Shown: positions 1 through 64,000 of the stretch, one piece after another
How the letters are laid out: each line of letters begins with the position of its first letter
How positions within the stretch are numbered: position 1 is the first letter of the stretch
Assembly (NCBI GenBank): GCA_963834935.1
Contig: CAWIDS010000003.1
Span: 37,999-101,998 of the forward strand
Source of the DNA: Candidatus Nomurabacteria bacterium
GTDB taxonomy: Bacteria; Patescibacteriota; Minisyncoccia; Phycocordibacterales; CALRBL01
Direction: 5' to 3'
Length of the DNA stretch: 64,000 nucleotides
The notes under the pieces: model-generated
The model's input: the letters and a program-made list of their open reading frames with translations, nothing else
Told to the model about the DNA's origin: nothing
The model's database searches: none
Program-made: the position numbers and the translations under genes

Positions 1-1959
1 AAGCGGAGATTCGCCCGTGCCTGACGGCTCATATGATTTCACTTTAGGAAGAATGACAGGCAGATCCTTTTCCTTCACCGGAATGATTGTACCATCCTCG
101 GCATGGAATACTGGAATCGGCTCGCCCCAATAACGCTGCCGAGAAAAAACCCAGTCGCGGAGCTTATAGTTGACCTTGCGGGTTCCAAATCCTCCCTCGA
201 CTATGTGATTGATGATGTCCTGCCGCACTTCTCCCCATTTTCTTCCTTTGAATTTTGAAGGTTCAAGCATTATTCCGTTCCAATCCCTCGCGTAGCAGAC
301 CTCAAGATTTTTTACTTTCTGAGCTAAGACGGGATCTGCAGGAACAGTGACCACCCTGAGAGGTATGTCATATTTCTTTGCAAAAGCAAAATCACGCTCA
401 TCATGGGCGCTGCAATTGACGATTCCTGTTCCGTAATCCGATAAGACATATGATGCGATCCAGATAGGCAGATCCCTTCCTGTATCGGCAAAACTTTCTA
501 TATATCTACCGGTAAAGATTCCTTCCATGTCTTTCTCAACATCGAATTTATTCTGGGCTTTTTTCTGCTTCAGCTTGGCCACGAATTCCATCACTTTCTT
601 TTCATGAGGAGTATCTTTGACTAATTCCTCGATGAGCGGATGATCCGGCGCAATAGCAGTGAACGTTTCGGCATGATATGACTGCGGCACTGAGTTATAC
701 ATCTCAACTCTTATATCGAGATCTTTTACCTTGCATTTGAAATTGACTCCTTCGCTTCTTCCAATCCAATTCCTTTGGCTTTCCTTTATCGATTCTGGCC
801 AGTCAAGAAGCGGTTTTGGAAATCCTTTTTTCGGATCTTTGAGGCGCTCGAGCCAGATAGGTAATTCCGAATTAACCATCTTGCCCGGAACGAAATCAGC
901 TTCGTCGATCCACAGGATTTCATTATCCTTGTCTTCATCGGCGCCGATCGAGACTTTCTTGTAGCTTTTCAATTCAAGATAGACGCCGGTGGCGATCGCT
1001 ACCCTGTTCTCGCCTTTATGCTTGGTGTAATACGAAGCCTTGGTCGGGCCACCGAGAATGCGTTTGAATTCGACATCGACATAACCTGTCTCCTCCTTCA
1101 ATTCGCGGAAAACCGTATCTTTTGCGGTTTCGTCTTCTTCAATTCCGCCGATCACTACCGTATCCCAGCCGAATTTCTTGTTGCGGATGATCAGGTATTT
1201 CTTAGTCTTTGGATCGAAGACGATCGCATGAGCGACCTTTCGGATGACAAGCGGTTTTCCCGGCTGATGCGGATTGACCTTGTCGACTAGTTCCGGCATT
1301 TCATATTCGGTCGCATCCAGATCCTTGAGCAAGCGGTCTGCATAGTCGGTGATTTTCAAGATCCACTGGCGCATCATCTTTTTCTCGACAAGCGCTCCGC
1401 ACCGCTCGCAGCGGCCGTTCTCCACGTCTTCATTGGCCAGGCCTGTCATGTCTACCGGACACCAGTTGATAGGCTCGTACGCTTCGTAGGCCAAGCCTTT
1501 CTCAAGCAATTTCAAGAATATCCATTGCGTCCATTTATAATATTTCGGATCAGTGGTATTCACCTCGCGCGACCAATCGTAATCGAAGCCAAGAATTTCC
1601 AATTGCTTCTTGTAGTGCGCGACATTTTTCGCTACACCGACAGCTGGATTGGTCTTGGTCTTGATTGCATAGTTTTCCGCAGGCAATCCGAAGGCATCGA
1701 AACCCATCGGATGCAAGACATTAAAGCCTTGCATTCGCTTCATGCGCGAGATGACATCAGTGGCAATATATCCTTTCGGATGGCCGACATGAAGGCCTTC
1801 TCCGGACGGATATGGAAACATATCGAGGATATAGCATTTCTCTTTTTTGCCCTCCTCAGCTGTCTTGTAGATTTTCTTCTTTTCCCAGTCTTTCTGCCAC
1901 TTCTTCTCTATCTTGAAAGGGTCATATGATGAGCGGGACACCGGAGTTTTTTTCTTCAT
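1..1959 (-). CDS. leuS: Leucyl-tRNA synthetase, N-terminal about 650 aa; the gene continues past the window start. An extra Nudix domain is inserted.
   Basis: Reverse-strand translation starts [21 protein letters not shown] and carries the HIGH-region motif [16 protein letters not shown], the zinc-finger motif CPVD...CERCG, [9 protein letters not shown], the CP1 editing-domain motifs ([21 protein letters not shown]) and [19 protein letters not shown]. The ORF is absent from the supplied track because it runs off the window edge. Start codon complement at 1957-1959. Confidence 0.85.
   Translation of the reverse strand, partial: [653 protein letters not shown]
802..1305 (-). other. Nudix hydrolase domain inserted into LeuRS, residues about 219-386, between the zinc-finger motif and the RNWIGRSEG motif
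   Basis: Nudix box [23 protein letters not shown] (GX5EX7REUXEEXGU) inside a domain of about 160 aa. E. coli LeuRS is contiguous at this point ([24 protein letters not shown]), so this is a true insertion and not a replacement of CP1. Confidence 0.6.
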
Positions 1960-2105
1960 AAGTGTAATTATCATACACTAGAGGGAGTAATGTAGACAAA
2001 TGTATTTTTATCAGATTGCCTGGAATTGGGCACTTTCTTTTTCAAAAGAAGAAAGACAGCAAAAATTTGAAGAACTATTGAAGGTCACTATTTAATACTT
2101 ACAAC

Positions 2106-2134
2106 TTGACTTATGTATATATTTGTGGTTTACT
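2106..2134 (+). promoter_or_regulatory. Promoter with -35 TTGACT, a 17-nt spacer and an extended -10 TGgTTTACT; leaderless, with the ATG 7 nt downstream
   Basis: TTGACT at 2106-2111 and TTTACT at 2129-2134 preceded by TG; the ATG of the 2142 ORF lies exactly at the predicted transcription start. Confidence 0.45.
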
Positions 2135-2141
2135 CACATAG

Positions 2142-2408
2142 ATGAAACCTATTGTTCTTATACAGACTGGCGACCGTAGTATGGTTGTCATTTTACCATT
2201 GACCCCCGATTCCCATTCAGATGAAAGCTGGAGTCAAATGGAAAACTTGATCAAGGATGCCTGTGTCGGAGCATTCGACACGGATATGCCCTTGGAAATC
2301 GAGATGGTTGAAGCAATCGTTGAAAAACATCCTGAATGGAAATGCTGGGCACTTGAGTGTATTTCGATTTCCATACAGAGCCTCGATGATGATGAAGATT
2401 TTGGCTAA
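2142..2408 (+). CDS. Hypothetical small acidic protein (88 aa)
   Basis: ORF bounded by a sigma70-like promoter and an intrinsic terminator; no recognisable family. Confidence 0.55.
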   Translation: MKPIVLIQTGDRSMVVILPLTPDSHSDESWSQMENLIKDACVGAFDTDMPLEIEMVEAIVEKHPEWKCWALECISISIQSLDDDEDFG

Positions 2409-2439
2409 TAAACATCTGCACAAAAAGCAACATTTTTTA

Positions 2440-2470
2440 ATATTTCCTGACCAGTCAAGTTGGTCAGGAT
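2440..2470 (+). terminator. Rho-independent terminator
   Basis: Hairpin cctgacca-gtcaag-ttggtcagg followed by attttttattt. Confidence 0.6.
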
Positions 2471-2477
2471 TTTTTAT

Positions 2478-4613
2478 TTATCCCCTGCCATACTCCTTTC
2501 TGCCTTTAATTCCCTTGTTCTCGTCCTTTTTTTCTTTCTTGTCGCGCTTCACTTTGTTGTCCATCCTTTCTACAATCGCTTTTATTTCATCGCGAAGTAT
2601 CGCAGCAGTTTCAAAATCCAGATCCTTCACCGCTTCGCTCATCTGCTTTTCTTTTTCCTTAATGAGCTTGGCTGGATTTTTCTGGTAGGCCTCTTCATCG
2701 AGCTTCAAAAGAGTTTTTATGGTCTTCTCATGCTCACTCTGAATCTCTTCGGTGATATCTTTGATTTTTTTGATGATAGTTGTCGGAGTAATCCCATGTT
2801 CCTTGTTGTAGGCAAGCTGGATAGTGCGACGACGCTCGGTTTCTTTCATGGCTTTCTCCATCGAATTGGTAATCTTGTCGGCATAGAGAATGACGCGGCC
2901 TTCCGAATTTCTGGCTGCACGACCGATGGTCTGAATGAGCGCTTGTTCCGAACGGAGGAAGCCTTCCTTGTCCGCGTCGAGGATGCCTATAAGCGCCACT
3001 TCGGGAAGATCCAATCCTTCGCGAAGAAGGTTCACTCCGACAAGCACGTCGAATGTGCCTTTACGGAGCTCGGTCAAGATGCGAATGCGATCAAGCGTCT
3101 CGATATCGCTATGCAGATACTCCGCCTTTATCTTCTTTTCCTTCAGATACTCGCTTAAATCTTCTGCCATTTTCTTAGTAAGCGTCGTTGCAATCACCCT
3201 GAAGCCTTTCTTGATCACCTCGAGCGCTTCTTCGGTGAAATCGATCACCTGGCCAAGGTATTTCTTGTCAGTAGTACTGACGATCGGCTTGACGGAAATG
3301 ATCGGATCGACAAGACCTGTCGGACGGATGATCTGCTCCGCAATGTTTTGGCTTTTTTCGAATTCGTATTTGCCTGGAGTAGCCGAAGTATAGATAGCTT
3401 GACCGATTTTTTTCTCAAATTCCTCGAACTTGAGAGGGCGGTTATCACGAGCAGATGGCAATCGAAAGCCGAATTCGATGAGGCTTTGCTTTCGCGAAGC
3501 GTCTCCGGCATACATTCCGCCTATCTGCGGAATGGTGACGTGTGACTCGTCGATGATGGTCAGGAAATCCGCACTGCCATCGGCATTATGGGGAAAATAT
3601 GAAAGCAGCGAATCGGGTGCTTCTCCGGGAGCCTTGCCCGAAAAATGCCGGGAATAGTTCTCTATGCCGTTGCAATAGCCGACTTCCTTGATCAGCGCGA
3701 GGTCGTAATTGGTTCGGCGCTTCAGGCGGTCAGCTTCGAGTATCTTGCCTTCAGCTGCCAATTCTTTCAGCCTCCTGTCGAGTTCGGCTTTGATGTCCTT
3801 GATTGCACGGATGCGCTCGTCTTCCGGCGTGACGAAATGCTTTGCAGGAAACAAGAAGAAGACGGGGACCTCCTCGACGATCCTGCGGGTTATTTCGTCT
3901 ATCTTGAAGACGCTTTGTATCACGCTTTCGCCTTTGACAGTTGCGCCGAATTCAACTTTGTAGATCACCCGTTCGGATGTCGGCATGATTTCTATTTTGT
4001 TTCCCATCGCCCGGAACGTTCCCGGACTCAAATCTGCATTGGTACGCGTAAAGTAGATGGAAATGAGCCGGCGGATGAACTCTGCGCGGTCGGTCTTTGC
4101 GCCTGCCTGTATTTTCATATTGACTTTCTGATATTCCACAGGACTTCCCAAGCCGTAGATGCAAGAAACGGACGCGACGATAATCACGTCATTGCGACTA
4201 AGAAGCGCTTGAGTAGAAGCATGGCGCAGTCGGTCAATTTCCTCATTTATCTGCGCTTCCTTCTCTATATATGTGTCAGTCGTCGGCATGTAGGCTTCCG
4301 GCTGGTAGTAGTCGTAATAGGAAACAAAGTAGTGGACGGCATTATCTGGAAAGAATTCCCGATATTCCTGAGCAAGCTGGGCCGCGAGAGTTTTGTTGTG
4401 GGCAATCACCAGCGTCGGCTTGCCGACATGAGCAATCACATTCGCCACAGTGAAAGTCTTTCCGCTGCCTGTCACTCCGAGCAATGTCTGATGCCTGTAG
4501 CTTCGCTCGATACCTTCAATGAGGCTCTCAATAGCCTTTGGCTGATCCCCTGCGGGAGCAAATCGGGTGGAAATCTTGAATAGGTTTTCTTTTTTCTGCT
4601 CTTTTTTTGCCAT
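2478..4613 (-). CDS. uvrB: Excinuclease ABC subunit B
   Basis: 711 aa with Walker A GVTGSGKT, the UvrB beta-hairpin region and helicase motifs, and a lysine-rich C-terminal tail. An upstream TGTATAGT-like -10 lies 6 nt before the ATG, which implies a leaderless transcript. Confidence 0.95.
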   Translation of the reverse strand: MAKKEQKKENLFKISTRFAPAGDQPKAIESLIEGIERSYRHQTLLGVTGSGKTFTVANVIAHVGKPTLVIAHNKTLAAQLAQEYREFFPDNAVHYFVSYYDYYQPEAYMPTTDTYIEKEAQINEEIDRLRHASTQALLSRNDVIIVASVSCIYGLGSPVEYQKVNMKIQAGAKTDRAEFIRRLISIYFTRTNADLSPGTFRAMGNKIEIMPTSERVIYKVEFGATVKGESVIQSVFKIDEITRRIVEEVPVFFLFPAKHFVTPEDERIRAIKDIKAELDRRLKELAAEGKILEADRLKRRTNYDLALIKEVGYCNGIENYSRHFSGKAPGEAPDSLLSYFPHNADGSADFLTIIDESHVTIPQIGGMYAGDASRKQSLIEFGFRLPSARDNRPLKFEEFEKKIGQAIYTSATPGKYEFEKSQNIAEQIIRPTGLVDPIISVKPIVSTTDKKYLGQVIDFTEEALEVIKKGFRVIATTLTKKMAEDLSEYLKEKKIKAEYLHSDIETLDRIRILTELRKGTFDVLVGVNLLREGLDLPEVALIGILDADKEGFLRSEQALIQTIGRAARNSEGRVILYADKITNSMEKAMKETERRRTIQLAYNKEHGITPTTIIKKIKDITEEIQSEHEKTIKTLLKLDEEAYQKNPAKLIKEKEKQMSEAVKDLDFETAAILRDEIKAIVERMDNKVKRDKKEKKDENKGIKGRKEYGRG

Positions 4614-4673
4614 TACTTAACTATACACTTTTTTGCTTTTTCGTGCTAAAAAGGGTGCTGAAAGGAACAACTT

Positions 4674-4835
4674 ATGGCAGGAACATTAAACGTAACGGAA
4701 ACAGACCAGGGAACAGGAGAAGCGCCTTTGGATCGCATTCCAGGCGAAGACCCGGACGAAACAGCAGATTGCTCTGGCGACGGAGCAGAATGTCCGCTTG
4801 GCACGGTAGTAGTCCGGACGGATCAAAAGGAATGA
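4674..4835 (+). CDS. Hypothetical small acidic protein (53 aa, MAGTLNVTETDQGTGEAPLDRIPGEDPDETADCSGDGAECPLGTVVVRTDQKE)
   Basis: ORF shorter than 60 aa and therefore not in the track. It has a weak AAAGG ribosome-binding site upstream and is followed 11 nt later by a strong intrinsic terminator. Confidence 0.35.
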   Translation: MAGTLNVTETDQGTGEAPLDRIPGEDPDETADCSGDGAECPLGTVVVRTDQKE

Positions 4836-4846
4836 TATTCCGACTT

Positions 4847-4876
4847 GCGCAACCTCACGTAGGTTGCGCTTTTTTG
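4847..4876 (+). terminator. Rho-independent terminator
   Basis: gcgcaacct-cacgt-aggttgcgc followed by tttttt. Confidence 0.6.
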
Positions 4877-4880
4877 CAAT

Positions 4881-4906
4881 AAAAAAGCCCCTTCATGCTA
4901 GGGGCG
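4881..4906 (-). terminator. Rho-independent terminator for the minus-strand gene 4925-5398
   Basis: On the minus strand: gcccct-agcatga-aggggc followed by ttttttatt. Confidence 0.55.
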
Positions 4907-4924
4907 CTGGTTCAACAGCTTTCA

Positions 4925-5398
4925 TCACTTCTTTTTTCGTGGCAGCCTTTCCTGCTTGATCTTAAGACGGAACACGATTTTCGGCCGGAGCTTGAAACCA
5001 AGAACGAGAGCGATATCCCTCAATTCATCATCATACTCGTTTACCTTCATCTCAACGTATCGATAGGCATTGCCTTGCAGGCTATCCCTGATCGATTCGA
5101 GGAGGCGTTTCCTGATGGCGAGGGTGTCAAGTCCCTTCATGACAACCAGGTTCCTTATTTCCGTGCAAGTGTGACCGAGCGGGTTAGAAGGAAGAATGAC
5201 TGCCATTCCTACAATGTTATCATCCATGCGTGCTATGAAGACGCGCAAGGATGCCATGTGCTCACGAAGCTGTTTGAGGCTCGTGATTTCGGATGCTTCA
5301 GAGTGTTGAAGGCGTAGCAGCTTGTTGATCTGCCGTACCGTGTCTTCTCTGGCATCAAGTGGGTATAGTCGTCCCACATCGACAGTTCCAGTGAACAT
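4925..5398 (-). CDS. Hypothetical protein (157 aa), possibly a GNAT-like acetyltransferase
   Basis: ORF with a downstream terminator; the family assignment is weak. Confidence 0.5.
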   Translation of the reverse strand: MFTGTVDVGRLYPLDAREDTVRQINKLLRLQHSEASEITSLKQLREHMASLRVFIARMDDNIVGMAVILPSNPLGHTCTEIRNLVVMKGLDTLAIRKRLLESIRDSLQGNAYRYVEMKVNEYDDELRDIALVLGFKLRPKIVFRLKIKQERLPRKKK

Positions 5399-5432
5399 AC
5401 TAGCTGGACTTTATAACTCAACAGAATCAAAG

Positions 5433-6641
5433 TCAATCTTTCAAATAGTTTCCCAGAAAAGCCTCCTTGTACTCCTCGAAATTGCCGTCCAGAATGCTTT
5501 GCCTCATGCCATCGACCAGATTGATTATGAAATGGAGATTATGCACCGAAGCTAGCGTGCAGCCGAGCATTTCCTTGGCGCGGAAAAGGTGAGCGATATA
5601 TGCTTTGGTGTAATGGGTGCATGTATGACAATTACAGCCTGCCTGAATCGGAGAAAAATCTTCGCGGTATGACGTATTCAAGATATGAATCTTGCCAGCC
5701 GATGTATATAAAGTGCCGGAGCGGCCTGTGCGCGTCGGGCCGACACAATCGAAAAGGTCGCAGCCATTCTCCACCGCCATAAAGAGGTCTTCCGGCTCGC
5801 CGATGCCAAGAAGGTGCCGCGGCTTGTCCTCCGGCAATACTTCATTGACCCACTTTACAGCTGTCGACATGTCTTCTTTGGCGAAGGACCCGCCGATGCC
5901 GAAGCCATCGAAATCCATCGTCCCTATTATCTCCGCGCTTTCCTTGCGCAGCTTCTCGTGTCTTCCGCCTTGGACGATTCCAAAAAGGGCCGGCCCGCTT
6001 CCGTTTTCCTTTTTCAATTCATCATGGCGCACCAAGCTCCTCCGCGCCCAGCGATGTGTCCGATCAAGCGCCTGACGCTGGTAAGCAAATGGCTCGTGGG
6101 GCGAAGTGCATTCGTCAAAAGCAAAGATAATGTCTGCTCCGAGATTATGCTGAATCTCCACCGAACGCTCGGGAGTGAAGTAGTGCGCGTCGCCGCTCAA
6201 ATGCGAGCGGAACATCACGCCATCGTGGTCAATCTTCACCAGCTTTGGCATGGTATCTTCCGGAAGCTGCGCAAGCAAAGGCTCTTCAGAGGGCTTCAGC
6301 AGCTTGCCTATTCCCTTTCCGTATGCAGCACCGAGAGAAAAAACCTGGAAGCCTCCTGAGTCGGTCATCGTCGGGCCATGCCAATTCATGAACTTGCCAA
6401 GGCCGCCTGCCTTTTTTACCTTCTCGTCGCCAGGCTCAAGAAAAAGGTGGTAAGTGTTGGCGAGCACCACCTGCGCGCCGGCGTCTGCAACTTGTTCAGG
6501 CGAAAGGCCTTTGACAGTCGCTTTGGTTCCTACTGTCACGAATGCAGGCGTCTTGATAATCCCGTTCGATGTCGAAATTTCTCCGGCACGGCCTAGTGTC
6601 CCTTCCAGTCTCTTATGTATGGAGAATTTAAAAACCGACAT
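5433..6641 (-). CDS. tgt: Queuine tRNA-ribosyltransferase (tRNA-guanine transglycosylase)
   Basis: Motifs VTVGTKATVKG, LANTYHL, DSGGFQVFSL and the zinc-site motif CNCHTC...H. Confidence 0.9.
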   Translation of the reverse strand: MSVFKFSIHKRLEGTLGRAGEISTSNGIIKTPAFVTVGTKATVKGLSPEQVADAGAQVVLANTYHLFLEPGDEKVKKAGGLGKFMNWHGPTMTDSGGFQVFSLGAAYGKGIGKLLKPSEEPLLAQLPEDTMPKLVKIDHDGVMFRSHLSGDAHYFTPERSVEIQHNLGADIIFAFDECTSPHEPFAYQRQALDRTHRWARRSLVRHDELKKENGSGPALFGIVQGGRHEKLRKESAEIIGTMDFDGFGIGGSFAKEDMSTAVKWVNEVLPEDKPRHLLGIGEPEDLFMAVENGCDLFDCVGPTRTGRSGTLYTSAGKIHILNTSYREDFSPIQAGCNCHTCTHYTKAYIAHLFRAKEMLGCTLASVHNLHFIINLVDGMRQSILDGNFEEYKEAFLGNYLKD

Positions 6642-7180
6642 TATTTGATGCTGACCAGCTCAATCTCGAAAATCAATGTCGAATTCGCAGGAATAGTTCC
6701 GGTCGACGTAGGCACTGCCTGATTGCCGTATCCGAGAGCTGGCGGAATGATCAGCTTTCGCTTTCCTCCAACTTTCATGCCAACAACTCCTTCATCCCAT
6801 CCTTTGATCACCTGACCCACTCCGAGCGTGAATGGCAGAGGCTGGTTCCTGTCATACGAGCTGTCGAATTTCGTACCATCCTCGAGCGTTCCGACATAAT
6901 TCATCTCAAGCTGATCCCCAGCTTTGGCTGCGGGACCTGTTCCTATCTGTTCGTCCTGGATAATAAGGCCATCAGGAAGCGTTGTTGGTTCGTTCATGTT
7001 TGTGGTTGTTGTTGCTTGTGCTGTTAATGCTGCCGATGTCGCCGCTTGATTCGTATCCGGCGCCGACACTACTGTTGGTCCCATCGAATTCTGGTAAAGG
7101 CTATATCCGCCTAAAGCGATGCCAACGGCGATAAGGGCGATGACGATCGCTATCCATTTATTTTTCTCTGTTGTGTTCAT
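6641..7180 (-). CDS. FKBP-type peptidyl-prolyl cis-trans isomerase, membrane-anchored
   Basis: C-terminal FKBP domain (DGTKFDSSYDRNQPLPFTLGVGQVIKGWDEGVVGMKVGGKRKLIIPPALGYG) with an N-terminal transmembrane helix. Start chosen at the ATG (MNTTEKNKW) and not at the track start. Confidence 0.8.
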   Translation of the reverse strand: MNTTEKNKWIAIVIALIAVGIALGGYSLYQNSMGPTVVSAPDTNQAATSAALTAQATTTTNMNEPTTLPDGLIIQDEQIGTGPAAKAGDQLEMNYVGTLEDGTKFDSSYDRNQPLPFTLGVGQVIKGWDEGVVGMKVGGKRKLIIPPALGYGNQAVPTSTGTIPANSTLIFEIELVSIK

Positions 7181-7222
7181 GAAAATATGATACCATATCA
7201 TTCTACTAATTAAGAAATATAA

Positions 7223-8509
<1,287 letters not shown>

Positions 8510-8518
8510 GCAAATAAA

Positions 8519-8541
8519 AAAACCGTCATAAAGACGGTCAG
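8519..8541 (-). terminator. Terminator hairpin with a T-run on the minus strand
   Basis: Hairpin accgtc-ataaag-acggt. It is flanked by an A-run on the plus strand, which reads as a T-run on the minus strand. Confidence 0.5.
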
Positions 8542-9026
8542 AGATTATCCATTAGCTCCGCAGCATCCATGCGAAGTATCTCCGCCCATTTCATTTTCCA
8601 CTCCCATACCCTTCGGAAATCCTTGAGGTAGAAGTATCCATCGGAAAGCATTATCACATCCTTGTGCTCGGTGGTTTCATTTGACACTTCGTCATCATAG
8701 TAAACCACGGCAAGCGAAAATGCAGCCGTAATCATGCGAGTAGCCTTGTTGGCAAAAATTGTCGGTAGAAGATTGAAGTATTCCGCTGTCCTCCCGGCCG
8801 AAAAATCAATCCTGAAATTGATTCTCCGGCTTTTTTCCATCTTATGACCGATAATCACGCCGTCTTGGTTTACAAGCCACAAAAAGCCGTCGAAACGCTT
8901 CTTGAAAGCTATGATTGCCTTAGGCGTGATGTCGGGATTGTATGTTGCGTCATCAGCGCTAAAACTGGCATTGAAAAGGTACGTGCACTGCTCGGTAGCA
9001 GAAGGTTCTCTTGGCTTATTTTTCAT
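8538..9026 (-). CDS. Hypothetical protein (162 aa), unknown family
   Basis: ORF co-directional with the mreB-holB operon; no recognisable motif. Confidence 0.55.
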   Translation of the reverse strand: MKNKPREPSATEQCTYLFNASFSADDATYNPDITPKAIIAFKKRFDGFLWLVNQDGVIIGHKMEKSRRINFRIDFSAGRTAEYFNLLPTIFANKATRMITAAFSLAVVYYDDEVSNETTEHKDVIMLSDGYFYLKDFRRVWEWKMKWAEILRMDAAELMDNL

Positions 9027-9048
9027 ATGAGAAGGTTTCTCCTCCTAT

Positions 9049-9720
9049 CTAAGCACATAATGCCAGATACTCCAAGATAAGCTTAACCGATGAAGACTGG
9101 TCGAGGGCATAGGAAGCAACTTTTGACGAAAAACCGAGCGATTTGAATTCCTCGATGTTCTTTATCTGGCTATGTTTAGTTTTAACGACTTCCTGAATAA
9201 AAGAAAAGACATCTGATTTTGATATTTTCTCCTTTTCAAGGTCTGAAAGAATATCCTTTACGACGGCGAGACGCTTCGGTATCGGCAACAAAATAAAATC
9301 TCCAGCACCAAAGGCAAGTGAGGCGGCTTTTTCGCCAGAAAAATAAATGACACGGCAACGCGAGAGTATAGTCGGCAGTATCCTCTTGATCGAAGGAATA
9401 AGGATAAAAAAATAAGTGCCTTCAGTAGGTTCTTCAAGCGTCTTAAGCAAGGCATTCCCTGCCTCTCGGGTCATCGAATTCAAGCTAATGATGAAAATTC
9501 TCTTGCCTGTGCCGACTGCCCGGCGCGAAGCCTGCTCCTTTATGTTTCGCGCGTCTTCTATGGCAAAGGTACCAAAAGTACTTGTCAGAAAATCAGGGTT
9601 GTTTTCTATGTTAATGCCATGTTCCTTCTTCAGGATCTTGAGCAGCTTCACATGGGATGAGCGCGCATCCCCTTCGATGAGATACGCATGGTGCAATGGG
9701 ATGAAATCTGAAAGATTCAT
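9049..9720 (-). CDS. holB: DNA polymerase III delta-prime subunit-like clamp loader
   Basis: Motifs HAYLIEG, LLKTLEEP and ILSRC typical of delta-prime and AAA+ clamp-loader subunits. Confidence 0.7.
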   Translation of the reverse strand: MNLSDFIPLHHAYLIEGDARSSHVKLLKILKKEHGINIENNPDFLTSTFGTFAIEDARNIKEQASRRAVGTGKRIFIISLNSMTREAGNALLKTLEEPTEGTYFFILIPSIKRILPTILSRCRVIYFSGEKAASLAFGAGDFILLPIPKRLAVVKDILSDLEKEKISKSDVFSFIQEVVKTKHSQIKNIEEFKSLGFSSKVASYALDQSSSVKLILEYLALCA

Positions 9721-9734
9721 TTTATCTTTTTATT

Positions 9735-10745
9735 TTACCGTTTCGAAATGACGCTTTTCTTGTAGACGTCGAGATGCTCAAGGGCGATGCCGGTGCCTTT
9801 TGCCACGCAGTAAAGCGCGTCGTCAGCTAGGACGGCTTTCACGCCCGTGCGGCGGAATACCAATTCGGGAAGGTTGCGCAGGAGTGATGAGCCGCCGGTC
9901 ATGATGATGCCGTGGTCGATGATGTCTGATGCGAGCTCAGGAGGAGTCTCCTGCAAGACATCCTTTATCGCCTTTATCATCTCACGAAGCTCCTTGGTGA
10001 TAGCTTTGACCACTTCATTAGTCTTTACCTCGATCGAGCGCGGAAGGCCGGTCATCAGATCGCGTCCTTTCACCATCATCGACAACTCTTCTTCCATAGG
10101 AACGGCTGATCCTATCTTTATTTTTATGTCTTCCGCCGTCTTGTCTCCAACTGAAAGGTTGTAGGTCTTCTTGATATGGTCAGTAATGGCATAATCGATG
10201 CGATTGCCGGCACATTTCACCGAAGTGGAAGCGACGATGCCTCCGAGAGAGATCACGGCGACGTCGGTAGTGCCTCCGCCGATATCGACGATCATGTGGC
10301 CGATAGCTTCCTGGATGGAAATGCCCGCGCCGATCGCAGCGAGAATCGGTTCCTTCACGACATACGCATTCTTGGCTCCTGCCTTGATTGCGGCTTCGAT
10401 GACGGCCCGGCGTTCAGTGGAAGTGACTCCAGCCGGAACGGATATCATCACTTCCGGCCGCGAGAAATTCCATTTGCCGAGAGCCTTGTTCATGTAATAG
10501 CGAAGCATCGCTTCGGTCACGCGGTAGTCGGCAATTACGCCATCTTTCATGGGGCGATAGGCGACAATAGAATCAGGCGTCCTGCCTATCATTTCCTTGG
10601 CCTCAAGGCCGACTGCAAGGATCTTATTGTCCTCGGATACGGCCACTACTGACGGCTCATTAAGCACAATTCCCTTGCCGGGCAGAAAAACCAGCGTATT
10701 CGCCGTTCCAAGGTCGATACCTATCTTTTTAGTGAAGAATGCCAT
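9735..10745 (-). CDS. mreB: Rod shape-determining protein MreB
   Basis: IGIDLGTANTLV, actin-fold phosphate loops, 336 aa. Confidence 0.9.
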   Translation of the reverse strand: MAFFTKKIGIDLGTANTLVFLPGKGIVLNEPSVVAVSEDNKILAVGLEAKEMIGRTPDSIVAYRPMKDGVIADYRVTEAMLRYYMNKALGKWNFSRPEVMISVPAGVTSTERRAVIEAAIKAGAKNAYVVKEPILAAIGAGISIQEAIGHMIVDIGGGTTDVAVISLGGIVASTSVKCAGNRIDYAITDHIKKTYNLSVGDKTAEDIKIKIGSAVPMEEELSMMVKGRDLMTGLPRSIEVKTNEVVKAITKELREMIKAIKDVLQETPPELASDIIDHGIIMTGGSSLLRNLPELVFRRTGVKAVLADDALYCVAKGTGIALEHLDVYKKSVISKR

Positions 10746-10803
10746 GGGTACAGTCTAAGGTTAAAACGAGTAAATGTAAAACATGGCGTTCAATCGCCCT
10801 CAT

Positions 10804-10831
10804 TGTCAGAAAACAGGCTGTGTCTTATAAT
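10804..10831 (+). promoter_or_regulatory. Promoter with -35 TTGTCA, a 16-nt spacer and -10 TATAAT
   Basis: Near-consensus hexamers located 32 nt upstream of the 10864 ORF. Confidence 0.45.
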
Positions 10832-10863
10832 ATTTGCATACTTATAAATTAACTTAATAAAAA

Positions 10864-11175
10864 ATGTCAGGACAAGAATTGCCTCGAGACGGAAGGACTG
10901 AAACGGATATTGATCACGCAAGAGAGTTTGCAAGGAAAAAGCAAGAACTCGAAAGCCAAGGATATGAGACAAGAGAAGAAACTGTCAACGAGAGCGGAAT
11001 AGACATGATTCCGCAGGACTACGTTGGCGAGATTGACACTGAATGGGTGCCAGTCTCAAGCTACCGTTCTTACGCCGGAAATGATGACGATTCGACTTAC
11101 GAAGTGCTTTATGCGCGAAAGAAGCCTGAATCAGGCGACGTAGAGGCTTTGATCCAGCCGAACGTTGAAATCTAA
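10864..11175 (+). CDS. Hypothetical acidic protein (103 aa)
   Basis: ORF downstream of a consensus promoter; no recognisable family. Confidence 0.5.
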   Translation: MSGQELPRDGRTETDIDHAREFARKKQELESQGYETREETVNESGIDMIPQDYVGEIDTEWVPVSSYRSYAGNDDDSTYEVLYARKKPESGDVEALIQPNVEI

Positions 11176-11240
11176 CCGTACCCGTCATTTGACATAATAA
11201 TTTTTTTATTCTACTTTATAGCGGAAAGGACTTTTTTGCT

Positions 11241-11729
11241 GTGAAAAAAATATTCATTCTCCGTCACGGGGAGTATAGAAACGACAACGGTCGTTACCCG
11301 TTAAGCGACAACGGAAAACGCCAAGTCCGGGAGCTCGCCTGCCTTCTGAAGGAAAACATCGGCGATGAAACGAGCATCCGCATCCTTTCGTCCGTTGCCT
11401 TAAGAGCGCTTCAAAGCGCTGACATTATTGCCGCCGCGCTCGGCGATATCGAATACGAGCAGCATGAGCTGCTCTGGTTTGATGGTGATGGCCACGGTAA
11501 GCGGGATTATGAAGGCGTAATCGAGCTCATCAGGGAAAGAGATATTGAAGTGGTGATCGTCATCACTCACGATCCATATGTCAGCAGCCTGCCTCGGCCA
11601 GTTGCATATGAGTTCTTCGGCGCAGGAGTGAGATTCCTATCACCAGGCAGAGGAGCGTGCGTCTATGCCGAAGGAATGCTTATAGACGGCGACTGCCGAA
11701 TTTATGACTATTTTCCAGCGCGGAATTAA
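11241..11729 (+). CDS. Histidine phosphatase family protein (SixA/phosphoglycerate mutase-like), GTG start
   Basis: ILRHGE catalytic RHG motif near the N-terminus; about 160 aa. Confidence 0.6.
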   Translation: MKKIFILRHGEYRNDNGRYPLSDNGKRQVRELACLLKENIGDETSIRILSSVALRALQSADIIAAALGDIEYEQHELLWFDGDGHGKRDYEGVIELIRERDIEVVIVITHDPYVSSLPRPVAYEFFGAGVRFLSPGRGACVYAEGMLIDGDCRIYDYFPARN

Positions 11730-11747
11730 ATTCGCTGGCCTTTACCA

Positions 11748-11771
11748 CCGCACCTTAGGGTGCGTTTTTTT
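11748..11771 (+). terminator. Rho-independent terminator
   Basis: ccgcacc-ttag-ggtgcg followed by tttttttat. Confidence 0.6.
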
Positions 11772-11774
11772 ATC

Positions 11775-12878
11775 TCAATAATCCGCCCACGACCACTTTA
11801 TCGCATATGATCCGATTACCACCGAAATGAATGCAGTCAGAAACAGGATTATGATGTCTTTTAAAATTCCCTGTAATGAAGAATAAAAAAGAGCTTGCCT
11901 TAATCCGTCGATGGCATATCGGATGGGAATAAAGGAGCTGAGTGTCTGAAGCCATGGAGAAAGAAAAGAAATGGTGGTGAATCCTCCGCCTAAGAAATAC
12001 ATGTAAGTAGCAAAGACAGTAGCTGCCATCGCGATAGTCCTTGTTTCCTTGAAAAGCGATCCGAGGACCGCCCCCAGGCTGGAAGCGCATGTCGAGGTAG
12101 CAATGAAAATTAATATGATCGCCCACCAATGATAGAGCGGAGGATTTATGATGCCGAACAAGGAACAAAGCGCTACTGCAGGAATAAGGACTGCCAATGA
12201 AGCCAGCAAGCCCCCCGACAAGCGCCCGGCAATCAGAGTGGATGCCGATTGTGGAGCAATGAGAAGCAGGCGAGAGGTCTTCCTCTCAATGTCTTGAGCA
12301 CACATGAGGGCAGTTCCCATCAATCCTACATTGAGGATCAGCAGGACCAGAGCCGGGATGATCTGATAATCCAGCCAATCTACATTCGTCTTTCGAATGT
12401 CGTGCTCGTCCACTTGTATCAGATACGGATTCTTGCCGGCATCTGAGGAAGATATGTTAAATTGGCCGACTGAGCGGTCGACGCTTCGCCTGATGTCGTC
12501 AGCGAAATCGATATCAATATTATTCAAAGTCAGCATCACGTCTCCGCCATTCTTCATCACTTCAGCATCGAAATCGGCGGGTATAGTGATGATTGCCGCG
12601 ATCTTTTGGTCTGAGAGCATTTTTTCGGCGGTTTTCGAGTCCGTCAATGTAAGCAGATACGCATCGTCGTCAGCCTGGATGATGTGCGACATCCTTTGCG
12701 CGGCTGTACCGTTGCTGCCAAGCACCAAAGCGACTGGCTGCTGCGTCACCGTAAAGCTCAGGATCACCAGGAAGAAAGTCATCATTATCGGCGGCAGCAA
12801 GACGCTTGCCATCGCGAGCGGCATCCTCCACCACCTAAGTAGATCGAGCTGCGCTAATTTCCATATGTTCCTGATCAT
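11775..12878 (-). CDS. ABC-2 type transporter permease
   Basis: Six-transmembrane ABC-2 permease architecture with a large extracytoplasmic loop after TM1. Confidence 0.75.
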   Translation of the reverse strand: MIRNIWKLAQLDLLRWWRMPLAMASVLLPPIMMTFFLVILSFTVTQQPVALVLGSNGTAAQRMSHIIQADDDAYLLTLTDSKTAEKMLSDQKIAAIITIPADFDAEVMKNGGDVMLTLNNIDIDFADDIRRSVDRSVGQFNISSSDAGKNPYLIQVDEHDIRKTNVDWLDYQIIPALVLLILNVGLMGTALMCAQDIERKTSRLLLIAPQSASTLIAGRLSGGLLASLAVLIPAVALCSLFGIINPPLYHWWAIILIFIATSTCASSLGAVLGSLFKETRTIAMAATVFATYMYFLGGGFTTISFLSPWLQTLSSFIPIRYAIDGLRQALFYSSLQGILKDIIILFLTAFISVVIGSYAIKWSWADY

Positions 12879-13978
12879 CGCTGCATTTTATTATTAAGGG
12901 AGAAAAATCCTATGAAAAGCGCTATAGCGGCAAATATGCCTAGGATGAGAAAATCCATCGCCACCGATTCTGGCGTGACTTTGAGATTCAGCATCGATGA
13001 TTCCAATATCCCGACGGAATAATACATCGGCGAGAGATGGGCTATCCTCCAGATCAGCTCGCCATCGAACCTTTGGGGCTCATAAGCCCCGCTTATGAGA
13101 TAGAGTGGCATGGATATTCCAAAAATCAAAGAAGCGACTGGCAGCGGCTTCCTGATCAGGGCACCGATGGCCGCCCCGACGAAGCTGAAAATAAGGACCG
13201 ACAGGATAAGCCCTGACATCATTTTCAGAGGATGATACGGCCTGATTCCATAGCCGAATATGACAAGTGCGAGAACAAGACATAGTGCAGCAGCCGAGAC
13301 TGTGCTGTCCGCCAATACCCGCCCGAAAAGGGAAACTAACGGATTTGCCGGCGAGATGCGAAGAAGGTTGATCATCTTCGATTCGAATTCAGCTGCTATT
13401 GAAATCGCGCCAAGGATTCCGGAGATGATGAATGCGCTCAAAGCCAAAGCGCTTACGACCAAGTAAGAGATGAAACCCGTATCATGATCGATAAGGTCGT
13501 TCTCTTGCGCTCGGACCGAAATGCCTGGAAGATTCAGGCTGTTTCCGAAATGAGTGATTGCCGAAGGAAGAGCTCTCTGGATATCGTCAGTCATGTCCGT
13601 ATCGATATTATTCAAAGACAGATTGGCTGAAGCGGCCGAGCCGTACGAGATCTTTTCCGAAAAGCCTTCGGGAATAGTGATTATCGCCACAATATGCCCC
13701 TTATCCATCTCAGCTGAGGCTTCTTTCTGATCCATCCTCATGAGATCGAATGAGTCATGTGCCTCCTGAAGATCTTGGATGAAGAGATCGGAATATGCTG
13801 CATGGTCATTATCTACGAGCCCGGTCGGCGCGAAAGATCCTGCCATGCCGAAGAAATTCACAAGGAAGATGAAGGTGATCGCCTGCACCGCTGTCAGAAG
13901 CAATAAAAAAGGAGACCTGCCCAGCCTGATCAATTCCGAGCGGAAGGAACCGTAAAAAGAAGAGTAATCATTGCTCAT
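12875..13978 (-). CDS. ABC-2 type transporter permease (second)
   Basis: Paralogous ABC-2 permease; the ATG start (MSNDYSSFYG) overlaps the end of the ATPase gene. Confidence 0.75.
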   Translation of the reverse strand: MSNDYSSFYGSFRSELIRLGRSPFLLLLTAVQAITFIFLVNFFGMAGSFAPTGLVDNDHAAYSDLFIQDLQEAHDSFDLMRMDQKEASAEMDKGHIVAIITIPEGFSEKISYGSAASANLSLNNIDTDMTDDIQRALPSAITHFGNSLNLPGISVRAQENDLIDHDTGFISYLVVSALALSAFIISGILGAISIAAEFESKMINLLRISPANPLVSLFGRVLADSTVSAAALCLVLALVIFGYGIRPYHPLKMMSGLILSVLIFSFVGAAIGALIRKPLPVASLIFGISMPLYLISGAYEPQRFDGELIWRIAHLSPMYYSVGILESSMLNLKVTPESVAMDFLILGIFAAIALFIGFFSLNNKMQR

Positions 13979-14882
13979 TTTTTTCTTCGAATGTGCTGAA
14001 GACCTCCGCAAGGTCCGGCTCGCGGATGCGGAACCTGCCATTCGGGACCTCTTTCAGCACGAAGGCTATCACTTCCTGGGAAATCGACGTGCTCTTCAAG
14101 TAAAGCGAGAACCCGCTCGAGGTAATGTCGGCGCGCATAATATCCGGCCGGCTAGAGATGTGAGGCACGACCGACTTCGCTTCTTCCTTGCCGCATTCCA
14201 TATCAAGGCAGACTCCTATCCTTGAAAGCAGAGCCTCGGATGACTCTGATGCCACCAGCCGTCCATCCTTGAGGACCGCAACTCTGTCGCACAGCGCCCG
14301 GATTTCATCGATGTAGTTGGTTGCGACAATGATGGTCTTGCCTTGCGATTTCAGCAGCCTGAGATACGACCAGATATCATAGCGCGCTTCGGCATCGACC
14401 CCGAGTGTCGGCTCGTCGATGATGAACAAGTCGGGATCGTGAAGCAAAGACCGGGCGATGCTTATGCGCCTCCTTAATCCGCCGGACAAGGTCTTAACCA
14501 TCTGCGCTGCCCTGTCAGACAATCCAAGAAGATCAAGAACCTCTTTTATTTTTTGTTTCGGGTCCTTCACGCCATATAGCGAAGCCGAGAATTGGAGATT
14601 CTCGAATACGGTCAGCTCTTCATACAATGCGGTCTCCTGGAAGACGACCCCGATCCGCTGCCTATATCTTTTGCTTGATAGGTCCTTTTCCCCCATTGAC
14701 TCGATAGTCCCTTCAGACGGCCGGCGCAATCCCATGATAAGCGAAAGAAGCGTCGATTTGCCGGCGCCATTCAATCCGAGTATTCCGGTAATGCTTCCTT
14801 TCTGAATGCTTAGAGTAATATCCTTGAGAATCGTTTTCTTCTTTATTAAGAAAGAAACTTCATTGCATGAGATCTCTGCCAT
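13968..14882 (-). CDS. ABC transporter ATP-binding protein (ABC-2 type)
   Basis: Walker A GLNGAGKST, signature LSGGLRRR, Walker B LFIIDEPT. Confidence 0.85.
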   Translation of the reverse strand: MAEISCNEVSFLIKKKTILKDITLSIQKGSITGILGLNGAGKSTLLSLIMGLRRPSEGTIESMGEKDLSSKRYRQRIGVVFQETALYEELTVFENLQFSASLYGVKDPKQKIKEVLDLLGLSDRAAQMVKTLSGGLRRRISIARSLLHDPDLFIIDEPTLGVDAEARYDIWSYLRLLKSQGKTIIVATNYIDEIRALCDRVAVLKDGRLVASESSEALLSRIGVCLDMECGKEEAKSVVPHISSRPDIMRADITSSGFSLYLKSTSISQEVIAFVLKEVPNGRFRIREPDLAEVFSTFEEKNEQ

Positions 14883-14924
14883 TGCATGATTATAACAGTA
14901 ATAATGACCTTCTGCAATTGACTC

Positions 14925-16694
14925 CTATTTCTTCGACGCGCTTTTCAAGAGCTCAAGCACTTGTTTCTCGTCAGCCACTTGCTTCACTTCACCGCCGCCG
15001 ACGAACAGTATCTCATCAGCTTTTTTAATGGTGTTGAGGCGGTGGGCAATGATGACTTTGGTGGTATCTTCAGGCAGCGAATCGATAAGCTTCTGGAGAT
15101 TCGCTTCTGTGACCGTGTCGATATTGGCGGTGGCTTCGTCAAGAATGAGGAATTCCGGCTCGCGGAGGATGGTGCGGGCGAAAGAGATGATCTGCTTCTG
15201 GCCGATGCTTATGTTTTCCGATCCGCCTTCGATGTGGGTCTTCAGGCCATCAGGAAATCGTTTCAGCAAGTCTGCCATCTTTTTTTCTTCAAGAAGCTTT
15301 TCAAGCTCGTCATCAGTCATGGTGAAGAATTTGTCGTTTCCGTAGCGGATATTGTCCGCTACGCTTCCCGAGAAAAGGAAAGGCTCCTGGAGGATGACGC
15401 TGACATGTCCTGACAGATGGTCCCGGTCATAGGTGCGCATATCCTTGCCCTTCCAGAAGACCGTTCCGGAAACGGGATCATACAGGCGAGCCATAAGCGA
15501 AGCGATGGTGCTTTTTCCTCCTCCAGTCGGCCCTACCAATGCATATGTCTTTCCTTTGCATAAAGAAAACGTTACGTTCTTGAGAACATGGCTTTTCTCC
15601 TCATAGCCAAAACCGACATTGTCAAAAAGCATCACAGCTTCTTGATCCGATCCCTGAGGAAAAGGATTGCCATCCGAGACTTGCACGACGTTTGATGACA
15701 GGGAAAGTATATCGCTGATCCTTCCCCACGATGCGAGCGATACCTGTATGTCGCCAAAGATGTTTGCGATAAAGCGGAGCGGATCGTAGAATTTTTGGCT
15801 ATAGTTAAGGAAGCTCACCAAAAGCCCAATGGTTATCTGGCCATGCATGGCGAGGTAGATGCCATATGCCAAGACGACGGCTTGAGCGATGTAGCCGGCA
15901 AAATCATAGAGCGGCGAAAAGACTTGATTGAGGAAGCTGGCAAGAAGGGACTTCGAATAGACCTGCTTGTTGAGATCCGATAGCGAGCTTTCAAAGAAAT
16001 TGCGCCGATCGAAAGCGATGTTGGCCTTGAAGTTGGTAAGCTGCTCAGCAACCCCAGCAGTGAATATTCCGAGCGATGCCGAGCTTTTCCTATTAGCACT
16101 CTCGAGGAAAGGAGAAACGACGCGAGTGACAACAAGAAGAAAGATGGTCGAAGAAAGAAGCACCAAAGCAAGCTTCCAATTGAGATACAGGATGAATGCA
16201 CCGATGCCGACCAAGGTGAATGAACTTCCGGCAAAGCGAAGGATGCTTTCCGAAAGAAATTGCGAGAGCTTGTCGGTATCATTGTTGATGCGAGACATCA
16301 GGTCGCCGGTCTTGTTTTGATTGAAAAAAGCGATCGGAAGGGATTGGATCTTCTTGAAGATGTCAGCGCGGAGCTTATAAAGTGCCTGCTGTCCGACCTT
16401 ACCCATGATATTCTGCTGAAAATAAGTAATGACACCACTTGCGAGATAGAGAATTATCAAAAAGAATATCAGGCGCGCTAGTCCGGCGAGATTTCCATGC
16501 GCGATATAGACGTCGATCGCATCTCCGAGATAATAAGGCGTGACTATCGATGCGATCGAGCTCAGCACCACCAGCACGATTGACCACGCAAGCCTTTTCT
16601 TGTTGAGATACGAGCCTAATTCCTTGCCACTCTGATAAAGCCTTCTCAAATAGGATTTTTCATTCTTCTTTATGCTGTTCAGATCGTAGTACAT
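14925..16694 (-). CDS. ABC exporter, fused permease and ATPase (half transporter B)
   Basis: Six-transmembrane N-terminal domain plus a nucleotide-binding domain (GPTGGGKST, ILDEAT). Confidence 0.85.
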   Translation of the reverse strand: MYYDLNSIKKNEKSYLRRLYQSGKELGSYLNKKRLAWSIVLVVLSSIASIVTPYYLGDAIDVYIAHGNLAGLARLIFFLIILYLASGVITYFQQNIMGKVGQQALYKLRADIFKKIQSLPIAFFNQNKTGDLMSRINNDTDKLSQFLSESILRFAGSSFTLVGIGAFILYLNWKLALVLLSSTIFLLVVTRVVSPFLESANRKSSASLGIFTAGVAEQLTNFKANIAFDRRNFFESSLSDLNKQVYSKSLLASFLNQVFSPLYDFAGYIAQAVVLAYGIYLAMHGQITIGLLVSFLNYSQKFYDPLRFIANIFGDIQVSLASWGRISDILSLSSNVVQVSDGNPFPQGSDQEAVMLFDNVGFGYEEKSHVLKNVTFSLCKGKTYALVGPTGGGKSTIASLMARLYDPVSGTVFWKGKDMRTYDRDHLSGHVSVILQEPFLFSGSVADNIRYGNDKFFTMTDDELEKLLEEKKMADLLKRFPDGLKTHIEGGSENISIGQKQIISFARTILREPEFLILDEATANIDTVTEANLQKLIDSLPEDTTKVIIAHRLNTIKKADEILFVGGGEVKQVADEKQVLELLKSASKK

Positions 16695-16699
16695 AAATT

Positions 16700-18400
16700 T
16701 TAATGGGATTCGGTCGATTGCTGCGATTCATAAATCTGGCGATACTCCAGAGAGCCTTTGATGAGCTCGTCATGCGTTCCTTGGGCTATCAATTCTCCCT
16801 CCATCAGCACGATGATGTGGTCATAGTGCCTGATAGGCTCTATTTTCTGAGTAATGGAAATAAGGGTGATACCACCGAACTGCTCGTTGATATTCTTCAA
16901 TATCCTTTCCTCAGTTCCCGCATCGACGCGCGAAGTGAAATCGTCAAGAAGCAGTATCTTCGGATTGAGGGAAAGGGCGCGAGCAAGCATGAGACGCTGC
17001 TTCTGACCCCCTGAAAGGCTCGTACCGCGCTCGCTGACATTGGTGTCGATTCCTTGCGGCAATTCTTTCACCAAGGAAGAAAGCTCAGCGGCATCGATAG
17101 CCTTAGAAAGCATAGCTTGATCTGCATCGCTTTTGAAAAGGATATTTTCCTTGAAGGACGTATTGAAGATGATGCTGTCTTGAAAGACCATTCCCACCTG
17201 AGACAGAAATGTCGAGGAATTCCACTCCTTCAAAGGCTTGCCGTCCACAGTAATCTCTCCTTCGGTCGGCTCCGCAAGGCCTGCAAGAAGATAGAAGAGC
17301 TCTGTCTTGCCGGCTCCTGTCGGACCAATGATTGCTGTGCGCGTATGAGGCATGATCTCGAAAGAAATATCCTTCAGTATTTCCTTTTCTCCGTATTTGA
17401 GAGTAACACTGTCAAATATTATATGTCCTTTGAGGACATCGTCGGTCACTTGGGTCGTCCGATAGCCTTCGTCGTCAGCGGCATCAAGCACCTCGTTGAT
17501 CCTCTTTAGCGATACTTGCGCGCGCGAGACGAAGGTCCCGGCGAACGAAAGAATGAAGAACGGCCAGATGAAAACTGACGTATATGAGAAGAATGCGCTC
17601 ATCTCTCCGATCGACAGATTACCTTTTATAACATCGCTTCCTCCGTACCAAAGGACGATCAGGACCGCGAAGTTCGAAAGTAGAGTGATGATCGGAATTA
17701 GTCCAGCAAAGAAGGTGACAATATCCTGGCTGATCTTCGTTCCGAGCTTATTGACCACATCGAACTTCTGCAATTCGAAGCGGGTGGCATTGAGCACGCG
17801 CACCAATGCCGAAGCGATAATGCTTTCATTGATGGTCTTGTTTATATCATCGAGATTTATCTGCCCTTTGCCGAAAAGGGCTCCTATCTTGCCGAAAATG
17901 AGGCCGAACACCAGGATGATGAGCGGTATGACAGACAAGGTAAGCAATGCGAGCTTCAGGTTGATAAGCACAAGGAAAATGACGACGCCTACTAAAGTGA
18001 CTGCGGCGGTCAGGATAGAGACGATTCCCGAAGCGACCAAGTTCTTTACGGCATCCACATCGGATGTCATGACAGTGATCAGCCTTCCTCCCGTCACGCT
18101 TCGCATGTATTTGAATGACCTGTCTTTGAGCGAAGCCACGAGCTTGTTGCGCAAATCGAGTCCGATCTTTTCCGAAGCGTAACTGGCGATTGCTGACTGT
18201 ATGAACGTCAATAGAAGAACAATCAGTGCGATGCCGCCAAGCACCAGAAGCGCGCCCTCTGCATTGAAATTGCCTTTATTGTAGAGGTCTATATACTCAC
18301 CAAGCTTCTTGGGGAAGAAAAGCGAAAGGATGTTCGCACCCACGGAAAAAATGAATATGAAAAAAATCAAAAGGCTATAGGGCTTCAGTGCTTTTATCAT
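16700..18400 (-). CDS. ABC exporter, fused permease and ATPase (half transporter A)
   Basis: Six-transmembrane domain plus a nucleotide-binding domain (GPTGAGKT, LSGGQKQRLMLARAL, LLLDD). Confidence 0.85.
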   Translation of the reverse strand: MIKALKPYSLLIFFIFIFSVGANILSLFFPKKLGEYIDLYNKGNFNAEGALLVLGGIALIVLLLTFIQSAIASYASEKIGLDLRNKLVASLKDRSFKYMRSVTGGRLITVMTSDVDAVKNLVASGIVSILTAAVTLVGVVIFLVLINLKLALLTLSVIPLIILVFGLIFGKIGALFGKGQINLDDINKTINESIIASALVRVLNATRFELQKFDVVNKLGTKISQDIVTFFAGLIPIITLLSNFAVLIVLWYGGSDVIKGNLSIGEMSAFFSYTSVFIWPFFILSFAGTFVSRAQVSLKRINEVLDAADDEGYRTTQVTDDVLKGHIIFDSVTLKYGEKEILKDISFEIMPHTRTAIIGPTGAGKTELFYLLAGLAEPTEGEITVDGKPLKEWNSSTFLSQVGMVFQDSIIFNTSFKENILFKSDADQAMLSKAIDAAELSSLVKELPQGIDTNVSERGTSLSGGQKQRLMLARALSLNPKILLLDDFTSRVDAGTEERILKNINEQFGGITLISITQKIEPIRHYDHIIVLMEGELIAQGTHDELIKGSLEYRQIYESQQSTESH

Positions 18401-18606
18401 AGTGATTTCTCGATTTCTTTGAAGACATTCTCTTTCTCTTTGAGCTCGGCGCGGCCGAGTTTCAGCAATTCCGACCCTTCCTTCAGCTTTTCAATACTTT
18501 TTTCGACATCAATCTCCATCTCATCATCAAAATACGAAGCTATCTCGCGGAGCTTTTTCAGTATGTCCGACAAGCCGGGTGTAGTTTTGTTACTTTTCTT
18601 CGCCAT
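18397..18606 (-). CDS. xseB: Exodeoxyribonuclease VII small subunit
   Basis: 69-aa coiled-coil protein (SFEEAL-like LEKIVEKLE pattern) immediately downstream of xseA; its stop overlaps the exporter start. Confidence 0.7.
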   Translation of the reverse strand: MAKKSNKTTPGLSDILKKLREIASYFDDEMEIDVEKSIEKLKEGSELLKLGRAELKEKENVFKEIEKSL

Positions 18607-18612
18607 AGGGCC

Positions 18613-19704
18613 TCATATTATCACACCTTCAGATTTTCCGTCACCAAATTGAACTTCTATCTCGTCGCCTTTCCTAAGCGATTTTGACTTCGATATAACC
18701 TTGCCTTTCGAGCGAACAATCGAAAAGCCGCGATTCAATTGCCGGACCGGATCATGTGCTGAAAAAATGACTGAAAAATTCTGGAATTGCCTTTCGGTCT
18801 CGGCAATGATCTCTTTAGCATGTCTTCTGAAGTCCTTTGAGTAAATTTCGAATGCTCCTTCAGTCTGTTGTACCAGTCTTGAAAAGGCGTTCTGAATCTT
18901 GTTTGAAAGGAGAGAAAATTCATATGAGGCGCTCATCCACGGCTCGTTAAGAAGCGCAGTGATGGCGGTTGGCGTCGATGTCATCATGTCGGCAGCAAAG
19001 GAAAGCAATGGCACGTCCTTGTCATGGCCAAGGCCAACAATGACAGGAAAGGGCAGGTCCAAAATCTCGCGTATGACCGCTTCATTATTGAAGGCGATAA
19101 ATGACTCGAGGGAACCGCCTCCTCGAATAATGACCAGTACATCGATGTCCCTGTTCTTGAATGTCCTTATCGAGGAGATTATTTCTTCGACTGCTCTTGA
19201 TCCCTCGACTCGCGAATTGACCAATTCTGTCTGGAAACCATACTGACCGAGATTATTGAGAAAATCGTGTATGACTGCGCCTTCTCTGGAGGTGATCACC
19301 CCTATTTTCAACGGAAAAGCAGGCAAACTTTTCTTGCGAGCTTCGGCGAACACTCCCTCAGCTTCGAGTTTCGCCTTCAGCTTGTCATACGCTTTCTTAA
19401 GTTCGCCCTCGCCGACGAGTTCGATGACTTGCGCCTTGAACGTCAGCCGTCCCATCGGCTTGTATATTTCAGGCTGACCGATAACGAGCACTTCTGTTCC
19501 CTCCTTCAGGTCAAGGCTGAGCATCGAGTAAGTGGAGAGCCATATCAAGCAGGAAAGGACGCTCCCGTCTTTCATGTCGCGCAAAGTAAAATAGACCGCC
19601 TTGCCGCGAATGGTAATCTGGCCTATTTCCCCGGAAACGCTTCCTGAAAGTGGAGCGATCGTTTCCTGCAGGATTCCGAGATATTCGCTTACTGAAAAAA
19701 TCAT
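18613..19704 (-). CDS. xseA: Exodeoxyribonuclease VII large subunit
   Basis: N-terminal OB fold (SVSEYLGILQETI...GEIGQITIRGKAVYFTLRD) and the catalytic core of the ExoVII large subunit. Confidence 0.85.
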   Translation of the reverse strand: MIFSVSEYLGILQETIAPLSGSVSGEIGQITIRGKAVYFTLRDMKDGSVLSCLIWLSTYSMLSLDLKEGTEVLVIGQPEIYKPMGRLTFKAQVIELVGEGELKKAYDKLKAKLEAEGVFAEARKKSLPAFPLKIGVITSREGAVIHDFLNNLGQYGFQTELVNSRVEGSRAVEEIISSIRTFKNRDIDVLVIIRGGGSLESFIAFNNEAVIREILDLPFPVIVGLGHDKDVPLLSFAADMMTSTPTAITALLNEPWMSASYEFSLLSNKIQNAFSRLVQQTEGAFEIYSKDFRRHAKEIIAETERQFQNFSVIFSAHDPVRQLNRGFSIVRSKGKVISKSKSLRKGDEIEVQFGDGKSEGVII

Positions 19705-20219
19705 TATTGGGCCTTAAAGCTTGCGCGGACGATATCAGAACCATTCATCACCAGGTTTGACGGGCTATAATCAAAATCAGGGCTGTCATTGTAAAGCACG
19801 ACGTCATAAGTCGCGCCTGGTACGGTCGCTCTTGATACATATATGGAAGCATTCTGATAATTTCCTGCAAATATCTTGCGGGCCCCGAGGACGCGAGGAG
19901 TGGTAGTGGACTCTATATGGTCGCGGATGGCAACCCAGTAATTCTTGTCGAGCGAAAGCGTCGCAAGGGTTACTGAATTTCCTGCAGGCTGATCAGAAAC
20001 AGAAACCCATTCAGCGCTTAAGCTGCTCGTGGACGAAGCCGAAACGGAAGTCGAGGTGGAGACCGCCGAATTGTTTGGAATAGTGTTCACCCCGCCGGCA
20101 AACTTGCCCGCAGACATGTTTCCGATGATAAAGCCGATAAGAAGGCCGAGGACGAAAGCTATTCCCAACGAAGTATTGAAGGAGATGCGTCCCTCTTCTG
20201 GTATTTGTTCCGGATTCAT
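19704..20219 (-). CDS. Hypothetical membrane-anchored protein (171 aa)
   Basis: N-terminal transmembrane helix with a Ser/Thr-rich linker; first gene of the xseA-containing minus-strand operon. Confidence 0.55.
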   Translation of the reverse strand: MNPEQIPEEGRISFNTSLGIAFVLGLLIGFIIGNMSAGKFAGGVNTIPNNSAVSTSTSVSASSTSSLSAEWVSVSDQPAGNSVTLATLSLDKNYWVAIRDHIESTTTPRVLGARKIFAGNYQNASIYVSRATVPGATYDVVLYNDSPDFDYSPSNLVMNGSDIVRASFKAQ

Positions 20220-20244
20220 ATATATTCATTGTAACATACGCCAG

Positions 20245-20829
20245 ATGAAATATGCCAACTTCATAGCTTCAGCTTTTTTGATTTCCGCCGTCGTCTTTTT
20301 AGATCCAAAAGGTCAGCCCTTTAGCTCTTTCAGCGCGAATATGCAGAAGAGTTTTTATCTTGATGATTGCAAAAAAGACACTGTCCATCCGCCTTCGGGC
20401 GACAATTCCCTTTTCCAGGTCATAAGCGTCATAGATGGCGACACGATTGAGATAGAGAAAGGCTGCAAGCCGATAAAAATACGCTTCATTGGCATCAATA
20501 CGCCCGAAAGCGTCGATCCCCGCCGTCCCATCCAATGTTTCGGCCTTGAAGCATCTCATCATGCGAAAGAAGTCCTTTCGGGCAGGAAGGTTCGCATCGA
20601 GACCGACTCTTCGCAAAATGCATTGGACAAGTATGGAAGAACGTTGGGATATGTAATACTAGAGGACGGGACCAACTTTAATCTTGAAGAGGTCCGGGAC
20701 GGCTACGCGTATGAATATACCTATGACACCCCCTACAAATATCAAAAAGAATTCAAGCAAGCAGAAGAAGACGCCCGCGAGCAAGGAAGAGGCCTTTGGG
20801 CTCAAAACACCTGTGATGGAAAAAAGTAA
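20245..20829 (+). CDS. Thermonuclease (SNase/micrococcal nuclease family), secreted or membrane-anchored
   Basis: VIDGDTIEI...IRFIGINTPE...YGRTLGYV motifs of staphylococcal-nuclease homologues; start chosen at the ATG (MKYANF). Confidence 0.75.
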   Translation: MKYANFIASAFLISAVVFLDPKGQPFSSFSANMQKSFYLDDCKKDTVHPPSGDNSLFQVISVIDGDTIEIEKGCKPIKIRFIGINTPESVDPRRPIQCFGLEASHHAKEVLSGRKVRIETDSSQNALDKYGRTLGYVILEDGTNFNLEEVRDGYAYEYTYDTPYKYQKEFKQAEEDAREQGRGLWAQNTCDGKK

Positions 20830-21358
20830 GCATCAGCAGCTGAAGGAACTCATCGATGCCCATATCAAGATGGTGTATAATTTCATATTCAGGATGACTG
20901 GAAATTCCGATGAAGCGCAGGACCTCACCCAGGAGACGTTCATCCGCATATGGAAGAACATAAACAAATATGACCCCGAACGAAATGCCAAGGCGTGGAT
21001 CTTAGCCATTGCGCGGAATGCGACTATTGACTGGATCAGGAAAAGCAAGCCGCTTACCTTTTCGCAGCTGCAGAGGGAAGGATCTGATGATTCATTCGAG
21101 GAAAATATCGCTGACCTCTCGCCGCTTGCCGACGAGCTTTTCGAGCAGAATGAAAGGAAGCTGCTGACCGAAAGCATATTACCGAAGATTAATCCCGAAT
21201 ACAGAGCCATCATACTTCTTCACCTTTTCGAGGAAATGACATTCGAGCAGATTGCCTTGGCGCTTAAGAGGCCTATAAATACCGTCAAAAGCCAATACCG
21301 AAGAGGATTGATAGAGCTTAAGAAGCATGCTGACCTGCACCAAAAACCTCTCTTATAG
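20816..21358 (+). CDS. RNA polymerase ECF-type sigma-70 factor
   Basis: Region 2 (ETFIRIWKNINKYDPE...AWILAIARN) and region 4 (MTFEQIALALKRPINTVKSQYRRG). Confidence 0.8.
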   Translation: MEKSKHQQLKELIDAHIKMVYNFIFRMTGNSDEAQDLTQETFIRIWKNINKYDPERNAKAWILAIARNATIDWIRKSKPLTFSQLQREGSDDSFEENIADLSPLADELFEQNERKLLTESILPKINPEYRAIILLHLFEEMTFEQIALALKRPINTVKSQYRRGLIELKKHADLHQKPLL

Positions 21359-21371
21359 CGTAGTAGTGGAT

Positions 21372-21635
21372 ATGGAAATAAAATATATCGAAGTACCGGA
21401 AGGCCTCAGCAAGGCCATTTTGTCTAAAATAGATGAATTGGAAAACCGAAGAGCAAGGTTTCACTTTGCTCTTTTTAGCTGCATTTCCTTGACGTCATTA
21501 AGCGGAGTCATCGGCAGCCTGATGTATCTCTGGAAATATCCTTATGACTGGCTTCGATCAGTACCTTTCCCTCGCCTTTTCAGACAGCAGCGTCCTTATC
21601 ACTTATTGGAAGGAGCTTTCATTGTCTCTCGTTGA
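21372..21635 (+). CDS. Putative anti-sigma factor, small membrane protein
   Basis: Lies immediately downstream of the ECF sigma gene and has one transmembrane helix; weak evidence. Confidence 0.4.
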   Translation: MEIKYIEVPEGLSKAILSKIDELENRRARFHFALFSCISLTSLSGVIGSLMYLWKYPYDWLRSVPFPRLFRQQRPYHLLEGAFIVSR

Positions 21636-21744
21636 ATCGCTGCCGCTGATGGCAGTGATGCTGGTGCTTGGCGCTCTCGGACTCTTCATCTGGTCTTCAG
21701 CAAAGGCATTTCAGGATGCTGAGACATTATTCTTAACCGCATAG
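21544..21744 (+). CDS. Small membrane ORF overlapping the previous gene in another reading frame; possibly the frameshifted continuation of it
   Basis: 66-aa ORF with a transmembrane helix and a 92-nt overlap with 21372-21635. Confidence 0.3.
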   Translation: MTGFDQYLSLAFSDSSVLITYWKELSLSLVESLPLMAVMLVLGALGLFIWSSAKAFQDAETLFLTA

Positions 21745-21752
21745 CATTTTTT

Positions 21753-22220
21753 ATGACAAAATACACGAAATACGTGCTTTCAAGCATCATCGGATTGATA
21801 GTAGCGATCTTGATTTTCCAAGCTGGAGTCTTCGTCGGCTATCACAAAGCCTCTTTCTCTTACCGATTCGGTGACAATTACTCCCGCAATTTCATGGGTC
21901 CTCGCGGAGGTATCATGGATACGCGTGACAATATGATGGGAGGCGACGGAGCTTCCGGAAAGATCATAAAGATCAGCCTGCCTGACATCATCGTCTCAAG
22001 CCCGGACAACACCGAAAAGACCGTGGTTCTTGGAAATGATACTTCCTTCAGGGAATTTCACGGCGTAATCACGGCGCAAGATCTCAAGGTAGATGATTTC
22101 GTGGTGGTTCTCGGCACGCCTGACAATAAGGGAGAGATCGATGCAAAGCTCGTGCGCGTGCTGCCAACGCCTCCTCCAAGCCCAGATGCGACCAGCACGG
22201 CGACCACTTCAAACCAATAA
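21753..22220 (+). CDS. Hypothetical membrane-anchored protein with a DUF5666-like C-terminal domain
   Basis: Transmembrane helix plus ...DDFVVVLGTPDNKGEIDAKLVRVLP. Confidence 0.55.
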   Translation: MTKYTKYVLSSIIGLIVAILIFQAGVFVGYHKASFSYRFGDNYSRNFMGPRGGIMDTRDNMMGGDGASGKIIKISLPDIIVSSPDNTEKTVVLGNDTSFREFHGVITAQDLKVDDFVVVLGTPDNKGEIDAKLVRVLPTPPPSPDATSTATTSNQ

Positions 22221-22233
22221 TCAATAAAATCCA

Positions 22234-24030
22234 ATGAATATCCAAACCATAAAAAATTTATTCGCATCAATAAAAAAATATGCGCTCGCGCACAAGGTGA
22301 TCAGCGGAATAGTGTTGGTCGTAATCCTTTTCGGCGGATATGAAGCGGTGCATGCTTTCACTAATACGAGCAATCAAACCAAATATGTCGTGGCGACCGT
22401 CCAGGACGGCGCTATCATCCAGACAGTGACAGGAACCGGCCAGGTCTCGGCTTCAAACCAGATCGACCTCCTCGCCAAGGGATCGGGGAATTTAACATCC
22501 GTTACAGGCGCCGTAGGCCAAACATTCAAGGCCGGCGATGTCATTGCCCAGATTGATGACACCGATACATCATTCGCCCTGCAAAATTCGAAGCTTGCCC
22601 TTCAGAAATTGACTGAGCCAGCTGACCAAGTGACATTAGTCGAGGCTCAGAATGCCTTGAATGACGCGATCACTTCAAAAGCGCAGGCTCAAAGCGACCT
22701 CACGACAGCCTATGCCAATGCCCTCAAGACGATGAGCGATACGTTCGTCGATATGCCGGGCGTCATCAGCGGAATGAACAATATGTTCAACACTTCCCAG
22801 GGACTACTGAGCCCAGGCGGAAGCTTTTATAATCTGAACGACGAGATACGTACCGACCGGGATGCTGCCGGAGCGCAGCTTGACGCGTCGAAGACAAAAT
22901 ACACTTCAAACCTTCAGGATTACCAGGCAATCAATACGACGACTCCTACCAGCACGCTTGAAAGCGTTCTCGCGGAAACTCTCGATACCGCCTCTTCCCT
23001 TTCATCAAGCGTAAAAGCGGCAAAAAATACCGTTGACTTGGTTCAGAATCTCAATACATATAATTCAAGCATCACGAGCACTCAGATCACTTCGGCTCAG
23101 ACCAATCTTAATAACTGGCTGACCTTGATGTCCGGGCACGCGGCAGACCTCGCTTCAATACAAGAAACCATACAGACCGACAAGGATGCCATCACGAGCG
23201 CCAATGCCTCGATCAATGACAAAAACCTTTCCCTTATCAAGCTTCAGGACGGCCCTGATCCTATCGACGTGCAGACGCAGGAATTGCAAGTGCAGCAGGA
23301 GCAAGTAGCGTACGACAACAGCTTCATTACAGCACCTTTCGACGGAACTCTTGCGACTCTCAGCATCAAGCAGGATGACGCTGTCACGAGCGGAGAGAAC
23401 GTAGGAACTTTCATCACCAATCAAAATATAGCTACCATTTCCCTCAACGAAGTGGATGCGGCAAAAGTGCAAGTAGGCCAGAAAGTAACGCTTACTTTTG
23501 ATGCGATTCCCGACCTTACCATTTCAGGGACTGTTGGAGAGGTGGATCTAGTCGGAACAGTCAGCCAAGGAGTCGTTACTTATAATGTGCAGATCGGATT
23601 CGATACCCAGGATAGCAGGGTAAGGCCAGGCATGAGCGTGAATGCGAACATCATTACCAATATGAAGCAGAATGTCATTACCGTTCCGAACGCGGCATTG
23701 AAGACCCAAGGCGGAGTGACCTACGTGCAGATATTCAGCCCTGCCCTTCCTTCAGATCCCGCAAACTCAAGCGCTGCAGGAATAGCTACGGCACAAGTGC
23801 CTATCGATCAGCAAGTGCAGATAGGATTGGCCGATGACACTTCGACCGAAATCACTTCCGGCTTGAACGTGGGAGATCAGATCGTCACCAAGACCATCGC
23901 TCCTTCCACCGCAAAAACGACGACCACGCCAAGCATCTTGAGCAGCGTCAGCGGAAGCAGGACGACAGGAGCGGCGGGCGCATTCAGGGGAACTGGAGCG
24001 GCAGGAGCCGGAGCGGCTCGGGGAAATTAA
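22234..24030 (+). CDS. HlyD/MacA-family periplasmic adaptor (membrane fusion protein), 598 aa with a long coiled-coil
   Basis: N-terminal transmembrane helix, a long alpha-helical hairpin and C-terminal beta-barrel motifs (GTV..V...V.V....G.S.). Confidence 0.75.
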   Translation: MNIQTIKNLFASIKKYALAHKVISGIVLVVILFGGYEAVHAFTNTSNQTKYVVATVQDGAIIQTVTGTGQVSASNQIDLLAKGSGNLTSVTGAVGQTFKAGDVIAQIDDTDTSFALQNSKLALQKLTEPADQVTLVEAQNALNDAITSKAQAQSDLTTAYANALKTMSDTFVDMPGVISGMNNMFNTSQGLLSPGGSFYNLNDEIRTDRDAAGAQLDASKTKYTSNLQDYQAINTTTPTSTLESVLAETLDTASSLSSSVKAAKNTVDLVQNLNTYNSSITSTQITSAQTNLNNWLTLMSGHAADLASIQETIQTDKDAITSANASINDKNLSLIKLQDGPDPIDVQTQELQVQQEQVAYDNSFITAPFDGTLATLSIKQDDAVTSGENVGTFITNQNIATISLNEVDAAKVQVGQKVTLTFDAIPDLTISGTVGEVDLVGTVSQGVVTYNVQIGFDTQDSRVRPGMSVNANIITNMKQNVITVPNAALKTQGGVTYVQIFSPALPSDPANSSAAGIATAQVPIDQQVQIGLADDTSTEITSGLNVGDQIVTKTIAPSTAKTTTTPSILSSVSGSRTTGAAGAFRGTGAAGAGAARGN

Positions 24031-24036
24031 AATCAA

Positions 24037-24747
24037 ATGATCGAAATAAAAAACGTAACGAAGACATATAAAAGCGGAGACTATGATTTCCAAGCTCTCA
24101 AAGGCGTAAGCTTTACCATAAAGGACGGAGAGTTCGTGGCGATCATGGGGCCGTCCGGCTCGGGAAAATCGACGCTCATGCACATCCTTGGCGCGCTCGA
24201 CACGCCGACTTCAGGCAGCTATTTTCTCGATGGCAAAGACGTCTCCACCCTTTCGGACGATGAATTGGCCGACATCCGCAAGGATAAGATCGGCTTCGTC
24301 TTCCAGGCTTTCAACTTGCTTCCCCGCACTACCGTCATCCGCAATACCATGCTTCCCTTGATGTATTCGTCAATCGAGAAAACGAAAAGAGAAGAGCTCG
24401 CTACCAATGCCCTTCTTTCTGCCGGCCTCGACAAAAGCCACTTCTATCACCTTTCGAACCAGCTTTCCGGAGGACAGATACAGCGCGTCGCCATTTCGCG
24501 CGCGCTTGTGAACAATCCGAGCCTTATCCTGGCCGATGAGCCGACAGGAAACCTCGACACAAAGACAGGAGATATCGTCCTCGGCACGTTCCAGAAGCTC
24601 AACCAGGATGAAGGCCGCACCATCGTCCTCATCACCCACGAACGCGATGTCGCCGAGCACGCGGACCGCATCATCTTTATCAAAGACGGTCTTATCCTTG
24701 AAGACAATCCGACGCACGGAAAGAAAAGGATAGCTTACAAAAAATAA
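24037..24747 (+). CDS. MacB/LolD-type ABC transporter ATP-binding protein
   Basis: GPSGSGKSTLMHILG, LSGGQIQRVAISRAL and LILADEPTGNLD. Confidence 0.9.
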   Translation: MIEIKNVTKTYKSGDYDFQALKGVSFTIKDGEFVAIMGPSGSGKSTLMHILGALDTPTSGSYFLDGKDVSTLSDDELADIRKDKIGFVFQAFNLLPRTTVIRNTMLPLMYSSIEKTKREELATNALLSAGLDKSHFYHLSNQLSGGQIQRVAISRALVNNPSLILADEPTGNLDTKTGDIVLGTFQKLNQDEGRTIVLITHERDVAEHADRIIFIKDGLILEDNPTHGKKRIAYKK

Positions 24748-24748
24748 T

Positions 24749-25975
24749 ATGCTTCTAAGCGACACACTTCACGAGACATATTCGGCGCTCTCAGCCAACA
24801 AGGCGCGATCGGGCTTGACCATGCTCGGAATCATCATCGGCATCAGCTCGGTCATCGCCTTGGTCGCCGTCGGACAAGGAGCCCAGAGCTCAGTCCAATC
24901 GAGCATCCAATCGATCGGCTCGAACCTCATCCTCGTAATGCCAGGCGCGCAGCGAGCGCCCGGAGCGCAAGTAAGCACAGGAAGAGGAACGGCGCGAACG
25001 CTTACCCAGGAAGATGCGACTGCCATATCGACGGACATCAGCGATGCCCAAGCAGTCGCTCCGGAAAATTCAGGCAGATACCAAGTGACAAGCACTACGG
25101 GATTGAACACGAACACCTCAGTAGTGGGGACAGTTTCCGCCTACCCTACAGTAAGAAATGTCCAGATAGACGAAGGAGACTTCATTTCTGACCAGAATGT
25201 CGCCAACCTTTCGAAAGTGGCAGTGCTCGGGCCGACCGCGCGCGATGACCTCTTCGGAGTCGGCGCTGAAGCGGTCGGCTCGATCATCCGCATCAAGGGA
25301 ATAGATTTCACCGTCATCGGAATAACCAAGGCAAAAGGAGGAAGCGGCTTCGGAAGCCAGGATGACATGATATTCATCCCTCTTTCAAGCGACCTGCGCT
25401 TCCTTGCCGGCGCCGATTATGTCACCACCATCAGCGTCCAGGCTCCGAACAGCAGCGACATGACGAACTTGCAACAGGAAATCACCGACCTTCTTCTCAC
25501 TCGCCACAAGATAACCGACCCTAACCAAGCTGACTTCAGCACATTGAACGAAGCCGATATCGTAGCGACTGCATCAAACGTGACGCAGACCTTCACTGTC
25601 CTTCTCGGTGCCGTTGCAGGAATCTCCCTTCTCGTCGGAGGAATCGGGATCATGAACATGATGCTCACCACCGTCACCGAGCGTACCCGAGAAATCGGGC
25701 TCCGCAAGGCTATCGGCGCGAAGAAAAAAGACATCAGCCTGCAGTTCCTGATCGAAGCCATCGCCCTTACGTTTACCGGAGGAATGATAGGTATCATATT
25801 AGGCTGCAGCATCTCCTTCTTCCTGAATTACTTCGGCATCATCCAGGCCCAGCTTTCCCTCTCGCCTATCCTTCTTGCCTTCGGCGTCTCGGCCCTCATC
25901 GGAATCATATTCGGCTATTATCCCGCTCGGCGGGCTGCCGGGCTCAATCCGATCGAGGCGTTGAGGTTCGAATAA
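24749..25975 (+). CDS. MacB/FtsX-like ABC transporter permease
   Basis: Transmembrane helix 1, a large periplasmic domain and a C-terminal FtsX three-helix bundle (MNMMLTTVTERTREIGLRKAIGA). Confidence 0.85.
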   Translation: MLLSDTLHETYSALSANKARSGLTMLGIIIGISSVIALVAVGQGAQSSVQSSIQSIGSNLILVMPGAQRAPGAQVSTGRGTARTLTQEDATAISTDISDAQAVAPENSGRYQVTSTTGLNTNTSVVGTVSAYPTVRNVQIDEGDFISDQNVANLSKVAVLGPTARDDLFGVGAEAVGSIIRIKGIDFTVIGITKAKGGSGFGSQDDMIFIPLSSDLRFLAGADYVTTISVQAPNSSDMTNLQQEITDLLLTRHKITDPNQADFSTLNEADIVATASNVTQTFTVLLGAVAGISLLVGGIGIMNMMLTTVTERTREIGLRKAIGAKKKDISLQFLIEAIALTFTGGMIGIILGCSISFFLNYFGIIQAQLSLSPILLAFGVSALIGIIFGYYPARRAAGLNPIEALRFE

Positions 25976-26005
25976 GGCATTATCATTAAAAATTAATTTA
26001 AAAAT

Positions 26006-26419
26006 ATGAACGCAAAAAAAATAACAGGCATCATCGTAGCAGTAATCATCGTCGGAGGAGCATCATTTTACGGAGGAATCAAATATGATCAGAGCACGGC
26101 CAAGCCTTTGACAGCGCAAGCAGGAGGCTTCAGGGGACGAACTGGCGCAGCCGCAGGAGGAAGCGTCACTGCAGGAAGCATCCTTTCAGTCGATCCGACT
26201 GGCATCACAGTCCAGCTTCGCGCCGGAGGATCAAAGATAGTATTCATCTCTTCGAGCACTGCGATAACCAAAAGCGTAACCGGAGCTGCTCAGGATCTCT
26301 CAACTGGCCAGCAAGTGATGGTATCAGGACAGACTAATTCAGACGGCAGTATAGAGGCATCCTCGATCCAGATCCGACCAGACATGGCAAGCACGACATC
26401 AGCCGCTGCTACTCAGTAG
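26006..26419 (+). CDS. DUF5666-family membrane-anchored protein
   Basis: Transmembrane helix plus ITVQLRAGGSKIVF...GQQVMVSGQTNSDGSIEASSIQI. Confidence 0.6.
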   Translation: MNAKKITGIIVAVIIVGGASFYGGIKYDQSTAKPLTAQAGGFRGRTGAAAGGSVTAGSILSVDPTGITVQLRAGGSKIVFISSSTAITKSVTGAAQDLSTGQQVMVSGQTNSDGSIEASSIQIRPDMASTTSAAATQ

Positions 26420-26420
26420 G

Positions 26421-26909
26421 TCATTTGAAGACGATCGGTACGATGACCGAGTCATCGTTGCTTGAAAGGCCGCTTGAATTATTCTTGCTGAAAACAAGCG
26501 TTCCCTCGCTTCCGGATTGCTGCTTGGCAAAGGTAATCTGAATGCTGAAAGGAACGTATTTGCCGCTTATCCAGTCGCCTTCCGCTTCGGCATCTCCCTT
26601 GAACAAGGAGATGCCTTTTGCGTTCATGAGCTCGACAGGAAAAGTGCCTTCATCATACCAGCCGCGCGCCTTTCCCAAGACGGCGAAAGGCGATGAGATC
26701 ACCATTCCGTCGGTGAGATCATCAAAGACCACCGCATTGACGATGCCTTTTTCGGAAAGGGTGATGGTCGTATTGGGAGACAAGTCAGGATCGGGAGCAT
26801 GCGATTGGACGGGAGCTAGCGAGGGAGCGAAGCCGATCCTCTGGTATATGAAAAAGCTGCCCAAGGCAATGACGACGATTATAAGAGTAAGAAGGATATT
26901 TTTTTTCAT
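26421..26909 (-). CDS. Gmad2 immunoglobulin-like domain protein, membrane-anchored
   Basis: ISSPFAVLGKARGWYDEGTFPVELMNAKG...DWISGKYVPFSIQITF matches the Gmad2 pattern. Confidence 0.65.
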   Translation of the reverse strand: MKKNILLTLIIVVIALGSFFIYQRIGFAPSLAPVQSHAPDPDLSPNTTITLSEKGIVNAVVFDDLTDGMVISSPFAVLGKARGWYDEGTFPVELMNAKGISLFKGDAEAEGDWISGKYVPFSIQITFAKQQSGSEGTLVFSKNNSSGLSSNDDSVIVPIVFK

Positions 26910-26910
26910 G

Positions 26911-27951
26911 TCATTTCAGGATATTCCACAAGCGGGGATCTTCCATGCCGAGAACCCATGCCGACATTCCGCGGACATTATTCGAAGTGAGAAGCTGAAG
27001 CTTCTCCTGAAGGCTTGTGACATCCTCATACCATAATATCCTTTTTTCCTTCGTTTTTGTACCCTTTGTCATATATATGACCCAAGGCACTTCTTGCGTC
27101 TGGTCGATGCCGTAGGAAATCTGCCGCTTATCCTTGAAGATAGATTGGGCATAAGAATAGCTATCCTCGGCTGACTTGGCATCCGCTCCGAGCTTCCAGT
27201 TCCATCCGTACACCGGAATGCCGAACGATATCTTATTTGCCGGCAGATTCGCTAAAGCATATTTCAATGCCTGAGCATAGAATGGAAAGCCGGCGACCGG
27301 ACCGATGGAATGCGGGTCGTCATAAGCCATGACGGAAAGAAAATCGACGGAAGGAGCCAGAGCCTTGTAGTCATAAGCGCCGACCCAATCGTTCCAGGAA
27401 GCTGCGGGGTAGTTCGACGGATCGTCACTGGTCTTGGCGACGACAGCAACGCTGAAAGTGAGATTATTCTGGCGGATGACGGTCCCGAGCGCCTGCACGA
27501 ATGCGGAATATTTATCCTTGTACGCCACCCCGATATGCTCGATATCCAATTGCCAGCCTGCAAAACCCTGAGCTTTGGCTTCCTTGACCAAAGCCTGAGC
27601 TATCGCCTGATATTCCGGCGGATTATCCAAGACGCTTTCGATGCCGCTTTCGCTGAACGATTGGTTCACCACAAGCGGCATTATCTTGGTCTGGTGAGCG
27701 CGTGCCAATGCAAGCACGCTGTCCGGAACGCTTCCATACAAGGTGCCTGATGCGGTAAGTCCGTAAGATTGCGGAGCGAGGATATCGATCTTTCCGATAT
27801 TGTCAGAAAGCGAAGCGAAGCCCTTCGTGGTGGGAACGTAATAGAATACCTTCTCGCCTGAATAGAAAAAAGGGATTGTTGAAGCGCGGGCGGAATGAAA
27901 GGAAGCGAGAAAGATGAAAGCGGCAATGATGATCAGCTTACTTCTCATCAT
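26911..27951 (-). CDS. Glycoside hydrolase family 18-like protein, secreted
   Basis: Signal peptide; catalytic-type motif GFAGWQLDIEH (DxDxE-like), TIM-barrel. Confidence 0.7.
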   Translation of the reverse strand: MMRSKLIIIAAFIFLASFHSARASTIPFFYSGEKVFYYVPTTKGFASLSDNIGKIDILAPQSYGLTASGTLYGSVPDSVLALARAHQTKIMPLVVNQSFSESGIESVLDNPPEYQAIAQALVKEAKAQGFAGWQLDIEHIGVAYKDKYSAFVQALGTVIRQNNLTFSVAVVAKTSDDPSNYPAASWNDWVGAYDYKALAPSVDFLSVMAYDDPHSIGPVAGFPFYAQALKYALANLPANKISFGIPVYGWNWKLGADAKSAEDSYSYAQSIFKDKRQISYGIDQTQEVPWVIYMTKGTKTKEKRILWYEDVTSLQEKLQLLTSNNVRGMSAWVLGMEDPRLWNILK

Positions 27952-28336
27952 CTTTTTTCTCTTCCGTTTCGAGATTAAGGCAGACTGAATTCATGCAGTA
28001 GCGCTTGCCGGTCGGAGTGCCGATGGCATCATCGAAGATATGGCCGAGATGCGACTTGCAATTGCTGCAGACTACTTCGGTCCTTCTCATGCCATGAGAA
28101 TCGTCATGGATGAATTCGACGCTGCCAGGAAGCGCATCATAAAAGCTTGGCCAGCCAGTGCCGGAATCGAATTTGGTATCGGAAGGAAAGAGCTTCTGTC
28201 CGCAGGCCTTGCACGTATAAATTCCTTTTTCCTTGCTATTCCAATACTTGCCGGTAAAAGGCGCTTCCGTTCCCTTCTCGCGAAGGACCGAATATTCTTC
28301 TGGAGTCAATTTCTTTTTTAGTTCTTCGTTATTCAT
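27938..28336 (-). CDS. msrB: Peptide-methionine (R)-S-oxide reductase
   Basis: CxxC...CxxC zinc site and the catalytic motif RYCMNSV. Confidence 0.9.
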   Translation of the reverse strand: MNNEELKKKLTPEEYSVLREKGTEAPFTGKYWNSKEKGIYTCKACGQKLFPSDTKFDSGTGWPSFYDALPGSVEFIHDDSHGMRRTEVVCSNCKSHLGHIFDDAIGTPTGKRYCMNSVCLNLETEEKKDDEK

Positions 28337-28350
28337 GCTTCCATTCTACC

Positions 28351-29433
28351 CTATTTCGTAAGATTAAAAAGAGCAGGTTCGGTGGAAGTAGCTTCTACCT
28401 TGAAGCTTATCCTTCCGATGTGCTGGCCCGTGCGAGTCTCCACATCTACCCTCCATGAGCCGAGCGCCAAGGAATCCTTCTCGGAATACGTCCGGAAGCC
28501 GTTGTCGCGGCCGCCAACGATGGGAAGGTCGATGCGCGCCGTCTCGACCCACTTCTTGCTCTTGGCGTCGTAATATTGCCAGACATGATAGATATCGGTA
28601 TTGAGGTGGGTCGGCGAAAAGACCGCGCTCCAGACATAGACCGGATCGCCGGCAGCGATATGGACCGTCTCCTGGAATTCGAAGAAATTCCACCAGCTCG
28701 GCAATTCTTCCGCGGTAACGGCATACGTGCCATCTCCATTCCTGGAGATCGAATGATAGATGCCGGCATCCTTAAGCGAAAGCGGCAGCGGCGGGATGAT
28801 ATCGTAGAAATAAAGGACGTTCATGATGACGATGATGCTGAACACGCTTATGAGGACCAGCTTGCGGCTTTGCGCATACTGAGTGGGAGCGATCTTCTTC
28901 AGGATGAAAAGGAATATGCCGATGATGACCAGGCTGATGAATCCGCTCAAGACGAAGATCTCGTCTCCGATCTGATGCACCATTACCGGCACGATGAAGA
29001 TGGCGAAGGAATAAATTGAGACGAAGAGGACTGTTATCTGAAAGACGAGCCGCGTGTAATGCTTTTTCAAGGCCTCGTTGCAGACGAAGACCGCGATGAG
29101 GACAAGGAGGAACGGCCAGCTTACCGCCAGCGTGGCGCTCCTGAAGTAGAAGACGATGAACGTGCTCAACAGTCCTCCGAAGGCGAATTGGATCAAGATA
29201 ACCAGCCAGAAATGCACCCTTTTGTCGCCCTCGGAATTCCTGGTATAAAAATTGATGGCGATGATGCCGAATGCAGCTACTAAAAGATGAGCGAGGACCC
29301 ACAGGTTATCCCAGAACAGGTCCACCCGCGTCAGGCTGACCGCATCGAAAATGAATCCGCTGATGAGGGAAAGAGACGAGATATGCCTTTCATATTTGAA
29401 ATAGAATTTCTTGACGTGCTTCAAGGGCTTCAT
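28351..29433 (-). CDS. Polytopic membrane protein with a C-terminal extracytoplasmic beta-rich domain, possibly DUF2914-like
   Basis: Start placed at the ATG (MKPLKHV). The upstream 300 aa of the 666-aa track ORF have no coding character. Confidence 0.55.
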   Translation of the reverse strand: MKPLKHVKKFYFKYERHISSLSLISGFIFDAVSLTRVDLFWDNLWVLAHLLVAAFGIIAINFYTRNSEGDKRVHFWLVILIQFAFGGLLSTFIVFYFRSATLAVSWPFLLVLIAVFVCNEALKKHYTRLVFQITVLFVSIYSFAIFIVPVMVHQIGDEIFVLSGFISLVIIGIFLFILKKIAPTQYAQSRKLVLISVFSIIVIMNVLYFYDIIPPLPLSLKDAGIYHSISRNGDGTYAVTAEELPSWWNFFEFQETVHIAAGDPVYVWSAVFSPTHLNTDIYHVWQYYDAKSKKWVETARIDLPIVGGRDNGFRTYSEKDSLALGSWRVDVETRTGQHIGRISFKVEATSTEPALFNLTK

Positions 29434-29452
29434 GCCGCAATTGTAACTTGTT

Positions 29453-29481
29453 TTGACAGAAATGAACAGATAAGGTTTAAT
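29453..29481 (+). promoter_or_regulatory. Consensus-like sigma70 promoter with -35 TTGACA, a 17-nt spacer and -10 TTTAAT
   Basis: TTGACA at 29453-29458 and TTTAAT at 29476-29481; the ATG at 29491 is 9 nt downstream, giving a leaderless or near-leaderless transcript. Confidence 0.5.
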
Positions 29482-29490
29482 ACAGGCCGA

Positions 29491-29904
29491 ATGAGCACAC
29501 TGACATCGCCTCAAGATGTCGCAAAACATCTTCTTAGGAACAGCGGTACCCTTCTCGCCATCAAGCGTCAGACCTTGTATGGGGGACAGCCACTGTCGCG
29601 CAGCCAAATCGGATTGTTGAATGAAATTGGAGACCAGATCATCGGTTTCGGCATCGAGATAGAGAATTTGAAAACAAGTGACATCATGCTCGCCATAATG
29701 GCGGTGAATCATGTCAGGAAGTTCGGAAACTCCTTTTCTCACAATGCCGCGTACCGCCGTAAAAATCAGCTCCAACTTAAACTTCTCTACCGGCGCGACG
29801 TTTCGAGACGCGAGGGTAAAGGAGAATACGTCGGCTGTATTGAGCTTGTACACCGGGAACTCAGCACGCATATTCCCTACGACGTCCTGAACGAGATGGT
29901 TTAG
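29491..29904 (+). CDS. Hypothetical protein (137 aa, MSTLTSPQDVAKHLL...)
   Basis: The only long ORF in this region on either strand, placed between a consensus promoter and a terminator-like hairpin. Confidence 0.4.
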   Translation: MSTLTSPQDVAKHLLRNSGTLLAIKRQTLYGGQPLSRSQIGLLNEIGDQIIGFGIEIENLKTSDIMLAIMAVNHVRKFGNSFSHNAAYRRKNQLQLKLLYRRDVSRREGKGEYVGCIELVHRELSTHIPYDVLNEMV

Positions 29905-29911
29905 CGACCCC

Positions 29912-29943
29912 AGCCTGCGTCCCCCGGACCAGGCTTTTTTATT
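29912..29943 (+). terminator. Candidate terminator hairpin
   Basis: agcctg-cgtcccccggac-caggct followed by tttttatttg. Confidence 0.4.
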
Positions 29944-30004
29944 TGACTGAATTTGCCCAGAACCAGACAAAGAGTATACTGTTTCCGAAACCGAAGGAGG
30001 CTTC

Positions 30005-30142
30005 ATGATCAATAAAATCTGGCATAAGCTTGTCAATCTCTTTTGTGTGATTTTTGTCCTTTTAGTGGTCTTCGTGTGGAACATGTGCATATCCGCCGCG
30101 AAGAAATTGAGGCGCCAAAAGAGGAATAAACATCCGAAATGA
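30005..30142 (+). CDS. Small hydrophobic membrane protein (45 aa, MINKIWHKLVNLFCVIFVLLVVFVWNMCISAAKKLRRQKRNKHPK)
   Basis: Strong Shine-Dalgarno site GAAGGAGG 5 nt upstream of the ATG; one transmembrane helix plus a basic tail; a hairpin and T-run follow. Not in the track because it is shorter than 60 aa. Confidence 0.5.
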   Translation: MINKIWHKLVNLFCVIFVLLVVFVWNMCISAAKKLRRQKRNKHPK

Positions 30143-30508
30143 ATGCTCCGCTTGCGTGGGGCTTTTTTAATGATATGTTTATGAAGGAAAAGCATGCGCC
30201 GATAACGCCCTTCTGGTCTTGGGACGGCGCGACAACAAAACCAGCATCCGGCTGCCGACCCAATGAAAAAACGCCACTTCGCACAAAAAATGAAAATGCT
30301 TTGCTTTGGCATTAGAAGTAGGCTTTGGCGCCAAAAAGTCAAAGCGGGCATGAAGACACGATAAAACGCCTTTGTGCCGCCGGTCTGACAGAATCAGGTG
30401 ATTGAGAATAACAGTGCAAATGGCCATACAGTCGCCCAACGGCCAGCAGCCGACTCATGATGAAAAGGGCTGGAATACACTCCTGTCATAGGTGGAAATC
30501 CAACAATG

Positions 30509-30549
30509 GTCCCGCGACGGCTCACATGCCGCGCGGGACCTCTTTTATT
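30509..30549 (+). terminator. Strong rho-independent terminator
   Basis: ggtcccgcg-(14 nt loop)-cgcgggacc followed by tcttttatt. Confidence 0.6.
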
Positions 30550-30596
30550 GACACGTCTATTTAAAGGTATAAAGTTTCCAATCGGAGGAAAAAAAT

Positions 30597-31115
30597 ATGA
30601 ACCTATTAGAGAAATTAGGATTCGGCAGTGCTGCTGAAGTGCAGCGACTGCTTTCAGCTCGTTCCAGTACCAAAGAGAGCGTCCCCGTTCCCCAACAGAC
30701 GAAACCTGCAGTGGCGGCAGATCCGCCGAAAAGGAAAGGAAGGCCGCCGAAGGCGCGCCATGCTGAAAACGGACATGTTGAACCGGCTGCTTCGGAGGAA
30801 ACGCCTCCAGTGAAAAAGACTGTTCGGTCGCGAACGCCGAGGCCTGACCGCCAACAGCTCGGTGAGCGTCTCGGCAGAGAGGCCAAGGTTAATGAAGGAG
30901 ACCGCATCCGCGTGATCGTGGCTGGCCGAGGGCATATTCCGATCAGTAAAATGGAAGACCGGAAAGCGATCGCTTACCTTTCCGAGGGAACCTACTTGCT
31001 GCTTGCAGCCAAAGACGGCTATGGCAATATCTGGTTGATCAGTGAGAAAAGCCCTGAACGAAACTCGGTCGGCAGAAATGCCGCCCGGCCATCGCAAGAT
31101 GGCTTTTTTATTTGA
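30597..31115 (+). CDS. Hypothetical DNA-binding protein with an AT-hook (PKRKGRPPKA) in a disordered basic N-terminal half and a C-terminal AbrB/MazE-like swapped-hairpin-type domain
   Basis: GGAGG ribosome-binding site and a TTGACA -35 at 30548. The GRP AT-hook core is present. The C-terminal stretch RGHIPISKMEDRKAIAYLSEGTYLLLAAKDGYGNIWL resembles SpoVT/AbrB motifs; this is inference. Confidence 0.55.
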   Translation: MNLLEKLGFGSAAEVQRLLSARSSTKESVPVPQQTKPAVAADPPKRKGRPPKARHAENGHVEPAASEETPPVKKTVRSRTPRPDRQQLGERLGREAKVNEGDRIRVIVAGRGHIPISKMEDRKAIAYLSEGTYLLLAAKDGYGNIWLISEKSPERNSVGRNAARPSQDGFFI

Positions 31116-31146
31116 ATCATATATACTCGCTCGAAAGGAGCACATT

Positions 31147-31443
31147 ATGCCGACGACTGAAATAAAAAGAACCGTGGATTTCATCTGGGGAGACCAACGG
31201 CCTTCCCATTGCGGAAAGATTGGCTTTGCCATCGAATGCCAAGGCGGAGTACTGTATGCGTTTATCTTCTTCAACGGAGAAGAGCGCCACATCAGCAGCC
31301 ATTACGATGGCTCGAGCTGGCAAAAGGAAACCATCTCACGAGTTCTTGCGGGATACGAATCCCTCCAAACCGACTTTTCCAAAGAGAGGCGCAAGCTTCT
31401 CGAGGATCAGCTTGAACGAGCGAAAGAACACGCCCTCATCTGA
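31147..31443 (+). CDS. Hypothetical protein (98 aa), partner of the AT-hook protein
   Basis: AAAGGAG ribosome-binding site 7 nt upstream; begins 31 nt after the previous stop; a terminator follows. Confidence 0.5.
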   Translation: MPTTEIKRTVDFIWGDQRPSHCGKIGFAIECQGGVLYAFIFFNGEERHISSHYDGSSWQKETISRVLAGYESLQTDFSKERRKLLEDQLERAKEHALI

Positions 31444-31450
31444 GGGTTTT

Positions 31451-33172
31451 TTATTTGTCCCCTTCGACCTCGGCCTTCACGAAAATCCGAACCAGCTGCA
31501 CTTCGCGGTAACTCACTGCAGGGCTCAGCTTGAATTTCTTCTTGTTCTTCTCAAGGTAATCCTTCGCAGGTGCCAAGCGCCAGTCCTTGTTTTTTTCATA
31601 CATCATGGCAAGCGCTTCAGAAATCGGATCAAAGCGCTTTTTAGGAATGGTTTTGCGGAGATATTCGACTTCTCGCAGGACCGCAGCATCTTCTTCGACC
31701 AATTTTTCAATATGATCGATGACTGTCTGCTCGGTGATTCCCCTCTTTTTTGCGATTTCCTCGATAAGCAATTCTTCCTTGATGAGCTCGTGGGTGACTT
31801 CGAATGTCGAAGGCTTCGCTGCTTTCTTCGGCTTTGATGAAGTGATCGAGGCAAGATAGCTTTCCTGCGCAGACTGAAGCTTTCCTTTCTTTGCGTATTC
31901 CTTGAGCTGCTTGACTGCCGTCTCTGATTGAACCTTCAGCTCTTCATCGTGCTCCAGCACCTCGTCATTGACCTCAAGAGCGCTTTCATTCATGCCAAGT
32001 ATGGTAAGGCCTGCAAGAGTGCGCACTCTGGAAAGCGCCACATAGCCCATTCCCTTCTCGAAGGATTTAGAAAGATCCACTTCTACCGCATCGAGCGACA
32101 TTCCCTGGCTTTTATGAACCGTGATTGCCCATGCCAGCCGGAGCGGATACTGCTGAAGCTCGGCTTTGGCTTTTCCCTCTTCCTCGATGGTCCAGCTTGC
32201 TATCGGAACTTCAATGAACTCGCCGGTGCGCAGTATTTCAACCACTGGCCCTCCGGCATTGCCTTCGAGCTTTCGCACGATTCCGAGGGTTCCGTTGGCG
32301 AAGCCTATCTCGAAATCATTCTTGACGAACATCACGCGCGCACCCGCTTTCAATCGGAGCCTCTCGGGAGCGAGGCAGCTTTTTTTCAGGATCGATACCA
32401 GCATGTCGGAGCCGGAGGTATGCATGTCATAATTCATCGACTGGCCGTCGAGCACGTCGAGCTCATTCTCATTCACCTTGTCCACATCGATATTGTGGGT
32501 ATAAAGGCGCGTCGGCTGGATGCTCATTTCTTCTTCCTTCTTGTTGGCTTTGAAGCATTTCTTCAGATGATCCATCGTGGTTCCGCTTACCCTGTTTCCG
32601 CGGATGTCATTGAGGACGGTCAGCGCGTGGTCGTCCGTCTGTCGGTACTGCTCCTCCAGATAGCAGATCTTGAATCCGGCATTCTTCCATGATTCGGAAT
32701 GGTAGGCGAAATGCGCATCCTGCTCGCCCATCCGCGATACCGGCGGAAGCTGGAAGAAATCGCCGCAAAGGATCACCTGTATGCCGCCGAAAGGCTTGTC
32801 ATTCCTCTTGAAAGTGCGGACTATCTTCTCCACCAGATCAAGGCGGAAATGATGAAGCATGGATATCTCGTCGATGATGAGCACTTTCACGCGCTCCATG
32901 CGCTTCCAGAGATACGGCTTCTCGAGCATCGCCTCAAGGTCGTAGTCGCTGATGCTGTCACGCACGCCGAGGCCTGTCCAGGAATGGATAGTCACGCCTC
33001 CCATGTGCGTAGCAGCAATGCCCGTGGAGGCGGTAATTCCGACATCGACATCATGATGATTAAGGTAATCGATGTACTGATTCAAAAGATGAGTCTTACC
33101 CGAGCCTGCAGGCCCCGTAATATACGCATTGCAGCCGAGCTTGAGGATGTCGAGAGCTTCTTTTTGAGTCAT
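31451..33172 (-). CDS. Pif1-like/RecD-like superfamily 1B DNA helicase with a C-terminal helix-turn-helix-like extension
   Basis: Motifs GPAGSGKT, IIDEISML and ILCGDFFQLPPV, plus a C-terminal domain of about 120 aa (KKRGITEQTVIDHIEKLVEE). Start placed at the ATG (MTQKEALD). Confidence 0.8.
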   Translation of the reverse strand: MTQKEALDILKLGCNAYITGPAGSGKTHLLNQYIDYLNHHDVDVGITASTGIAATHMGGVTIHSWTGLGVRDSISDYDLEAMLEKPYLWKRMERVKVLIIDEISMLHHFRLDLVEKIVRTFKRNDKPFGGIQVILCGDFFQLPPVSRMGEQDAHFAYHSESWKNAGFKICYLEEQYRQTDDHALTVLNDIRGNRVSGTTMDHLKKCFKANKKEEEMSIQPTRLYTHNIDVDKVNENELDVLDGQSMNYDMHTSGSDMLVSILKKSCLAPERLRLKAGARVMFVKNDFEIGFANGTLGIVRKLEGNAGGPVVEILRTGEFIEVPIASWTIEEEGKAKAELQQYPLRLAWAITVHKSQGMSLDAVEVDLSKSFEKGMGYVALSRVRTLAGLTILGMNESALEVNDEVLEHDEELKVQSETAVKQLKEYAKKGKLQSAQESYLASITSSKPKKAAKPSTFEVTHELIKEELLIEEIAKKRGITEQTVIDHIEKLVEEDAAVLREVEYLRKTIPKKRFDPISEALAMMYEKNKDWRLAPAKDYLEKNKKKFKLSPAVSYREVQLVRIFVKAEVEGDK

Positions 33173-33203
33173 GTGGATTGAAGTATATGGTATAATCGCC
33201 TGT

Positions 33204-33557
33204 ATGAAAAATGCCGAAGAAATGGCACAAGAGGAATCAGGAATCCTCAACCACGAGATCACTCCCAAAGACCGCTTGCAGAAGCAGATGGTCCTTGCTG
33301 AGGAGCTCTATATCAGAAATCACCCTGATCAGACGGTAGATGTCGGGAATCATGATATGAGAAATGCGATCATGAACGAGTGGTCAAACATCGACGGAGA
33401 CATGAGCAAAAGCTTCTCTGCCTATTTCAGGGAACTTGAAAATGCCTTAATGGCAAGCCCCGGACACGCTGAACGCGGAAAGACTATTCTCGATATCACG
33501 CTCGACGACCTTATCGCTTTCAAAGAGACAGGAACTCTCCCTCCCGAGTGGCTTTAG
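33204..33557 (+). CDS. Hypothetical protein (117 aa), leaderless
   Basis: TGgTATAAT at 33188-33196 lies 7 nt upstream of the ATG (MKNAEEM). Confidence 0.5.
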   Translation: MKNAEEMAQEESGILNHEITPKDRLQKQMVLAEELYIRNHPDQTVDVGNHDMRNAIMNEWSNIDGDMSKSFSAYFRELENALMASPGHAERGKTILDITLDDLIAFKETGTLPPEWL

Positions 33558-33563
33558 TTAAAA

Positions 33564-34667
33564 TCAGAAAGAACTGGTTACCGGGCTTCCCAAGCCCGTC
33601 ACATAATCATAATGCTTCCGAGCGGTGCAGAAATATCCGCAAGCGCCGTTCGAACCGCTGGTGATGTCCCGGAAATAATTCTGCGGATTGTCACTTGCCT
33701 TGTCTGCATAAAGAATTGAGTCCCTGATAGGACCCATTGAGGCGATCGCTGCCCATTGAGGAGCGCCGGCGCTCGTTCCTCCGACGACATACCATTTTCC
33801 TCGATATATCGGATAGCCGGAATGCGGATCGGCATCGTACGAGACATCAGGTATTGCCCGCATACCGCCTGATTTGCTGATATTGAAACTGTCTTGATAC
33901 GTTCCAGCTTTTTCGAACTGGCTTATGCCGCCTCCGCTGCCGGCCCATGCCGTTTCAGACAGAAGATTTCCGGATGAAGAAAGCGCAAGGCTCGTGCCGC
34001 CGACAGCAATGACATTCGGCGAGGCTGCAGGCCAGCTTGCTCCTGCTCCTTGGTCTCCGGATGAAGCGAAGAATGCTATCGGATGCGCAGGATCAGGAGA
34101 AACGAAATGACTATCAAGGGATGTCTCGTCAGAAAACTCAGGACCGCCCCAGCTCATCGAGACTGAGACGACATCTTTCCTCTGGCGGGCATAATCGACG
34201 GCCTTGAGAAGATTTGGGCCGCTTTGCGTATCAGCTTCAACGAGCAGAATGTGCGCCTGAGGCGCGATGGCGTGAGCCCATTCGACATCCAGGCTCGTTT
34301 CCATCGCCCATCCCGGATCGCTTCTTACTTTTGCCGACATCTTATGCTTCTCGAAGCATCCGTTCGCTGCCGTGCAATCCACCAATCCAAAGGCCTTGTC
34401 GAAAACTGCCAAGTCCTTCTCTATGCTCGGCGCATCATATGCCCCGATAAGAGCGATAGTCCCCTTTCCTCCGGCTTTCGGCAAGTTGTAAATCTGCTTT
34501 ATCTGGTCGGGGCTGAGCCCTTGCGGAAGGGCTGATGTCTTTCCCCAGATGTGGATAGGCGACCTCGCCTTGAAATTGGCAAATCGGTACGCGGCATAGG
34601 CAGGATAGAAATAAAACATCGAGTAGCAGAGCAGCGAGATGATAAGTAGCAATAAATATTTTCTCAT
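33564..34667 (-). CDS. S53 (sedolisin/kumamolisin-like) serine peptidase, secreted
   Basis: Signal peptide; GTSAGAPQWAA serine motif of the S8/S53 fold. Start chosen at the ATG (MRKYLLLL). Confidence 0.7.
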   Translation of the reverse strand: MRKYLLLLIISLLCYSMFYFYPAYAAYRFANFKARSPIHIWGKTSALPQGLSPDQIKQIYNLPKAGGKGTIALIGAYDAPSIEKDLAVFDKAFGLVDCTAANGCFEKHKMSAKVRSDPGWAMETSLDVEWAHAIAPQAHILLVEADTQSGPNLLKAVDYARQRKDVVSVSMSWGGPEFSDETSLDSHFVSPDPAHPIAFFASSGDQGAGASWPAASPNVIAVGGTSLALSSSGNLLSETAWAGSGGGISQFEKAGTYQDSFNISKSGGMRAIPDVSYDADPHSGYPIYRGKWYVVGGTSAGAPQWAAIASMGPIRDSILYADKASDNPQNYFRDITSGSNGACGYFCTARKHYDYVTGLGSPVTSSF

Positions 34668-34773
34668 GCATGCATTGTGGCAAATTCCATTCAAGTGGTA
34701 GAAAAAATTTCCTCAATTATTTATCAAATAAAAAAGCTGCCGATTAAGGCAGCGTACAGCGCAAACTGGAATA

Positions 34774-35214
34774 TTACTCTTCTTGAACCGCGGCCGCGAT
34801 TTCAGCTGCGGCCTCCGAATCCGTCTCGGCTTGTCCCAGATTCGCGCTTGCAGTTGCAACGAGGAAATGGCGGATGATAAAGCGAGTCTCCCACAGGAAA
34901 TCCTGGTAAAGCGTCAGGCCGTTGCACGGGCAGCCGACTACAGCCGCGCTTCCGTCGATGTAGCCGAAAAAAACTTGGCTATCGTTTCCGATATACTTCC
35001 TCGGATTTTCCTGTTGCTTTGCAAGCAGACTGCGAAGCTCTCCCTCCTCCATATACTCGCCGTTAAGGTCGAAATGTACCCGGCCGCAAAGGTCGCAACC
35101 CCTTACCGGACCGCCGCCATCACAGACGGCATTTATGATTTCTTCATCAGGAGGGTTTGGGGAGAATATCGGAAGACTCCCTTTTTCAAAGGTCGGAAAC
35201 AATTTGTATCTCAT
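34774..35214 (-). CDS. Hypothetical Cys-rich protein (146 aa)
   Basis: CDGGGPVRGCDLCGRVHF and VGCPCNG suggest a possible zinc-binding module; unknown family. Confidence 0.5.
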   Translation of the reverse strand: MRYKLFPTFEKGSLPIFSPNPPDEEIINAVCDGGGPVRGCDLCGRVHFDLNGEYMEEGELRSLLAKQQENPRKYIGNDSQVFFGYIDGSAAVVGCPCNGLTLYQDFLWETRFIIRHFLVATASANLGQAETDSEAAAEIAAAVQEE

Positions 35215-35263
35215 ATTTAAGGTCCTATTTGCCCTAGACTATCGCATCTGCGATATTTATCAA

Positions 35264-36400
35264 CTATCCGAAAGTAAAGGTGAAAGCGTTGAGGCCGGCC
35301 GAAGGAATATCGAGCTCAAGCGTGTGAGTGCCTTCGGCGGAATCCTGGATGAGCGGATAGAGTCCAGAATTCTGTATGGTCACTTGGCCGGCAGGCACGC
35401 CATCCTTGATGATATTGACAGTGACTGGCTGATCAGATGAAGCGACGATATACACGTCTTTCGCATCATATTTGTAGACGATCTTGGCCGCTGATTTGGT
35501 AGTAGCGTATTCGCCTTGGAAATCCCATGTGCCGTCAAGATAGAACTTATTCATATCCATCGACTGAGGGAGCGTAAGCGTCTGAGTTCCTGTTTGCTGG
35601 GCATTGCCGTTGCCGAAATATTCGTTGCGTGCCGAACCGAAGTAGGTTTCAGGACTCTGAGTATCAATCGTATATGACTTAGAGACAAGGTTAGTTGGAA
35701 TGGTGTCATGTAAACCTAATCTCTGCTGCCTTTCCTGAAGGGCAGCCTGGATCTTTCGCTCGGTGACATCGTAATTGCCTTCACCGATCGAATTATCCAC
35801 GATGAAGCCGTCGATGTCGATGAGGTATTCCGAAGGCCAGAAGCGGTTCTGATAAGCATTCCAAGTGCCGAGGTCATTGTCCATCACCACCGGATAAGTG
35901 ATTCCGTACTGTGCCACTGCCCTTTTAACATTATCGATATTCTTTTCAAACTCGAATTCAGGAGAATGGACGCCGATGATTACGAGGCCGAGGTCCTTGT
36001 ATTTCTGGTACCATGAAGTGACGTATGGAAGAGTGCGCTGGCAATTAATGCAGCTGTAAGTCCAGAAATCCACAAGAATGACTTTCTTGCCGATGAGGCT
36101 CTTGATCGTAAAAGGATCAGTGTTTATGAAAGCAGAAGGATCAGTCAATTCCCGGGCGCGGTCATATTTCTGTGATTTTTCCTGAATGATAGTGGCAAGC
36201 GCCTGCTGACTTGTATTCGCAGCGGCTGACGTGGTCGCGGTACTTGTAGCTGAACCGAGACCGTTCACGTCAACCGGAATGATCGAATTCGAAAGATCTA
36301 CGGGAGCAGTCTGGACCTTTTTCGATTCAAGAAAAGCGATCAGGCCAACTATGACAATGACTGCAACGACAAGAGGGATGTGTTTTTTAAATTTATTCAT
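35264..36400 (-). CDS. TlpA/ResA-like thiol-disulfide oxidoreductase (thioredoxin fold) with a C-terminal extension of about 160 aa
   Basis: WTYSCINCQ CxxC motif and a membrane anchor; start at the ATG (MNKFKKH). Confidence 0.75.
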   Translation of the reverse strand: MNKFKKHIPLVVAVIVIVGLIAFLESKKVQTAPVDLSNSIIPVDVNGLGSATSTATTSAAANTSQQALATIIQEKSQKYDRARELTDPSAFINTDPFTIKSLIGKKVILVDFWTYSCINCQRTLPYVTSWYQKYKDLGLVIIGVHSPEFEFEKNIDNVKRAVAQYGITYPVVMDNDLGTWNAYQNRFWPSEYLIDIDGFIVDNSIGEGNYDVTERKIQAALQERQQRLGLHDTIPTNLVSKSYTIDTQSPETYFGSARNEYFGNGNAQQTGTQTLTLPQSMDMNKFYLDGTWDFQGEYATTKSAAKIVYKYDAKDVYIVASSDQPVTVNIIKDGVPAGQVTIQNSGLYPLIQDSAEGTHTLELDIPSAGLNAFTFTFG

Positions 36401-36401
36401 A

Positions 36402-37103
36402 TCATTTGTACAGGCTGGTAATCGATTGGAAATCACCAAGCAGCCTGATGTTGTCAGTGAACACCAAGATGCCGAGCAGGATCAGGAGATAGCCGAAAAT
36501 GCGATTGATGATGACGCTTGCCTTGCCGAAACGGTTGATGAAAGCGGTCGCTTCGGCGGTAAAAATGCCGACAAAGAGGAAAGGCACGCCAAGGCCGAGC
36601 GAATAAGCGAGCAGCAGGAAGAAAGCGGAAACAGGAGCTGAAGTAGCCAAAGCTAAGATACTTCCGAGAACCGCTCCGGCGCATGGCGTCCAACCCACCG
36701 CAAAAGCGATGCCGAAGACGAATGAGGTCAGATAACGCGAATTGAATTTCTTAGCTTTGACATTGTAGGTCTTTTCCATGAAGCCGATATGAAGGAAGCC
36801 TGCAAGGTAAAGCCCGAAGACGATGATGATGATGCCGCCGATGCGGGAGAGCCATGTCTGGACATCAGAGCCGACTGCCCGCAGGACAGTCTGAAGGAGG
36901 ACGCCGAGCAAGGCGAAGATGACCGAGAAACCAAGAACGAAAAAGACGCTGTTAATGAAGACTTCCCGCCTGTTTGCTCCTTTTTCACCTGTAGTAGCAC
37001 CGCCGAGATAGGCTAAAAAGCCTGGGATGATAGGAAGGACGCATGGAGCTAAAAAACTAATAATGCCGGAAAAAAATGCCGTTCCTAAATATATTACGTT
37101 CAT
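36402..37103 (-). CDS. ccdA: Cytochrome c-type biogenesis protein CcdA (DsbD transmembrane-domain family)
   Basis: Six transmembrane helices with conserved Cys in TM1 (FLAPCVLP) and TM4 (WTPCAG). Confidence 0.85.
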   Translation of the reverse strand: MNVIYLGTAFFSGIISFLAPCVLPIIPGFLAYLGGATTGEKGANRREVFINSVFFVLGFSVIFALLGVLLQTVLRAVGSDVQTWLSRIGGIIIIVFGLYLAGFLHIGFMEKTYNVKAKKFNSRYLTSFVFGIAFAVGWTPCAGAVLGSILALATSAPVSAFFLLLAYSLGLGVPFLFVGIFTAEATAFINRFGKASVIINRIFGYLLILLGILVFTDNIRLLGDFQSITSLYK

Positions 37104-37120
37104 AATGTTACAATTCTAAC

Positions 37121-38368
37121 ATGGATACCACAGAAATCTACAATACATATCTGGAATGTGAAGGAGTGTGTACTGACACTCGATCGATCAAGCCCGATTG
37201 CCTTTTTGTTGCCCTCAAAGGCGACCATTTCGACGGCAATGATTTTGCGCTTGAAGCGCTCGAAAAAGGAGCCAAATACGCCCTCGTCGATGATGCAAGA
37301 TTCGGTGGGAAGAAAAACAACAGGATCATCAAGGTGAAAGATTGCCTCGCCTCCCTTCAGGCACTTGCTCATCAGCACCGGAAGCAATTCGACATCCTGA
37401 TAATCGGAATCACTGGCAGTAATGGAAAGACTACCACCAAAGAACTGGTCTCGACCGTACTCAATGAAAAATACCGAGTCATAACGACTGAAGGAAACCT
37501 GAATAATCACATCGGGGTGCCGTTGACCCTGCTTCGCCTCACCAAGAATACGGAAATTGCCGTCATTGAGATGGGCGCGAATCATCTGAACGACATCAAG
37601 GATCTTTGTGAGATTGCCGAGCCGACGCATGGGATAATTACCAACATAGGAATGGCTCATCTTGAAGGTTTCGGTAGCAAGGAAGGCGTCGCGTTCGCCA
37701 AGAGCCAGCTGTATATCTGGGTGCGCGATCATGGCGGAACCATTTTCGTCAATGAGAAGGACAGGGATTTGAAGGAGCTGGCGCTAAAAGTGAATTATGA
37801 GAAATCAGTAAATATAGTCTGGTACGGGAATGAGGAAATTCCCGAGAACGACAGGCTTTTCGGCGAATTCAACAGAGAAAATGTCAGGGCTGCTTATGGA
37901 ATCGGCCTTTTCTTCAAGGTGCCCGTGCGGCAGATCAATCATACCCTCAAGACCTACGTGCCTAAAGACATGCGCGGCGAGAGAAAGGAAACCAAAAGAG
38001 GAAATGAGCTCATCCTTGATGCTTACAATGCCAATCCTTCGAGCATGAAGGCGGCAATCGAGGCCTTCAGTGAGATACGTACAGACAAGATGCGATACCT
38101 CATCCTTGGCGACATGAAAGAGCTCGGCCTTGAATCGGAAAAAGAGCACAAGAAGATCGTTGACCTGATCCGACTGCGGCGCTTCACGCATGTCATCCTT
38201 GTCGGCGAGGAATTCTCAAAGGCTGCCGCCAAAGAAAAAATATTCGTCCCATTCAAGACAACAGCTGAGTGCACTTCTTCATTCTTCATATCCAACATCA
38301 AACGTTCGCTGGTGCTGATCAAGGCAAGCAATAGCATGAAGCTATGGGAGCTTGCGGACAATCTTTGA
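37121..38368 (+). CDS. murF: UDP-N-acetylmuramoyl-tripeptide--D-alanyl-D-alanine ligase
   Basis: GITGSNGKTTT and DAYNANP motifs; leaderless, with TGtTACAAT at 37106-37114 lying 6 nt before the ATG. Confidence 0.85.
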   Translation: MDTTEIYNTYLECEGVCTDTRSIKPDCLFVALKGDHFDGNDFALEALEKGAKYALVDDARFGGKKNNRIIKVKDCLASLQALAHQHRKQFDILIIGITGSNGKTTTKELVSTVLNEKYRVITTEGNLNNHIGVPLTLLRLTKNTEIAVIEMGANHLNDIKDLCEIAEPTHGIITNIGMAHLEGFGSKEGVAFAKSQLYIWVRDHGGTIFVNEKDRDLKELALKVNYEKSVNIVWYGNEEIPENDRLFGEFNRENVRAAYGIGLFFKVPVRQINHTLKTYVPKDMRGERKETKRGNELILDAYNANPSSMKAAIEAFSEIRTDKMRYLILGDMKELGLESEKEHKKIVDLIRLRRFTHVILVGEEFSKAAAKEKIFVPFKTTAECTSSFFISNIKRSLVLIKASNSMKLWELADNL

Positions 38369-38398
38369 GATTGAAGCATTAAATGCTATTATTTTCTG

Positions 38399-38737
38399 AT
38401 GAACATACTTTCAAAAGCGAAACCATGGGGAAATTCGCTGACGCTGACGCAGAATGAGAATTCGACCGTCAAGCTCCTGACTGTGAAAAAAGGTGAGGCA
38501 CTGAGCCTGCAGTATCATCAGAATCGGGAAGAATTCTGGAAAATATTAAAAGGAAATCCGGAGCTTGTCATCGGGGAAAAAACTATCGAAGCTCATCCTG
38601 ATGAAGAATACTCCGTTTTGCGAACTATCAAGCATCGCATCTCAGCGCCAACCGATGATGTCCTCATCCTAGAGATATCAAAAGGAACTTTTGACGAGAA
38701 TGATATAGTGCGCCTTAAAGATAAATATGGAAGATAA
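38399..38737 (+). CDS. Cupin-domain protein (mannose-6-phosphate isomerase type II C-terminal-like)
   Basis: SLQYHQNREEFW cupin motif 1. Confidence 0.6.
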   Translation: MNILSKAKPWGNSLTLTQNENSTVKLLTVKKGEALSLQYHQNREEFWKILKGNPELVIGEKTIEAHPDEEYSVLRTIKHRISAPTDDVLILEISKGTFDENDIVRLKDKYGR

Positions 38738-38767
38738 AAGCCAGCGGAGCAATTTTAATGCTTCTGT

Positions 38768-39334
38768 CTAATACTTTCGAATGACGCCTTTCACGATAGC
38801 AGCAATAGTGAGATCATTCTCCGGAAAGATCGGCTTGTATTTCTTGTTAGCAGGTTCAAGGTAAACTTTACCACCTTTCTTGCGTAGATATTTCATCGTC
38901 CAATCACCATCTACTTGGGCGATGACGATGTCGCCATCCTTCGGCTCGTTCTTGCGCTCAACGATAACGAGATCGCCTTCTTGGATGGCGGCATCGATCA
39001 TTGAATCGCCTTTCACTTCGAGAATGTAGGTCTTGTCCTTGTCGCCGACAAGATAGTCGTCGAGGCTTAACATGTCGAGCACTTGGGAATCGGCAACCGA
39101 AGGGATTCCGGCTTCAACCAACCCAAGAAGAGGCAATTCGTTCATCAATGATGTCGGCGTCAGCCGGCCGTTGTCATCCTTGGTGACTATTCCCTCCTCA
39201 ACCAACTTATTGATCAGCTTGTAGACGGCATTCTTGGATTTGAAGCCGACCAGATCCATGATCTCCTTATACCCAGGCATGCGACGATGCCGCTTGTAGA
39301 AGGAAGTTATTTTATTCTTGTATTGCTCGTACAT
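38768..39334 (-). CDS. lexA: LexA repressor (S24 peptidase)
   Basis: N-terminal winged helix-turn-helix; Ala-Gly cleavage site (VEAGIPS); GDSM catalytic Ser; Lys in MKYLRKKGG. Confidence 0.85.
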   Translation of the reverse strand: MYEQYKNKITSFYKRHRRMPGYKEIMDLVGFKSKNAVYKLINKLVEEGIVTKDDNGRLTPTSLMNELPLLGLVEAGIPSVADSQVLDMLSLDDYLVGDKDKTYILEVKGDSMIDAAIQEGDLVIVERKNEPKDGDIVIAQVDGDWTMKYLRKKGGKVYLEPANKKYKPIFPENDLTIAAIVKGVIRKY

Positions 39335-39355
39335 ATTGATGCTTTTGTTCCTGTA

Positions 39356-39562
39356 TTATAGGACGAAAGCGCTTAAAAAACTAAGAGATTCGGAAAGCCA
39401 TGATGAAGTGTAGCCTTGTAGGTCGCGAAGCTGCCTCGAAAGGAACTTGTGTCGGCGCGCTTCATTCTTGTATGGAAGGCCCTTGATGATCTTGATATCG
39501 ATCTCTGCGTTCAGCTTCGACAATTCCCTTTCTATTTTCCTACTTAATGCGTGATTGCTCAT
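39356..39562 (-). CDS. Small protein (68 aa) encoded immediately upstream of lexA in the same operon
   Basis: ATG at 39560-39562, 21 nt ahead of lexA; coiled-coil character, possibly a DUF465-like small protein. Confidence 0.5.
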   Translation of the reverse strand: MSNHALSRKIERELSKLNAEIDIKIIKGLPYKNEARRHKFLSRQLRDLQGYTSSWLSESLSFLSAFVL

Positions 39563-39599
39563 GTTTTTGTTGGTTATTTGATAATTTTCTTATATTTAT

Positions 39600-39628
39600 A
39601 GTATAGGTGAACTTAAGTTCACCGTCAA
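39600..39628 (-). promoter_or_regulatory. SOS promoter on the minus strand: -35 TTGACG, a 17-nt spacer and -10 TATACT, with a LexA operator-like palindrome GGTGAAC-TTAA-GTTCACC (39606-39623) filling the spacer exactly
   Basis: Perfect 7-4-7 inverted repeat of the Cheo-box type GAAC-N4-GTTC, read directly from the sequence. Confidence 0.6.
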
Positions 39629-39723
39629 GCAGATAGTTGTGGATAACTGAAAAAATAGACAATATCGCGAGGAGAAAGGCATAATGATTTTTAAAAAACC
39701 ATCAAGGCTATATCAACCACCCT

Positions 39724-39750
39724 CAGCCTGCGCTAAGCAGGTTTTTTATT
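39724..39750 (+). terminator. Rho-independent terminator upstream of tRNA-Gln
   Basis: cctgc-gctaa-gcagg followed by ttttttattt. Confidence 0.5.
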
Positions 39751-39797
39751 TGCTTGAAATATGCTAAATTGGGAACCTCAAGGGACCGCCCTTACAT

Positions 39798-39871
39798 TGC
39801 GAGATCGTCTAATGGTAGGACATCAGGTTTTGGTCCTGAGTATCTAGGTTCGAGTCCTAGTCTCGCAGCCA
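39798..39871 (+). tRNA. tRNA-Gln (anticodon UUG), CCA encoded
   Basis: Hand-folded cloverleaf: acceptor tgcgaga/tctcgca; D-arm gtct-aatggta-ggac; anticodon stem tcagg/cctga with loop ttTTGgt; T-arm ctagg-ttcgagt-cctag; discriminator g followed by cca. Confidence 0.8.
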
Positions 39872-39931
39872 GCGTATTACACGCCGAGTGACCGACTCGC
39901 GTTATATTTTTCAACCTAAAAAAGTCACTCC

Positions 39932-39944
39932 GTTCGAGTCCTAG
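39932..39944 (+). repeat. 13-nt direct repeat of the tRNA-Gln T-arm (GTTCGAGTCCTAG, identical to 39848-39860); an inverted copy GACTCGAA lies at 39962-39969
   Basis: Exact match 72 nt downstream of the tRNA 3' end, resembling an attachment-site scar. Confidence 0.5.
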
Positions 39945-40031
39945 ATACATGACAGGAAAGAGACTCGAACAGCACTAGGGATGGTGGTTAAGTTTAAATG
40001 ATACAATTAGGTTTATAATATTTTAAAAACT

Positions 40032-40415
40032 ATGAACACGGAACTTATTGAATCTATAGGATCACGAGGTGAAAATTTGCTTGAGAAAAATCTTCACAAA
40101 GATGAAACCGTTCTTGTAAAATTAGGGGGTTCATTTGGTGAAGCTTTGGTTATGACAAACAAGCACGTTTATATTATTAAGTGGGGCTTAATGACCCATA
40201 ATGTTTTTGGAGGCAATTGCAATGCTTTTGATTATGGAAATATTGTTGGACTTGAGATAAAAAGAAGTCTTATAAACGGCACTGTAGAAGTTTTAACTGC
40301 TGCAAATAAAGATGTGAAGACAAGACAATCGGTTACCCGTCGCTCTCAAGGGGGAAACCCTCAGGCTCTTTCTTCAATCGCTTTTTTCTTGTCTGATTTA
40401 TCCTGTCTATTTTAA
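40032..40415 (+). CDS. Hypothetical protein (127 aa) with a bacterial PH-like (bPH/DUF304-like) signature, encoded by a low-GC gene
   Basis: KDETVLVKLGGSFGEALVMTNKHVYIIKWG; the local GC is clearly lower than in the flanks; TATAAT at 40014. Confidence 0.5.
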   Translation: MNTELIESIGSRGENLLEKNLHKDETVLVKLGGSFGEALVMTNKHVYIIKWGLMTHNVFGGNCNAFDYGNIVGLEIKRSLINGTVEVLTAANKDVKTRQSVTRRSQGGNPQALSSIAFFLSDLSCLF

Positions 40416-40563
40416 ATAAGATGTCGAAAAGCCCTGCTAAATTGCGAATACCCTCTGGATCCATGGGATCCTCTACCGCTTCATATGTTACTTCCATATT
40501 TTTTTATGAATATGACTTATAAACGAGACACCGACAGATGTCTCGCTAGGGGAATTCGTTCAG

Positions 40564-41027
40564 ATGATCCGAAAGGAAAATATGCCTGAATCAGAACCGG
40601 AGCAACAGCTCCAAAACCTACGAACGTACCTCACCATCAGCGAGCCTTTCAGACACTACCGCGGCAAATTAGGCAACGGCTGGACAGGAACAGGAATGTT
40701 CCTTGAGCTAAAAGATTCGAGTCCACGGCAATACTCGATCAGTTCGACTGGCGCAATAGCCAGATACGCGTGCTCATGAACCACCGGGCGAAACTTCGTC
40801 GAGACGGTCAACTGGCCGCATTTGAGGAACTCAGCTGCGCACTCACCAACCCTGACTTCGTCATTACTGACGAAGAGCTTCCACTTCACAAGAGAACTCC
40901 CGGCGTCCTGCTTTTGTACTACCCTGAGCGGATACTGGAATTGATCAAGTGGATGAAGCTCGTTAGTCCGGAGATAGTGGACTTGCAGCTTGGTCATCCT
41001 GGATCATTTGCATTTGGATATGAATGA
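40564..41027 (+). pseudogene. Two overlapping ORFs in different frames (71 aa and 85 aa); possibly one disrupted gene
   Basis: The ORFs at 40564-40779 and 40770-41027 overlap by 10 nt; there is no recognisable family; an antisense 113-aa ORF also exists. Confidence 0.25.
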
Positions 41028-41198
41028 TTCGCTCTTCGACCTCAAGCGCTGGCGGGATCAGGAAAATGAACCCGACAAGAATGAAATAGGGCTGAAACTT
41101 CATTTCCTTGAAAATTAAGCAGTTTGATTTCTCACACACTCAGTCCGGACGAAAGTCTAGACGGGGTGTTTTTTATTTCAAATTGGTATACTGTCCCC

Positions 41199-41657
41199 AT
41201 GCAAAATTACTGGCTCATAAAAAGCGAACCGACCTGCTATTCGATTGACGACCTTGCAAGGGACAGGCAAACGCTCTGGACCGGAGTCAGGAATTACCAA
41301 GCACGGAATTTCATGAGGGATGAGATGAAGCCGGGCGACCTTGCTCTATTTTATCATTCAAGCACCGAGGTGATCGGCGTCGTTGGCGTTGCAGAAATAT
41401 CCGGTCCGTCCGTATTCGATAAGACAGCCTTAGACAAGAAAGATGATCATTTCGACCCGAAAGCCACCAGGCAAGATCCGATCTGGTATGCGGCACAAAT
41501 AAAATTCAAAAGAAAATTGGCAAAGCCAGTGACATTGGTACAGATAAAATTCAACCCGAAGCTCAAAGGCATCATGGTAGCAGCTACCGGATCGCGCCTT
41601 TCCGTCCAACCTGTCTCGGAAGCTCATTACAAGGAAATCATTGCCATGGCGGAATAA
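41199..41657 (+). CDS. EVE (PUA-like) domain protein
   Basis: YWLIKSEP...WTGVRNYQARNFMRDEMKPGDLALFYHS; leaderless, with TGgTATACT at 41184-41192 lying 6 nt before the ATG. Confidence 0.7.
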   Translation: MQNYWLIKSEPTCYSIDDLARDRQTLWTGVRNYQARNFMRDEMKPGDLALFYHSSTEVIGVVGVAEISGPSVFDKTALDKKDDHFDPKATRQDPIWYAAQIKFKRKLAKPVTLVQIKFNPKLKGIMVAATGSRLSVQPVSEAHYKEIIAMAE

Positions 41658-41700
41658 TTAACCAATTCTCTCTGTCCAGATTTTTTATTATAATATATCC

Positions 41701-42666
41701 ATGAGCACCGAAAAGAAATTCGCTTTCCTCCGCATCGCCTTCGGCTGCGTTTGGGCTATTGATGCCTGGTTCAAGTGGCAGCCTGCATTCCTTAATGGTC
41801 TCAGCGACATGCTGACATCAATGCTCGCCGGCCAGCCGGGGTGGGTCCAGGCATGGATCAACCTCTGGATATCCATAATCAGCATCAATCCTCACTTTTT
41901 TGCTCTCATCATCGCCCTCACTGAGACCGCAATTGCCCTCTCCCTCATCTTTGGCTTCCTTACCCACATTACGCTGGCCACAAGCATCGTTTTCTCGCTG
42001 CTCATCTGGTCTGTCGGAGAAGGATTCGGCGGCCCATATGCGGCAGGCTCGACAGACATGGGCTGTGCCGTTATATATGCATTCGTTGCCGCTGCCTTGT
42101 GGTTCGGCCATTCATGGAGAGCTTACAGCGCTGACAGCCTCATATGGAAAGATCCCCATCATGTTGCCGTCGTCCGCGAAGATAAGAAAGATACCATCAT
42201 CAAGCTTCTAATTCTTGGCATCATTATCCTTGGCTCGATCATTCTATCTGCTCACGTACCCGCAGCAACAGCGCCTTCTGATCAAAGCATAAGCACCGGT
42301 CCCGGCGCCATGGCGCCTGCAGGCATGACACTGAAAACACTCGACCTTGCTCCGACTGATCCTGTTCCCACCGTCGCTTTCACTATCAATAAGGATCCTG
42401 TGGCCATGGGCGGCTGGGATGTGCATATCACCACCACGAACTTCATCTTCACGCCGCAGAACGTGAATCAGGCGCCCGTCGTAGATCAGGGCCATGCGCA
42501 TTTGTATGTCGACAGCAAGATGTATGTCGTCTACGGTAATTGGTATCACCTCGACGATGTCCCTCCCGGACAGCATCTCATAACCGTCTCCCTTATGGCC
42601 AATGACCACAGCATTTTCTCGAAAAACAGGCAATGGATCGAAGCCACGACAACGATTAACCAATAG
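41701..42666 (+). CDS. DoxX-family membrane protein fused to a C-terminal extracytoplasmic domain of about 130 aa
   Basis: Four transmembrane helices (DoxX-like) followed by a soluble domain containing GHAHLYVD. Confidence 0.6.
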   Translation: MSTEKKFAFLRIAFGCVWAIDAWFKWQPAFLNGLSDMLTSMLAGQPGWVQAWINLWISIISINPHFFALIIALTETAIALSLIFGFLTHITLATSIVFSLLIWSVGEGFGGPYAAGSTDMGCAVIYAFVAAALWFGHSWRAYSADSLIWKDPHHVAVVREDKKDTIIKLLILGIIILGSIILSAHVPAATAPSDQSISTGPGAMAPAGMTLKTLDLAPTDPVPTVAFTINKDPVAMGGWDVHITTTNFIFTPQNVNQAPVVDQGHAHLYVDSKMYVVYGNWYHLDDVPPGQHLITVSLMANDHSIFSKNRQWIEATTTINQ

Positions 42667-42680
42667 AAAGTTAGAAAAAA

Positions 42681-42710
42681 TAAAAATCCCCTTGCTGGGG
42701 ATTTTTATTT
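42681..42710. terminator. Bidirectional intrinsic terminator
   Basis: aaaaa-atcccc-ttgct-ggggat-ttttatt. Confidence 0.65.
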
Positions 42711-42727
42711 GTCAGATCAACGTTGCC

Positions 42728-43549
42728 TTAGAATCCGAAGATGTGCATGAAGAACTGGCCGATACCTGCCAAGAAGCCTTTAGGCTTGGCATTTTGGGGT
42801 CCTGGAGCAGGATTTGCGCCTCCGGAATTAGCACCCGCTTGTCGATCAATGATGGTAGATGCAGCGATAGCATTTCCATTTATGGTTCCCTGGACGACAA
42901 CAGTATCACCGACTGCGATATTTGAGATGCTTGCAGCGGTGTTTCCTTCAACAACTTTGGCATTCGTGGCATCAACAGTATACGAGACGTTGCTTGAATT
43001 AGTGATGACGACGGAGTCTCCGTTAATCGATGCCACTTTTCCAGCAACTATAGGATTTCCATTGCCCACGAAGGGTGCTGTGCCGGAAGCTGAGCGGGGT
43101 CCGCCTTGTGCACCCGGTGCGCCGCGCATGCCGACGCCGTCACGTATTATGGTTGCAGTGACATTCGTTCCGCTCACTGTTCCCTGGACGAAGACATTGT
43201 CGCCAGTTGCGATGTTTGAAACGCTGCTTGTAGCATTATTCTTCATCACAATCGCATTTGTCGCATCGACTGTATAAGTGACCGACGCAGCGCCCGAGCC
43301 CATGCCCTGACGGCCGCTGACCGTGATGGAATTTCCATTCACAGCCGAAACAGTACCAACAACCGCAGGACGCATGCCTCCCATCCTATATCCGCCTGGA
43401 CCCCGACCTTGCTGTCCCGAGCCTCCGCTAATACCAACATTAACGTTCGCGTTAACACCTACGCTCTGGGCAGAAGCAGGGAGAGTCAGTGAAAGGCTGG
43501 TAAAAAGGGCTGCTATGGCAATGATTGAAGCGATTTTCTTGATTTTCAT
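42728..43549 (-). CDS. Secreted protein with two tandem DUF5666-like repeats and Gly-rich linkers
   Basis: Signal peptide; repeat units ITV...VSYTVDATNA.V......SNIA.GD.V.VQGT..G....A..I occur twice. Confidence 0.65.
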   Translation of the reverse strand: MKIKKIASIIAIAALFTSLSLTLPASAQSVGVNANVNVGISGGSGQQGRGPGGYRMGGMRPAVVGTVSAVNGNSITVSGRQGMGSGAASVTYTVDATNAIVMKNNATSSVSNIATGDNVFVQGTVSGTNVTATIIRDGVGMRGAPGAQGGPRSASGTAPFVGNGNPIVAGKVASINGDSVVITNSSNVSYTVDATNAKVVEGNTAASISNIAVGDTVVVQGTINGNAIAASTIIDRQAGANSGGANPAPGPQNAKPKGFLAGIGQFFMHIFGF

Positions 43550-43687
43550 TTGATTTTTAAGGGTTAGTCTAATAACAAGGCTTCACAGCCTCATACTCTT
43601 AATACGTTCCCTGTGGCAAAAGGTTGCATCAATGCTTTTTTACACCACATTTATGCTTTTGTTACAAAAAGTGAGATAATACACGCA

Positions 43688-44389
43688 ATGAAAGGGAAAA
43701 TAGCAATCATCACCGGAGGCGAGCGAGGCTTAGGAAAAGCTTTGGCAGTACTTCTCAGATCAAAAGGGGTTGAAGTGGTCATTTGCGGCGTCGAAAAAGA
43801 AGAGCTTGAGAAAACCGCGAATGAGCTCGGCGTTACGCCCTTTTTTGCTGATGTTTCTGAGGAAGAAGAGGTGAAGAATGCGGCGAGAGAGACGCTTGCG
43901 CGCTTCGGCGCGATAGATATATGGATAAACAATGCGGGCGTCTGGATTCCGCGCATGCCGATCGAAGAAATCGACACTCAAAAAGCAAAACGGCTTTTTG
44001 AGGTTAATGTCTTCGGATCAATCTTCGGAATGAAATCGGCGGTCGCTGCGATGAAGGATCGAGAAGGCGGAACGATCATCAATATTCTCTCCACTACTGT
44101 GTTTCCCGGCGGCAACGGATCAAGCTCATGCATCTACACCTCAAGCAAATCGGCAATCAAGGGATTCGCCGAAGCGCTTCGCGAGGAACTCAAAGGAACA
44201 GCTATCAGGATAATCAACGCCTACCCCGGCGGAATAAAGACAGACCTCTTCAATGAGAAGATTCCCGCAAACATCGGCGACTTCATGACGCCTGAATCGG
44301 TCTCGGAAAAGATCGTCGCTAATCTCGAAAAAGAAAATCCTGAGCTCGATCTCATCATCAAGCGTCCGGGACAAAGCATCATCTTATGA
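43688..44389 (+). CDS. SDR-family oxidoreductase
   Basis: TGGERGLG NAD(P)-binding motif; YxxxK. Leaderless, with TGaGATAAT at 43672-43680 lying 7 nt before the ATG. Confidence 0.85.
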   Translation: MKGKIAIITGGERGLGKALAVLLRSKGVEVVICGVEKEELEKTANELGVTPFFADVSEEEEVKNAARETLARFGAIDIWINNAGVWIPRMPIEEIDTQKAKRLFEVNVFGSIFGMKSAVAAMKDREGGTIINILSTTVFPGGNGSSSCIYTSSKSAIKGFAEALREELKGTAIRIINAYPGGIKTDLFNEKIPANIGDFMTPESVSEKIVANLEKENPELDLIIKRPGQSIIL

Positions 44390-44662
44390 AAAAGACAAAA
44401 CTCGAAACGATGAGAAAAAAACTGAATGTACTCGATGAAAGGCTCATCCGCATCCTTGCAAAAAGGCAGTCTTACATGCCGGCAATCGGCGCTTGGAAAA
44501 AAAGAATGCAAGCTGCCCATAAGTTACCCTGCGCGAGAAAGAGAGATCATCAAGAATATGCGCGCGCTTGCAAAGGAGAAAAATATTGACCCTGACCTAA
44601 TCGAGAAGATATTCAAAGCAATCTTCAAGGACGCAAAAAGGATTCAGAGGTATAATGACTAG
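44386..44662 (+). pseudogene. AroQ-type chorismate mutase interrupted by a frameshift in an A7 run at 44497-44503
   Basis: The N-terminal part (MKKTKLETMRKKLNVLDERLIRILAKRQSYMPAIGAWKK) and the C-terminal part (KLPISYPAREREIIKNMRALAKEKNIDPDLIEKIFKAIFKDA) lie in two frames; deleting one A restores a single 91-aa ORF. Confidence 0.6.
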
Positions 44663-45079
44663 ATGAAAGGGAAAAATCAAAATGAAAGAGAATACAGGGA
44701 ATACAAACGTCCGAGCTGGGCTCCACCATCGTGGCTTTTTGCGCCGGTATGGAGCTTCCTTTATGCCCTGATATTGGTCTCGTTCAGCTATGCAGGCTAT
44801 CTCTATCTCGCCCGTGTGATACCCTTCATTGTACTGCTGCCGTTCATCCTCAACATTATCTTCAATGTCACCTACACGACATTTCAATTCAAGCTGAAGA
44901 ATTTCGTGCTCGCTTCCATTGATGTGCTTCTTATCCTCGGCACCCTCATCTGGGCAATGATAACAGTCTATCCTTTCGTCCATTGGGTCACCGTCATCAA
45001 CATCCCTTATCTGCTCTGGGTTTCCTTCGCTACCATCCTTGAATTCACCGTAGTCACGATGAACTGGAATAGGAAATAG
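44663..45079 (+). CDS. tspO: TspO/MBR (tryptophan-rich sensory protein) family protein
   Basis: SWAPPSWLFAPVWSFLY and five transmembrane helices. Confidence 0.8.
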   Translation: MKGKNQNEREYREYKRPSWAPPSWLFAPVWSFLYALILVSFSYAGYLYLARVIPFIVLLPFILNIIFNVTYTTFQFKLKNFVLASIDVLLILGTLIWAMITVYPFVHWVTVINIPYLLWVSFATILEFTVVTMNWNRK

Positions 45080-45085
45080 ACGGAA

Positions 45086-45112
45086 AATAAAAAAGCTTGC
45101 ATAAATGCAAGC
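45086..45112 (-). terminator. Rho-independent terminator of pheA
   Basis: Minus strand: gcttgca-ttta-tgcaagc followed by a T-run. Confidence 0.6.
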
Positions 45113-45132
45113 CTGCTGGCTAACAGCGAAAC

Positions 45133-46026
45133 CTAAACAACCTTGAACGGGCCGAAAAGCAAGTGCTGCTTTGTCTGCTTGGCGAATGCCGCCAATGCCC
45201 TGTCGAAAGCTTCCCTCTCTATGTCCTTCATCTCGACCTCGATAGCGAAGTGATAAATATACTCCTTCACGTGAACCGAGTGGATCTGGACCAGATTCAG
45301 TTTCTCTTCCTTGAACGGCAGCAGCGCGTTCACAAGCGAGCCCGAGTCATGAGAAATGCTGAAGACTATCAATGCTCGCTCCACTTCCCCTTTCTTTCTT
45401 CCATCAGCAACTGCCGTGCTCCGGGGAGTAAGAAGGAAGAAAGCGGTGATTGCCTCACTATCTTCAAAAGCATTATCAAGGATATCCAGTCCATACTTGA
45501 GCGCGGCAGACTTCGGACCAAGTGCTGCGCAATCGGCATATCGTTCATCTTCTGCCACCAGTCTCGCGGCCTCGCCATTGCTCGAAACCTCAAGCGTCGG
45601 CATGGCATTCTCAGCGATCCTGTTTTTGCATGCGCCAAGCGCCTTCGGGTGCGCTATGATTCTCGAAACGGAAGATTTACTCATCCCCTTCTGTACCATC
45701 AGGCAAAAATGAAGTTTCAGCCTGACGGCTCCTGCTACCTGTAAAGGGCAATTTTCGTTTTTGCCATAGGATTGTAGGAGCTCGATGAACGACTCGAGCG
45801 GCTCGGTAACCCTGCCTTGAGCACGCGTCTCCATGGCAATCGCGCCGTATCCGCCATGAGCAATGACCGTTTTTATGATTTCCGCATTTGATGAAGCCGG
45901 AATGCAATTGCTTTCCGATTCTGAATCTGCGACTTGCGGCGCACCGAATATCTCTGCAAGCGCCACATAGGCATCATGCGAGAAGGTAGCCCCGACAGGT
46001 CCGAGGAATGTGATTTTTGGTTTCAT
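45133..46026 (-). CDS. pheA: Prephenate dehydratase (PDT domain plus ACT domain)
   Basis: TFLGPVGATFSHDA and the C-terminal ACT regulatory domain. Confidence 0.85.
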   Translation of the reverse strand: MKPKITFLGPVGATFSHDAYVALAEIFGAPQVADSESESNCIPASSNAEIIKTVIAHGGYGAIAMETRAQGRVTEPLESFIELLQSYGKNENCPLQVAGAVRLKLHFCLMVQKGMSKSSVSRIIAHPKALGACKNRIAENAMPTLEVSSNGEAARLVAEDERYADCAALGPKSAALKYGLDILDNAFEDSEAITAFFLLTPRSTAVADGRKKGEVERALIVFSISHDSGSLVNALLPFKEEKLNLVQIHSVHVKEYIYHFAIEVEMKDIEREAFDRALAAFAKQTKQHLLFGPFKVV

Positions 46027-46071
46027 TTTTTATTTTCTGTTTTACTATCGTTTAAAGGACAGTCCAAAAAA

Positions 46072-46105
46072 CAAAAACCGCCATCCGGAGTGGATGGCGG
46101 TTTTT
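46072..46105. terminator. Bidirectional intrinsic terminator
   Basis: aaaaaa-ccgccatcc-ggagt-ggatggcgg-ttttt. Confidence 0.65.
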
Positions 46106-46210
46106 GAATCTAGATCTTATACGCGCGCCAACTCCCTCCGGTTTTCCGTTTCGTTGAAAAAGAATCCAAAAAAAATATTTGCTCGTATCATGAGGTTATA
46201 TTAGCAGATT

Positions 46211-46453
46211 TTAGCGGTCTAAGCAACACTTGCAATTCTTCGCTGCTACCTTTGATCCTGCTCCGATGATGAGAAGTATCGGCCAGACGATGCTGAAGAC
46301 GAAGAATGTTATGACATTGAATTCGACAAGCAATACTGCAATGGCGAAAATGATGACGAGGATAGGGGTGATATTGTGATGCTGGCATCCGCAGACCTTA
46401 CCGCCCGATGAGGCGATTCTGTGTTCGTGGTTATGTTCGTGTTCTTCAGGCAT
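46211..46453 (-). CDS. Small His/Cys-rich membrane protein (80 aa)
   Basis: N-terminal MPEEHEHNHEHR...CGCQHHN, two transmembrane helices and a C-terminal CKCC; likely metal-binding. Confidence 0.5.
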   Translation of the reverse strand: MPEEHEHNHEHRIASSGGKVCGCQHHNITPILVIIFAIAVLLVEFNVITFFVFSIVWPILLIIGAGSKVAAKNCKCCLDR

Positions 46454-46502
46454 ATGTTTTTATTTGAATATTATTATTGATAGAAGTACATTATAGCACA
46501 CC

Positions 46503-47486
46503 TTATTTAGAGGCAATATCGATAACGGCAAGCTCAAGCGGCAATTCTGCCAAAGGGCTCATCTTCATGTCCTGATAGGCTGAAAGAAGGCGTAGCAGCG
46601 TCTGAGACGAAATGACAGGGTTCTTCGGCAAATCCGGCGTAGTGACCGATGAAAGCAAGAGGCTGCGGAAACGTTCAATCAGTATTTCCGCGCATTTGAT
46701 CATATCGATTCCTTTTTCCTGAAGCTTCTTTATTATCTTAAGTGCTTCAGGAGCATCTTTGGAAACGATGGCATCGACAAGCGATTGCATGAGGCTCTCC
46801 TTAGGCGCGCCGAGGATTGTCTCAGCTTCAGACAAAGAGATCTTCTTGTCATTCGAAGCGGAAATTATCTTTTCCAAAGTGCCGTAGCTGTCGCGAAACG
46901 AACCATCCCCGAAAAGAGCGATCAGGTCAGAAACTCCTTCTTCGAGCTTCACTTCTTCTTTCTTGGCTGCATCTTCGATCACTTCTTTCAGCACGGCGCG
47001 CGATGGCTTCTTAAAGATGAAAGTCTGGCATCGCGAAAGGATAGTATCGGGTACTTTTTCTATCTCGGTAGTAGCAAGGATGAAGATGACATGCGCAGGA
47101 GGCTCTTCCAGAGTCTTCAGGAATGCATTCCAGGCCGATTTCGAAAGCATATGGACCTCGTCAAGAATATATATCTTGTAATCCGAGCGGAACGGCAGAG
47201 TGTAGACGCCATCGTTCAATTCCTTTATGTTCTCGACGCTCGTATGCGACGCAGCATCGATCTCATAGATGTCATCAGGAGAAACACCGAGCGTGTCGGC
47301 AAAGATCCGAGCAATGCTCGTCTTGCCTGTTCCCCGTGATCCGGAAAAAAGATAGGCATGTGAAATCTTCTTGTTTTTTATCGCACCTTCAAGGGCGATG
47401 ACTGCCTGTTCTTGCCCGACTACTTCCTTGAACGTGTGTGGGCGGTATTTCCGATAAAGGGCTTGGTGAGGGGTAATATTTTTCAT
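46503..47486 (-). CDS. dnaX: DNA polymerase III subunit gamma/tau (short form)
   Basis: YRPHTFKEVVGQE...HAYLFSGSRGTGKTS. Confidence 0.85.
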   Translation of the reverse strand: MKNITPHQALYRKYRPHTFKEVVGQEQAVIALEGAIKNKKISHAYLFSGSRGTGKTSIARIFADTLGVSPDDIYEIDAASHTSVENIKELNDGVYTLPFRSDYKIYILDEVHMLSKSAWNAFLKTLEEPPAHVIFILATTEIEKVPDTILSRCQTFIFKKPSRAVLKEVIEDAAKKEEVKLEEGVSDLIALFGDGSFRDSYGTLEKIISASNDKKISLSEAETILGAPKESLMQSLVDAIVSKDAPEALKIIKKLQEKGIDMIKCAEILIERFRSLLLSSVTTPDLPKNPVISSQTLLRLLSAYQDMKMSPLAELPLELAVIDIASK

Positions 47487-48319
47487 ATCATAATTGCCTG
47501 AAGCTCTGCCAAGGCCCTATCGCCTTCGGCCTGAGTGGGCGCTTTGCCGTGCCACTCGAATTTCTTCTCGAATTCCTTCACTCCTTTGCCAGGAATGGTA
47601 TTTGCGAGGATGACCACCGGCCGATTATGGATCGACTTCGCTTCTTCGACAGTGGAAATTATCTCGTCGAAATTATGCCCATTTATCTCGAAGACATGCC
47701 AATTGAATGACTGCCACTTGTCTGAAAGCGGCTCGAGCGGCATGACATTCTCGGTGAAGCCGTCGATCTGGATATTGTTGCGATCGACGATAGCGATCAG
47801 GTTGCTTAGTTTTTCCTTGCCAGCAAGCATGATTGCCTCCCAATTCTGGCCTTCGTCCAGCTCTCCATCGCCAAGGAAACAATAGACGAAGCGCTCCTCA
47901 TTATTGTCATGACGGAGCGAGAGGGCCATGCCGACTGCCTGCGAAAGGCCTGAGCCAAGCGGTCCTGAGCTTGTTTCAAGTATCGACAGGAATTCTCGAT
48001 GAGGATGGCCTTGGAGGCGCGAGCCGAATTTTCGCAAAGTCTGCAATTCTTCTACCGGGAAATAACCTGCATGCGCCATAGCCGCGTAAAGGACCGGACA
48101 AATGTGGCCATTCGAGAGCACTACCAAATCCCGTTCCGCCCAAGTGGGATTCTTCGGGTCATGACGCAAAAGATAGAAATAGAAGGCAGTGAAAACATCT
48201 GCCATGCCAAGAGGGCCGGCAGTATGTCCCGACTTGGCTTCCACTAGCATCCTAATGATGGATTGCCGCACGCCGTTAGCCTTGATCTCCAATTCTTGCC
48301 TTTCGTTATCGGTAATCAT
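47483..48319 (-). CDS. Transketolase, N-terminal (thiamine-diphosphate-binding) subunit
   Basis: GHTAGPLG, GDGELDEGQNWEA; 278 aa, the split form. The C-terminal subunit is not adjacent. Confidence 0.85.
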   Translation of the reverse strand: MITDNERQELEIKANGVRQSIIRMLVEAKSGHTAGPLGMADVFTAFYFYLLRHDPKNPTWAERDLVVLSNGHICPVLYAAMAHAGYFPVEELQTLRKFGSRLQGHPHREFLSILETSSGPLGSGLSQAVGMALSLRHDNNEERFVYCFLGDGELDEGQNWEAIMLAGKEKLSNLIAIVDRNNIQIDGFTENVMPLEPLSDKWQSFNWHVFEINGHNFDEIISTVEEAKSIHNRPVVILANTIPGKGVKEFEKKFEWHGKAPTQAEGDRALAELQAIMI

Positions 48320-48353
48320 AGTATTATTCTAACATACGTTATATAATTTTTAT

Positions 48354-49109
48354 ATGAAAAAAAATCCTTCCTTCTGGCTCTCGTTGATTGTTATCCTTGC
48401 GGTCGGCGGAACGTTCATCTATCTGATTCTCATAACCACCCAGAAGATAGTGAAGCAAGCGGCAGCCCTCCCCCAGAACGCGACTTCGACGGCAGAGGAT
48501 ACCAATCCATGCAGCCAAGTGGACGTTCCGGGGCCTTCGTACAATATCCACGTGAAAGATGGCTTGCCCAATTACACCATTCAGGCTTACGTGAGCCACA
48601 AGAATAATTCAACAAGCACCGATTGCTATCAGGTGATAAATAATTCCAATTCGACGAGATATCTTCTGGAAAGTGGAGAGGATGATTCTGGCAATCCAGT
48701 TTATGAGAGTGCCACTGATTCATCTGATGACGGCGCAGTGCAGGCAGGCGATTTCAATTTCGACGGGTATAAGGACATAATGATTACCGTTAGCACTGGC
48801 GCTACAGGAAACACCGACAATGACTTTTTCCTTTATAATCCATCCACTAAGAAATTCGAATTCGACCAAGCTCTGACTGGGGCAGACATAACCGGGCTGG
48901 ATCAGAATGGAAATCTCTATTATTTCAGCAATTGGTGCGCGGGATGCGGCATAACTCAGACATACAAATATGTGAACGGCAAGCTTACCATGACCAAATC
49001 AGTAAGCGATGATGTGAATCGGACAACTGGCAAATGGACGGAAACGATTGTGGATTATTCTGACGGAAAATACTCGACAACGACAAAAAGCATCGATCCT
49101 CAGTATTAA
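48354..49109 (+). CDS. Hypothetical membrane-anchored/secreted protein (251 aa)
   Basis: N-terminal transmembrane helix; Ser/Thr/Asn-rich; unknown family. Confidence 0.55.
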   Translation: MKKNPSFWLSLIVILAVGGTFIYLILITTQKIVKQAAALPQNATSTAEDTNPCSQVDVPGPSYNIHVKDGLPNYTIQAYVSHKNNSTSTDCYQVINNSNSTRYLLESGEDDSGNPVYESATDSSDDGAVQAGDFNFDGYKDIMITVSTGATGNTDNDFFLYNPSTKKFEFDQALTGADITGLDQNGNLYYFSNWCAGCGITQTYKYVNGKLTMTKSVSDDVNRTTGKWTETIVDYSDGKYSTTTKSIDPQY

Positions 49110-49118
49110 CCTGCCGTA

Positions 49119-49787
49119 TCAGAGGGCTTCAAAGAAACGGAATGCTTCGCCAATATCATCGCTGTCAAAGAGTGCTGATCCGACAATAAGTTGAGTAGCG
49201 CCCGCAGCAGCAAGAAGAGCGGCACTGCCGACATTTACGCCGCCGTCGACGCTAATCGGCAGCTCCGGATATTTTTTCCTGATGGCTTTTATCCTTTCGA
49301 CGACTTCGGCGTCAAAGGGTTCGCCTTGGAAGCCTATGCGGCGGATTCCCATGAGCTGGACGACCTCGATGTCAGCAGCATAATCATCAAGCGCTTCGAT
49401 CGGTTGATCGAGATGCAAGGCAAGGCCCGCTCCGACTCCGCGTTCTTTCATTGCCTTGAATATGTCCTTTATCTTTTCAATATTGCCGCCGTAGTGGACA
49501 ATGATCCGCGAAGCGCCCGCGTCTATCCATCTCTCGAATTCCCTGCTCGGATTCAGGACCATCAGGTCGATCTCGAAATCGAACTTGTCCCAAAGAGGCA
49601 GTCCATCCTGCTGCGAGAGGATTTCCTCGAATTCCCCCCTATTGCCAGAGTAAGGCCATGACGCGGAACCTGTAAGCCGGCCGTCGCACGCGTCGATCTG
49701 CACTGACCTGACAAGATTCTTCACCCGATGCAGATGGCTGGCAAGATCATCGATATCCTCTGGCAGAATCGCAGGAAGGACTATCAT
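49119..49787 (-). CDS. rpe: Ribulose-phosphate 3-epimerase
   Basis: Motifs ...DLMVLNP and SVDGGVN of the Rpe TIM barrel. Confidence 0.75.
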   Translation of the reverse strand: MIVLPAILPEDIDDLASHLHRVKNLVRSVQIDACDGRLTGSASWPYSGNRGEFEEILSQQDGLPLWDKFDFEIDLMVLNPSREFERWIDAGASRIIVHYGGNIEKIKDIFKAMKERGVGAGLALHLDQPIEALDDYAADIEVVQLMGIRRIGFQGEPFDAEVVERIKAIRKKYPELPISVDGGVNVGSAALLAAAGATQLIVGSALFDSDDIGEAFRFFEAL

Positions 49788-50245
49788 ATTTCAGGTTTGC
49801 TATCTATCTTCCGTATGCGCCGGAGGTGCTTCTCTTCATTCGAGAACGGAGTCGCAAGCCAAAGCGAGACGGTATTTTCAGCTTCCTCAGCCGAAATGAA
49901 ACGCGCGCCGAGCGAAAGGATATTAGCGTCATTATGCTCCCGCGAAAGCTCTACTATCTTCATATCGCCGCCGTAATATAGTGCTGCACGCGCACCTCTG
50001 AAGCGATTGGCTGAAATGGCTTCTCCTTGGCCTGAACCGCCGATGATGATTCCCTTCGTGTCGTCGGAGGCTACTGCGATCTTTTCAGCCACCTTGTTTA
50101 TATAATCCGGATAGTCATCGTCCGCAACAAACGAAAACGCCCCGACATCTTCAACATCATACTGAGCATTCTTGAGGAATCCGATGAGTGTTTTTTTTAA
50201 TTCGAAGCCCGCATGGTCTGATCCGATGATTATTTTCATATACAT
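49784..50245 (-). CDS. rpiB: Ribose-5-phosphate isomerase B
   Basis: KIIIGSDHAGFELK N-terminus typical of RpiB/LacAB. Confidence 0.85.
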   Translation of the reverse strand: MYMKIIIGSDHAGFELKKTLIGFLKNAQYDVEDVGAFSFVADDDYPDYINKVAEKIAVASDDTKGIIIGGSGQGEAISANRFRGARAALYYGGDMKIVELSREHNDANILSLGARFISAEEAENTVSLWLATPFSNEEKHLRRIRKIDSKPEI

Positions 50246-50274
50246 ATATTATCATATAAGCTATAATAAATTAT

Positions 50275-50565
50275 ATGCAAATCAAACAAGAGATCAGAAA
50301 AGAAATTTTATTAATTCCCTTATCAATATTAATTTCAGGCCTGCTTATCAGCATTGCTATCGTGCTTGGAGCATGGATCACTGCAAAACCCGGCAATTCA
50401 CGGACACCGGCCTATGTCGCCCAGCAGCATCCGCTTCCGCCTAATTACTTGCAGCAGATGCAGCAGAACCAGGCACGTGTGGGCAGCACTACTGCCAACA
50501 TCAGTAATGCCAACCGAACCGTCGTCGGGTCAACCACAAGCATTCCCGCTGCTCAAAAAAGATAG
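50275..50565 (+). CDS. Hypothetical membrane-anchored protein (96 aa)
   Basis: Single transmembrane helix with a Gln-rich tail. Confidence 0.45.
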   Translation: MQIKQEIRKEILLIPLSILISGLLISIAIVLGAWITAKPGNSRTPAYVAQQHPLPPNYLQQMQQNQARVGSTTANISNANRTVVGSTTSIPAAQKR

Positions 50566-50577
50566 GCTCTCCTGAAA

Positions 50578-51612
50578 TTATTTTATAAATCCCCCCGTTT
50601 TGATGACATGTTCGAGAAGTGTGTGGGTGTACCCCATTTCGTTGTCATACCATGCAAGCACTTTTACGAGATTGCCTCCGACGACCCGCGTCATGGAAAG
50701 ATCAGCGATCGAGGCGTGCTTGTTGCCGACAATGTCTGAAGAAACGAGATCTTCGGTAGTGACCGTGAAGATATTCGACCAACGGTCGGTTTTGGAGGCT
50801 TCAGTGAGAATTTTATTCACCTCTTCGACAGTAGTATCGCGCTTCGCGATGAAAGTGATGTCGGCAAGCGATCCGGCTACTACCGGCACGCGTACTGAGA
50901 TGCCGTCAAATTTTCCCGCAAGCTCGGTGATGACTTTACCCACGGCTAGAGCGGCGCCAGTGGATGCCGGCACCATGTTCTGCGCTGCAGCTCTTCCCTC
51001 GCGCATGTCTTTCTTTGACGGCCCATCAACTAATGACTGAGATGCAGTGTAAGCATGAGTGGTATTCAGGACCGCCTTTTCGATACCGATCGAATCATTG
51101 AGGATCGAAATGACGGGGCTCGAGGCGTTGGTGGTACACGAGGCGTTCGAGCTAATGATCTTCTCGCTGAGCGTATCGCAATTAATGCTCATGAGGACCA
51201 TTCCTTGAGTAGCATCGGCGGCATCACCTTTAGCAGGAGCGGAAATGACTACTTTTTTCGCGCCAGCGCTGATGTGAGCCTTGGCTTTCTCATAATCAGT
51301 AAAAAGTCCTGTCGATTCCACGACTACGTCGATATCCAAATCCTTCCATGGAAGCTTGTTCGGATCCTTTTCGCTGATGTATTTCACTTCCTTTCCGGCT
51401 ACCACTAGATTTCCGTCCTTTACCGCTATTTCAAAAGGGGTAATTCCATAAACTGAATCGTATTTCAGAAGATAAGCAATATTGTCGATCGAGGTGAGGT
51501 CATTCAAGGCGATCACCTGTATTTCCTCGGGCCTTTCTTCGGCCAATTTCAAAAAAGCCCGTCCGATCCTTCCCGCGCCGTTGATGGCGACTCGCGTGAT
51601 TTTGTTTTGCAT
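50578..51612 (-). CDS. gap: Glyceraldehyde-3-phosphate dehydrogenase (type I)
   Basis: INGAGRIGR and the catalytic region SNASCTTN; start at the ATG (MQNKITRV). Confidence 0.9.
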   Translation of the reverse strand: MQNKITRVAINGAGRIGRAFLKLAEERPEEIQVIALNDLTSIDNIAYLLKYDSVYGITPFEIAVKDGNLVVAGKEVKYISEKDPNKLPWKDLDIDVVVESTGLFTDYEKAKAHISAGAKKVVISAPAKGDAADATQGMVLMSINCDTLSEKIISSNASCTTNASSPVISILNDSIGIEKAVLNTTHAYTASQSLVDGPSKKDMREGRAAAQNMVPASTGAALAVGKVITELAGKFDGISVRVPVVAGSLADITFIAKRDTTVEEVNKILTEASKTDRWSNIFTVTTEDLVSSDIVGNKHASIADLSMTRVVGGNLVKVLAWYDNEMGYTHTLLEHVIKTGGFIK

Positions 51613-51619
51613 AAGAGCA

Positions 51620-53089
51620 TTATATGCCACTGACCAACTTCTCCGCAAGGATGCGGGTGGTTTCGGGATTGGCTGAGCCTTTTGACTGCTTCATGACCTG
51701 ACCCACGAAGAACATCAGCGCGGAAGCTTTGCCCGCTTTGTAGTCGGCTACCACTGTTGGATTGGCTTCAATCAAAGCCTTGAGCATAGCTTCAAGAGCA
51801 ACATCATCATTCTTCTGCAGAAGGTCGTTCTTTTCAGCGATCGCGCGCGGGCTCCCCCCTTCATTGAACATTATTTTCAGGATGTCTTTTCCGGCGCGCG
51901 AAGAAAGCTCTTTTGCAGCCAGCATGTCGATGAGCTCGGTAAAGTCCCTTTCCCGTATCTTCGAAAGATGTTCGGACGAGCTGGCAAGCGAAATGAGATC
52001 AGAAAGGATGTAATTGGTAGCGAGGCGGACTTTTGCTTTGTCTTGCTTGAGCTCGCCCGACACTTTCTCGAGATACGAAAGAGCGGAAGTATCTCCGACA
52101 AAAAACATGATTTCCTTCTCGGTAAGATCGAAATCTGATTTTAATCGTTCCCTCTTATGCCACGGCAATTCTGGAAGCTCCTTCTTCAATTCCTCGATGC
52201 TGAATTCCTTGAGCTCGGACAGCTTGATTTTGGGGAGGTCGGGATCAGGGAAATAGCGATAATCATGCGAATCTTCCTTCTGGCGCTGCGAATACGTCGC
52301 CTGCTTGCTTTCATTCCAGCCGCGCGTCTCTTGGATGATCTTCTCGTTATTTTCAAGCGCCTCGATATGCCTTTTTACCTCGTATTCTATGGCGCGTTCG
52401 ACGGCGCGGAATGAATTGAGGTTCTTCACTTCCACTTTTGTGCCAAGTTTTTCCTTGGCTATTATATTTGTTTCTTGGCTCCGCCTCGAAACTGAAATAT
52501 TTGCTTCGACGCGCATTTCCCCTTTTTCCATGTTCGCTTCCGCGACGCCAAGCGTCTTCAGGAGCAATTGCAACTCGCGTGCGAAATCGCCCGCTTCCTT
52601 TGCGGAATGGATGGCCGGTTCAGTGACAAGCTCCATCAGCGGCACGCCAGCACGGTTGAAATCAACGAGCGAAAAATCACCTTGATCATGCGAAGAACGT
52701 GCAGTATCTTCTTCAAGATGAATGCGTGTAAGCTCGACACCATTCAGCGAGCCGCCGGAAACAAGAGGATATTTGTACTGGCTGATCTGATAGCCCTTGG
52801 GAATGTCAGGATAGAAATAGTTCTTTCGGTCGAACTCAGTGAAGTCGGCGAGCTTGCTTCCGAGCGCCACCCCGACCTTGAGGACATTTTTCACGGCCTG
52901 CTTATTGATGGTCGGTAGCGTTCCCGGATGGCCCATACAGACAGGGCAGATGTTGCTGTTGGGTTTCAATTCCCCGCTTGTCGCCTCGTTCAGGCACGCG
53001 CAAAACATCTTGGTCTTGGTATTAAGCTCGGCATGAATCTCCAAGCCGATAGTGGTTCTGTAGTTATCCGACATGAAAAGAGTATACAA
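51620..53089 (-). CDS. gatB: Asp-tRNA(Asn)/Glu-tRNA(Gln) amidotransferase subunit B
   Basis: IGLEIHAELNTKTKMFC... and a C-terminal YqeY-like domain. The start is uncertain: TTG at 53089 or ATG at 53074. Confidence 0.9.
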   Translation of the reverse strand: MYTLFMSDNYRTTIGLEIHAELNTKTKMFCACLNEATSGELKPNSNICPVCMGHPGTLPTINKQAVKNVLKVGVALGSKLADFTEFDRKNYFYPDIPKGYQISQYKYPLVSGGSLNGVELTRIHLEEDTARSSHDQGDFSLVDFNRAGVPLMELVTEPAIHSAKEAGDFARELQLLLKTLGVAEANMEKGEMRVEANISVSRRSQETNIIAKEKLGTKVEVKNLNSFRAVERAIEYEVKRHIEALENNEKIIQETRGWNESKQATYSQRQKEDSHDYRYFPDPDLPKIKLSELKEFSIEELKKELPELPWHKRERLKSDFDLTEKEIMFFVGDTSALSYLEKVSGELKQDKAKVRLATNYILSDLISLASSSEHLSKIRERDFTELIDMLAAKELSSRAGKDILKIMFNEGGSPRAIAEKNDLLQKNDDVALEAMLKALIEANPTVVADYKAGKASALMFFVGQVMKQSKGSANPETTRILAEKLVSGI

Positions 53090-53126
53090 GAAACGGGCTT
53101 AAATACAAAAAATGGAAATAAAAAAA

Positions 53127-53150
53127 CCCGGATCAATCCGGGTTATCTTG
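53127..53150 (-). terminator. Rho-independent terminator of the 53133-53642 gene
   Basis: Minus strand: cccgga-ttga-tccggg followed by ttttttt. Confidence 0.6.
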
Positions 53151-53642
53151 CTCATATTCCATTATCCGCAGCATCGTCATTCCCAAAGAGCAGCCCGCTC
53201 TTTCATTGAGCATCAGTGCTGCAAGAAAGCGCTCGGGAAGAACGAGAACAAGATAACGTTCAGGCAGGATGTTGGCGCCGTCACTAAGAGAGGACTGGCG
53301 CTCTGCCGGGAGGAGCTTTTTGAATTCCACGAATTCATCATCGCTCATCACTTCCGCCCGCGAAAGAGCATCGTCCGCAAAAGGACTGAGCAGCGCCAGA
53401 CCCGCAATCAGATCGGCTCTCGTCGCGACATGATCGAGAAAATAAACATAATCTTTCATCTCGAAATCAATCATATCATTAACATTGATTGGTCCCATAT
53501 CTCCGAAGGCCTCCTTCGGAAGGTGCCAGCCGGTGCTGCTCATCATTGAGTTGGCCTGCCGCAACGTCCTGCGCGGTACGATCACTAAGGGAAATTCCGA
53601 TTGGTTTTTCATAGGTACAGTTAACTTAAACGAGTCTAGCAT
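53133..53642 (-). CDS. Hypothetical protein (169 aa)
   Basis: ORF with its own terminator; unknown family. Confidence 0.5.
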   Translation of the reverse strand: MLDSFKLTVPMKNQSEFPLVIVPRRTLRQANSMMSSTGWHLPKEAFGDMGPINVNDMIDFEMKDYVYFLDHVATRADLIAGLALLSPFADDALSRAEVMSDDEFVEFKKLLPAERQSSLSDGANILPERYLVLVLPERFLAALMLNERAGCSLGMTMLRIMEYEQDNPD

Positions 53643-53786
53643 AATTTAAAAAACGTACCACTCGTGCGGTACATCAGGCTGATTGTAATTCTGAGCGGAT
53701 CACTTGAAAAAACCTGAAAACTCTTCTTCTATCCCCCAGTTTCTTTTGACAAAAAAGGCGGAATATATTAGATTTCTCTCTTAGAT

Positions 53787-53939
53787 ATGTCAAACAGAAA
53801 AGCACAACAGGCACGGGAGACTTACCAATCAACCATCCGGCCCGGAGGCCGAGGACAGAAGCCATCGCTTCACCAGATTGTCGATTCGCGCAAGAATCTC
53901 CAAGCCGTCACCGGCGACAGAAAGAAGGGCCGCTTGTAA
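53787..53939 (+). CDS. Candidate small basic protein (50 aa, MSNRKAQQARETYQSTIRPGGRGQKPSLHQIVDSRKNLQAVTGDRKKGRL), or alternatively a small RNA
   Basis: Lies between a TTGACA -35 at 53744 and a strong terminator at 53971-53996; there is no Shine-Dalgarno site. Confidence 0.3.
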   Translation: MSNRKAQQARETYQSTIRPGGRGQKPSLHQIVDSRKNLQAVTGDRKKGRL

Positions 53940-53970
53940 GTTCCGCTTCACATTTTTCTTTGTTCAGTCC

Positions 53971-53996
53971 CCGCCACGTAGGCGGTTTTTTATTTT
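53971..53996 (+). terminator. Rho-independent terminator
   Basis: ccgcc-acgta-ggcgg followed by ttttttatttt. Confidence 0.6.
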
Positions 53997-54024
53997 CTCA
54001 ACCTGAAAATGATATAATAGTCGG

Positions 54025-54978
54025 ATGCAGCCTTCGCGAAAGACTTCTTGGATTCCTTTGCTTCTTCTCATCGCAGTCGTTGGTGCCGGCTTCTATTACA
54101 AAGCCCCGCTGCTCAATCTCGTCCAGACGATCGAGACAAGCTTCCAGCCGAAGCCGTGCGAGAAGCCTATTACCTATTCCGTCGTCAGCTTCGATCCGCG
54201 TTTCGGTTTGAGCAAACAGGATTTTATCAATGACTTGGAACAAGCGGCATCTATCTGGCAAGGAGCGCTCAACCGTCCCCTTCTTCAGTACGTGCAGCAA
54301 GGAGGCGTAGTCAGCGTCAATCTCGTTTACGATCAAAGGCAGGCTTCCACAGTCAAACAGCAGCAGATCAGCACACACATCGACAGCAAGCGCACAGCCT
54401 ATGAATCGCTTAAAGCTGAATTCGATTCGGAAAAAGCGGCCTACGACCAGCAGAAAGCTGACCTTGATGCGAAGATAAGCGCCTATGAATCGCAAAAAAA
54501 CTCTTACCAGCAAGAAGTTGACTACTGGAACAGCCAAGGCGGCGCACAACCAGCGGAGTATGCGAAGCTGCAAGCCGAGAAGCAAAGTCTCGATAACCAG
54601 AATGCGGAGCTGACTGAGGAAGAACAGCGGGTCAACGCATCAGCAGTACAGCTCAACCAAACCGTCACTAATCTTAACGCGATGGTAAAGGATCTCAATC
54701 TCAATGTGGCTACTTATAATTCGGTTGGAGATGCCGTCGGACCAAACTTTGCCGAAGGTGAATATGTCACTGGTCCTTCGGGAAGGATGATAAATATCTA
54801 TCAATATAGCAGCCAGGACAAGCTCATCCGCGTACTTGCTCACGAGATGGGACATGCCCTCGGTCTCCAGCACATCAACAATCCGAGAGCCATCATGTAC
54901 TACTTGAATGAAGGAGTGAATGATCAGCTCACTCAGGACGATATCAATGAATTAAAACAAGTTTGCGGAACCAATTAA
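54025..54978 (+). CDS. Matrixin-like zinc metalloprotease (metzincin), membrane-anchored, with a coiled-coil spacer
   Basis: HEMGHALGLQH (HExxHxxGxxH) motif; leaderless, with TGaTATAAT at 54010-54018 lying 6 nt before the ATG. Confidence 0.8.
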   Translation: MQPSRKTSWIPLLLLIAVVGAGFYYKAPLLNLVQTIETSFQPKPCEKPITYSVVSFDPRFGLSKQDFINDLEQAASIWQGALNRPLLQYVQQGGVVSVNLVYDQRQASTVKQQQISTHIDSKRTAYESLKAEFDSEKAAYDQQKADLDAKISAYESQKNSYQQEVDYWNSQGGAQPAEYAKLQAEKQSLDNQNAELTEEEQRVNASAVQLNQTVTNLNAMVKDLNLNVATYNSVGDAVGPNFAEGEYVTGPSGRMINIYQYSSQDKLIRVLAHEMGHALGLQHINNPRAIMYYLNEGVNDQLTQDDINELKQVCGTN

Positions 54979-55031
54979 AGATACTTCAAAAAAGAGTGTT
55001 CCCTTTCTTTTTCTGAATCTTTCCTGACTGA

Positions 55032-55184
55032 TTACGCAATCGGATTCTTTCCGCGAATGATCCTGATGAGGAACATTATAATGGCGATGACGAGAAGGAT
55101 ATGAATGAATCCGCCGAGCACCGGAAAGGCAATGTAGCCGATGAGCCAAAGGATGATAAGTATGACAGCGATGGTAGTAAGCAT
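55032..55184 (-). CDS. lmo0937-family small membrane protein (50 aa, MLTTIAVILIILWLIGYIAFPVLGGFIHILLVIAIIMFLIRIIRGKNPIA)
   Basis: Matches the conserved small-membrane-protein pattern (IIVILLILWLLG...GGLIHILLVIAII) of that family. Not in the track because it is shorter than 60 aa. Confidence 0.6.
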   Translation of the reverse strand: MLTTIAVILIILWLIGYIAFPVLGGFIHILLVIAIIMFLIRIIRGKNPIA

Positions 55185-55226
55185 TTGATTTATATTAACT
55201 AATAATTCCCTATTATACTCCCGCTG

Positions 55227-56480
55227 CTAATTTTTCAATAGCTGCGCGGCAGCTTCCATCTGCGGATCTCTTCCGGCGGCAATGTCATCGGCAGTAATGT
55301 CGACTGGAAGATCAGGAGTGAGGCCACCGTCCGAGATGGATTTTCCGCTCGGGGTCAGCCATCGGGCAACAGTCACTTTCAAGGCGGTATCGGGGGTGAT
55401 GTTGATGAGTTCCTGGACCGAACCTTTTCCGAATGATTTGGTTCCAACCAATTTCGCCTTGCCGTATTCGCTCAAGGCGCCAGCGAGAATTTCTGATGCA
55501 GACGCCGAACCTCCGTTTATGAGGATAGCGAATTTCAGATTATTATTAAAGATATCATAGCCCTTGCTTCGGGAAATATCCTCAGGCTTTCCGGGTCCGT
55601 AATTCTCCCTGACCACTACCTGGCCTTCAGGCAGGAACCAGCTTGCGATATCAACTGCAGCATCAAGATATCCTCCGGGATTTCCTCGAAGGTCGAGGAT
55701 GAGCTTGTTTGATTTGGAGAGCACGAATTGCCGTAGGGCGTCTCTGAAGAGAACAGGGGAATCGGCGGTGAAGGTGTAAAGGCTGATGACGAATACTCCG
55801 TCCGGCCGCATAGTCGTATCGATAGTCGGAATATTGATAACATCACGAACGATCTTCACATCAAAAGGCTTGTCTTGGCCTCGCTGGATGGTCAAGTCGA
55901 CTGCTGTTCCCTTGGGACCTTTGATGAGATTGATGGCTTCGTCCACTGAGATGCCTGCTGCAACGGTATTATCGATCTTGATGATCTTATCGCCCGGCTG
56001 TATGCCTGCGCGCTCTGCCGGAGTTCCTTTGAGAGCGGAAATGACAGTCAGGATATTATTATTGATACCCACTTCCATTCCGACGCCATCGAAATTGCCG
56101 CTGATCTCGTCCTGGAAATCCTGCGACTCCTGCGGCGTGAAGAATACAGTGTACGGATCTCCGAGAGAGGCAGTCATTCCTTTGATAGCTCCGTAAACGC
56201 GGTCTTGGTCGCTGACTGATTCAGCGCTCGTGGTGGCAGTAGAGCTTGAAATGCCGTGAGTCTTCACATATTTGTCATCAAGGATGTTCCAAACTTTCCA
56301 GAAGATAGAGAAATCGATGTCAGACGGCTTTCCCAGATCCTTGTTCTCGATATTGGCCGTGGTATCGACTGCCAGATGGGATTGAAGTCCGACGTATGTC
56401 CCTATAAAAAAAGAGCCTGTGACCACCATCACTGCCACTATGATCACTCCCACCTTCGAAAGAAATTTATTTTTATGCAT
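55227..56480 (-). CDS. ctpA: Carboxyl-terminal processing protease (S41 family), membrane-anchored
   Basis: PDZ domain; LILDLRGNPGGYLDAAVDIASWFL; catalytic Ser/Lys region. Start at the ATG (MHKNKFL). Confidence 0.85.
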   Translation of the reverse strand: MHKNKFLSKVGVIIVAVMVVTGSFFIGTYVGLQSHLAVDTTANIENKDLGKPSDIDFSIFWKVWNILDDKYVKTHGISSSTATTSAESVSDQDRVYGAIKGMTASLGDPYTVFFTPQESQDFQDEISGNFDGVGMEVGINNNILTVISALKGTPAERAGIQPGDKIIKIDNTVAAGISVDEAINLIKGPKGTAVDLTIQRGQDKPFDVKIVRDVINIPTIDTTMRPDGVFVISLYTFTADSPVLFRDALRQFVLSKSNKLILDLRGNPGGYLDAAVDIASWFLPEGQVVVRENYGPGKPEDISRSKGYDIFNNNLKFAILINGGSASASEILAGALSEYGKAKLVGTKSFGKGSVQELINITPDTALKVTVARWLTPSGKSISDGGLTPDLPVDITADDIAAGRDPQMEAAAQLLKN

Positions 56481-56523
56481 GTAGGTACAGTATCTCAAAA
56501 TAGTGTATAATTGTAAAATTAAA

Positions 56524-57777
56524 ATGGAACTGGAAAAAGACGTCATCGCGTATTTACAAAAGCTCGGACCTGGTCTGATCACCGGAGCGGCTGACGATGA
56601 CCCTTCGGGAATCGCTACTTACTCCCAGGCCGGAGCCCAGAAAGGCTTCGGCTACCTGTGGGTCGCGCTCTTCTCTCTTCCTTTCATGGTAGTTGCCCAG
56701 GAAATGTGCGGACGTATCGGCATCGTCACTGACAAAGGCCTTGCAGCGAACATCCGCGAGCATTTTCCGGAATGGCTACTGCTTTTCATCACAGGAATAC
56801 TTTTCGCGGCCAATGCTTTTAATATCGGAGCCGATCTCGGTGCGATGGCTGAAGTGACCAGACTCCTCGCGCCCGCTCTTCCCTTTGCGTTGCTCGTCAT
56901 CGCTTTCACCTTGCTGAGCCTTTACCTGATGATATTCCTGACGTACAAGACCTACACTCGCTATCTGAAGTGGCTGTCGTTCATCCTTTTCACATACATC
57001 ATCACCGCATTCAGCATCCGCCTGCCATGGAAAGAGATCCTTTACAGCACTTTCGTTCCTCATATTGCATTCAATAATGACAGCTTGCTTCTCATTTCAG
57101 CGGTGCTTGGCACAACTATCTCACCCTATCTTTTCTTCTGGCAGACTTCGCAGGAAATCGAAGAGAAGAATCTCAGATCAGCTATTCCTGAGCCGGCTTC
57201 AAGAGACGAGATCAGAAACATGCGCTTCGACACGTGGACAGGAATGTCCATCTCAAATATTGTCATGTTCTTCATCATTACCGTCTGCGCCGCCACTCTT
57301 TTCAGCCATGGCATTACCAACATAAACACCGCGGCTGATGCCGCTGCCGCGCTCAAGCCGCTTGCAGGCAATGCGGCATATTTCCTCTTCGCCCTCGGCG
57401 TCATCGGCGCAGGCCTTCTGGCAGTTCCTGTCCTCGCAGGCTCGTCGTCCTATGCTCTTTCCGAAACTCTCCGTTGGAAGCTTGGCCTGTACCGTAAGAT
57501 GCATGAGGCATATGCTTTTTATGGAGTAATCATCGTTTCGGTTCTCATCGGCCTTTCGCTAAACTTCGTCGGCCTTGATCCAATAAAAGCGCTCATCTAC
57601 TCGGCAGTGGCCAACTGCCTGGTCGCTCCTATCGCGCTCATCTTCGTAGTGAGCCTGAGCAGCAGCAAGAAAATAATGGGAGAATATGCCAACGGCTGGC
57701 TGACAAATGTCCTTGGCTGGTTGACTATTCTCATAATGATCGTTGCGGGCATCGCGACCCTTGTGAGCCTGCTCTGA
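56524..57777 (+). CDS. mntH: Nramp-family divalent metal (Mn2+/Fe2+) transporter
   Basis: DPSGIATYSQAG (DPGN-type) motif and 11 transmembrane helices; start at the ATG (MELEKDV). Confidence 0.85.
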   Translation: MELEKDVIAYLQKLGPGLITGAADDDPSGIATYSQAGAQKGFGYLWVALFSLPFMVVAQEMCGRIGIVTDKGLAANIREHFPEWLLLFITGILFAANAFNIGADLGAMAEVTRLLAPALPFALLVIAFTLLSLYLMIFLTYKTYTRYLKWLSFILFTYIITAFSIRLPWKEILYSTFVPHIAFNNDSLLLISAVLGTTISPYLFFWQTSQEIEEKNLRSAIPEPASRDEIRNMRFDTWTGMSISNIVMFFIITVCAATLFSHGITNINTAADAAAALKPLAGNAAYFLFALGVIGAGLLAVPVLAGSSSYALSETLRWKLGLYRKMHEAYAFYGVIIVSVLIGLSLNFVGLDPIKALIYSAVANCLVAPIALIFVVSLSSSKKIMGEYANGWLTNVLGWLTILIMIVAGIATLVSLL

Positions 57778-57798
57778 TTCGGGGTAAGATGAACGGAC

Positions 57799-59154
57799 AT
57801 GGCAACGCGCATACCTCCTCAAAACATCGATTCTGAAAAAGCATTCCTCGGCTCAATCATGCTGAAGCCCGACAGCATGAATGATATTTTCGATATCATA
57901 AATTCCCAATCGTTCTACGCCGAAAGGCATCGCAATATCTACATCGCCATGGGCGAGCTCTTCCAGAGACAGGAACCGATCGACATCATTTCCCTTTCAT
58001 CGAAGCTCAAGGAAAAAGGCATCATCGACCAAGTCGGCGGAGGAAGCTATCTCGCCGAGCTTGTGAACTTCGTGCCATCTGCGGCAAACCTCACATACTA
58101 CGCAGACATCATCAGAAAAAAGCACATCATGCGCAACCTCATCGAGGCCGGAGAGCATGTGGCTCATCTTGGCTACAATGAAAGCGGCGAGATGGAAGAG
58201 ATTCTCGACCAGGCGGAAAAGAAGATGTTCGAAGTGACTAATTTCTCCTCGACCAACAAATTCATCGAATTGAAAGATACTCTCGGGGACGCATGGGAAC
58301 GCATCGACAAGCTCCACAAGAATCAACATGAGCTCCGCGGCGTGCCGACCGGCTTCCGCGAGCTTGATGACAAGCTTCTAGGCTTCCAGAAATCCGACCT
58401 CATCATCCTCGCTGCCCGGCCTTCCATGGGTAAGACTTCCCTTGCCTTGGACATTGCCCGCAAGACCGCCATCCAGAACAATATACCAGTCGCTATCTTC
58501 TCCCTTGAAATGAGCGCGGCGCAGCTTGTCGACCGAATGCTTGCTGCCGAATCAAACGTCGACTCATGGAAGCTCCGCACCGGCCACGACCTCTCAATCG
58601 AAGATGACTTCATCCGCATCCGAGACGCCATGGACAAGCTGTCCAAAGCCCCTATCTTCATCGACGACCAGCCAGGAAACAATATCCTCAAGATGCGTTC
58701 CATCGCCCGTCGCTTGAAAAATGAGAAAGGTCTCGGCCTGATCATCGTTGACTATCTCCAGCTCATGGCTCCCGTGCAGACGAAGAATTCCGACAGCATG
58801 GTCAACCAGATCACCGAGATTTCCAAGTCGCTCAAGAATCTTGCCCGCGAGCTCGATGTTCCGGTGATAGCCCTTTCGCAGCTCAACCGTGCCGTCGAAG
58901 CTCGCGGAGGCGAACCGCGACTTTCGGATCTTCGAGATTCAGGTTCTATCGAGCAAGATGCCGATGTCGTCATGTTCATCCACCGCGAAGACAAATACAA
59001 CAAGGAGTCGGATCGTCCGAACATCGCCCGCATCATGATCGAGAAGCACCGAAACGGTCCCACCGGCGTCGCCGAGCTTTACTTCAATGCCCAGAAGACT
59101 ACCTTCCAGAGCATCGACAAAAGCCAGCACGGAGGCGACTTCGGCGCATTTTAA
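57799..59154 (+). CDS. dnaB: Replicative DNA helicase
   Basis: N-terminal domain; Walker A ARPSMGKTS; SQLNRAVE...; H4 motifs. Confidence 0.95.
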   Translation: MATRIPPQNIDSEKAFLGSIMLKPDSMNDIFDIINSQSFYAERHRNIYIAMGELFQRQEPIDIISLSSKLKEKGIIDQVGGGSYLAELVNFVPSAANLTYYADIIRKKHIMRNLIEAGEHVAHLGYNESGEMEEILDQAEKKMFEVTNFSSTNKFIELKDTLGDAWERIDKLHKNQHELRGVPTGFRELDDKLLGFQKSDLIILAARPSMGKTSLALDIARKTAIQNNIPVAIFSLEMSAAQLVDRMLAAESNVDSWKLRTGHDLSIEDDFIRIRDAMDKLSKAPIFIDDQPGNNILKMRSIARRLKNEKGLGLIIVDYLQLMAPVQTKNSDSMVNQITEISKSLKNLARELDVPVIALSQLNRAVEARGGEPRLSDLRDSGSIEQDADVVMFIHREDKYNKESDRPNIARIMIEKHRNGPTGVAELYFNAQKTTFQSIDKSQHGGDFGAF

Positions 59155-59163
59155 AATTACGAT

Positions 59164-59790
59164 TTGTCTACGACCATGGACCCCATCGACCATCTCTCAC
59201 ATCTTTTAAATGAACTTCCAGGAATCGGCCCTCGGCAAGCGAAACGCCTTGCCTATTTTCTCATTTTGAAATCACAGGAATTCAACGAAGAGCTTTCTGA
59301 TACTATCCGCGAAGTAAAGCTCGGCATCTCCAATTGCACATCCTGCTGCCGCTACATCAGCAAAAAAAATCTTGTCAGTGGACTGTGCTCTATCTGCCGC
59401 GACCAGACCCGCGACCGGAGCCTACTGATGATCGTCTCACGCGATGTCGATCTCCAAAGCATGGAGCGAAGTGGCCTTTTCAAGGGATACTATTTCGTCC
59501 TCGGCGGAAGCGTGCCGGTGCTCGACAAGGCTCCACAGGATTCGATCAGGCTCAAAGAGCTCATCTCTAAGATCGACAAGGAAAAAGAAAACCTGAAGGA
59601 GATAATCCTTGCTCACAACCAGAACCCAGAAGGCGAACACACTGCCCGCGTCATTTCAGAAGCTCTTGATGACCTCAAGGCAGCTGCACAATTCAAGATC
59701 TCCCATCTCGGTCGCGGCCTTTCGACAGGGACCGAGCTCGAATACTCCGACAATGAAACATTGCGCAATGCCTTGAAAAATCGCGGATAG
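59164..59790 (+). CDS. recR: Recombination protein RecR
   Basis: HhH (LPGIGPRQAKRLAYFL), C4 zinc finger (CTSCC...CSIC) and Toprim domain. Confidence 0.9.
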   Translation: MSTTMDPIDHLSHLLNELPGIGPRQAKRLAYFLILKSQEFNEELSDTIREVKLGISNCTSCCRYISKKNLVSGLCSICRDQTRDRSLLMIVSRDVDLQSMERSGLFKGYYFVLGGSVPVLDKAPQDSIRLKELISKIDKEKENLKEIILAHNQNPEGEHTARVISEALDDLKAAAQFKISHLGRGLSTGTELEYSDNETLRNALKNRG

Positions 59791-59825
59791 TAAGCTACGA
59801 TAGCGGCGATTGTACCTTCTTATTT

Positions 59826-60212
59826 ATGAATACCAAAGCCCTACTCGAAAGCCTCGACACACTGCGGGAATTCCTGCAATGGGTCTTCGAAAGCAAGAAC
59901 ATCGGAAACATCCAAATTCCCTATATCGAGAACACTCTGATTTCCCGCCCTCTGAAAGGCGTTGAAGAAGCTCCGGCTGACGAGGATTTTTTCCTCAACG
60001 AAACGGAGTGCAACCACCGTCATTTCCATTGGACAATGAACCGCATGATCAACCTCTATCTCGCACAATACAGGTTCACGTGCAGCGAGGACGAAACTGT
60101 GACCACCGGTGCTCGGACATTCCTGTCGGAAAGAAATAACCCTCACGCAATTGCTGTCACCTACACGATCCGTCATTGCGGCCAAGTGCAGGTCACCTTG
60201 CAAAAGGTCTAA
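59826..60212 (+). CDS. Hypothetical protein (128 aa)
   Basis: ORF followed by a terminator; the overlapping antisense ORF is rejected. Confidence 0.45.
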   Translation: MNTKALLESLDTLREFLQWVFESKNIGNIQIPYIENTLISRPLKGVEEAPADEDFFLNETECNHRHFHWTMNRMINLYLAQYRFTCSEDETVTTGARTFLSERNNPHAIAVTYTIRHCGQVQVTLQKV

Positions 60213-60232
60213 CATGAGATGCTTCTCCCGAC

Positions 60233-60262
60233 CCGCTTCCTACATAGGCAGCGGTTTTTTAT
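60233..60262 (+). terminator. Rho-independent terminator
   Basis: ccgct-(12 nt)-agcgg followed by ttttttatt. Confidence 0.5.
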
Positions 60263-60278
60263 TGCAAATTTTCGTCAC

Positions 60279-60301
60279 AAAAAAACTCAGGTTTCCCTGA
60301 G
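60279..60301 (-). terminator. Rho-independent terminator of rplU
   Basis: Minus strand: ctcagg-gaaa-cctgag followed by ttttttt. Confidence 0.6.
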
Positions 60302-60308
60302 CCTTTCC

Positions 60309-60617
60309 TTATTTGATGGTAACTTTGGTGTGAGGCTGCTTGTGGCCGTTCTTCTTGAAGTAGCGCGATTTCTGCTTGTATTTGATGACAACTACTTTTT
60401 TGTTTCGTCCTTGTTCCTCGAATGAGGCGGTGACAGTGGCGCCTTCCACGTAGGGAGTTCCGATGGTAGTCTTTCCGGCCTTCTCTACAAGAAGAATCTT
60501 GTCAAAGACAATCTCATCGCCTTTCTTGAAGTCACCAGTGAGCTTCTCAACCTTGAGAACGTCGCCTGAAGCGACTTTGTATTGCTTTCCGCCTGTCTGA
60601 ATGATGCTAAAATCCAT
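60309..60617 (-). CDS. rplU: 50S ribosomal protein L21
   Basis: FSIIQTGGKQYKVASGDVLKVEKL. Confidence 0.9.
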   Translation of the reverse strand: MDFSIIQTGGKQYKVASGDVLKVEKLTGDFKKGDEIVFDKILLVEKAGKTTIGTPYVEGATVTASFEEQGRNKKVVVIKYKQKSRYFKKNGHKQPHTKVTIK

Positions 60618-60643
60618 AGTCCAGCCATATTACAAGAATATGG

Positions 60644-61717
60644 CTAAGAATGCAAATCCTCCTGTTCCGGCTTGTCTACAGCCTCGATACCAAGCTCTAT
60701 CGACACCCCGTTTATCCTGACCATATCCTTGTCTATCTTCTTGAATTCCTTGGAAGAATCGTTGTATTGACCAACTACAGTCTTCAGCGAATTACCCATT
60801 TTCGAGTGAAATTCCTCGTAAGTTTTGAGGTGTTTCTGAAGGTTTTCAACATTCTTGCGGATTTCCTTGGCGGACTCCTCGATCTGAAGGGCTTTCAGGC
60901 CTTGAAGGACGGTCTGGAGGTAGGCAAGAAATGACGTCGGCGAAACGATGATGACGTGATATTTAGAAGCGGCCCGCTGGATAAGGTTCTCATTCTCGTC
61001 ATCTTTGAGTGCGCCGATCTTGTTGATAAGCAAGTCATAATAGATGGCTTCATGTGGAATGAACATGAAAGCAAAGTCGAGGGTCCCTTTGTTCGGCTGG
61101 ATATATTTCGAAGTCTCGCTGATGCGTGTTTTCAAGTCGTTGACAAAGACGGTCTCAAGGCGCTTCTTTTCTGCGGGATCACGCTCCTCGACGACGCGAT
61201 TATAATTTTCAAGCGAGAATTTCGAATCGATAGGTATGATTTTATCCTTGACGAAGACGACCGCATCGACGATCAGATCCTTTCCGCCTTCGCTTTCGCC
61301 GAGCTGGTATTGCATCTCGAAACTGCCAGGGGGCAGGACATTCTTGAGCAAGGTCTCAAGATAATATTCACCGATGATGCCGCGCTGCTTCGGATTCTTC
61401 AGGATGTCCTGAAGCGACTGGAGCTGATCAGCAAAAGAAACTACCTGTTTGTTGGTCTCATCAAGGCGCGTCAATTTTTCGGTAATGTCCTGGATGATGC
61501 GAACGGAATTGTTCGACTGGTGAAGCAGCGTGGCCTGGATATTCTTTGAGGATTCGCCAAGCTTGGCATCGACTGTCCGTGAAAGCTCATTGATCTGATT
61601 CAGAAGGAGCTCTATGGCTCGCGAATCATCCCGAACTTCCGTCTTCTTAGTGCGAAGATAGATAACGATGGCTAAAACGGCTATTCCGAGCAGCAAAATG
61701 AGGGAGTTTGAATTCAT
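60644..61717 (-). CDS. rmuC: DNA recombination protein RmuC
   Basis: N-terminal transmembrane helix, a long coiled-coil and the C-terminal RmuC nuclease-like core (FAFMFIPHEAIYY). Confidence 0.85.
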   Translation of the reverse strand: MNSNSLILLLGIAVLAIVIYLRTKKTEVRDDSRAIELLLNQINELSRTVDAKLGESSKNIQATLLHQSNNSVRIIQDITEKLTRLDETNKQVVSFADQLQSLQDILKNPKQRGIIGEYYLETLLKNVLPPGSFEMQYQLGESEGGKDLIVDAVVFVKDKIIPIDSKFSLENYNRVVEERDPAEKKRLETVFVNDLKTRISETSKYIQPNKGTLDFAFMFIPHEAIYYDLLINKIGALKDDENENLIQRAASKYHVIIVSPTSFLAYLQTVLQGLKALQIEESAKEIRKNVENLQKHLKTYEEFHSKMGNSLKTVVGQYNDSSKEFKKIDKDMVRINGVSIELGIEAVDKPEQEDLHS

Positions 61718-61760
61718 ATCGCTTTGTATTATACTACATTAACTAACATTCGCTCAAAAC

Positions 61761-62210
61761 ATGCTACACCAACAAATCAAAGCCAGCTTGAAAGAAGCCA
61801 TGCTCGCCAAAGACGAAGTCAGACTTTCCGTCGTGCGAGGACTGCTCACCTCTTTCACCAACGAGCTCGTCTCCAAGGGCAAGAAGCCGCAGGACGAGCT
61901 ATCAGATGACGAAGCGCTTGCCGTCATCAGCCGCGCGGTCAAGCAGCGAAAAGACTCGATCAAGCAATTCACCGACGGCGGCCGGCCCGAGCTTGCCGAA
62001 AGCGAGCAAGCGGAACTCACTGTCCTCCAAGCGTATCTCCCCGCCCAAATGTCGGAAGACGAAGTCAGAAAAATCGTCGAAGCGAAGAAAGCCGAGCTCG
62101 GTATCACGGATAAGACTGGCGCGGGAAATCTCATGAAAGCTACAATGGCTGAACTGAAAGGAAAAACCGACGGCAACGTGGTCAAGAAGATAGTAGACAA
62201 CCTGTTTTAA
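61761..62210 (+). CDS. yqeY: GatB/YqeY domain protein
   Basis: IKASLKEAMLAKDEVRLSVVRGLLTS. Confidence 0.85.
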   Translation: MLHQQIKASLKEAMLAKDEVRLSVVRGLLTSFTNELVSKGKKPQDELSDDEALAVISRAVKQRKDSIKQFTDGGRPELAESEQAELTVLQAYLPAQMSEDEVRKIVEAKKAELGITDKTGAGNLMKATMAELKGKTDGNVVKKIVDNLF

Positions 62211-62213
62211 AAC

Positions 62214-63233
62214 ATGAAGATAAAGAAGATATATCTCTATTCGGCGATAATATTTTCAATCATAGTCGGAGGAGCGTTGGGCTATTTCGGAAGAAGCTTC
62301 ATTGGCACCGGCACGACCGCTGGCACATCAGTAAAATCAGGAGAAGTCAGAGTGAATTCGCCAGAATACAAATTCATAAATCCTATAGTCTTTCTGGACA
62401 ATGACCAGAGGATATACAACGAATACAATTCACTAGACAAGTCTCTCAATTCATATATCCAATCCGAAGAGAACAATAAGGACGTAAGCTCCGTTTCGGT
62501 CTATTACCGAGACCTCAATACCGGCCACTGGGCAGGAATCAATGAAGACCAGACATACGAGCCGTCGAGCATGCTCAAGGTCCTTGTGCTTCTCTCATAT
62601 TTGAAGCATGCCACTAACGATCCCTCCATTCTCACCCAACAGCTCGTCTATCATAAGAGCACAGATGACGCGCAGACATATTACAAGCCGGTAAACAGCC
62701 TAGTTGACGGGCATAGCTATATGGCCGAGGATCTTTTGCAAAACATGATTATAAGCTCGGACAATGGAGCCATGAATACCCTCGTGCCGAACATAACGCA
62801 TGACCTCAGTGACGCGTATAAGGCGCTGGAACTTCCGACCCCTCCCCTCAACGTGAATATCGTCAACGCCAACTTCATGTCGGCAAAATCATATTCACGT
62901 GTCTTCCGAACCCTTTATAACGGAACCTATCTTCCATGGAACCTTTCGGAACAGGCCCTCGAACTCCTTTCCCAGACCGATTTCAAAAACGGAATAAATG
63001 CCGGGGTGCCCGCGGACATGGTGGTATCACACAAATTCGGAGAGCACACCAACCTTCTCGCAAGCGGAACCGTCGACAGCCGCGAGCTTCATGACTGCGG
63101 AATCGTCTACTACCCGACTAATCCCTACCTCATCTGTATAATGACCAAGGGGCAAGAGTTTCCGAAGCTCGAAGGCGTTATCTCGAATATCTCAAAAATA
63201 ATTTACAATTACGTCAATAACGCCAATAAATAA
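62214..63233 (+). CDS. Class A beta-lactamase-related serine hydrolase, membrane-anchored
   Basis: SMLK (SxxK), SSDN (SDN) and HKFGE (KTG-like) motifs. Confidence 0.65.
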   Translation: MKIKKIYLYSAIIFSIIVGGALGYFGRSFIGTGTTAGTSVKSGEVRVNSPEYKFINPIVFLDNDQRIYNEYNSLDKSLNSYIQSEENNKDVSSVSVYYRDLNTGHWAGINEDQTYEPSSMLKVLVLLSYLKHATNDPSILTQQLVYHKSTDDAQTYYKPVNSLVDGHSYMAEDLLQNMIISSDNGAMNTLVPNITHDLSDAYKALELPTPPLNVNIVNANFMSAKSYSRVFRTLYNGTYLPWNLSEQALELLSQTDFKNGINAGVPADMVVSHKFGEHTNLLASGTVDSRELHDCGIVYYPTNPYLICIMTKGQEFPKLEGVISNISKIIYNYVNNANK

Positions 63234-63285
63234 GGATTGACTGCGGACGTGCGGAATGGTACTGTCTTGGCAGAAAATTTGAAAT

Positions 63286-63855
63286 ATGACCCCGATCACT
63301 ATTGGCGGATTATCCGCTACAGGCACGAGTACTGCCGCAAAAGTATTAGCTCAAACGCTCGGCTGGGGTGAAGCGCTGTCAGCCGGGACGCTAATGAGAA
63401 TGCAGGCGGCTGAAGCAGGTTTTGCAACCGTCGACGAATATCATCGCGCCATGCCCGAAAGGATAAAGACCGATGATCGTGCCATCGATGGCTGGATAAA
63501 AGGATTAGCCCGAAGCAAGAAGCCGTTCATCCTTGAAGCCAGGCTCGGGTGGTTTTTTCTTCCGAAGTCGTTTAAAGTCCTCCTTACTTGCCCGGATGCG
63601 ATCCGAGGAGAAAGAGGTCTTCAGCGCGACGCCAAGAAGTACAACCTCAAAACCCACCACGATGCTCTCTCCGCGCTCAACGCGCGTGACGAGAAAGACC
63701 TCATCCGCCTTCACAGCATCTACCACAAGATGGGTAGGTTCGATGACCCGACGAAATTCGACATGGTGATCGACTCTGGCGTGAACGACCCAGAGCAGAT
63801 TGCCTCTCTTATCATCGGCGAAATGTCCCGTCGCAACCTCCTCAGCGCAAGCTGA
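63286..63855 (+). CDS. Cytidylate kinase-like/P-loop kinase family protein
   Basis: N-terminal GGLSATGTST P-loop-like motif; weak assignment. Confidence 0.45.
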   Translation: MTPITIGGLSATGTSTAAKVLAQTLGWGEALSAGTLMRMQAAEAGFATVDEYHRAMPERIKTDDRAIDGWIKGLARSKKPFILEARLGWFFLPKSFKVLLTCPDAIRGERGLQRDAKKYNLKTHHDALSALNARDEKDLIRLHSIYHKMGRFDDPTKFDMVIDSGVNDPEQIASLIIGEMSRRNLLSAS

Positions 63856-63865
63856 GGTTTTTTAT
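63840..63865 (+). terminator. Rho-independent terminator overlapping the end of the CDS
   Basis: cctcagc-gcaa-gctgagg followed by ttttttatt. Confidence 0.6.
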
Positions 63866-63891
63866 TACAAAAGCTGAATAAGAAAATAAAT

Positions 63892-63918
63892 AAAAAAAAA
63901 CCGCACGCATTGCTGCGG
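63892..63918 (-). terminator. Candidate terminator for a minus-strand gene entering the window end
   Basis: A9 on the plus strand, then ccgca-cgcattgc-tgcgg; on the minus strand the hairpin is followed by a T9 run. Confidence 0.45.
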
Positions 63919-63947
63919 CGGCTGAATTGTGAGAAAAGAACGATGCT

Positions 63948-64000
63948 TCAACGATCAGGCATGCCGCGGATGGCAAGGCTGCTGTTGGAGAAACGGCTGT
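63948..64000 (-). CDS. 3' end of an unidentified minus-strand CDS (partial)
   Basis: Open frame ending ...SRFSNSSLAIRGMPDR with its stop at 63948-63950, directly upstream of the terminator. Confidence 0.25.
   Translation of the reverse strand, partial: SRFSNSSLAIRGMPDR

Follow-up and report, generated by a model that had tools for sequence, protein, structure and literature searches.

A Nudix hydrolase domain inserted beside the CP1 editing domain of a Patescibacterial leucyl-tRNA synthetase

The aminoacyl-tRNA synthetases (aaRSs) rank with the most conserved of enzymes, and a domain added to one is usually the sign of a new function, for example in editing, tRNA binding, or signalling. The 64-kb stretch of DNA analysed here (the window) encodes at one edge a leucyl-tRNA synthetase (LeuRS) interrupted by a Nudix hydrolase domain, and thus raises the question of what such a domain might do inside an essential synthetase.

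The gene lies on the minus strand and begins at an ATG at position 1974, as in the 985-aa full-length database protein that is identical to the window LeuRS (P0010), or at the ATG at 1959 of the open frame. The 653-aa fragment in the window scores 590.3 bits against the NCBIfam model leuS_bact (TIGR00396), whose equivalog cut-off is 548.4, and Pfam tRNA-synt_1 matches residues 20-219. Of the class I signatures, HVGH (P0010 residues 62-65) falls within the window and KMSKR (residues 763-767) beyond it. The ZN1 module (C172...C189xxC192), the Nudix domain, the RNWIGRSEG motif, and the CP1 editing domain (PF13603) follow one another in the bacterial order. The gene is a bacterial-type LeuRS of a Patescibacteria (CPR) bacterium. 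With Escherichia coli LeuS and Thermus thermophilus LeuRS (TIGR00396) it shares the HIGH motif, ZN1, a CP1 domain placed after ZN1, the KMSK(R) loop, the anticodon-binding and C-terminal domains, and the editing residues D342, R344, and D345. It differs from both in carrying a 166-aa Nudix module before the first CP1 linker strand, in reading NSVPQS where they have TTRPDT, and in lacking the leucine-specific domain and the second zinc-binding cysteine pair. The leucine-specific domain would precede KMSKS; in the alignment EDGR stands in its place. This domain is found in most but not all bacterial LeuRSs and is not obligatory. A UvrB gene neighbours leuS, and a scan for promoters and terminators upstream of leuS returned sites no more frequent than in shuffled sequence. 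The features of the locus are as follows; the core boundaries rest on Pfam, an alignment to the LeuS of E. coli (NC_000913), and a model helix at residues 208-220.

1..1974, minus strand: N-terminal part of leuS, 658 of 985 codons; the frame leaves the window at base 1
1309..1974, minus strand: first Rossmann half of the catalytic core (P0010 residues 1-222), with HVGH (HIGH), ZN1 CPVD...CERCG, and then a 13-residue helix
811..1308, minus strand: Nudix module insert (P0010 residues 223-388, 166 aa), with a 17-residue family-specific N-terminal linker and the C-terminal helix LPIWLERLK
1081..1149, minus strand: Nudix box, G276-Y298, 23 residues
1003..1032, minus strand: family-specific segment, Y315-R324, 10 residues, with an aromatic pair 17-18 residues past the box
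748..810, minus strand: linker into CP1, residues 389-409, a helix and the first beta-strand, containing the 20-residue segment that follows the insert
202..774, minus strand: CP1 editing domain of variant type (Pfam PF13603)
679..696, minus strand: variant T-rich motif NSVPQS, residues 427-432, by column mapping in alignment A3
391..405, minus strand: HDERD, residues 524-528, editing-site residues
1..201, minus strand: resumption of the core after CP1, residues 592-658 (alignment A3), with a 10-residue segment where relatives have the zinc-binding HCEKCGVVPV

A complete Nudix domain interrupts the linker that joins ZN1 to CP1. A preliminary description of this DNA, made from the sequence alone, had placed such a domain between ZN1 and RNWIGRSEG at 802-1305, and the Pfam match, the exact box, and the alignment all bear it out, with the span corrected by the alignment to 811-1308. 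Pfam NUDIX (PF00293), the profile proposed there as a check, matches residues 241-325 with an E-value of 4e-10; the score is 40.2 bits, above the gathering threshold of 21.1. By alignment with E. coli LeuS, the insert enters between LLKDLD and the 20-residue segment leading into CP1; E. coli LeuS is contiguous at exactly this point, as had been claimed, and so is the closest relative without a Nudix domain (P0046). The domain has the alpha/beta/alpha Nudix fold, in agreement with its structural matches.

The insert retains what an active Nudix enzyme would need. Its box fits Gx5Ex7REUxEExGU exactly, and no second one turns up when all 64 kb are read in six frames. The predicted catalytic residues E282, R290, E291, E294, and E295 occupy positions that are invariant in an alignment of 27 family members. 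Also invariant are R245 and, within the family-specific segment, H319, K320, N323, and R324 (columns H89, K90, N93, and R94 of alignment A2); the column Y85 is nearly so, and E347 and W355 are kept in at least 90% of members. The lysine, asparagine, and arginine positions of the segment are also kept in free-standing members of the family. The aromatic pair together with H319, K320, N323, and R324 may bind the base and polyphosphate of a substrate. The insert is as well conserved as the catalytic core around it (67-81% versus 66-79% identity). Because the metal-binding and catalytic residues of the box and three further basic residues are nearly always conserved, the domain is predicted to be catalytically active.

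Truncation of the gene at the window edge, and the many database relatives that are fragments at contig ends, could raise suspicion of a chimeric assembly, a neighbouring gene joined by a frameshift, or an intein; the probability of any such artefact is negligible. In a Logan assembly of run ERR10755936 (locus L020), 4317 nt agree with the window at every base, and base composition is even across the gene (GC 0.482 in the insert and 0.463 in the rest, GC3 0.578 and 0.537). Dozens of other genomes and metagenomes encode this arrangement as well, with full-length homologues among them. The independent assembly, the uniform composition, and this recurrence effectively rule out the chimera that the preliminary description had named as a finding that would overturn its claim. 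A frameshifted neighbour is ruled out by the single uninterrupted frame, and an intein by the junctions DLD|ATEYE and PKPL|LDWPE, where the insert begins with alanine and not with the Cys or Ser of an intein, and where its end lacks a His-Asn followed by Cys, Ser, or Thr.

The survey of related genomes that had been suggested found the same fusion widely. Nudix-bearing LeuRSs are present in 19 GTDB species genomes, all of them Patescibacteria and one a closed 876-kb chromosome, and 81 of 133 close Patescibacterial LeuRSs carry Nudix domains. In 34 of the 81 the domain lies before CP1, in 27 after it, and in 14 on both sides, while six carry tandem copies. These 81 proteins hold 104 Nudix boxes, none of which lies inside CP1 or elsewhere in the enzyme; every insertion in LeuRS flanks CP1. 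The window copy is 64-65% identical to the post-CP1 copies of two other loci (L014, L016). Strict boxes account for 97 of the 104, the window box included, and the seven degenerate ones (E to Q, RE to AE) belong mostly to the second copy of tandem pairs. The insert is not universal among close relatives: P0046, with 75% identity in a local BLASTP comparison, lacks both the insert and an adjacent Nudix gene, so that the Nudix function is dispensable at this locus. The CP1 region also accepts unrelated inserts, such as an alpha/beta-hydrolase in three relatives (P0027, P0069, P0036). A histidine-phosphatase insert was seen in an isoleucyl-tRNA synthetase (IleRS) encoded next to one free-standing family member.

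CP1 itself is retained downstream of the insert, as originally proposed: PF13603 matches residues 396-586 with an E-value of 5.6e-41 and 140.5 bits against a gathering cut-off of 25, and the predicted model of the linker has a helix at 394-404 and a strand at 406-416. D525, R527, and D528, the equivalents of E. coli D342, R344, and D345, are all retained. The threonine-rich motif is another matter. NSVPQS stands where E. coli has TTRPDT (T247-T252, with T247, T248, and T252), and the window CP1 shares no more than 30-33% identity with the canonical CP1 of LeuRSs that are otherwise 66-78% identical. The departure from TTRPDT had been noted and read as degeneration; the same NSVPQS-type CP1 recurs in relatives without a Nudix domain (P0046, P0075), which makes it a conserved alternative type of CP1, unlinked, as judged from the alignments, to the Nudix insert. 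Matches without a Nudix domain do mostly lack TTRPDT, an apparent link that arises because the query itself has the variant CP1. Both types of CP1 occur with and without Nudix, and the link was rejected.

The inserts belong to a distinct Nudix family that is largely associated with synthetases. LeuRS accounts for 109 of the 150 best cluster representatives of this family and prolyl-tRNA synthetase (ProRS) for at least two; even with a free-standing query, a six-sequence alignment, 73 of 79 metagenome matches lie inside LeuRS, and new free-standing copies are few. The family thus takes the form of LeuRS inserts before CP1, after it, or both, of ProRS inserts, or of separate genes of about 165 aa. 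Synthetase genes adjoin five of the nine free-standing members examined. One (P0230) precedes an insert-free leuS by 2-3 nt, another (P0148) lies 2 nt upstream of an insert-bearing leuS, a third (P0183) between argS and ileS, and a fourth (P0161) two genes upstream of a Nudix-bearing proS, while P0210 adjoins a gene with a tRNA_SAD domain. The other four lie away from synthetase genes, among them P0158, directly after fpg, the 8-oxoG glycosylase gene. Proteins made of a mini-CP1 and a Nudix domain also exist as stand-alone genes; their mini-CP1 lacks the T-rich and GTG motifs. The recurrence of the fusion, its mobility between the linkers, the operon-linked copies, and the ProRS version together constitute a Rosetta-stone-type signal that the target of the family is a molecule produced or used by synthetases.

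Comparisons with characterised Nudix enzymes narrow the substrate only loosely. The top structural match is the uncharacterised 2azw, an unfused MutT/Nudix protein of Enterococcus faecalis with 18-19% identity to the insert. RppH, the ApnA hydrolase Rv2985, DDP1/DIPP1, the Ap6A hydrolase Ndx1, NudI, an Aquifex Ap4A hydrolase, and MutT1 come next. The ApnA-type structures 3i7u, 1vc8, and 9cxx rank high, as do NudI, MutT1, and RppH, with nearly flat scores. E. coli RppH (6d13/7sp3), Aquifex aq_158 (3i7u), T. thermophilus Ndx1 (1vc8), and Mycobacterium tuberculosis Rv2985 (9cxx) are only 14-23% identical to the insert, and RppH and the Nudix ApnA hydrolases are free-standing whereas the insert is embedded in a synthetase. 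In a profile search of the PDB, all matches centred on the box, came from mixed subfamilies, and had E-values of 7e-5 or weaker. No characterised Nudix subfamily in NCBIfam scored above its cut-off (24 bits versus 103-118). RppH models give the window insert about 20-24 bits and free-standing members about 40 at most, against cut-offs of 116-259; for RppH/NudH (PRK00714) the best scores are 23.7 bits for the insert and 39.8 for free-standing members against a cut-off of 118. Scores against the MutT 8-oxo-dGTPase models (TIGR00586, PRK10776) are 14-17 bits, short of cut-offs of 98-148. Weak matches to NudB, RppH, and NudE all fall far below their cut-offs, that to NudB being the commonest (26 of 27 members).

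Residues outside the box are used to tell Nudix subfamilies apart. A tyrosine 16-18 residues after the box reportedly marks ApnA hydrolases; the insert has Y315 and Y316 at +17 and +18, and 98 of 99 boxes are followed by an aromatic residue (Y, F, or H) at +17. The criterion is a weak one. ADP-ribose pyrophosphatases have a proline about 15-16 residues after the box, and in the insert the only nearby proline is P310 at +12. NADH pyrophosphatases (NudC) carry SQPWPFPxS after the box; this motif is absent from the insert sequence, and the NAD(+) diphosphatase model matched two of 27 members, weakly. CoA pyrophosphatases are marked by the NuCoA motif LLTxR(SA)x3Rx3Gx3FPGG before the box, which is not present in the 20 residues upstream of this one. 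Taken together, these comparisons hint that the substrate is a nucleoside polyphosphate carrying at least three phosphates.

Among the mechanisms that would fit, clearance of Ap4A-type by-products is tentatively placed first, at rather less than an even chance. Enzyme-bound aminoacyl-adenylate can be attacked by ATP or another nucleotide, which would yield Ap4A, Ap3A, or Ap4N, and these dinucleoside polyphosphates would be the likeliest candidate substrates of the tethered Nudix domain. The synthetase would then carry its own clean-up and nucleotide-recycling enzyme at the hinge of CP1. Such recycling would suit organisms that depend on nucleotide salvage, if they lack the usual Ap4A hydrolases. 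Both the fold matches and the gene neighbourhoods would allow hydrolysis of this type. Against it, LeuRS is to our knowledge not among the strong Ap4A producers, P0046 does without the insert, and four of nine free-standing members lie away from synthetases, with the fpg neighbour fitting MutT-like sanitation. The restriction of the insertions to the flanks of CP1, together with the mini-CP1 and Nudix proteins, also points to the editing domain, which binds the tRNA end, and not to the adenylate site.

A possible but less probable account is that the insert is an ordinary pyrophosphohydrolase of NTPs or oxidised nucleotides, similar to MutT, NudI, or NudB, captured repeatedly at a permissive surface site. 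The gain from fusion, in genomes that are streamlined, would then be co-expression with a gene that is essential and constitutively expressed, and the two activities would not be coupled mechanistically. The top Foldseek matches include NudI, MutT1, and MutT, the weak NudB matches extend to nearly all of the 27 members, and P0158 follows fpg directly. The unrelated inserts near CP1 and the histidine-phosphatase in IleRS make the site look permissive, and the relative with 75% identity does without the insert. Yet a random permissive site leaves unexplained why LeuRS should hold 109 of 150 representatives of a single family, why insertion occurs at both CP1 linkers and in ProRS, and why free-standing members lie 2-3 nt from leuS. 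Adjacency to synthetase genes in five of nine cases also exceeds the roughly 10% expected by chance, a rough estimate that assumes about 20 synthetase genes among about 800.

It is unlikely, though worth weighing, that the domain acts on tRNA ends, with Nudix and CP1 stripping a blocking pyrophosphate or cap and so restoring chargeable tRNA at the synthetase. Candidate targets would be 3'-pyrophosphorylated CCA ends made by toxSAS, 5' polyphosphates, and Np4A caps. Insertions in LeuRS flank CP1 only, the same type of Nudix domain occurs at either linker (as in L014 and L016), CP1 remnants fused to Nudix exist as independent genes, and the association reaches ProRS and ArgRS/IleRS and ThrRS/AlaX-like genes, for all of which tRNA is the common substrate. 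That the CCA ends of tRNAs can be pyrophosphorylated is established (bioRxiv 10.1101/2021.04.30.441581; PMC11559606). On the other side, a toxSAS or comparable toxin was seen in none of the loci, the known removers of CCA pyrophosphate are SAH hydrolases and not Nudix enzymes, and loss of the T-rich and GTG motifs from the stand-alone mini-CP1 makes binding of A76 doubtful. A specific form of this idea, a little less likely again, is a composite repair module in which CP1 would hold the CCA end while Nudix removes a pyrophosphate or nucleotide adduct. It is compatible with the two-linker-only placement, the genes for CP1 remnants with Nudix, and the RppH-like fold; if true, these episymbiotic bacteria would have resistance to tRNA-targeting toxins built into their synthetases.

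A non-catalytic role appears improbable, whether as a nucleotide-binding sensor, as an allosteric module, or as a prop at the CP1 hinge that supports the structure or binds tRNA. Regulatory, inactive Nudix folds (NrtR, AraR, NadQ, and mitoribosomal L46) do occur among the structural matches, a few boxes are degenerate, and these LeuRSs lack the leucine-specific domain. The 97 boxes that keep every catalytic residue would be unexpected in a pure binding module, and relatives without Nudix also lack the leucine-specific domain, so the Nudix domain does not compensate for that loss. Pre-transfer editing, in which Nudix would hydrolyse non-cognate aminoacyl-adenylates released from the synthetic site, is very improbable, even with the insert adjoining an editing domain whose T-rich motif is non-canonical: aminoacyl-AMP is a single-phosphate acyl-phosphate and not a nucleoside diphosphate derivative, we know of no Nudix enzyme that uses it, the variant CP1 occurs without Nudix (P0046), and Nudix occurs with a canonical CP1. 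Hydrolysis of aminoacyl-adenylates by the insert finds no support.

The preliminary description had known of no account of this fusion in any lineage. Full-text literature searches found no description of a Nudix-bearing synthetase, and NCBIfam has no model for a Nudix-bearing LeuRS. The architecture is already in the public records, unremarked: many protein entries combine PF00133, PF00293, and PF13603 and are named only 'leucine--tRNA ligase'. The novelty of the Nudix-bearing LeuRS therefore holds only for the literature. What the locus offers is an essential class I synthetase that has gained a second, apparently active hydrolase at the hinge of its editing domain across many CPR lineages, with a Nudix domain that has been mobile between both CP1 linkers and is mirrored by operon-linked free-standing copies and a ProRS version. 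Identifying the substrate would open up how ultra-small, nucleotide-salvaging bacteria handle Ap4A-type alarmones or damaged tRNA ends. Further questions that would then become testable are why LeuRS tolerates cassette-like exchange of CP1 and accessory domains, and whether the CP1 linkers could serve as engineering sites for domain insertion.

Precedents exist for parts of this arrangement. In NadM-Nudix (NF003786), a Nudix domain that is an ADP-ribose pyrophosphatase is fused to a nucleotidyltransferase of the HxGH type, and HxGH nucleotidyltransferases share a Rossmann-like fold class with class I synthetases. Ten of the 27 family members match NF003786 weakly (best E-value 1.6e-6). In NadM-Nudix the Nudix domain is C-terminal, whereas in LeuRS it is an internal insertion without the ADP-ribose marker proline in place. 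An IleRS with a GNAT domain (NF040702) likewise joins a class Ia synthetase to an unrelated catalytic domain, and differs in the domain, its position, and the lineage. The minimal LeuRS of Mycoplasma mobile, in which the tetrapeptide GKDG replaces the leucine-specific domain and CP1 is lost altogether (PMC3643597), resembles the window LeuRS in having a tetrapeptide at that place (EDGR here), a reduced genome, and a remodelled LeuRS. The two part ways at the editing domain: it was lost in M. mobile, whereas the window LeuRS retains CP1 and has acquired an additional hydrolase domain.

The leuS gene opens the window on the minus strand as an open frame running from 1959 to window base 1; the full-length database protein identical to its truncated product (P0010, 985 aa) starts at an ATG at 1974, five codons ahead. 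The truncated protein scores 590 bits against the NCBIfam bacterial LeuRS equivalog (cut-off 548), and Pfam recognizes the following domains in the 653-aa translation from 1959:

Pfam domains of the window LeuRS (minus strand)
residues 20-219, class I catalytic domain
residues 241-325, NUDIX domain (E 4e-10, 40.2 bits against a cut-off of 21.1)
residues 396-586, LeuRS editing domain PF13603 (E 5.6e-41)

The Nudix box matches Gx5Ex7REUxEExGU in every position, and across six frames of the whole window a strict box is unique to this insert. Alignment of P0010 with five relatives and E. coli leuS (NC_000913) delimits 166 extra residues (P0010 223-388, window 811-1308), located after the post-ZN1 helix and before the helix and beta-strand (RNWIGRSEG) leading into the editing domain, CP1. 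E. coli LeuRS is uninterrupted at this point, as is the closest Nudix-less relative, P0046 (Ca. Taylorbacteria, 836 aa), which is 75% identical to P0010 by local BLASTP and 68% over the full alignment. An intein was rejected, the junctions (DLD/ATEYE and PKPL/LDWPE) not being intein-like.

The full-length AlphaFold model, built from 62 homologues, has a mean pLDDT of 87.9 and a pTM of 0.80; within it the insert reaches 82 to 95 per ten-residue block, mostly at least 89, and modelled alone it reaches 89.6. Structural comparison matches the insert best to the uncharacterised structure 2azw (Foldseek E 7.7e-10), followed by RenU, RppH, decapping effectors, Rv2985 (an ApnA hydrolase) and DDP1/DIPP1, and further to Ndx1 (an Ap6A hydrolase), NudI, the Aquifex Ap4A hydrolase and MutT1. 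ADP-sugar enzymes rank below the RppH/ApnA/MutT1-type matches, in a list whose scores are almost flat throughout.

The preliminary description had placed a Nudix domain within LeuRS at 802-1305, close to the aligned insert, with the E. coli enzyme contiguous there and CP1 retained beyond it; profile matches, box, alignment and fold bear this out in full. The assembly chimera it had considered is contradicted by L020, a Logan assembly of run ERR10755936 whose copy of the gene is identical to the window across the shared 4317 nt, and by the similar composition of insert and remainder of the gene (GC 0.482 vs 0.463; GC3 0.578 vs 0.537). The probability that an artefact produced the fusion is negligible. 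The window starts within leuS, and the NCBI contig measures 201 kb.

When insert peptides were scanned against GTDB with one genome per species, 19 loci were recovered, all in Patescibacteria (CPR) MAGs, including Paceibacterota/Parcubacteria, Giovannonibacteria, some labelled Saccharibacteria, and one closed 876-kb chromosome. A protein search with the window LeuRS returned dozens of PF00293-bearing LeuRS from Taylorbacteria, Magasanikbacteria, Nomurabacteria and Paceibacterota which, where named, are called leucine--tRNA ligase only. Motifs were used to sort the 133 LeuRS of at least 700 aa from this search:

Architectures among 133 LeuRS
52, no Nudix
34, single Nudix before CP1, the window arrangement
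27, single Nudix after CP1, between KYxLPI and GxLxNSG
14, Nudix on each side of CP1
6, tandem Nudix before CP1

The survey of related genomes envisaged earlier thus recovers the insertion repeatedly, with a Nudix in 81 of the 133, confined to the two flanks of CP1 and never inside it. The window Nudix is 64-65% identical to post-CP1 copies at loci L014 and L016, and a conserved linker accompanies window-type Nudix at both positions; the shared type and linker indicate that the module has switched from one CP1 linker to the other. In established LeuRS structures the two CP1 linkers pair as an antiparallel beta-ribbon, so that they would lie side by side here.

Among proteins 66-79% identical to the window in the N-terminal catalytic core, the Nudix segment is either 67-81% or just 27-44% identical, the latter values reflecting another Nudix type in that position. 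For CP1 the identities are 52-80% or just 30-33%, the low-identity form being canonical (TTRPDT). The window CP1 is a variant with NSVPQS where E. coli has T247-T252, retaining D342, R344 and D345 (E. coli numbering). Its threonine-rich motif had been called degenerate; the departure is real but represents a conserved alternative untied to Nudix, being present in Nudix-less P0046 and P0075. Judged from these identities, the Nudix-CP1 region appears to behave like an exchangeable cassette. Comparison of window 202-774 (minus strand) with P0022, P0025, P0026, P0030, P0032 and P0037 also finds two CP1 types, 30-33% identical, in LeuRS backbones otherwise 58-78% identical, a pattern suggesting that lineages have swapped editing domains as cassettes. 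In P0027, P0069 and P0036, relatives of the window LeuRS, an alpha/beta-hydrolase domain (PF06821/PF12146/PF00561/PF12695) lies inside CP1, directly after RNWIGKSEGAEIDF and ahead of the threonine-rich motif; P0036 carries two Nudix domains, the alpha/beta-hydrolase, then a third Nudix after CP1.

A full-text literature search covering LeuRS, synthetases, Nudix, CPR, CP1 and fusion returned no description of a Nudix-bearing LeuRS or synthetase, and Nudix mentions in candidate papers concern unrelated contexts only. The earlier view that the fusion is undescribed therefore holds for the literature, but precomputed Pfam annotation of public proteins already shows the architecture, so that it is catalogued, not described. 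Its individual components are all of known kinds; as far as can be told, the novelty lies in their combination, its recurrence, the mobility around CP1, and a synthetase-associated Nudix family.

The family was profiled from 27 modules (alignment A2); among 1.84 billion cluster representatives the profile matched 1804 proteins at E ≤0.001 and 314 at ≤1e-10.

Best 150 profile matches
109, LeuRS
at least 2, ProRS
28, <230 aa with initial Met, apparently free-standing, a few fragment-like
9, other proteins of 231-467 aa
2, short, without initial Met

Four of the nine other proteins (273-308 aa) consist of a reduced CP1-like segment plus Nudix, and a fifth of similar size has Nudix alone in Pfam. 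Such stand-alone proteins (~275-308 aa; L036:44-970, L037:688-1614, L067:4731-5558, L074:4740-5573) have lost the T-rich and GTG motifs and kept the final Asp, followed by Nudix and a GxxINS-like tail. One of the four, P0220, is an independent gene between dehydrogenase and radical-SAM genes; two further ones adjoin CYTH-domain (triphosphate tunnel) genes. In a metagenome scan from free-standing seeds, 73 of 79 hits still lay inside LeuRS. A 643-aa ProRS (L032:2762-4693, plus strand) bears a same-family Nudix (E 3e-38 against the A2 profile) between its anticodon-binding and ProRS-C_1 domains, extending the fusion beyond class I synthetases. Elsewhere, a 1184-aa IleRS (L026:6094-9648, plus strand) contains a histidine-phosphatase, PF00300, in its catalytic domain (residues 523-675, E 1.4e-30), and the same 10-kb locus encodes four separate Nudix genes, a dUTPase and a thymidylate kinase.

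Boxes are strictly canonical in 97 of 104 cases in 81 LeuRS, and second tandem copies, with E changed to Q and RE to AE, account for five of the seven exceptions. In tandem pre-CP1 arrays the second copy (P0024, P0033, P0057, P0093, L010) usually reads Gx5Q and AxAE for Gx5E and xRE, and is probably an inactive partner domain. Outside the box, R245, H319, K320, N323, R324 and E334 are invariant across the 27 modules, and E347 and W355 are kept in at least 90%; the R, K, N-R, E and W positions are conserved in free-standing members too. By identity comparison, the insert's rate of evolution does not exceed that of the catalytic core. This conservation and core-like rate argue for an active hydrolase, in which the extra basic residues may bind a long phosphate chain. 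Sequence matches in PDB and NCBIfam are weak and mixed (NudB, RppH, NudE, Ap4A hydrolase), and markers of ADP-ribose, NADH and CoA enzymes were absent from the insert. Of 99 boxes, 98 are followed 17 residues on by an aromatic, the position reported to mark ApnA hydrolases (Dunn et al. 1999).

Genomic context of the free-standing proteins
P0230, 2-3 nt upstream of an insert-free leuS, three contigs
P0148, 2 nt upstream of a leuS with post-CP1 Nudix
P0183, between argS and ileS
P0161, two genes upstream of a ProRS with its own Nudix (boundary of anticodon-binding and C-terminal domains)
P0210, directly upstream of a tRNA_SAD-domain gene
P0158, adjoins fpg and spoU
P0192, adjoins another Nudix gene
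L062 and L065, adjoin unrelated genes

Five of these nine lie beside synthetase genes, against a chance expectation of ~1/10 (a rough, uncomputed estimate). It is chiefly these neighbourhoods and the fusions that argue for a functional link between the family and aminoacyl-tRNA synthetases. The L065 member (5435-5863, plus strand) follows a GNAT gene and shares 4 nt with the beginning of a DUF2000 gene, whose product presumably has a peptidyl-tRNA-hydrolase-like fold. The locus of the closest Nudix-less relative keeps the gene order DUF5671, leuS, sigma70_r4/HARE-HTH, DUF8128, YceG; a HAD-type hydrolase gene (L038:7522-8157, plus strand) lies 11 nt downstream of leuS there.

The leading explanation, a tentative one, is that the module would hydrolyse nucleoside polyphosphates, most probably Ap4A-type dinucleotides. 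Such dinucleotides form from aminoacyl-adenylate bound to a synthetase when it combines with ATP or a further nucleotide, a reaction that LeuRS and ProRS share with the remaining synthetases of these neighbourhoods; the Nudix module would then hydrolyse the products. This reading is weakened because a Nudix is missing from the leuS locus of the closest relative, where the HAD-type gene follows leuS, and because one family member adjoins fpg, a placement that would fit nucleotide sanitation; a generic sanitation enzyme lodged at a permissive site is itself somewhat unlikely. Ap4A hydrolysis is further weakened because all LeuRS insertions flank CP1 and CP1-remnant genes with Nudix exist, both of which suggest an association with the end of the tRNA and not with the adenylate; deprotection of tRNA or RNA ends coupled to CP1, which would fit these arrangements, is given a low probability. 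A non-catalytic role of the Nudix is very improbable, and aminoacyl-adenylate hydrolysis scarcely credible.

The neighbours of leuS in window 2478-12878 are ordinary housekeeping genes, which also include a DNA polymerase III delta-prime-like protein and an ABC-2 permease:

2478-4613, minus, UvrB
4925-5398, minus, GNAT
5433-6641, minus, tRNA-guanine transglycosylase
6641-7231, minus, FKBP
7226-8509, plus, enolase
9735-10745, minus, MreB

Between leuS and uvrB lies an 88-aa, Pfam-negative ORF (2142-2469, plus strand), also called in an independent assembly and followed by a strong terminator-like hairpin (2445-2469, 11-bp stem then T-run). The window contains a single RNA gene, tRNA-Gln(UUG), at 39798-39871.

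These CPR LeuRS lack the leucine-specific domain and have the tetrapeptide EDGR instead (alignment A3; P0010 residues 755-767, beyond window base 1), just as Mycoplasma mobile LeuRS has GKDG in its place (PMC3643597). In the second zinc-binding module, all four cysteines are lost from the window LeuRS (window ~76-105, minus strand; P0010 624-633); close relatives read HCEKCGVVPV and VNVKCPKCKG, the latter replaced here by VNVGKLKRE. The cysteines are likewise lost in E. coli LeuRS, whereas most relatives keep them.

Follow-up and report, generated by a model that had tools for sequence, protein, structure and literature searches.

Type I toxin-antitoxin loci are exemplified by txpA/RatA and bsrG/SR4 in Bacillus and by tisB/istR-1 and hok/sok in E. 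coli. Small bacterial membrane regulators include AcrZ, MgrB, MgtS, and KdpF, and phage "morons," or accessory ORFan cassettes, are promoter-gene-terminator units placed between core genes. Leaderless genes have been described in Actinobacteria and Deinococcus-Thermus, for example in the transcriptome of Mycobacterium tuberculosis (Cortes et al., 2013, via PMC12641261). The locus analyzed here shares features with each of these systems.

The locus is a pocket of low coding density within the window, the whole 64-kb stretch of DNA that was analyzed. All elements named in the first-pass annotation of the pocket were found in place by a check of the sequence (Table 1). The description of the pocket as gene-poor holds, with a 692-nt gap, but the pocket is not exceptional: one gap in the window is larger still, and five others span 311-511 nt. 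The pocket is mostly ordinary, comprising one real, apparently leaderless gene, one plausible orphan peptide, and ~340 nt of noncoding DNA. Our best reading, with a probability of about 0.55, is that small stand-alone genes specific to this lineage cluster here, next to a spacer that ends in a strong, insulating terminator; the genome is Patescibacteria (Paceibacteria-like), and each small gene of the run would be transcribed separately.

The organism has no close relative, and identical MsrB and 172-aa proteins were found in one sample only. Pfam, PHROGs, NCBIfam, and PADLOC scans of the pocket ORFs revealed no family, a PDB sequence search gave no match, and the 137-, 45-, and 172-aa proteins had no hits when scanned against genomes, metagenomes, and viruses. 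Shared synteny was considered and rejected, as neither the four homologues of the 137-aa protein nor the closest homologues of DUF2914 lie in a context related to this one. No DNA similarity to the pocket was detected in the homologue loci compared.

Table 1. Predicted features of the pocket and its flanks (positions in the window)
Feature	Coordinates	Strand	Evidence or remark
DUF2914 gene, true length 360 aa	28351-29433	-	Pfam DUF2914 match, homologue lengths, codon score
Promoter-like TGTTCA-17-TACAAT	29440-29468	-	6 nt 5' of DUF2914 ATG, leaderless
Promoter TTGACA-17-TTTAAT	29453-29481	+	9 nt 5' of ATG, without SD
137-aa leaderless gene, rare uncharacterised family	29491-29904	+	Homologues, codon score, AF2 fold
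Intrinsic terminator of 137-aa gene	29912-29945	+	10-bp bulged hairpin and TTTTTTATTTG tail
Promoter-like TTGCCC-16-TATACT of 45-aa gene	29953-29980	+	Promoter scan
Shine-Dalgarno (SD) site GAAGGAGG	29993-30000	+	4 nt 5' of ATG 30005
45-aa orphan ORF	30005-30142	+	One transmembrane helix (residues ~9-31), +8 C-terminal tail
Intrinsic terminator of 45-aa gene	30145-30170	+	7-bp stem (30145-30162) and T6
Noncoding stretch, ~340 nt	30171-30507	.	Without detectable RNA family, excess structure, convincing promoter, or relative
13-bp GC hairpin (30508-30540) and tail TCTTTTATT	30508-30549	+	Terminator without ORF upstream
Promoter-like TTGACA-16-TAAAGT of 172-aa gene	30548-30575	+	10/12 positions, best in 4 kb
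172-aa SD-led orphan gene	30597-31115	+	Terminator 31087-31114 inside 3' end of gene
98-aa SD-led gene (AAAGGAG, 6 nt, ATG)	31147-31443	+	Terminator 31432-31457

The 137-aa ORF is preceded by TTGACA at 29453-29458 and, after a 17-nt spacer, TTTAAT at 29476-29481, with its ATG at 29491. This promoter had been called near-perfect; the site and its geometry are present, but the wording overstates the match, as the -10 hexamer lacks an A at position 2, and for this reason the consensus promoter scan did not list the site. Transcription from it would begin the mRNA at the AUG or within 1-2 nt of it. Four distant homologues of similar length (E values, 1.6e-21 to 3.8e-4) align with the protein over nearly the full length, and the same -35/-10/8-9 nt/ATG arrangement without an SD site lies 5' of homologues L002, L006, and L007, that is, in three of the four lineages. 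The codon log-odds score of the ORF (+0.19 per codon) equals that of MsrB, and the AF2 model of the product (pLDDT, 90.6; pTM, 0.86) consists of five helices and a three-stranded sheet. Homologues, recurring promoter geometry, codon score, and confident fold together identify the ORF as a genuine gene, with a predicted leaderless start. Its product is a bona fide cytoplasmic protein that defines a rare, unnamed, confidently folded family, with no match in Pfam, PHROG, NCBIfam, PADLOC, or PDB. No small transmembrane ORF was found beside the homologues. The hairpin and T-run annotated after the gene were recovered at 29912-29935 (-15.1 kcal/mol; z, -4.15), and the TTTTTTATTTG tail motif occurs in eight copies genome-wide, compared to 0.26 expected.

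The frequency of such starts was determined in 49 ORFs that encode 150 aa or more, with internal ATGs as controls. A TAnnnT box lies 5-10 nt (mostly 6 nt) 5' of the ATG in 23 of the 49 ORFs (47%), compared to 9.3% of the internal ATGs, and SD-like motifs were present in 3 of the 49 ORFs against 12.9% of the controls. Leaderless initiation thus appears, from these motif counts, to be the default type of gene start in this Patescibacteria-like genome. The idea that the leaderless 137-aa ORF is an oddity of the pocket was rejected, because many of the large ORFs counted here share its start type. The real oddity is the reverse, namely, that SD-led starts are concentrated in the pocket region. A literature search found no paper on leaderless dominance or type I toxin-antitoxin systems in Patescibacteria.

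The public annotation covers the pocket with a 614-aa minus-strand DUF2914 call, in a frame that stays open for 666 aa up to 30351. If this were a real, N-terminally extended DUF2914 protein, the plus-strand ORFs would be its shadows. The frame does remain open for 306 codons beyond the DUF2914 start, with a chance probability equal to the product of 0.009 (29905-30351, dinucleotide shuffle) and 0.087 (the part antisense to the 137-aa gene), and a start signal (TATCGT, 6 nt, ATG) is present at 30351. The extension is, however, carried by none of the 119 DUF2914 homologues listed, all of which are 366-407 aa in length and align only with the last (C-terminal) 51-55% of the long frame. Its codon score is that of noncoding DNA (-0.14, compared to +0.33 for the 360-aa DUF2914 part), and the opposite strand encodes the 137-aa protein with its true homologues and confident fold. 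The DUF2914 gene also has a leaderless promoter-like site of its own, standing back to back with that of the 137-aa gene; the two divergent genes would both be leaderless. The window has 110 stretches that run for 140 codons or more without a stop, approximately twice the number of real genes of such length, so many of them are shadow frames. An extended protein is almost certainly not real, and both the 614-aa call and the open frame of 666 aa are artefacts. The 614-aa artefact masks a real conserved gene, encoding the 137-aa protein, and a probable micro-gene. Such miscalls are to be expected where SD-trained gene callers face leaderless genomes.

The micro-gene is the 45-aa ORF, which had been described as hydrophobic and preceded by a strong SD site. 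Both properties were evident: the SD site is of consensus type, and the predicted transmembrane helix has a maximal 19-residue hydropathy of 2.71, a value that only 2 of the window's 158 ORFs of similar size attain. The hairpin and T-run said to follow directly are also present (-11.2 kcal/mol; z, -3.1), with the stop codon 2 nt upstream. The codon score is neutral (-0.05), and no homologue of the peptide was found in the genome, metagenome, and other collections searched. To judge from its sequence, the ORF most likely encodes a real peptide, specific to this lineage, that crosses the membrane once. The mRNA would be ~180 nt long, with a leader of ~17 nt consisting of barely more than the strong SD site.

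Only three intergenic starts in the 64 kb have a strong SD site (30005, 30597, and 31147), and these belong to consecutive genes of 45, 172, and 98 aa. The promoter annotated for the gene after the noncoding stretch was located immediately behind the terminator (Table 1), and this 172-aa gene has an SD site, GGAGG at 30584-30588, at a distance of 8 nt from the ATG. The three genes score -0.05, +0.02, and +0.09 in codon usage, respectively, compared to 0.33 ± 0.09 for the training genes, and the dinucleotide signature of 29751-31250 ranks sixth among 250 windows. Among 5.8 billion proteins, the 172-aa protein matched itself only, and its AF2 single-sequence model (pLDDT, 46) was too poor for use. 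The 98-aa protein showed no family match and no phage match, and phage tblastn and plasmid blastn found no relatives for the sequences searched. With a -10 box and terminator for each gene, the three would form a compositionally atypical accessory cassette of ~1.5 kb. The composition and the missing homologues of the 45- and 172-aa proteins, with no donor apparent, suggest that this cassette may have been recently acquired or newly evolved. Strong SD sites thus appear confined to one three-gene cassette in a genome that is apparently mostly leaderless; if this confinement is general, an SD site could flag those genes that such genomes have acquired recently or that were newly born in them.

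The first-pass annotation likened the 45-aa peptide and the adjacent noncoding DNA to type I toxin-antitoxin loci. The peptide would be the toxin, and the antitoxin would be either a minus-strand antisense RNA, starting at the -10-like TATCAT at 30175-30170 or the TATCGT before 30351, or an adjacent plus-strand RNA. Toxins of this type are hydrophobic membrane peptides of <60 aa, and the 45-aa peptide has the typical shape, with one transmembrane helix, a hydropathy of 2.71, and a basic C-terminal tail (+8). Its gene has a promoter-like site and a terminator of its own, and convergent bare -10-like hexamers are present on the minus strand. Such bare hexamers, however, occur by chance 3.5 times per kb per strand, no minus-strand site between 29900 and 30600 reaches promoter score, and a minus-strand terminator is absent. 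An antitoxin RNA was defined by complementarity, either as a cis-antisense RNA or as an adjacent RNA with ~18 nt or more. Between the 45-aa mRNA and the region downstream, the best inverted repeat extends over 24 nt (71%), and the duplex energy (-93.1) is at the level of random genomic segments (-95.2 ± 8.2). Toxin mRNAs limit their translation by a stable fold or a long leader, but neither was seen in this mRNA (fold z, -0.70), which has a predicted leader of ~17 nt and a fully consensus SD site. Searches of the peptide against Pfam, NCBIfam, and PADLOC yielded noise only at E ≤ 0.1, and it did not match Hok, Ldr, TisB, Fst, or other toxin models. With no complementarity above chance, no antisense promoter apart from the bare hexamers, and no toxin family match, the toxin-antitoxin reading is unsupported and very unlikely.

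The ~340-nt stretch downstream had been proposed as a structured ncRNA. As annotated, it contains no credible ORF on either strand: all six frames score negative, and no ATG within it combines a convincing -10 box or SD site with a positive coding signal. Tblastn with all window ORFs and tblastx with the homologue loci gave noise, with no trace of a paralogue or pseudogene. The lack of resemblance to tmRNA, RNase P, SRP, or 6S RNA noted earlier was reproduced in an Rfam 15 scan of the window at the gathering threshold, which returned tRNA-Gln only, in a scan of 29300-30700 at E ≤ 10, which gave four chance-level matches (the best with 21 bits, where the cutoff is 55 bits), and with ARAGORN, which detected no tmRNA. 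No relatives of the stretch were found in the homologue loci, the window, or the genome, metagenome, viral, and plasmid collections, and an exact 24-mer taken from it had no match in the metagenome and genome collections.

The stretch is closed by a hairpin of 13 bp (-29.3 kcal/mol; z, -7.75), in agreement with the very stable GC stem and T-run reported there. This hairpin is unique in the window, and its interpretation as a repeated element was rejected. Each of the four other nearby terminators lies ~10 nt or less from a stop codon. A strong terminator 340 nt after another good one suggests that something between the two is transcribed. One candidate is a novel, lineage-specific ncRNA of ~360 nt ending at 30508-30549, which would start at a weak extended -10 promoter (TTGCGT-16-TGaTATGTT at 30152-30179) or be processed from a transcript that reads through from the 45-aa gene. 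The weak promoter, the sole candidate for the stretch, could yield a 360-nt RNA, and the closing terminator is very stable. Coding potential is absent, the plus strand is A-rich, as is often true of transcribed strands, and the full-length fold is below the shuffles (z, -2.2 on the plus strand and -1.8 on the minus strand). A new RNA would also be compatible with the missing excess fold energy and the missing Rfam match. However, the low full-length z-score is due to the terminator alone, as eight internal windows of 119-120 nt fold close to their shuffles (z, -0.92 to +0.99). No -10-like hexamer with at least 5/6 matches is present within 30180-30548, the window holds no second copy, and the Rfam and collection searches described above stand against an ncRNA as well. 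We therefore consider such an RNA doubtful and, on balance, unlikely; a structured ncRNA in particular was not borne out, with the terminator as the only stable element. The 340 nt would instead be a noncoding spacer, probably either a leftover of sequence since lost or the tail of read-through transcription.

Given the position of the hairpin, the stretch might also regulate the 172-aa gene in cis, as a riboswitch or attenuator leader whose expression platform would be the hairpin. The spacing is attenuator-like, with the SD site 35 nt and the ATG 48 nt beyond the terminator. However, the stretch matches no riboswitch, T-box, or leader family in Rfam, no upstream segment was found that pairs with a terminator arm as an antiterminator, and no upstream promoter is present save the weak site at 30152-30179. 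Moreover, a good promoter (10/12 matches) sits between the terminator and the gene. A leader function is highly improbable. In the preferred reading of a spacer between stand-alone genes, the terminator would keep transcription that arrives from upstream from running into the 172-aa gene's promoter.

A broader proposal unites the membrane peptide with the 340-nt stretch in a new module, a small toxin or small regulator under RNA control, with an ncRNA of no known family; an SD-dependent cassette would carry the module in a Patescibacteria genome that is leaderless and SD-free elsewhere. We regard this as quite improbable. The peptide's shape and the orphan terminator are what speaks for an ncRNA or toxin-antitoxin function, so the locus matters little in the form in which it was presented. 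Of modest use are three by-products, namely, the corrected public gene call, the 137-aa family, and the pattern of leaderless and SD-led starts.

Compared to type I toxin-antitoxin loci, the pocket has in common a short stand-alone gene, a hydrophobic single-helix peptide of <60 aa with a charged tail, and noncoding flanks. It differs from them in that no antisense promoter or complementary RNA is detectable, the 45-aa mRNA is not unusually structured and has a short consensus SD site as its leader, and the peptide has no toxin-family homology, repeats, or multiple copies. The 45-aa peptide resembles AcrZ, MgrB, MgtS, and KdpF in size, single transmembrane helix, positive-inside tail, and organization as a small independent unit, but it shows no sequence similarity to them, nearby partner gene, or conservation. 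As in the leaderless genes of Actinobacteria and Deinococcus-Thermus, a large fraction of genes here has a -10 box 6-10 nt before the ATG and no SD site; the host, in contrast, is a Patescibacteria-like MAG, with transcription starts predicted from sequence alone. Finally, the three-gene cluster lacks the phage, plasmid, or integrase context of morons and has no viral or plasmid relatives. It nevertheless resembles them as a run of three consecutive small genes, each with a -10 box and a terminator, whose codon and dinucleotide usage is atypical and whose translation signal, an SD site, is foreign to the habit of the host genome.

The gene-poor pocket at 29434-30596 is best described as a leaderless gene, a probable orphan micro-gene led by a Shine-Dalgarno (SD) site and a spacer with a presumably insulating terminator. 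All sequence elements named in the first-pass annotation were present, with qualifications concerning promoter quality and the uniqueness of the gap.

Positions of features in and around the pocket and elsewhere in the window
Feature	Position	Strand	Details
DUF2914 gene	28351-29433	-	360 aa
Minus-strand open frame	30351 to 28351	-	666 aa
Public "DUF2914" call	within 28351-30351 (L001 2703-4547)	-	614 aa
137-aa promoter	29453-29458, 29476-29481		TTGACA, 17-nt spacer, TTTAAT
137-aa gene	29491-29904	+	ATG 29491
137-aa terminator	29912-29935		-15.1 kcal/mol, z -4.2
45-aa promoter-like site	29953-29980		TTGCCC-16-TATACT
45-aa SD	29993-30000		GAAGGAGG
45-aa ORF	30005-30142	+	SD-led
45-aa terminator	30145-30162		followed by T6
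SD-led starts	30005, 30597, 31147 (within 29993-31149)	+	45, 172 and 98 aa; strong-SD scan
Weak extended -10	30152-30179	+	TTGCGT-16-TGaTATGTT
340-nt stretch	30171-30507		
Strong terminator	30508-30540		13 bp, one bulge; -29.3 kcal/mol, z -7.8; tail TCTTTTATT
Next gene's promoter	30548-30575		TTGACA-16-TAAAGT
TTTTTATTTG tail copies	8511, 29936, 31105, 31448, 34725, 39743, 42702, 46457		
Leaderless examples	41701, 48354, 50578, 54025		TATAAT-6 nt-ATG
Gene-free gaps, 380-510 nt	53547-54057, 1975-2477, 20220-20710, 44390-44773		
Homopolymer	32381-32387 (L001 about 6731-6737)		T7 or T5
LexA-like gene	38768-39334		grouped with 39000-43500
Largest gene-free gap	39335-41198		
tRNA-Gln	39798-39871		
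EVE-domain gene	41199-41657		in 39000-43500

The 137-aa ORF had been proposed as a leaderless gene under a near-perfect promoter. HMMER, run in full against 1.8 billion representatives, detected four homologues, 133-171 aa long (E values, 1.6e-21 to 3.8e-4), with nearly full-length alignments and unrelated neighbourhoods. The AlphaFold2 model, based on an alignment of five sequences, was confident (pLDDT 90.6, pTM 0.86) and predicted five helices, then a three-stranded sheet and a last helix. The promoter-to-start geometry recurs, always without an SD, upstream of the homologues in three of four other lineages (TTGACA-17-ATTAAT-8-ATG, TTGAAT-16-TAACTT-8-ATG and TTGACA-17-CATAAT-8-ATG), which supports leaderless expression; the fourth carries GGAGG instead. 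Both promoter elements lie where claimed, but the promoter is not near-perfect, since the -10 lacks an A at position 2, for which reason a consensus scan passes over it. The hairpin and T-run at the end of the ORF were confirmed. Judged from its sequence, the 137-aa gene is genuine and leaderless and belongs to a rare, uncharacterised family, which is thereby added as a new protein family.

Start signals were counted for the 49 ORFs in the window that begin with ATG and span 150 aa or more, with internal ATGs as controls. Of these ORFs, 23 carry TAnnnT 5-10 nt ahead of the ATG, usually at exactly 6 nt (9.3% of controls), and three have an SD-like motif (12.9% of controls), the latter frequency being at or below chance. 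The adjoining MsrB and DUF2914 genes are also of the leaderless start type. The genome appears leaderless-dominant, and the start of the 137-aa gene would thus be normal here. No reports of such dominance in Patescibacteria were found in the literature searched. The locus also allows leaderless and SD starts to be contrasted in one genome.

A strong SD with a start codon in intergenic sequence occurred only three times in the whole-window scan of 64 kb, in consecutive genes. These share a compact layout (-10 box, 6-7 nt, SD, 4-8 nt, ATG), and each has its own -10 box and terminator. As first described, the 45-aa ORF has a strong SD, 4 nt before the ATG, and a terminator right behind, 2 nt past the stop; its signals are complete, with a leader of about 17 nt that is essentially the SD. 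The peptide (MINKIWHKLVNLFCVIFVLLVVFVWNMCISAAKKLRRQKRNKHPK) comprises one highly hydrophobic helix and a tail of charge +8. Codon usage is neutral (-0.05), and codon scores are low for the 172-aa and 98-aa genes. The 45-aa peptide had no homologue among 5.8 billion collected proteins, and JGI metagenome DNA yielded no relative; no homologues were found for the 172-aa product and no family matches for any of the three, and the sequences searched had no phage or plasmid relatives. The surrounding 1.5 kb ranks 6th of 250 windows in dinucleotide-signature deviation. We infer that the trio is a lineage-specific accessory cassette, acquired or young, opened by the 45-aa ORF, which is probably an orphan micro-gene for a membrane peptide. 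The 172-aa orphan is Pro/Lys/Arg-rich in its N-terminal half (30630-30760, residues about 20-95), which includes the AT-hook-like KRKGRPPKA; beta strands were predicted, with low confidence, for its C-terminal ~50 residues only.

The minus strand is open opposite the 137-aa and 45-aa genes, and the gene caller of public collections placed a 614-aa protein there. This call is wrong, the first 254 aa being an antisense shadow over both genes. It is contradicted by homologue lengths (among the matches listed, all 119 DUF2914 homologues are 366-407 aa and align with the C-terminal half only), by codon scores (+0.33 bits per codon for the 360-aa part, similar to the window's other genes, versus -0.14 for the extension), by a start signal at 29433 (TGTTCA-17-TACAAT-6 nt-ATG) and by the gene with real homologues opposite the extension. 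The 137-aa gene lacks TTA, CTA and TCA codons by chance with p ~0.09, and the other 149 codons of the frame are stop-free with p ~0.009 (dinucleotide shuffling). In the window, 110 stretches run for 140 codons or more without a stop, about double the number of real genes of such length; many are therefore shadow frames. The full open frame was likewise rejected as a gene. The miscall explains why the protein collection lacks the 137-aa protein; a corrected annotation of the locus results.

The reported drop in coding density holds, as the pocket is gene-poor in a window with a coding fraction of 0.88 (codon-based gene map), but its 692-nt gap is only the second largest, beside one of 1,864 nt and five of 311-511 nt. 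The 340-nt stretch indeed has coding signal in no frame of either strand, no family matches for its small ORFs and no ATG at which coding signal accompanies a -10 or SD. A decayed gene copy was rejected, with no match among window genes or homologue loci; the window holds no second copy. The stretch had been proposed as a structured ncRNA. Rfam 15 gave no matches at gathering thresholds and four chance-level ones at E<=10, the best of which (21 bits, "Phe leader") is merely the 45-aa terminator; no tmRNA was found (ARAGORN). With the terminator included, the full interval has folding z-scores of -2.2 (+ strand) and -1.8 (- strand), and eight interior windows of 119-120 nt range from -0.92 to +0.99, so the signal comes from the terminator. 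Within 30180-30548 neither strand has a -10-like hexamer of at least 5/6; the best plus-strand candidate is a weak extended -10 at 30152-30179. The very stable GC stem with its tail was verified; it is far stronger than neighbouring terminators and, unlike them, follows no stop codon, the sole feature still arguing for transcription. With nothing measurable in its favour, a new ncRNA is unlikely, and the stretch is best described as non-coding spacer sequence with a strong and presumably insulating terminator at its end. The promoter claimed for the next gene outscores every other promoter-like site within the surrounding 4 kb.

Across the window, terminator tails share the motif TTTTTATTTG (eight copies versus 0.26 expected). 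The T-run often continues directly into TTGA, a -35-like start; TTGAC directly after a terminator is therefore not independent promoter evidence. The strongest dinucleotide-signature deviation of the window lies at 39000-43500, adjoining tRNA-Gln and the largest gene-free gap and holding two ORFs without family matches; this region may be an island integrated at tRNA-Gln.

The best DUF2914 homologues come from Candidatus Pacebacteria, Paceibacterota and Minisyncoccia, source names suggesting a Patescibacteria (Paceibacteria-like) metagenome-assembled genome. The nearest is only 57% identical, and a single Logan contig from one sample (locus L001) matches the window DNA at 99.98%; hence there is no close relative in the collections searched, which limits every comparative test. 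One homopolymer is T7 in the window, giving an uninterrupted 605-aa PIF1-like helicase with an HTH_40 domain at its C-terminus, versus T5 in the same-sample contig, splitting it into 284- and 293-aa genes, through either assembly error or length variation.

The pocket had also been likened to a type I toxin-antitoxin locus, in which the 45-aa peptide would be paired with an RNA. The peptide has the shape of a toxin, but the complementarity of its mRNA to the downstream RNA does not exceed chance (best, 24 nt at 71%), with a duplex energy of -93 kcal/mol versus -95 ± 8 for random genomic segments, and the mRNA structure is ordinary (z -0.7). On the minus strand there is no terminator and no site reaching promoter score, only bare hexamers (TATCAT, 30175-30170; TATCGT, 6 nt before ATG 30351) of a kind that each strand carries at 3.5 per kb. 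No small transmembrane ORFs lie beside the 137-aa homologues elsewhere; the 137-aa and 45-aa neighbours are therefore not a conserved pair. With nothing else measurable in its favour, a type I system is highly improbable.

Follow-up and report, generated by a model that had tools for sequence, protein, structure and literature searches.

Pervasive leaderless expression has been described in two large bacterial clades, the Actinobacteria and Deinococcus-Thermus. The bacteria of the CPR are mostly uncultured and have reduced ribosomes. A Pribnow box located 6–8 nt from the gene start is regarded as the signature of leaderless transcription, and in the genomes assigned to group C by GeneMarkS-2 leaderless mRNAs are predicted to make up 25–50 % of transcripts (PMC6028130). 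Group C genomes that use genetic code 11 were reported to be almost all of high GC content (preprint 10.1101/2022.07.25.500264). Among Parcubacteria, an anti-Shine–Dalgarno (anti-SD) motif has been detected in only 48 % (Tsurumaki et al., 2022; PMC9297842). In the literature consulted, no study was found that deals with leaderless mRNAs in Patescibacteria, CPR, Parcubacteria or Saccharibacteria.

The DNA analysed here, referred to as the window, is a single stretch of 64 000 nt. The UvrB protein that it encodes is 72–78 % identical to proteins named Candidatus Paceibacterota, Paceibacter, Taylorbacteria or Patescibacteria group, and by these homologues, UvrB being the sole marker compared, the host belongs to the Patescibacteria/Paceibacterota.

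Position of the hexamer relative to the start codon

An earlier note on this DNA had named a number of genes in which a −10-like hexamer lies just before the ATG; all of these sites are present at their coordinates, and an SD core is absent from every one of the genes named as leaderless-type. These and further sites are given below with strand, motif, spacer between hexamer and start codon, gene and, in brackets, supporting evidence or context.

From 2126, plus strand: TGgTTTACT, 7 nt, ATG 2142; 88-aa ORF 2142–2408 (weak hexamer; terminator 2445–2477)
4620–4625, minus strand: TATAGT, 6 nt, ATG 4613; uvrB (orthologue conservation; 711-aa product identical to public P0001)
7178–7195, minus strand: TGgTATCAT, 6 nt, ATG 7180; FKBP isomerase (orthologues; same public start)
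10743–10757, minus strand: TAGACT, 6 nt, ATG 10745; mreB (Pfam; orthologue in relative L009)
14880–14897, minus strand: TGtTATAAT, 6 nt, ATG 14882; ABC transporter ATPase (sequence, Pfam)
28334–28348, minus strand: TAGAAT, 6 nt, ATG 28336; msrB (SelR) (promoter begins 2 nt past the preceding gene's stop codon)
29431–29445, minus strand: TACAAT, 6 nt, corrected ATG 29433; DUF2914 membrane protein (start absent from the public record)
From 33188, plus strand: TGgTATAAT, 7 nt, ATG 33204; 117-aa ORF (same public start; 31 bp from the PIF1 helicase gene, ATG 33172, which is divergent from it)
34665–34682, minus strand: TGcCACAAT, 6 nt, ATG 34667; S8 peptidase (first base of hexamer degenerate; downstream of terminator 34728–34753; same public start)
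37106–37114, plus strand: TGtTACAAT, 6 nt, ATG 37121–37123; murF (sequence)
37113–37121, minus strand: TGtTAGAAT, 9 nt, ATG 37103; DsbD_TM/CcdA-like gene divergent from murF (sequence)
38384–38401, plus strand: TGcTATTAT, 6 nt, ATG 38399; cupin/mannose-6-P isomerase-like gene
41184–41192, plus strand: TGgTATACT, 6 nt, ATG 41199; EVE-domain gene (sequence, Pfam)
41689–41703, plus strand: TATAAT, 6 nt, ATG 41701; 321-aa hypothetical gene
43672–43680, plus strand: TGaGATAAT, 7 nt, ATG 43688; short-chain dehydrogenase (SDR) (sequence, Pfam)
44651–44665, plus strand: TATAAT, 6 nt, ATG 44663; TspO/MBR gene
48317–48356, both strands: divergent, back-to-back leaderless-type pair sharing a 34 bp intergenic region, with TGtTAGAAT, 6 nt, ATG 48319 on the minus strand (transketolase-N gene) and TATAAT, 6 nt, ATG 48354 on the plus strand (251-aa ORF)
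50237–50254, minus strand: TGaTAATAT, 6 nt, ATG 50239; rpiB (Pfam; the public record has a different start)
51619–51624, minus strand: TATAAT, 6 nt, ATG 51612; GAPDH (same public start; hexamer includes the gatB stop codon TAA)
53072–53086, minus strand: TATACT, 6 nt, ATG 53074; gatB (downstream of minus-strand terminator 53119–53142)
54010–54018, plus strand: TGaTATAAT, 6 nt, ATG 54025; M10 metalloprotease (17 nt 3′ of terminator 53971–53993)
56478–56492, minus strand: TACTGT, 6 nt, ATG 56480; S41 (Ctp) peptidase

What the analysis shows is the motif itself, where exactly it lies, how far it is enriched and conserved, and which start codons it precedes. When starts were taken, without regard to the motif, as the first ATG of each ORF, TAnnnT was found at −12, corresponding to a 6-nt spacer, in 17 of 64 window genes, at −13 in one gene and at −11 in two; the offsets neighbouring −12 held 1–5 genes each, and the mean over −45 to −17 was 2.2 per offset. 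The binomial probability of the −12 peak against the background of all ATGs is ~1e-19, and internal in-frame ATGs of the window show no such peak. Annotation-free counting in the window placed the maximum of the spacer histogram between a TATAAT-like hexamer and any ATG at 6 nt (18 vs ~6), and TGnTAnnnT preceded an ATG at this spacing nine times (vs ~2). With refined starts, ~22–25 of ~67 window genes fit the layout, corresponding to ~40 % of those that lack tight coupling to the gene before them. The start codon is ATG at all firm sites. Where TAnnnT stands at −12, an SD core accompanies it at only one site in the window (n=21) and at none in relatives (n=24). Spacers of 7 nt are found in a few genes (33204, 43688 and 2142), longer ones at 37103 (9 nt) and 61717 (10 nt), and some hexamers are weak (TAAAAT at 12878, TAATTT at 26006).

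Two candidates were rejected. A 666-aa ORF at 28351–30351, with TATCGT at −12, is artefactual; only its C-terminal third is a real gene, the DUF2914 gene listed above with its own TACAAT box. The recR gene at TTG 59164 was not retained as a firm leaderless case on account of its TTG start, a codon unlikely to work without a leader, and of the 9-nt gap that separates it from dnaB.

The wider motif scan proposed in the earlier note was run on ~1.2 Mb of sequence from relatives, in which the same peak was found, an outcome in favour of that note's main reading. In six relatives TAnnnT stands at −12 in 24 of 120 database-called starts, with mild enrichment at offsets −13 to −15. The 737 genes of 80 metagenome loci include 119 with the box at −12, against ~21 per offset. 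No −12 peak was present in control loci from Bacteroidota and other phyla passed through the identical pipeline; the controls are loci from a MurF scan of reference genomes, which returned only distant matches (≤43 % identity, mostly Bacteroidota) and no orthologous promoters. Individual sites are also conserved. The uvrB hexamer is kept at −12 in the window and in five of six relatives (L009, L010, L011, L014 and L015), with differing hexamer sequences; FKBP orthologues in L009, L011 and L015 have TGnTAnnnT at −12, and the mreB orthologue in L009, the closest relative, has TACACT at this position.

The TAnnnT pattern is loose enough to occur 1383 times in the window, and the upstream regions are AT-rich, as would be expected if the arrangement were an accident of the composition of intergenic DNA or of the choice of start codons. 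We give this explanation almost no credence, as the starts were chosen blind to the motif and the identically processed control phyla lack the peak; it is effectively refuted by the offset profiles, in which a single offset rises above neighbours at background level in the window, the relatives and the 80 further loci (p from 1e-8 to 1e-24).

The start codons themselves have independent support, in that Pfam domains begin at protein residues 2–10 from the predicted starts. Thus, DsbD_TM residues 5–214 match profile positions 4–214 in the 37103 gene, EVE residues 3–150 match 1–145 in the 41199 gene, adh_short residues 4–191 match 1–190 in the 43688 gene, RpiB residues 3–145 match 1–138, and residue 6 of MreB corresponds to profile position 2. 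The N-terminus of MurF (MDTTEIY) aligns with those of its homologues, and its 415-aa product is called identically in the public record. Public gene calls agree with ours at ten of 12 starts (including EVE 41199, SDR 43688, 33204, FKBP, S8 and GAPDH), although these are not fully independent, as gene callers may themselves use upstream motifs.

Promoter features and predicted transcription start

The bases flanking the hexamer resemble those of a promoter. Of the 23 window sites, 14 have T at −15, 13 have G at −14 and 16 have a pyrimidine at −1; in the 119 sites from relatives the corresponding values are 62, 58 and 73 %, against ~30 % T and ~18 % G at flanking positions. The TG of an extended −10 thus occurs on about half of the window sites and on up to ~60 % of sites overall, and is not universal. 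The description of the named genes as having extended −10 elements holds for most of them, which have the TGn form; in uvrB, as in gatB, the TG abuts the hexamer directly and is not canonical. No −35 consensus is recognizable upstream of the leaderless-type sites. The same −10 motif is found 17–24 nt upstream of the ATG in three ORFs led by SD sequences (see below), and it also precedes a tRNA gene:

39762–39770, plus strand: TGcTAAATT upstream of tRNA-Gln (39798–39871), directly 3′ of terminator 39727–39749

The motif upstream of tRNA-Gln indicates that it can act as a promoter −10 with no involvement of translation. Terminators lie directly upstream of 54025, 53074, 34667 and tRNA-Gln, and divergent start codons are only 17–45 bp from leaderless-type starts, leaving no room for another promoter upstream. 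Between murF and the 37103 gene, a 16-bp quasi-palindrome holds both −10 elements, that of the 37103 gene overlapping its murF counterpart as well as the A of the murF ATG.

It is conceivable that the TA-rich hexamer acts instead at the mRNA level, as a non-SD ribosome- or S1-binding element of the GeneMarkS-2 group B type, in leadered transcripts with promoters further upstream. Motifs of this type are known close to starts and are expected at all genes (PMC6028130). Absence of SD sequences from most genes would fit this explanation, as would part of the distribution of the hexamer over operons. The hexamer occurs at −12 in 10.9 % of tightly coupled internal genes and 18.3 % of others (Fisher p = 0.014): the depletion at coupled genes is only partial, and 10.9 % is still above a background of ~3 %. 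We nevertheless consider a translation signal improbable, since the motif is rarer at internal genes, also precedes a tRNA gene, leaves other promoters no space beside adjoining terminators and divergent genes, forms no −12 peak in the Bacteroidota controls, and fits the promoter consensus, including TG at −15/−14 and a pyrimidine at −1. We know of no role for these bases in translation. The hexamers at coupled internal genes fit internal promoters and are also compatible with an mRNA-level role.

Bacterial RNA polymerase usually initiates ~7 nt past the last T of the −10 and prefers a purine that follows a pyrimidine. By this rule a 6-nt spacer predicts +1 on the A of the ATG. Our working hypothesis, which we hold with considerable confidence, is that RNA synthesis from these extended −10 promoters begins with the A of the ATG and yields leaderless mRNAs. 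The element would be the −10 of sigma-70-type promoters, often TGnTAnnnT, ending 6 (sometimes 7) nt before the start codon, and the transcript would have neither a 5′ leader nor an SD sequence. As in Actinobacteria and Deinococcus, its 5′-terminal AUG may be recognized directly, either by the 70S ribosome or by the 30S subunit together with IF2 and fMet-tRNA. Such a layout would serve ~40 % of those genes that have no tight coupling to the one before them. Cistrons further down an operon would mostly be translated without an SD, probably by coupling, given that gene junctions often measure −4 to +14 nt, and some may be served by a leaderless promoter of their own within the last part of the gene before. 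Short leaders with an SD would be confined to a small minority of genes. The position of the transcription start is deduced from spacing rules and from the pyrimidine(−1)/A(+1) context, and the mode of ribosome recruitment is likewise inferred. The central proposal of the earlier note, widespread leaderless mRNAs from extended −10 elements 6–7 nt before the ATG, has passed all available computational tests.

Spacers of 7–10 nt (33204, 43688, 2142, 37103 and 61717) and the mild enrichment at −13 to −15 in relatives raise the question of whether the hexamers are promoters with +1 a few nt before the ATG, or with the true start codon elsewhere, giving leaders of 1–5 nt; for the 37103 gene a leader of 2–3 nt is predicted. 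As a general account this is very unlikely, since the dominant class has a spacer of exactly 6 nt, at which the canonical +1 coincides with the A of the start codon, and the starts are confirmed by Pfam and homologues. Leaders of ≤5 nt are usually counted as leaderless, so that short leaders would refine the leaderless reading and do not represent a true alternative to it.

Shine–Dalgarno genes and classes of initiation

The earlier note had drawn attention to GGAGG-type SD sequences at three ORFs clustered at 30–31.5 kb. The sequences are indeed present (GGAGG, GGAGG and AAGGAG), each in its own mini-transcription unit; the three units are listed here, followed by an SD-led gene from elsewhere in the window:

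29953–30170, plus strand: TTGCCC, 16 nt, TATACT ending at 29980; GGAGG 29996–30000; ATG 30005; 45-aa ORF; terminator 30145–30170
30548–31111, plus strand: TTGACA, 16 nt, TAAAGT (30548–30575); GGAGG 30584–30588; ATG 30597; 172-aa AT-hook-like ORF with no Pfam match; terminator 31088–31111
31122–31454, plus strand: TATACT 31122–31127; AAGGAG 31135–31140; ATG 31147; 98-aa ORF with no Pfam match; terminator 31433–31454
9039–9045, minus strand: GGAGGAG, 12 nt before ATG 9026; native gene outside the pocket, whose syntenic orthologue in L009 has AGGAG 6 nt before its ATG

The clustering stands in so far as the three best-spaced SD sequences occupy consecutive units at 29.97–31.45 kb, but others are found elsewhere, at 9026 and at GTG 11241, a second native gene outside the pocket, which has AAGGA upstream. 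The 30005 ORF sits inside the artefactual 666-aa ORF of the opposite strand and not in annotated intergenic space. No sign was seen that the pocket is of foreign origin: it has no GC anomaly, Pfam domains or viral-contig relatives, and no Rfam match in 29400–30620.

In place of the two initiation modes originally suggested, at least three classes are distinguished, and most of the remaining genes carry neither signal. Among window genes ~36 % are leaderless-type, <10 % are SD-led and the majority have A/U-rich upstream regions with neither signal, many of these being tightly coupled to the upstream gene. The SD core is limited to ~5 of the 64 genes in the window and, in relatives, to 11 of 120; SD enrichment at −13 to −9 is only three- to fourfold, and operon-internal genes are almost SD-free.

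Rfam identified only a tRNA in the window and only tRNAs in the loci of seven relatives, with no 16S rRNA, and in a pattern search of all 95 loci neither the 515F site nor the 3′ end of a 16S gene was matched. Since good SD sequences precede some native genes here and in relatives, the lineage probably retains an anti-SD. That a few native genes have conserved SD sequences is weak evidence against placing it in the anti-SD-lacking subgroup of Parcubacteria.

Significance and comparison with known systems

The leaderless layout and mechanism are themselves known; the interest of the present case is in the lineage, the low use of SD alongside and the mid-range GC content. It seems to us an even question whether the Paceibacterota-type CPR bacteria constitute the third large clade with pervasive leaderless expression, and the first with low-to-mid GC and the standard code, in which SD is marginal, first cistrons are leaderless and the rest depend on SD-independent coupling. 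If so, this would explain in concrete terms why many Parcubacteria can manage with a reduced ribosome and a 16S rRNA that has lost its anti-SD, and a promoter-at-start term would belong in the gene-start models applied to CPR metagenomes. The promoter-at-start signal offers a testable answer on translation initiation in CPR bacteria for a large share of genes, and could improve start-codon calling in CPR metagenome bins. The layout would also explain how two divergent promoters fit into intergenic regions of 17–45 bp, and could be a source of minimal cassettes, combining promoter and start, for use in the genetics now emerging for Patescibacteria.

As in the SD-poor Bacteroidota (group B), most genes lack an SD and are A-rich before the ATG, but the control loci from Bacteroidota have no promoter peak at −12. 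Unlike the anti-SD-lacking Parcubacteria (PMC9297842), some native genes in the window and in relatives keep good SD sequences. The sites resemble extended −10 (TGn) promoters without a −35, having TG one base 5′ of the hexamer at ~55–60 % of sites, whereas the three SD-led units carry −35-like hexamers instead. The closest likeness in layout is to group C of GeneMarkS-2 (Mycobacterium tuberculosis, Deinococcus deserti), in which a TAnnnT box lies 6–8 nt before the first genes of operons without an SD. The preference for operon first genes expected of group C is seen here, though it is partial, and the ~36 % of all genes and ~40 % of uncoupled genes with the layout may be set beside the 25–50 % of transcripts in that group. 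In contrast to group C, whose remaining genes use SD sequences, the SD core here is found in <10 % of genes and is almost absent from operon-internal ones, and in contrast to the high-GC code-11 members of group C, the window has a GC content of 48 % and relatives with the same peak range from 31 to 53 %.

Recurrence and spacing of the −10 box

An earlier note on this DNA had claimed that a promoter −10 box ending 6–7 nt before the ATG recurs at many genes and implies widespread leaderless mRNAs. The sites that it named were found as described, each without a Shine–Dalgarno (SD) core:

Leaderless-type sites named in the earlier note
murF: TGtTACAAT, 37106–37114, 6-nt spacer, ATG 37121
EVE gene: TGgTATACT, 6-nt spacer, ATG 41199
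SDR gene: TGaGATAAT, 7-nt spacer, ATG 43688
metalloprotease gene: TGaTATAAT, 6-nt spacer, ATG 54025
33204 ORF: TGgTATAAT, 7-nt spacer
2142 ORF: TGgTTTACT, 7-nt spacer
uvrB (minus strand): TATAGT, 6-nt spacer, ATG 4613

When each −10-like hexamer was paired with each ATG on both strands of the window, independently of annotation, and the distance between them taken, a peak appeared at the 6-nt spacer, both for TATAAT-like hexamers (18 versus about 6) and for TGnTAnnnT (9 versus about 2). Among 64 codon-scored, non-overlapping ORFs, the start being taken as the first ATG regardless of the motif, TAnnnT starts exactly at −12 in 17, as against one gene at −13, two at −11 and a mean of 2.2 per offset from −45 to −17 (−12 peak, binomial P ~1e-19 versus the all-ATG background). 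The in-frame internal ATGs of the window show only a codon-phase ripple, with no −12 peak. Once starts had been refined, a downstream start being allowed where the first ATG was clearly wrong (two gene models were corrected), 19 TAnnnT boxes in the window were judged firm at the 6-nt spacing, and three more sites have a 7-nt spacer (33204, 43688 and 2142). One further site, TGcCACAAT upstream of ATG 34667, is degenerate, and another three (12878, 26006 and TTG 59164) are weak or doubtful. The leaderless-type share is about 36% of some 67 window genes, or about 40% when the count is limited to the roughly 48 genes lying more than 15 nt from any upstream same-strand gene. The recurrence of a −10 box just before the ATG is confirmed.

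The assigned start codons agree with protein homology, as Pfam domains start only a few residues from the N terminus of each predicted protein:

Start of the Pfam match in predicted proteins
EVE: residues 3–150, profile positions 1–145
RpiB: residues 3–145, profile positions 1–138
MreB: from residue 6, profile from 2
GatB: from residue 8, profile from 2
GAPDH: from residue 7, profile from 2
MsrB: from residue 10, profile from 1
SDR: from residue 4, profile from 1

The MurF N terminus, MDTTEIY, aligns to those of its homologues (MDIRTLY, MDITALY, MEIETLY), and exact-sequence look-up of public gene calls for the same contig returned an identical start in 10 of 12 genes tested (uvrB, murF, FKBP, GAPDH, gatB, S41 peptidase, EVE, SDR, the 33204 ORF and S8 peptidase).

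Promoter-like features of the box

In the 23 window sites the extended −10 'TGn' is frequent (T at −15 in 14, G at −14 in 13), and 16 carry a pyrimidine at −1, directly 5′ of the A of the ATG; pyrimidine–purine is the usual transcription start context. The sites share no −35 consensus. A further copy, TGcTAAATT (39762–39770), lies just 3′ of a terminator and 27 nt upstream of tRNA-Gln, where translation is irrelevant, which argues for a promoter-type signal rather than a ribosome-binding site. Terminators directly upstream of the boxes (53971–53993 for 54025, 53119–53142 for 53074 and 34728–34753 for 34667), or divergent start codons only 17–45 bp apart (37103/37121, 33172/33204, 48319/48354 and 7180/7226), leave no space for another promoter at several sites. 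On these grounds (TGn, pyrimidine at −1, tRNA-Gln, no room upstream) the reading of the box as a ribosome-binding site is unlikely. In three SD-led units, the −10 box lies 17–24 nt upstream of the ATG, a normal promoter distance. As the hexamer spans −12 to −7, canonical initiation 7 nt past its last T would fall on the A of the ATG. The leaderless-mRNA interpretation is well supported in silico, the transcription starts being predicted.

Between murF and a divergent DsbD_TM/CcdA-like gene lies a gap of 17 bp, taken up by a 16-bp quasi-palindrome, TGTTACAATTCTAACA (37106–37121). Each of its strands reads as an extended −10 (TGtTACAAT, plus; TGtTAGAAT, minus). The element looks like the pseudo-symmetrical bidirectional promoters described for Escherichia coli and Salmonella (PMC12825309, PMC10268837). 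Promoters are also packed into the ends of preceding genes: the perfect TATAAT of GAPDH (51619–51624, minus; ATG 51612) contains the TAA stop codon of gatB, and the msrB box (28343–28348) begins 2 nt past the stop of a DUF2914 gene.

Intrinsic terminators recur throughout the window in a stereotyped form, in which TTTTTTAT(TT) comes after a GC-rich hairpin, and convergent genes are in several cases served by a face-to-face pair (e.g. at 42679–42709 and at 31423–31454).

Examples of stereotyped terminators
2445–2477
31433–31454
34728–34753
39727–39749
53971–53993
63840–63865

Two ORFs overlap on opposite strands, 53112–53549 (plus) and 53133–53642 (minus); the latter is more likely the real gene, since terminator 53119–53142 lies at its end. 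A second terminator, whose end is 3 nt upstream of the first ATG of this ORF, casts doubt on where it starts. The region 38768–41110 might be a small integrated element adjoining the tRNA:

Features of 38768–41110
38768–39334, LexA-like S24 peptidase gene
39798–39871, tRNA-Gln
39900–40450, AT-rich stretch (36% GC)
40032–40415, plus, ORF
40656–40997, minus, ORF

SD-led genes and other initiation classes

The earlier note had also proposed two initiation modes, with SD-led genes clustered at 30–31.5 kb. Leaderless-type and SD-led genes are indeed both present, but most non-leaderless genes have no SD: cores are rare (about 5/64 window genes and 11/120 genes in relatives), with only 3–4-fold enrichment at −13 to −9. 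Operon-internal window genes, often overlapping or 1–14 nt apart, have A-rich junctions without an SD, which points to probable translational coupling. The GGAGG/AAGGAG sites upstream of ATG 30005, 30597 and 31147 are present, and the pocket holds as a cluster: three mini-transcription units follow one another there, each made up of a short ORF (function unassigned) with a sigma-70-like promoter and a well-spaced SD in front of it and a terminator behind. It is not exclusive, however, as SD-led genes also occur outside it, at ATG 9026 (GGAGGAG; the syntenic orthologue in the closest relative's locus, L009, has AGGAG 6 nt before its ATG) and GTG 11241 (AAGGA). These outside sites, including that of the orthologue, suggest that the lineage probably retains the 16S anti-SD; no rRNA genes were found in the 64-kb window or the relatives' loci retrieved. 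GC, Pfam, Rfam and viral-contig relatives gave no sign that the pocket is foreign DNA.

Apart from the SD-led 45-aa ORF at 30005, about 1.1 kb here (29434–30560) lacks convincing coding potential. Of the mechanical 666-aa ORF 28351–30351 (minus), only the part from ATG 29433 on is real, a 205-aa plus-strand ORF (29287–29904) has no Pfam match, and the region, with no Rfam match, could be a decayed gene or unknown RNA. Directly upstream of the bL21 gene (ATG 60617), a perfect 7-bp inverted repeat lacking a T-tract, GCCATAT-tcttgt-AATATGGC (60618–60645, minus), is a possible regulatory hairpin or r-protein leader, and Rfam gave no match to it at the gathering threshold.

Relatives and known leaderless systems

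The nearest named relatives of UvrB (72–78% identity: Candidatus Paceibacterota, Paceibacter, Taylorbacteria and 'Patescibacteria group') place the organism within the candidate phyla radiation (CPR), as a bacterium of the Parcubacteria type. The −12 peak recurs when the motif scan is widened. In six relatives' loci (UvrB 75–83% identical, database-called starts), TAnnnT lies at −12 in 24/120 starts versus about 4.5 per offset; the hexamer is kept there at uvrB in five of the six, its sequence varying (TATAGT, TAAAAT, TAGTAT, TATAAT), TGnTAnnnT is kept at the FKBP gene in three, and the mreB box is kept in the closest relative. In eighty metagenome loci (~1 Mb, UvrB 56–73% identical, 737 motif-blind genes), the box is at −12 in 119 and at −13 in 54, versus about 21 per offset, and the 119 sites have T at −15 in 62%, G at −14 in 58% and a pyrimidine at −1 in 73%. 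The −12 fraction falls from 19% to 11.5% as UvrB identity decreases and is zero in some of these loci. The −12 peak is absent from identically processed control loci of four phyla, Bacteroidota among them. Across all CPR loci, the box precedes 10.9% of tightly coupled internal genes versus 18.3% elsewhere (P = 0.014) and is commonest at intergenic gaps of 16–40 nt (31%).

The best MurF (37121–38368) relatives in a reference-genome scan by peptide-pattern search are Bacteroidota (39–43% identity), with no CPR match, unlike UvrB, which has many CPR relatives at 70–83%; the contrast may mean that murF was transferred horizontally, or may be no more than an effect of that search.

Tsurumaki et al. 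detected the anti-SD motif in no more than 48% of Parcubacteria; how translation starts in that group is a question that they left open (PMC9297842). Our full-text literature search, with subscription journals outside its coverage, found no study of leaderless mRNAs in Patescibacteria, CPR, Parcubacteria or Saccharibacteria. The finding bears directly on two matters in these reduced-ribosome CPR bacteria, translation initiation and the calling of start codons. The closest known counterpart is group C, the GeneMarkS-2 class of leaderless-rich genomes, defined by a Pribnow box 6–8 nt from the start of operon-first genes and typified by Actinobacteria and Deinococcus–Thermus, with 25–50% of transcripts leaderless (PMC6028130). 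The present lineage shares the box at 6–8 nt, but it is CPR, its non-leaderless genes mostly lack the SD described for the other genes of group C, and its GC is 31–53%, whereas code-11 group C genomes are reported to be almost all high-GC (10.1101/2022.07.25.500264). The mechanism is already known; the lineage would be new for the leaderless layout.
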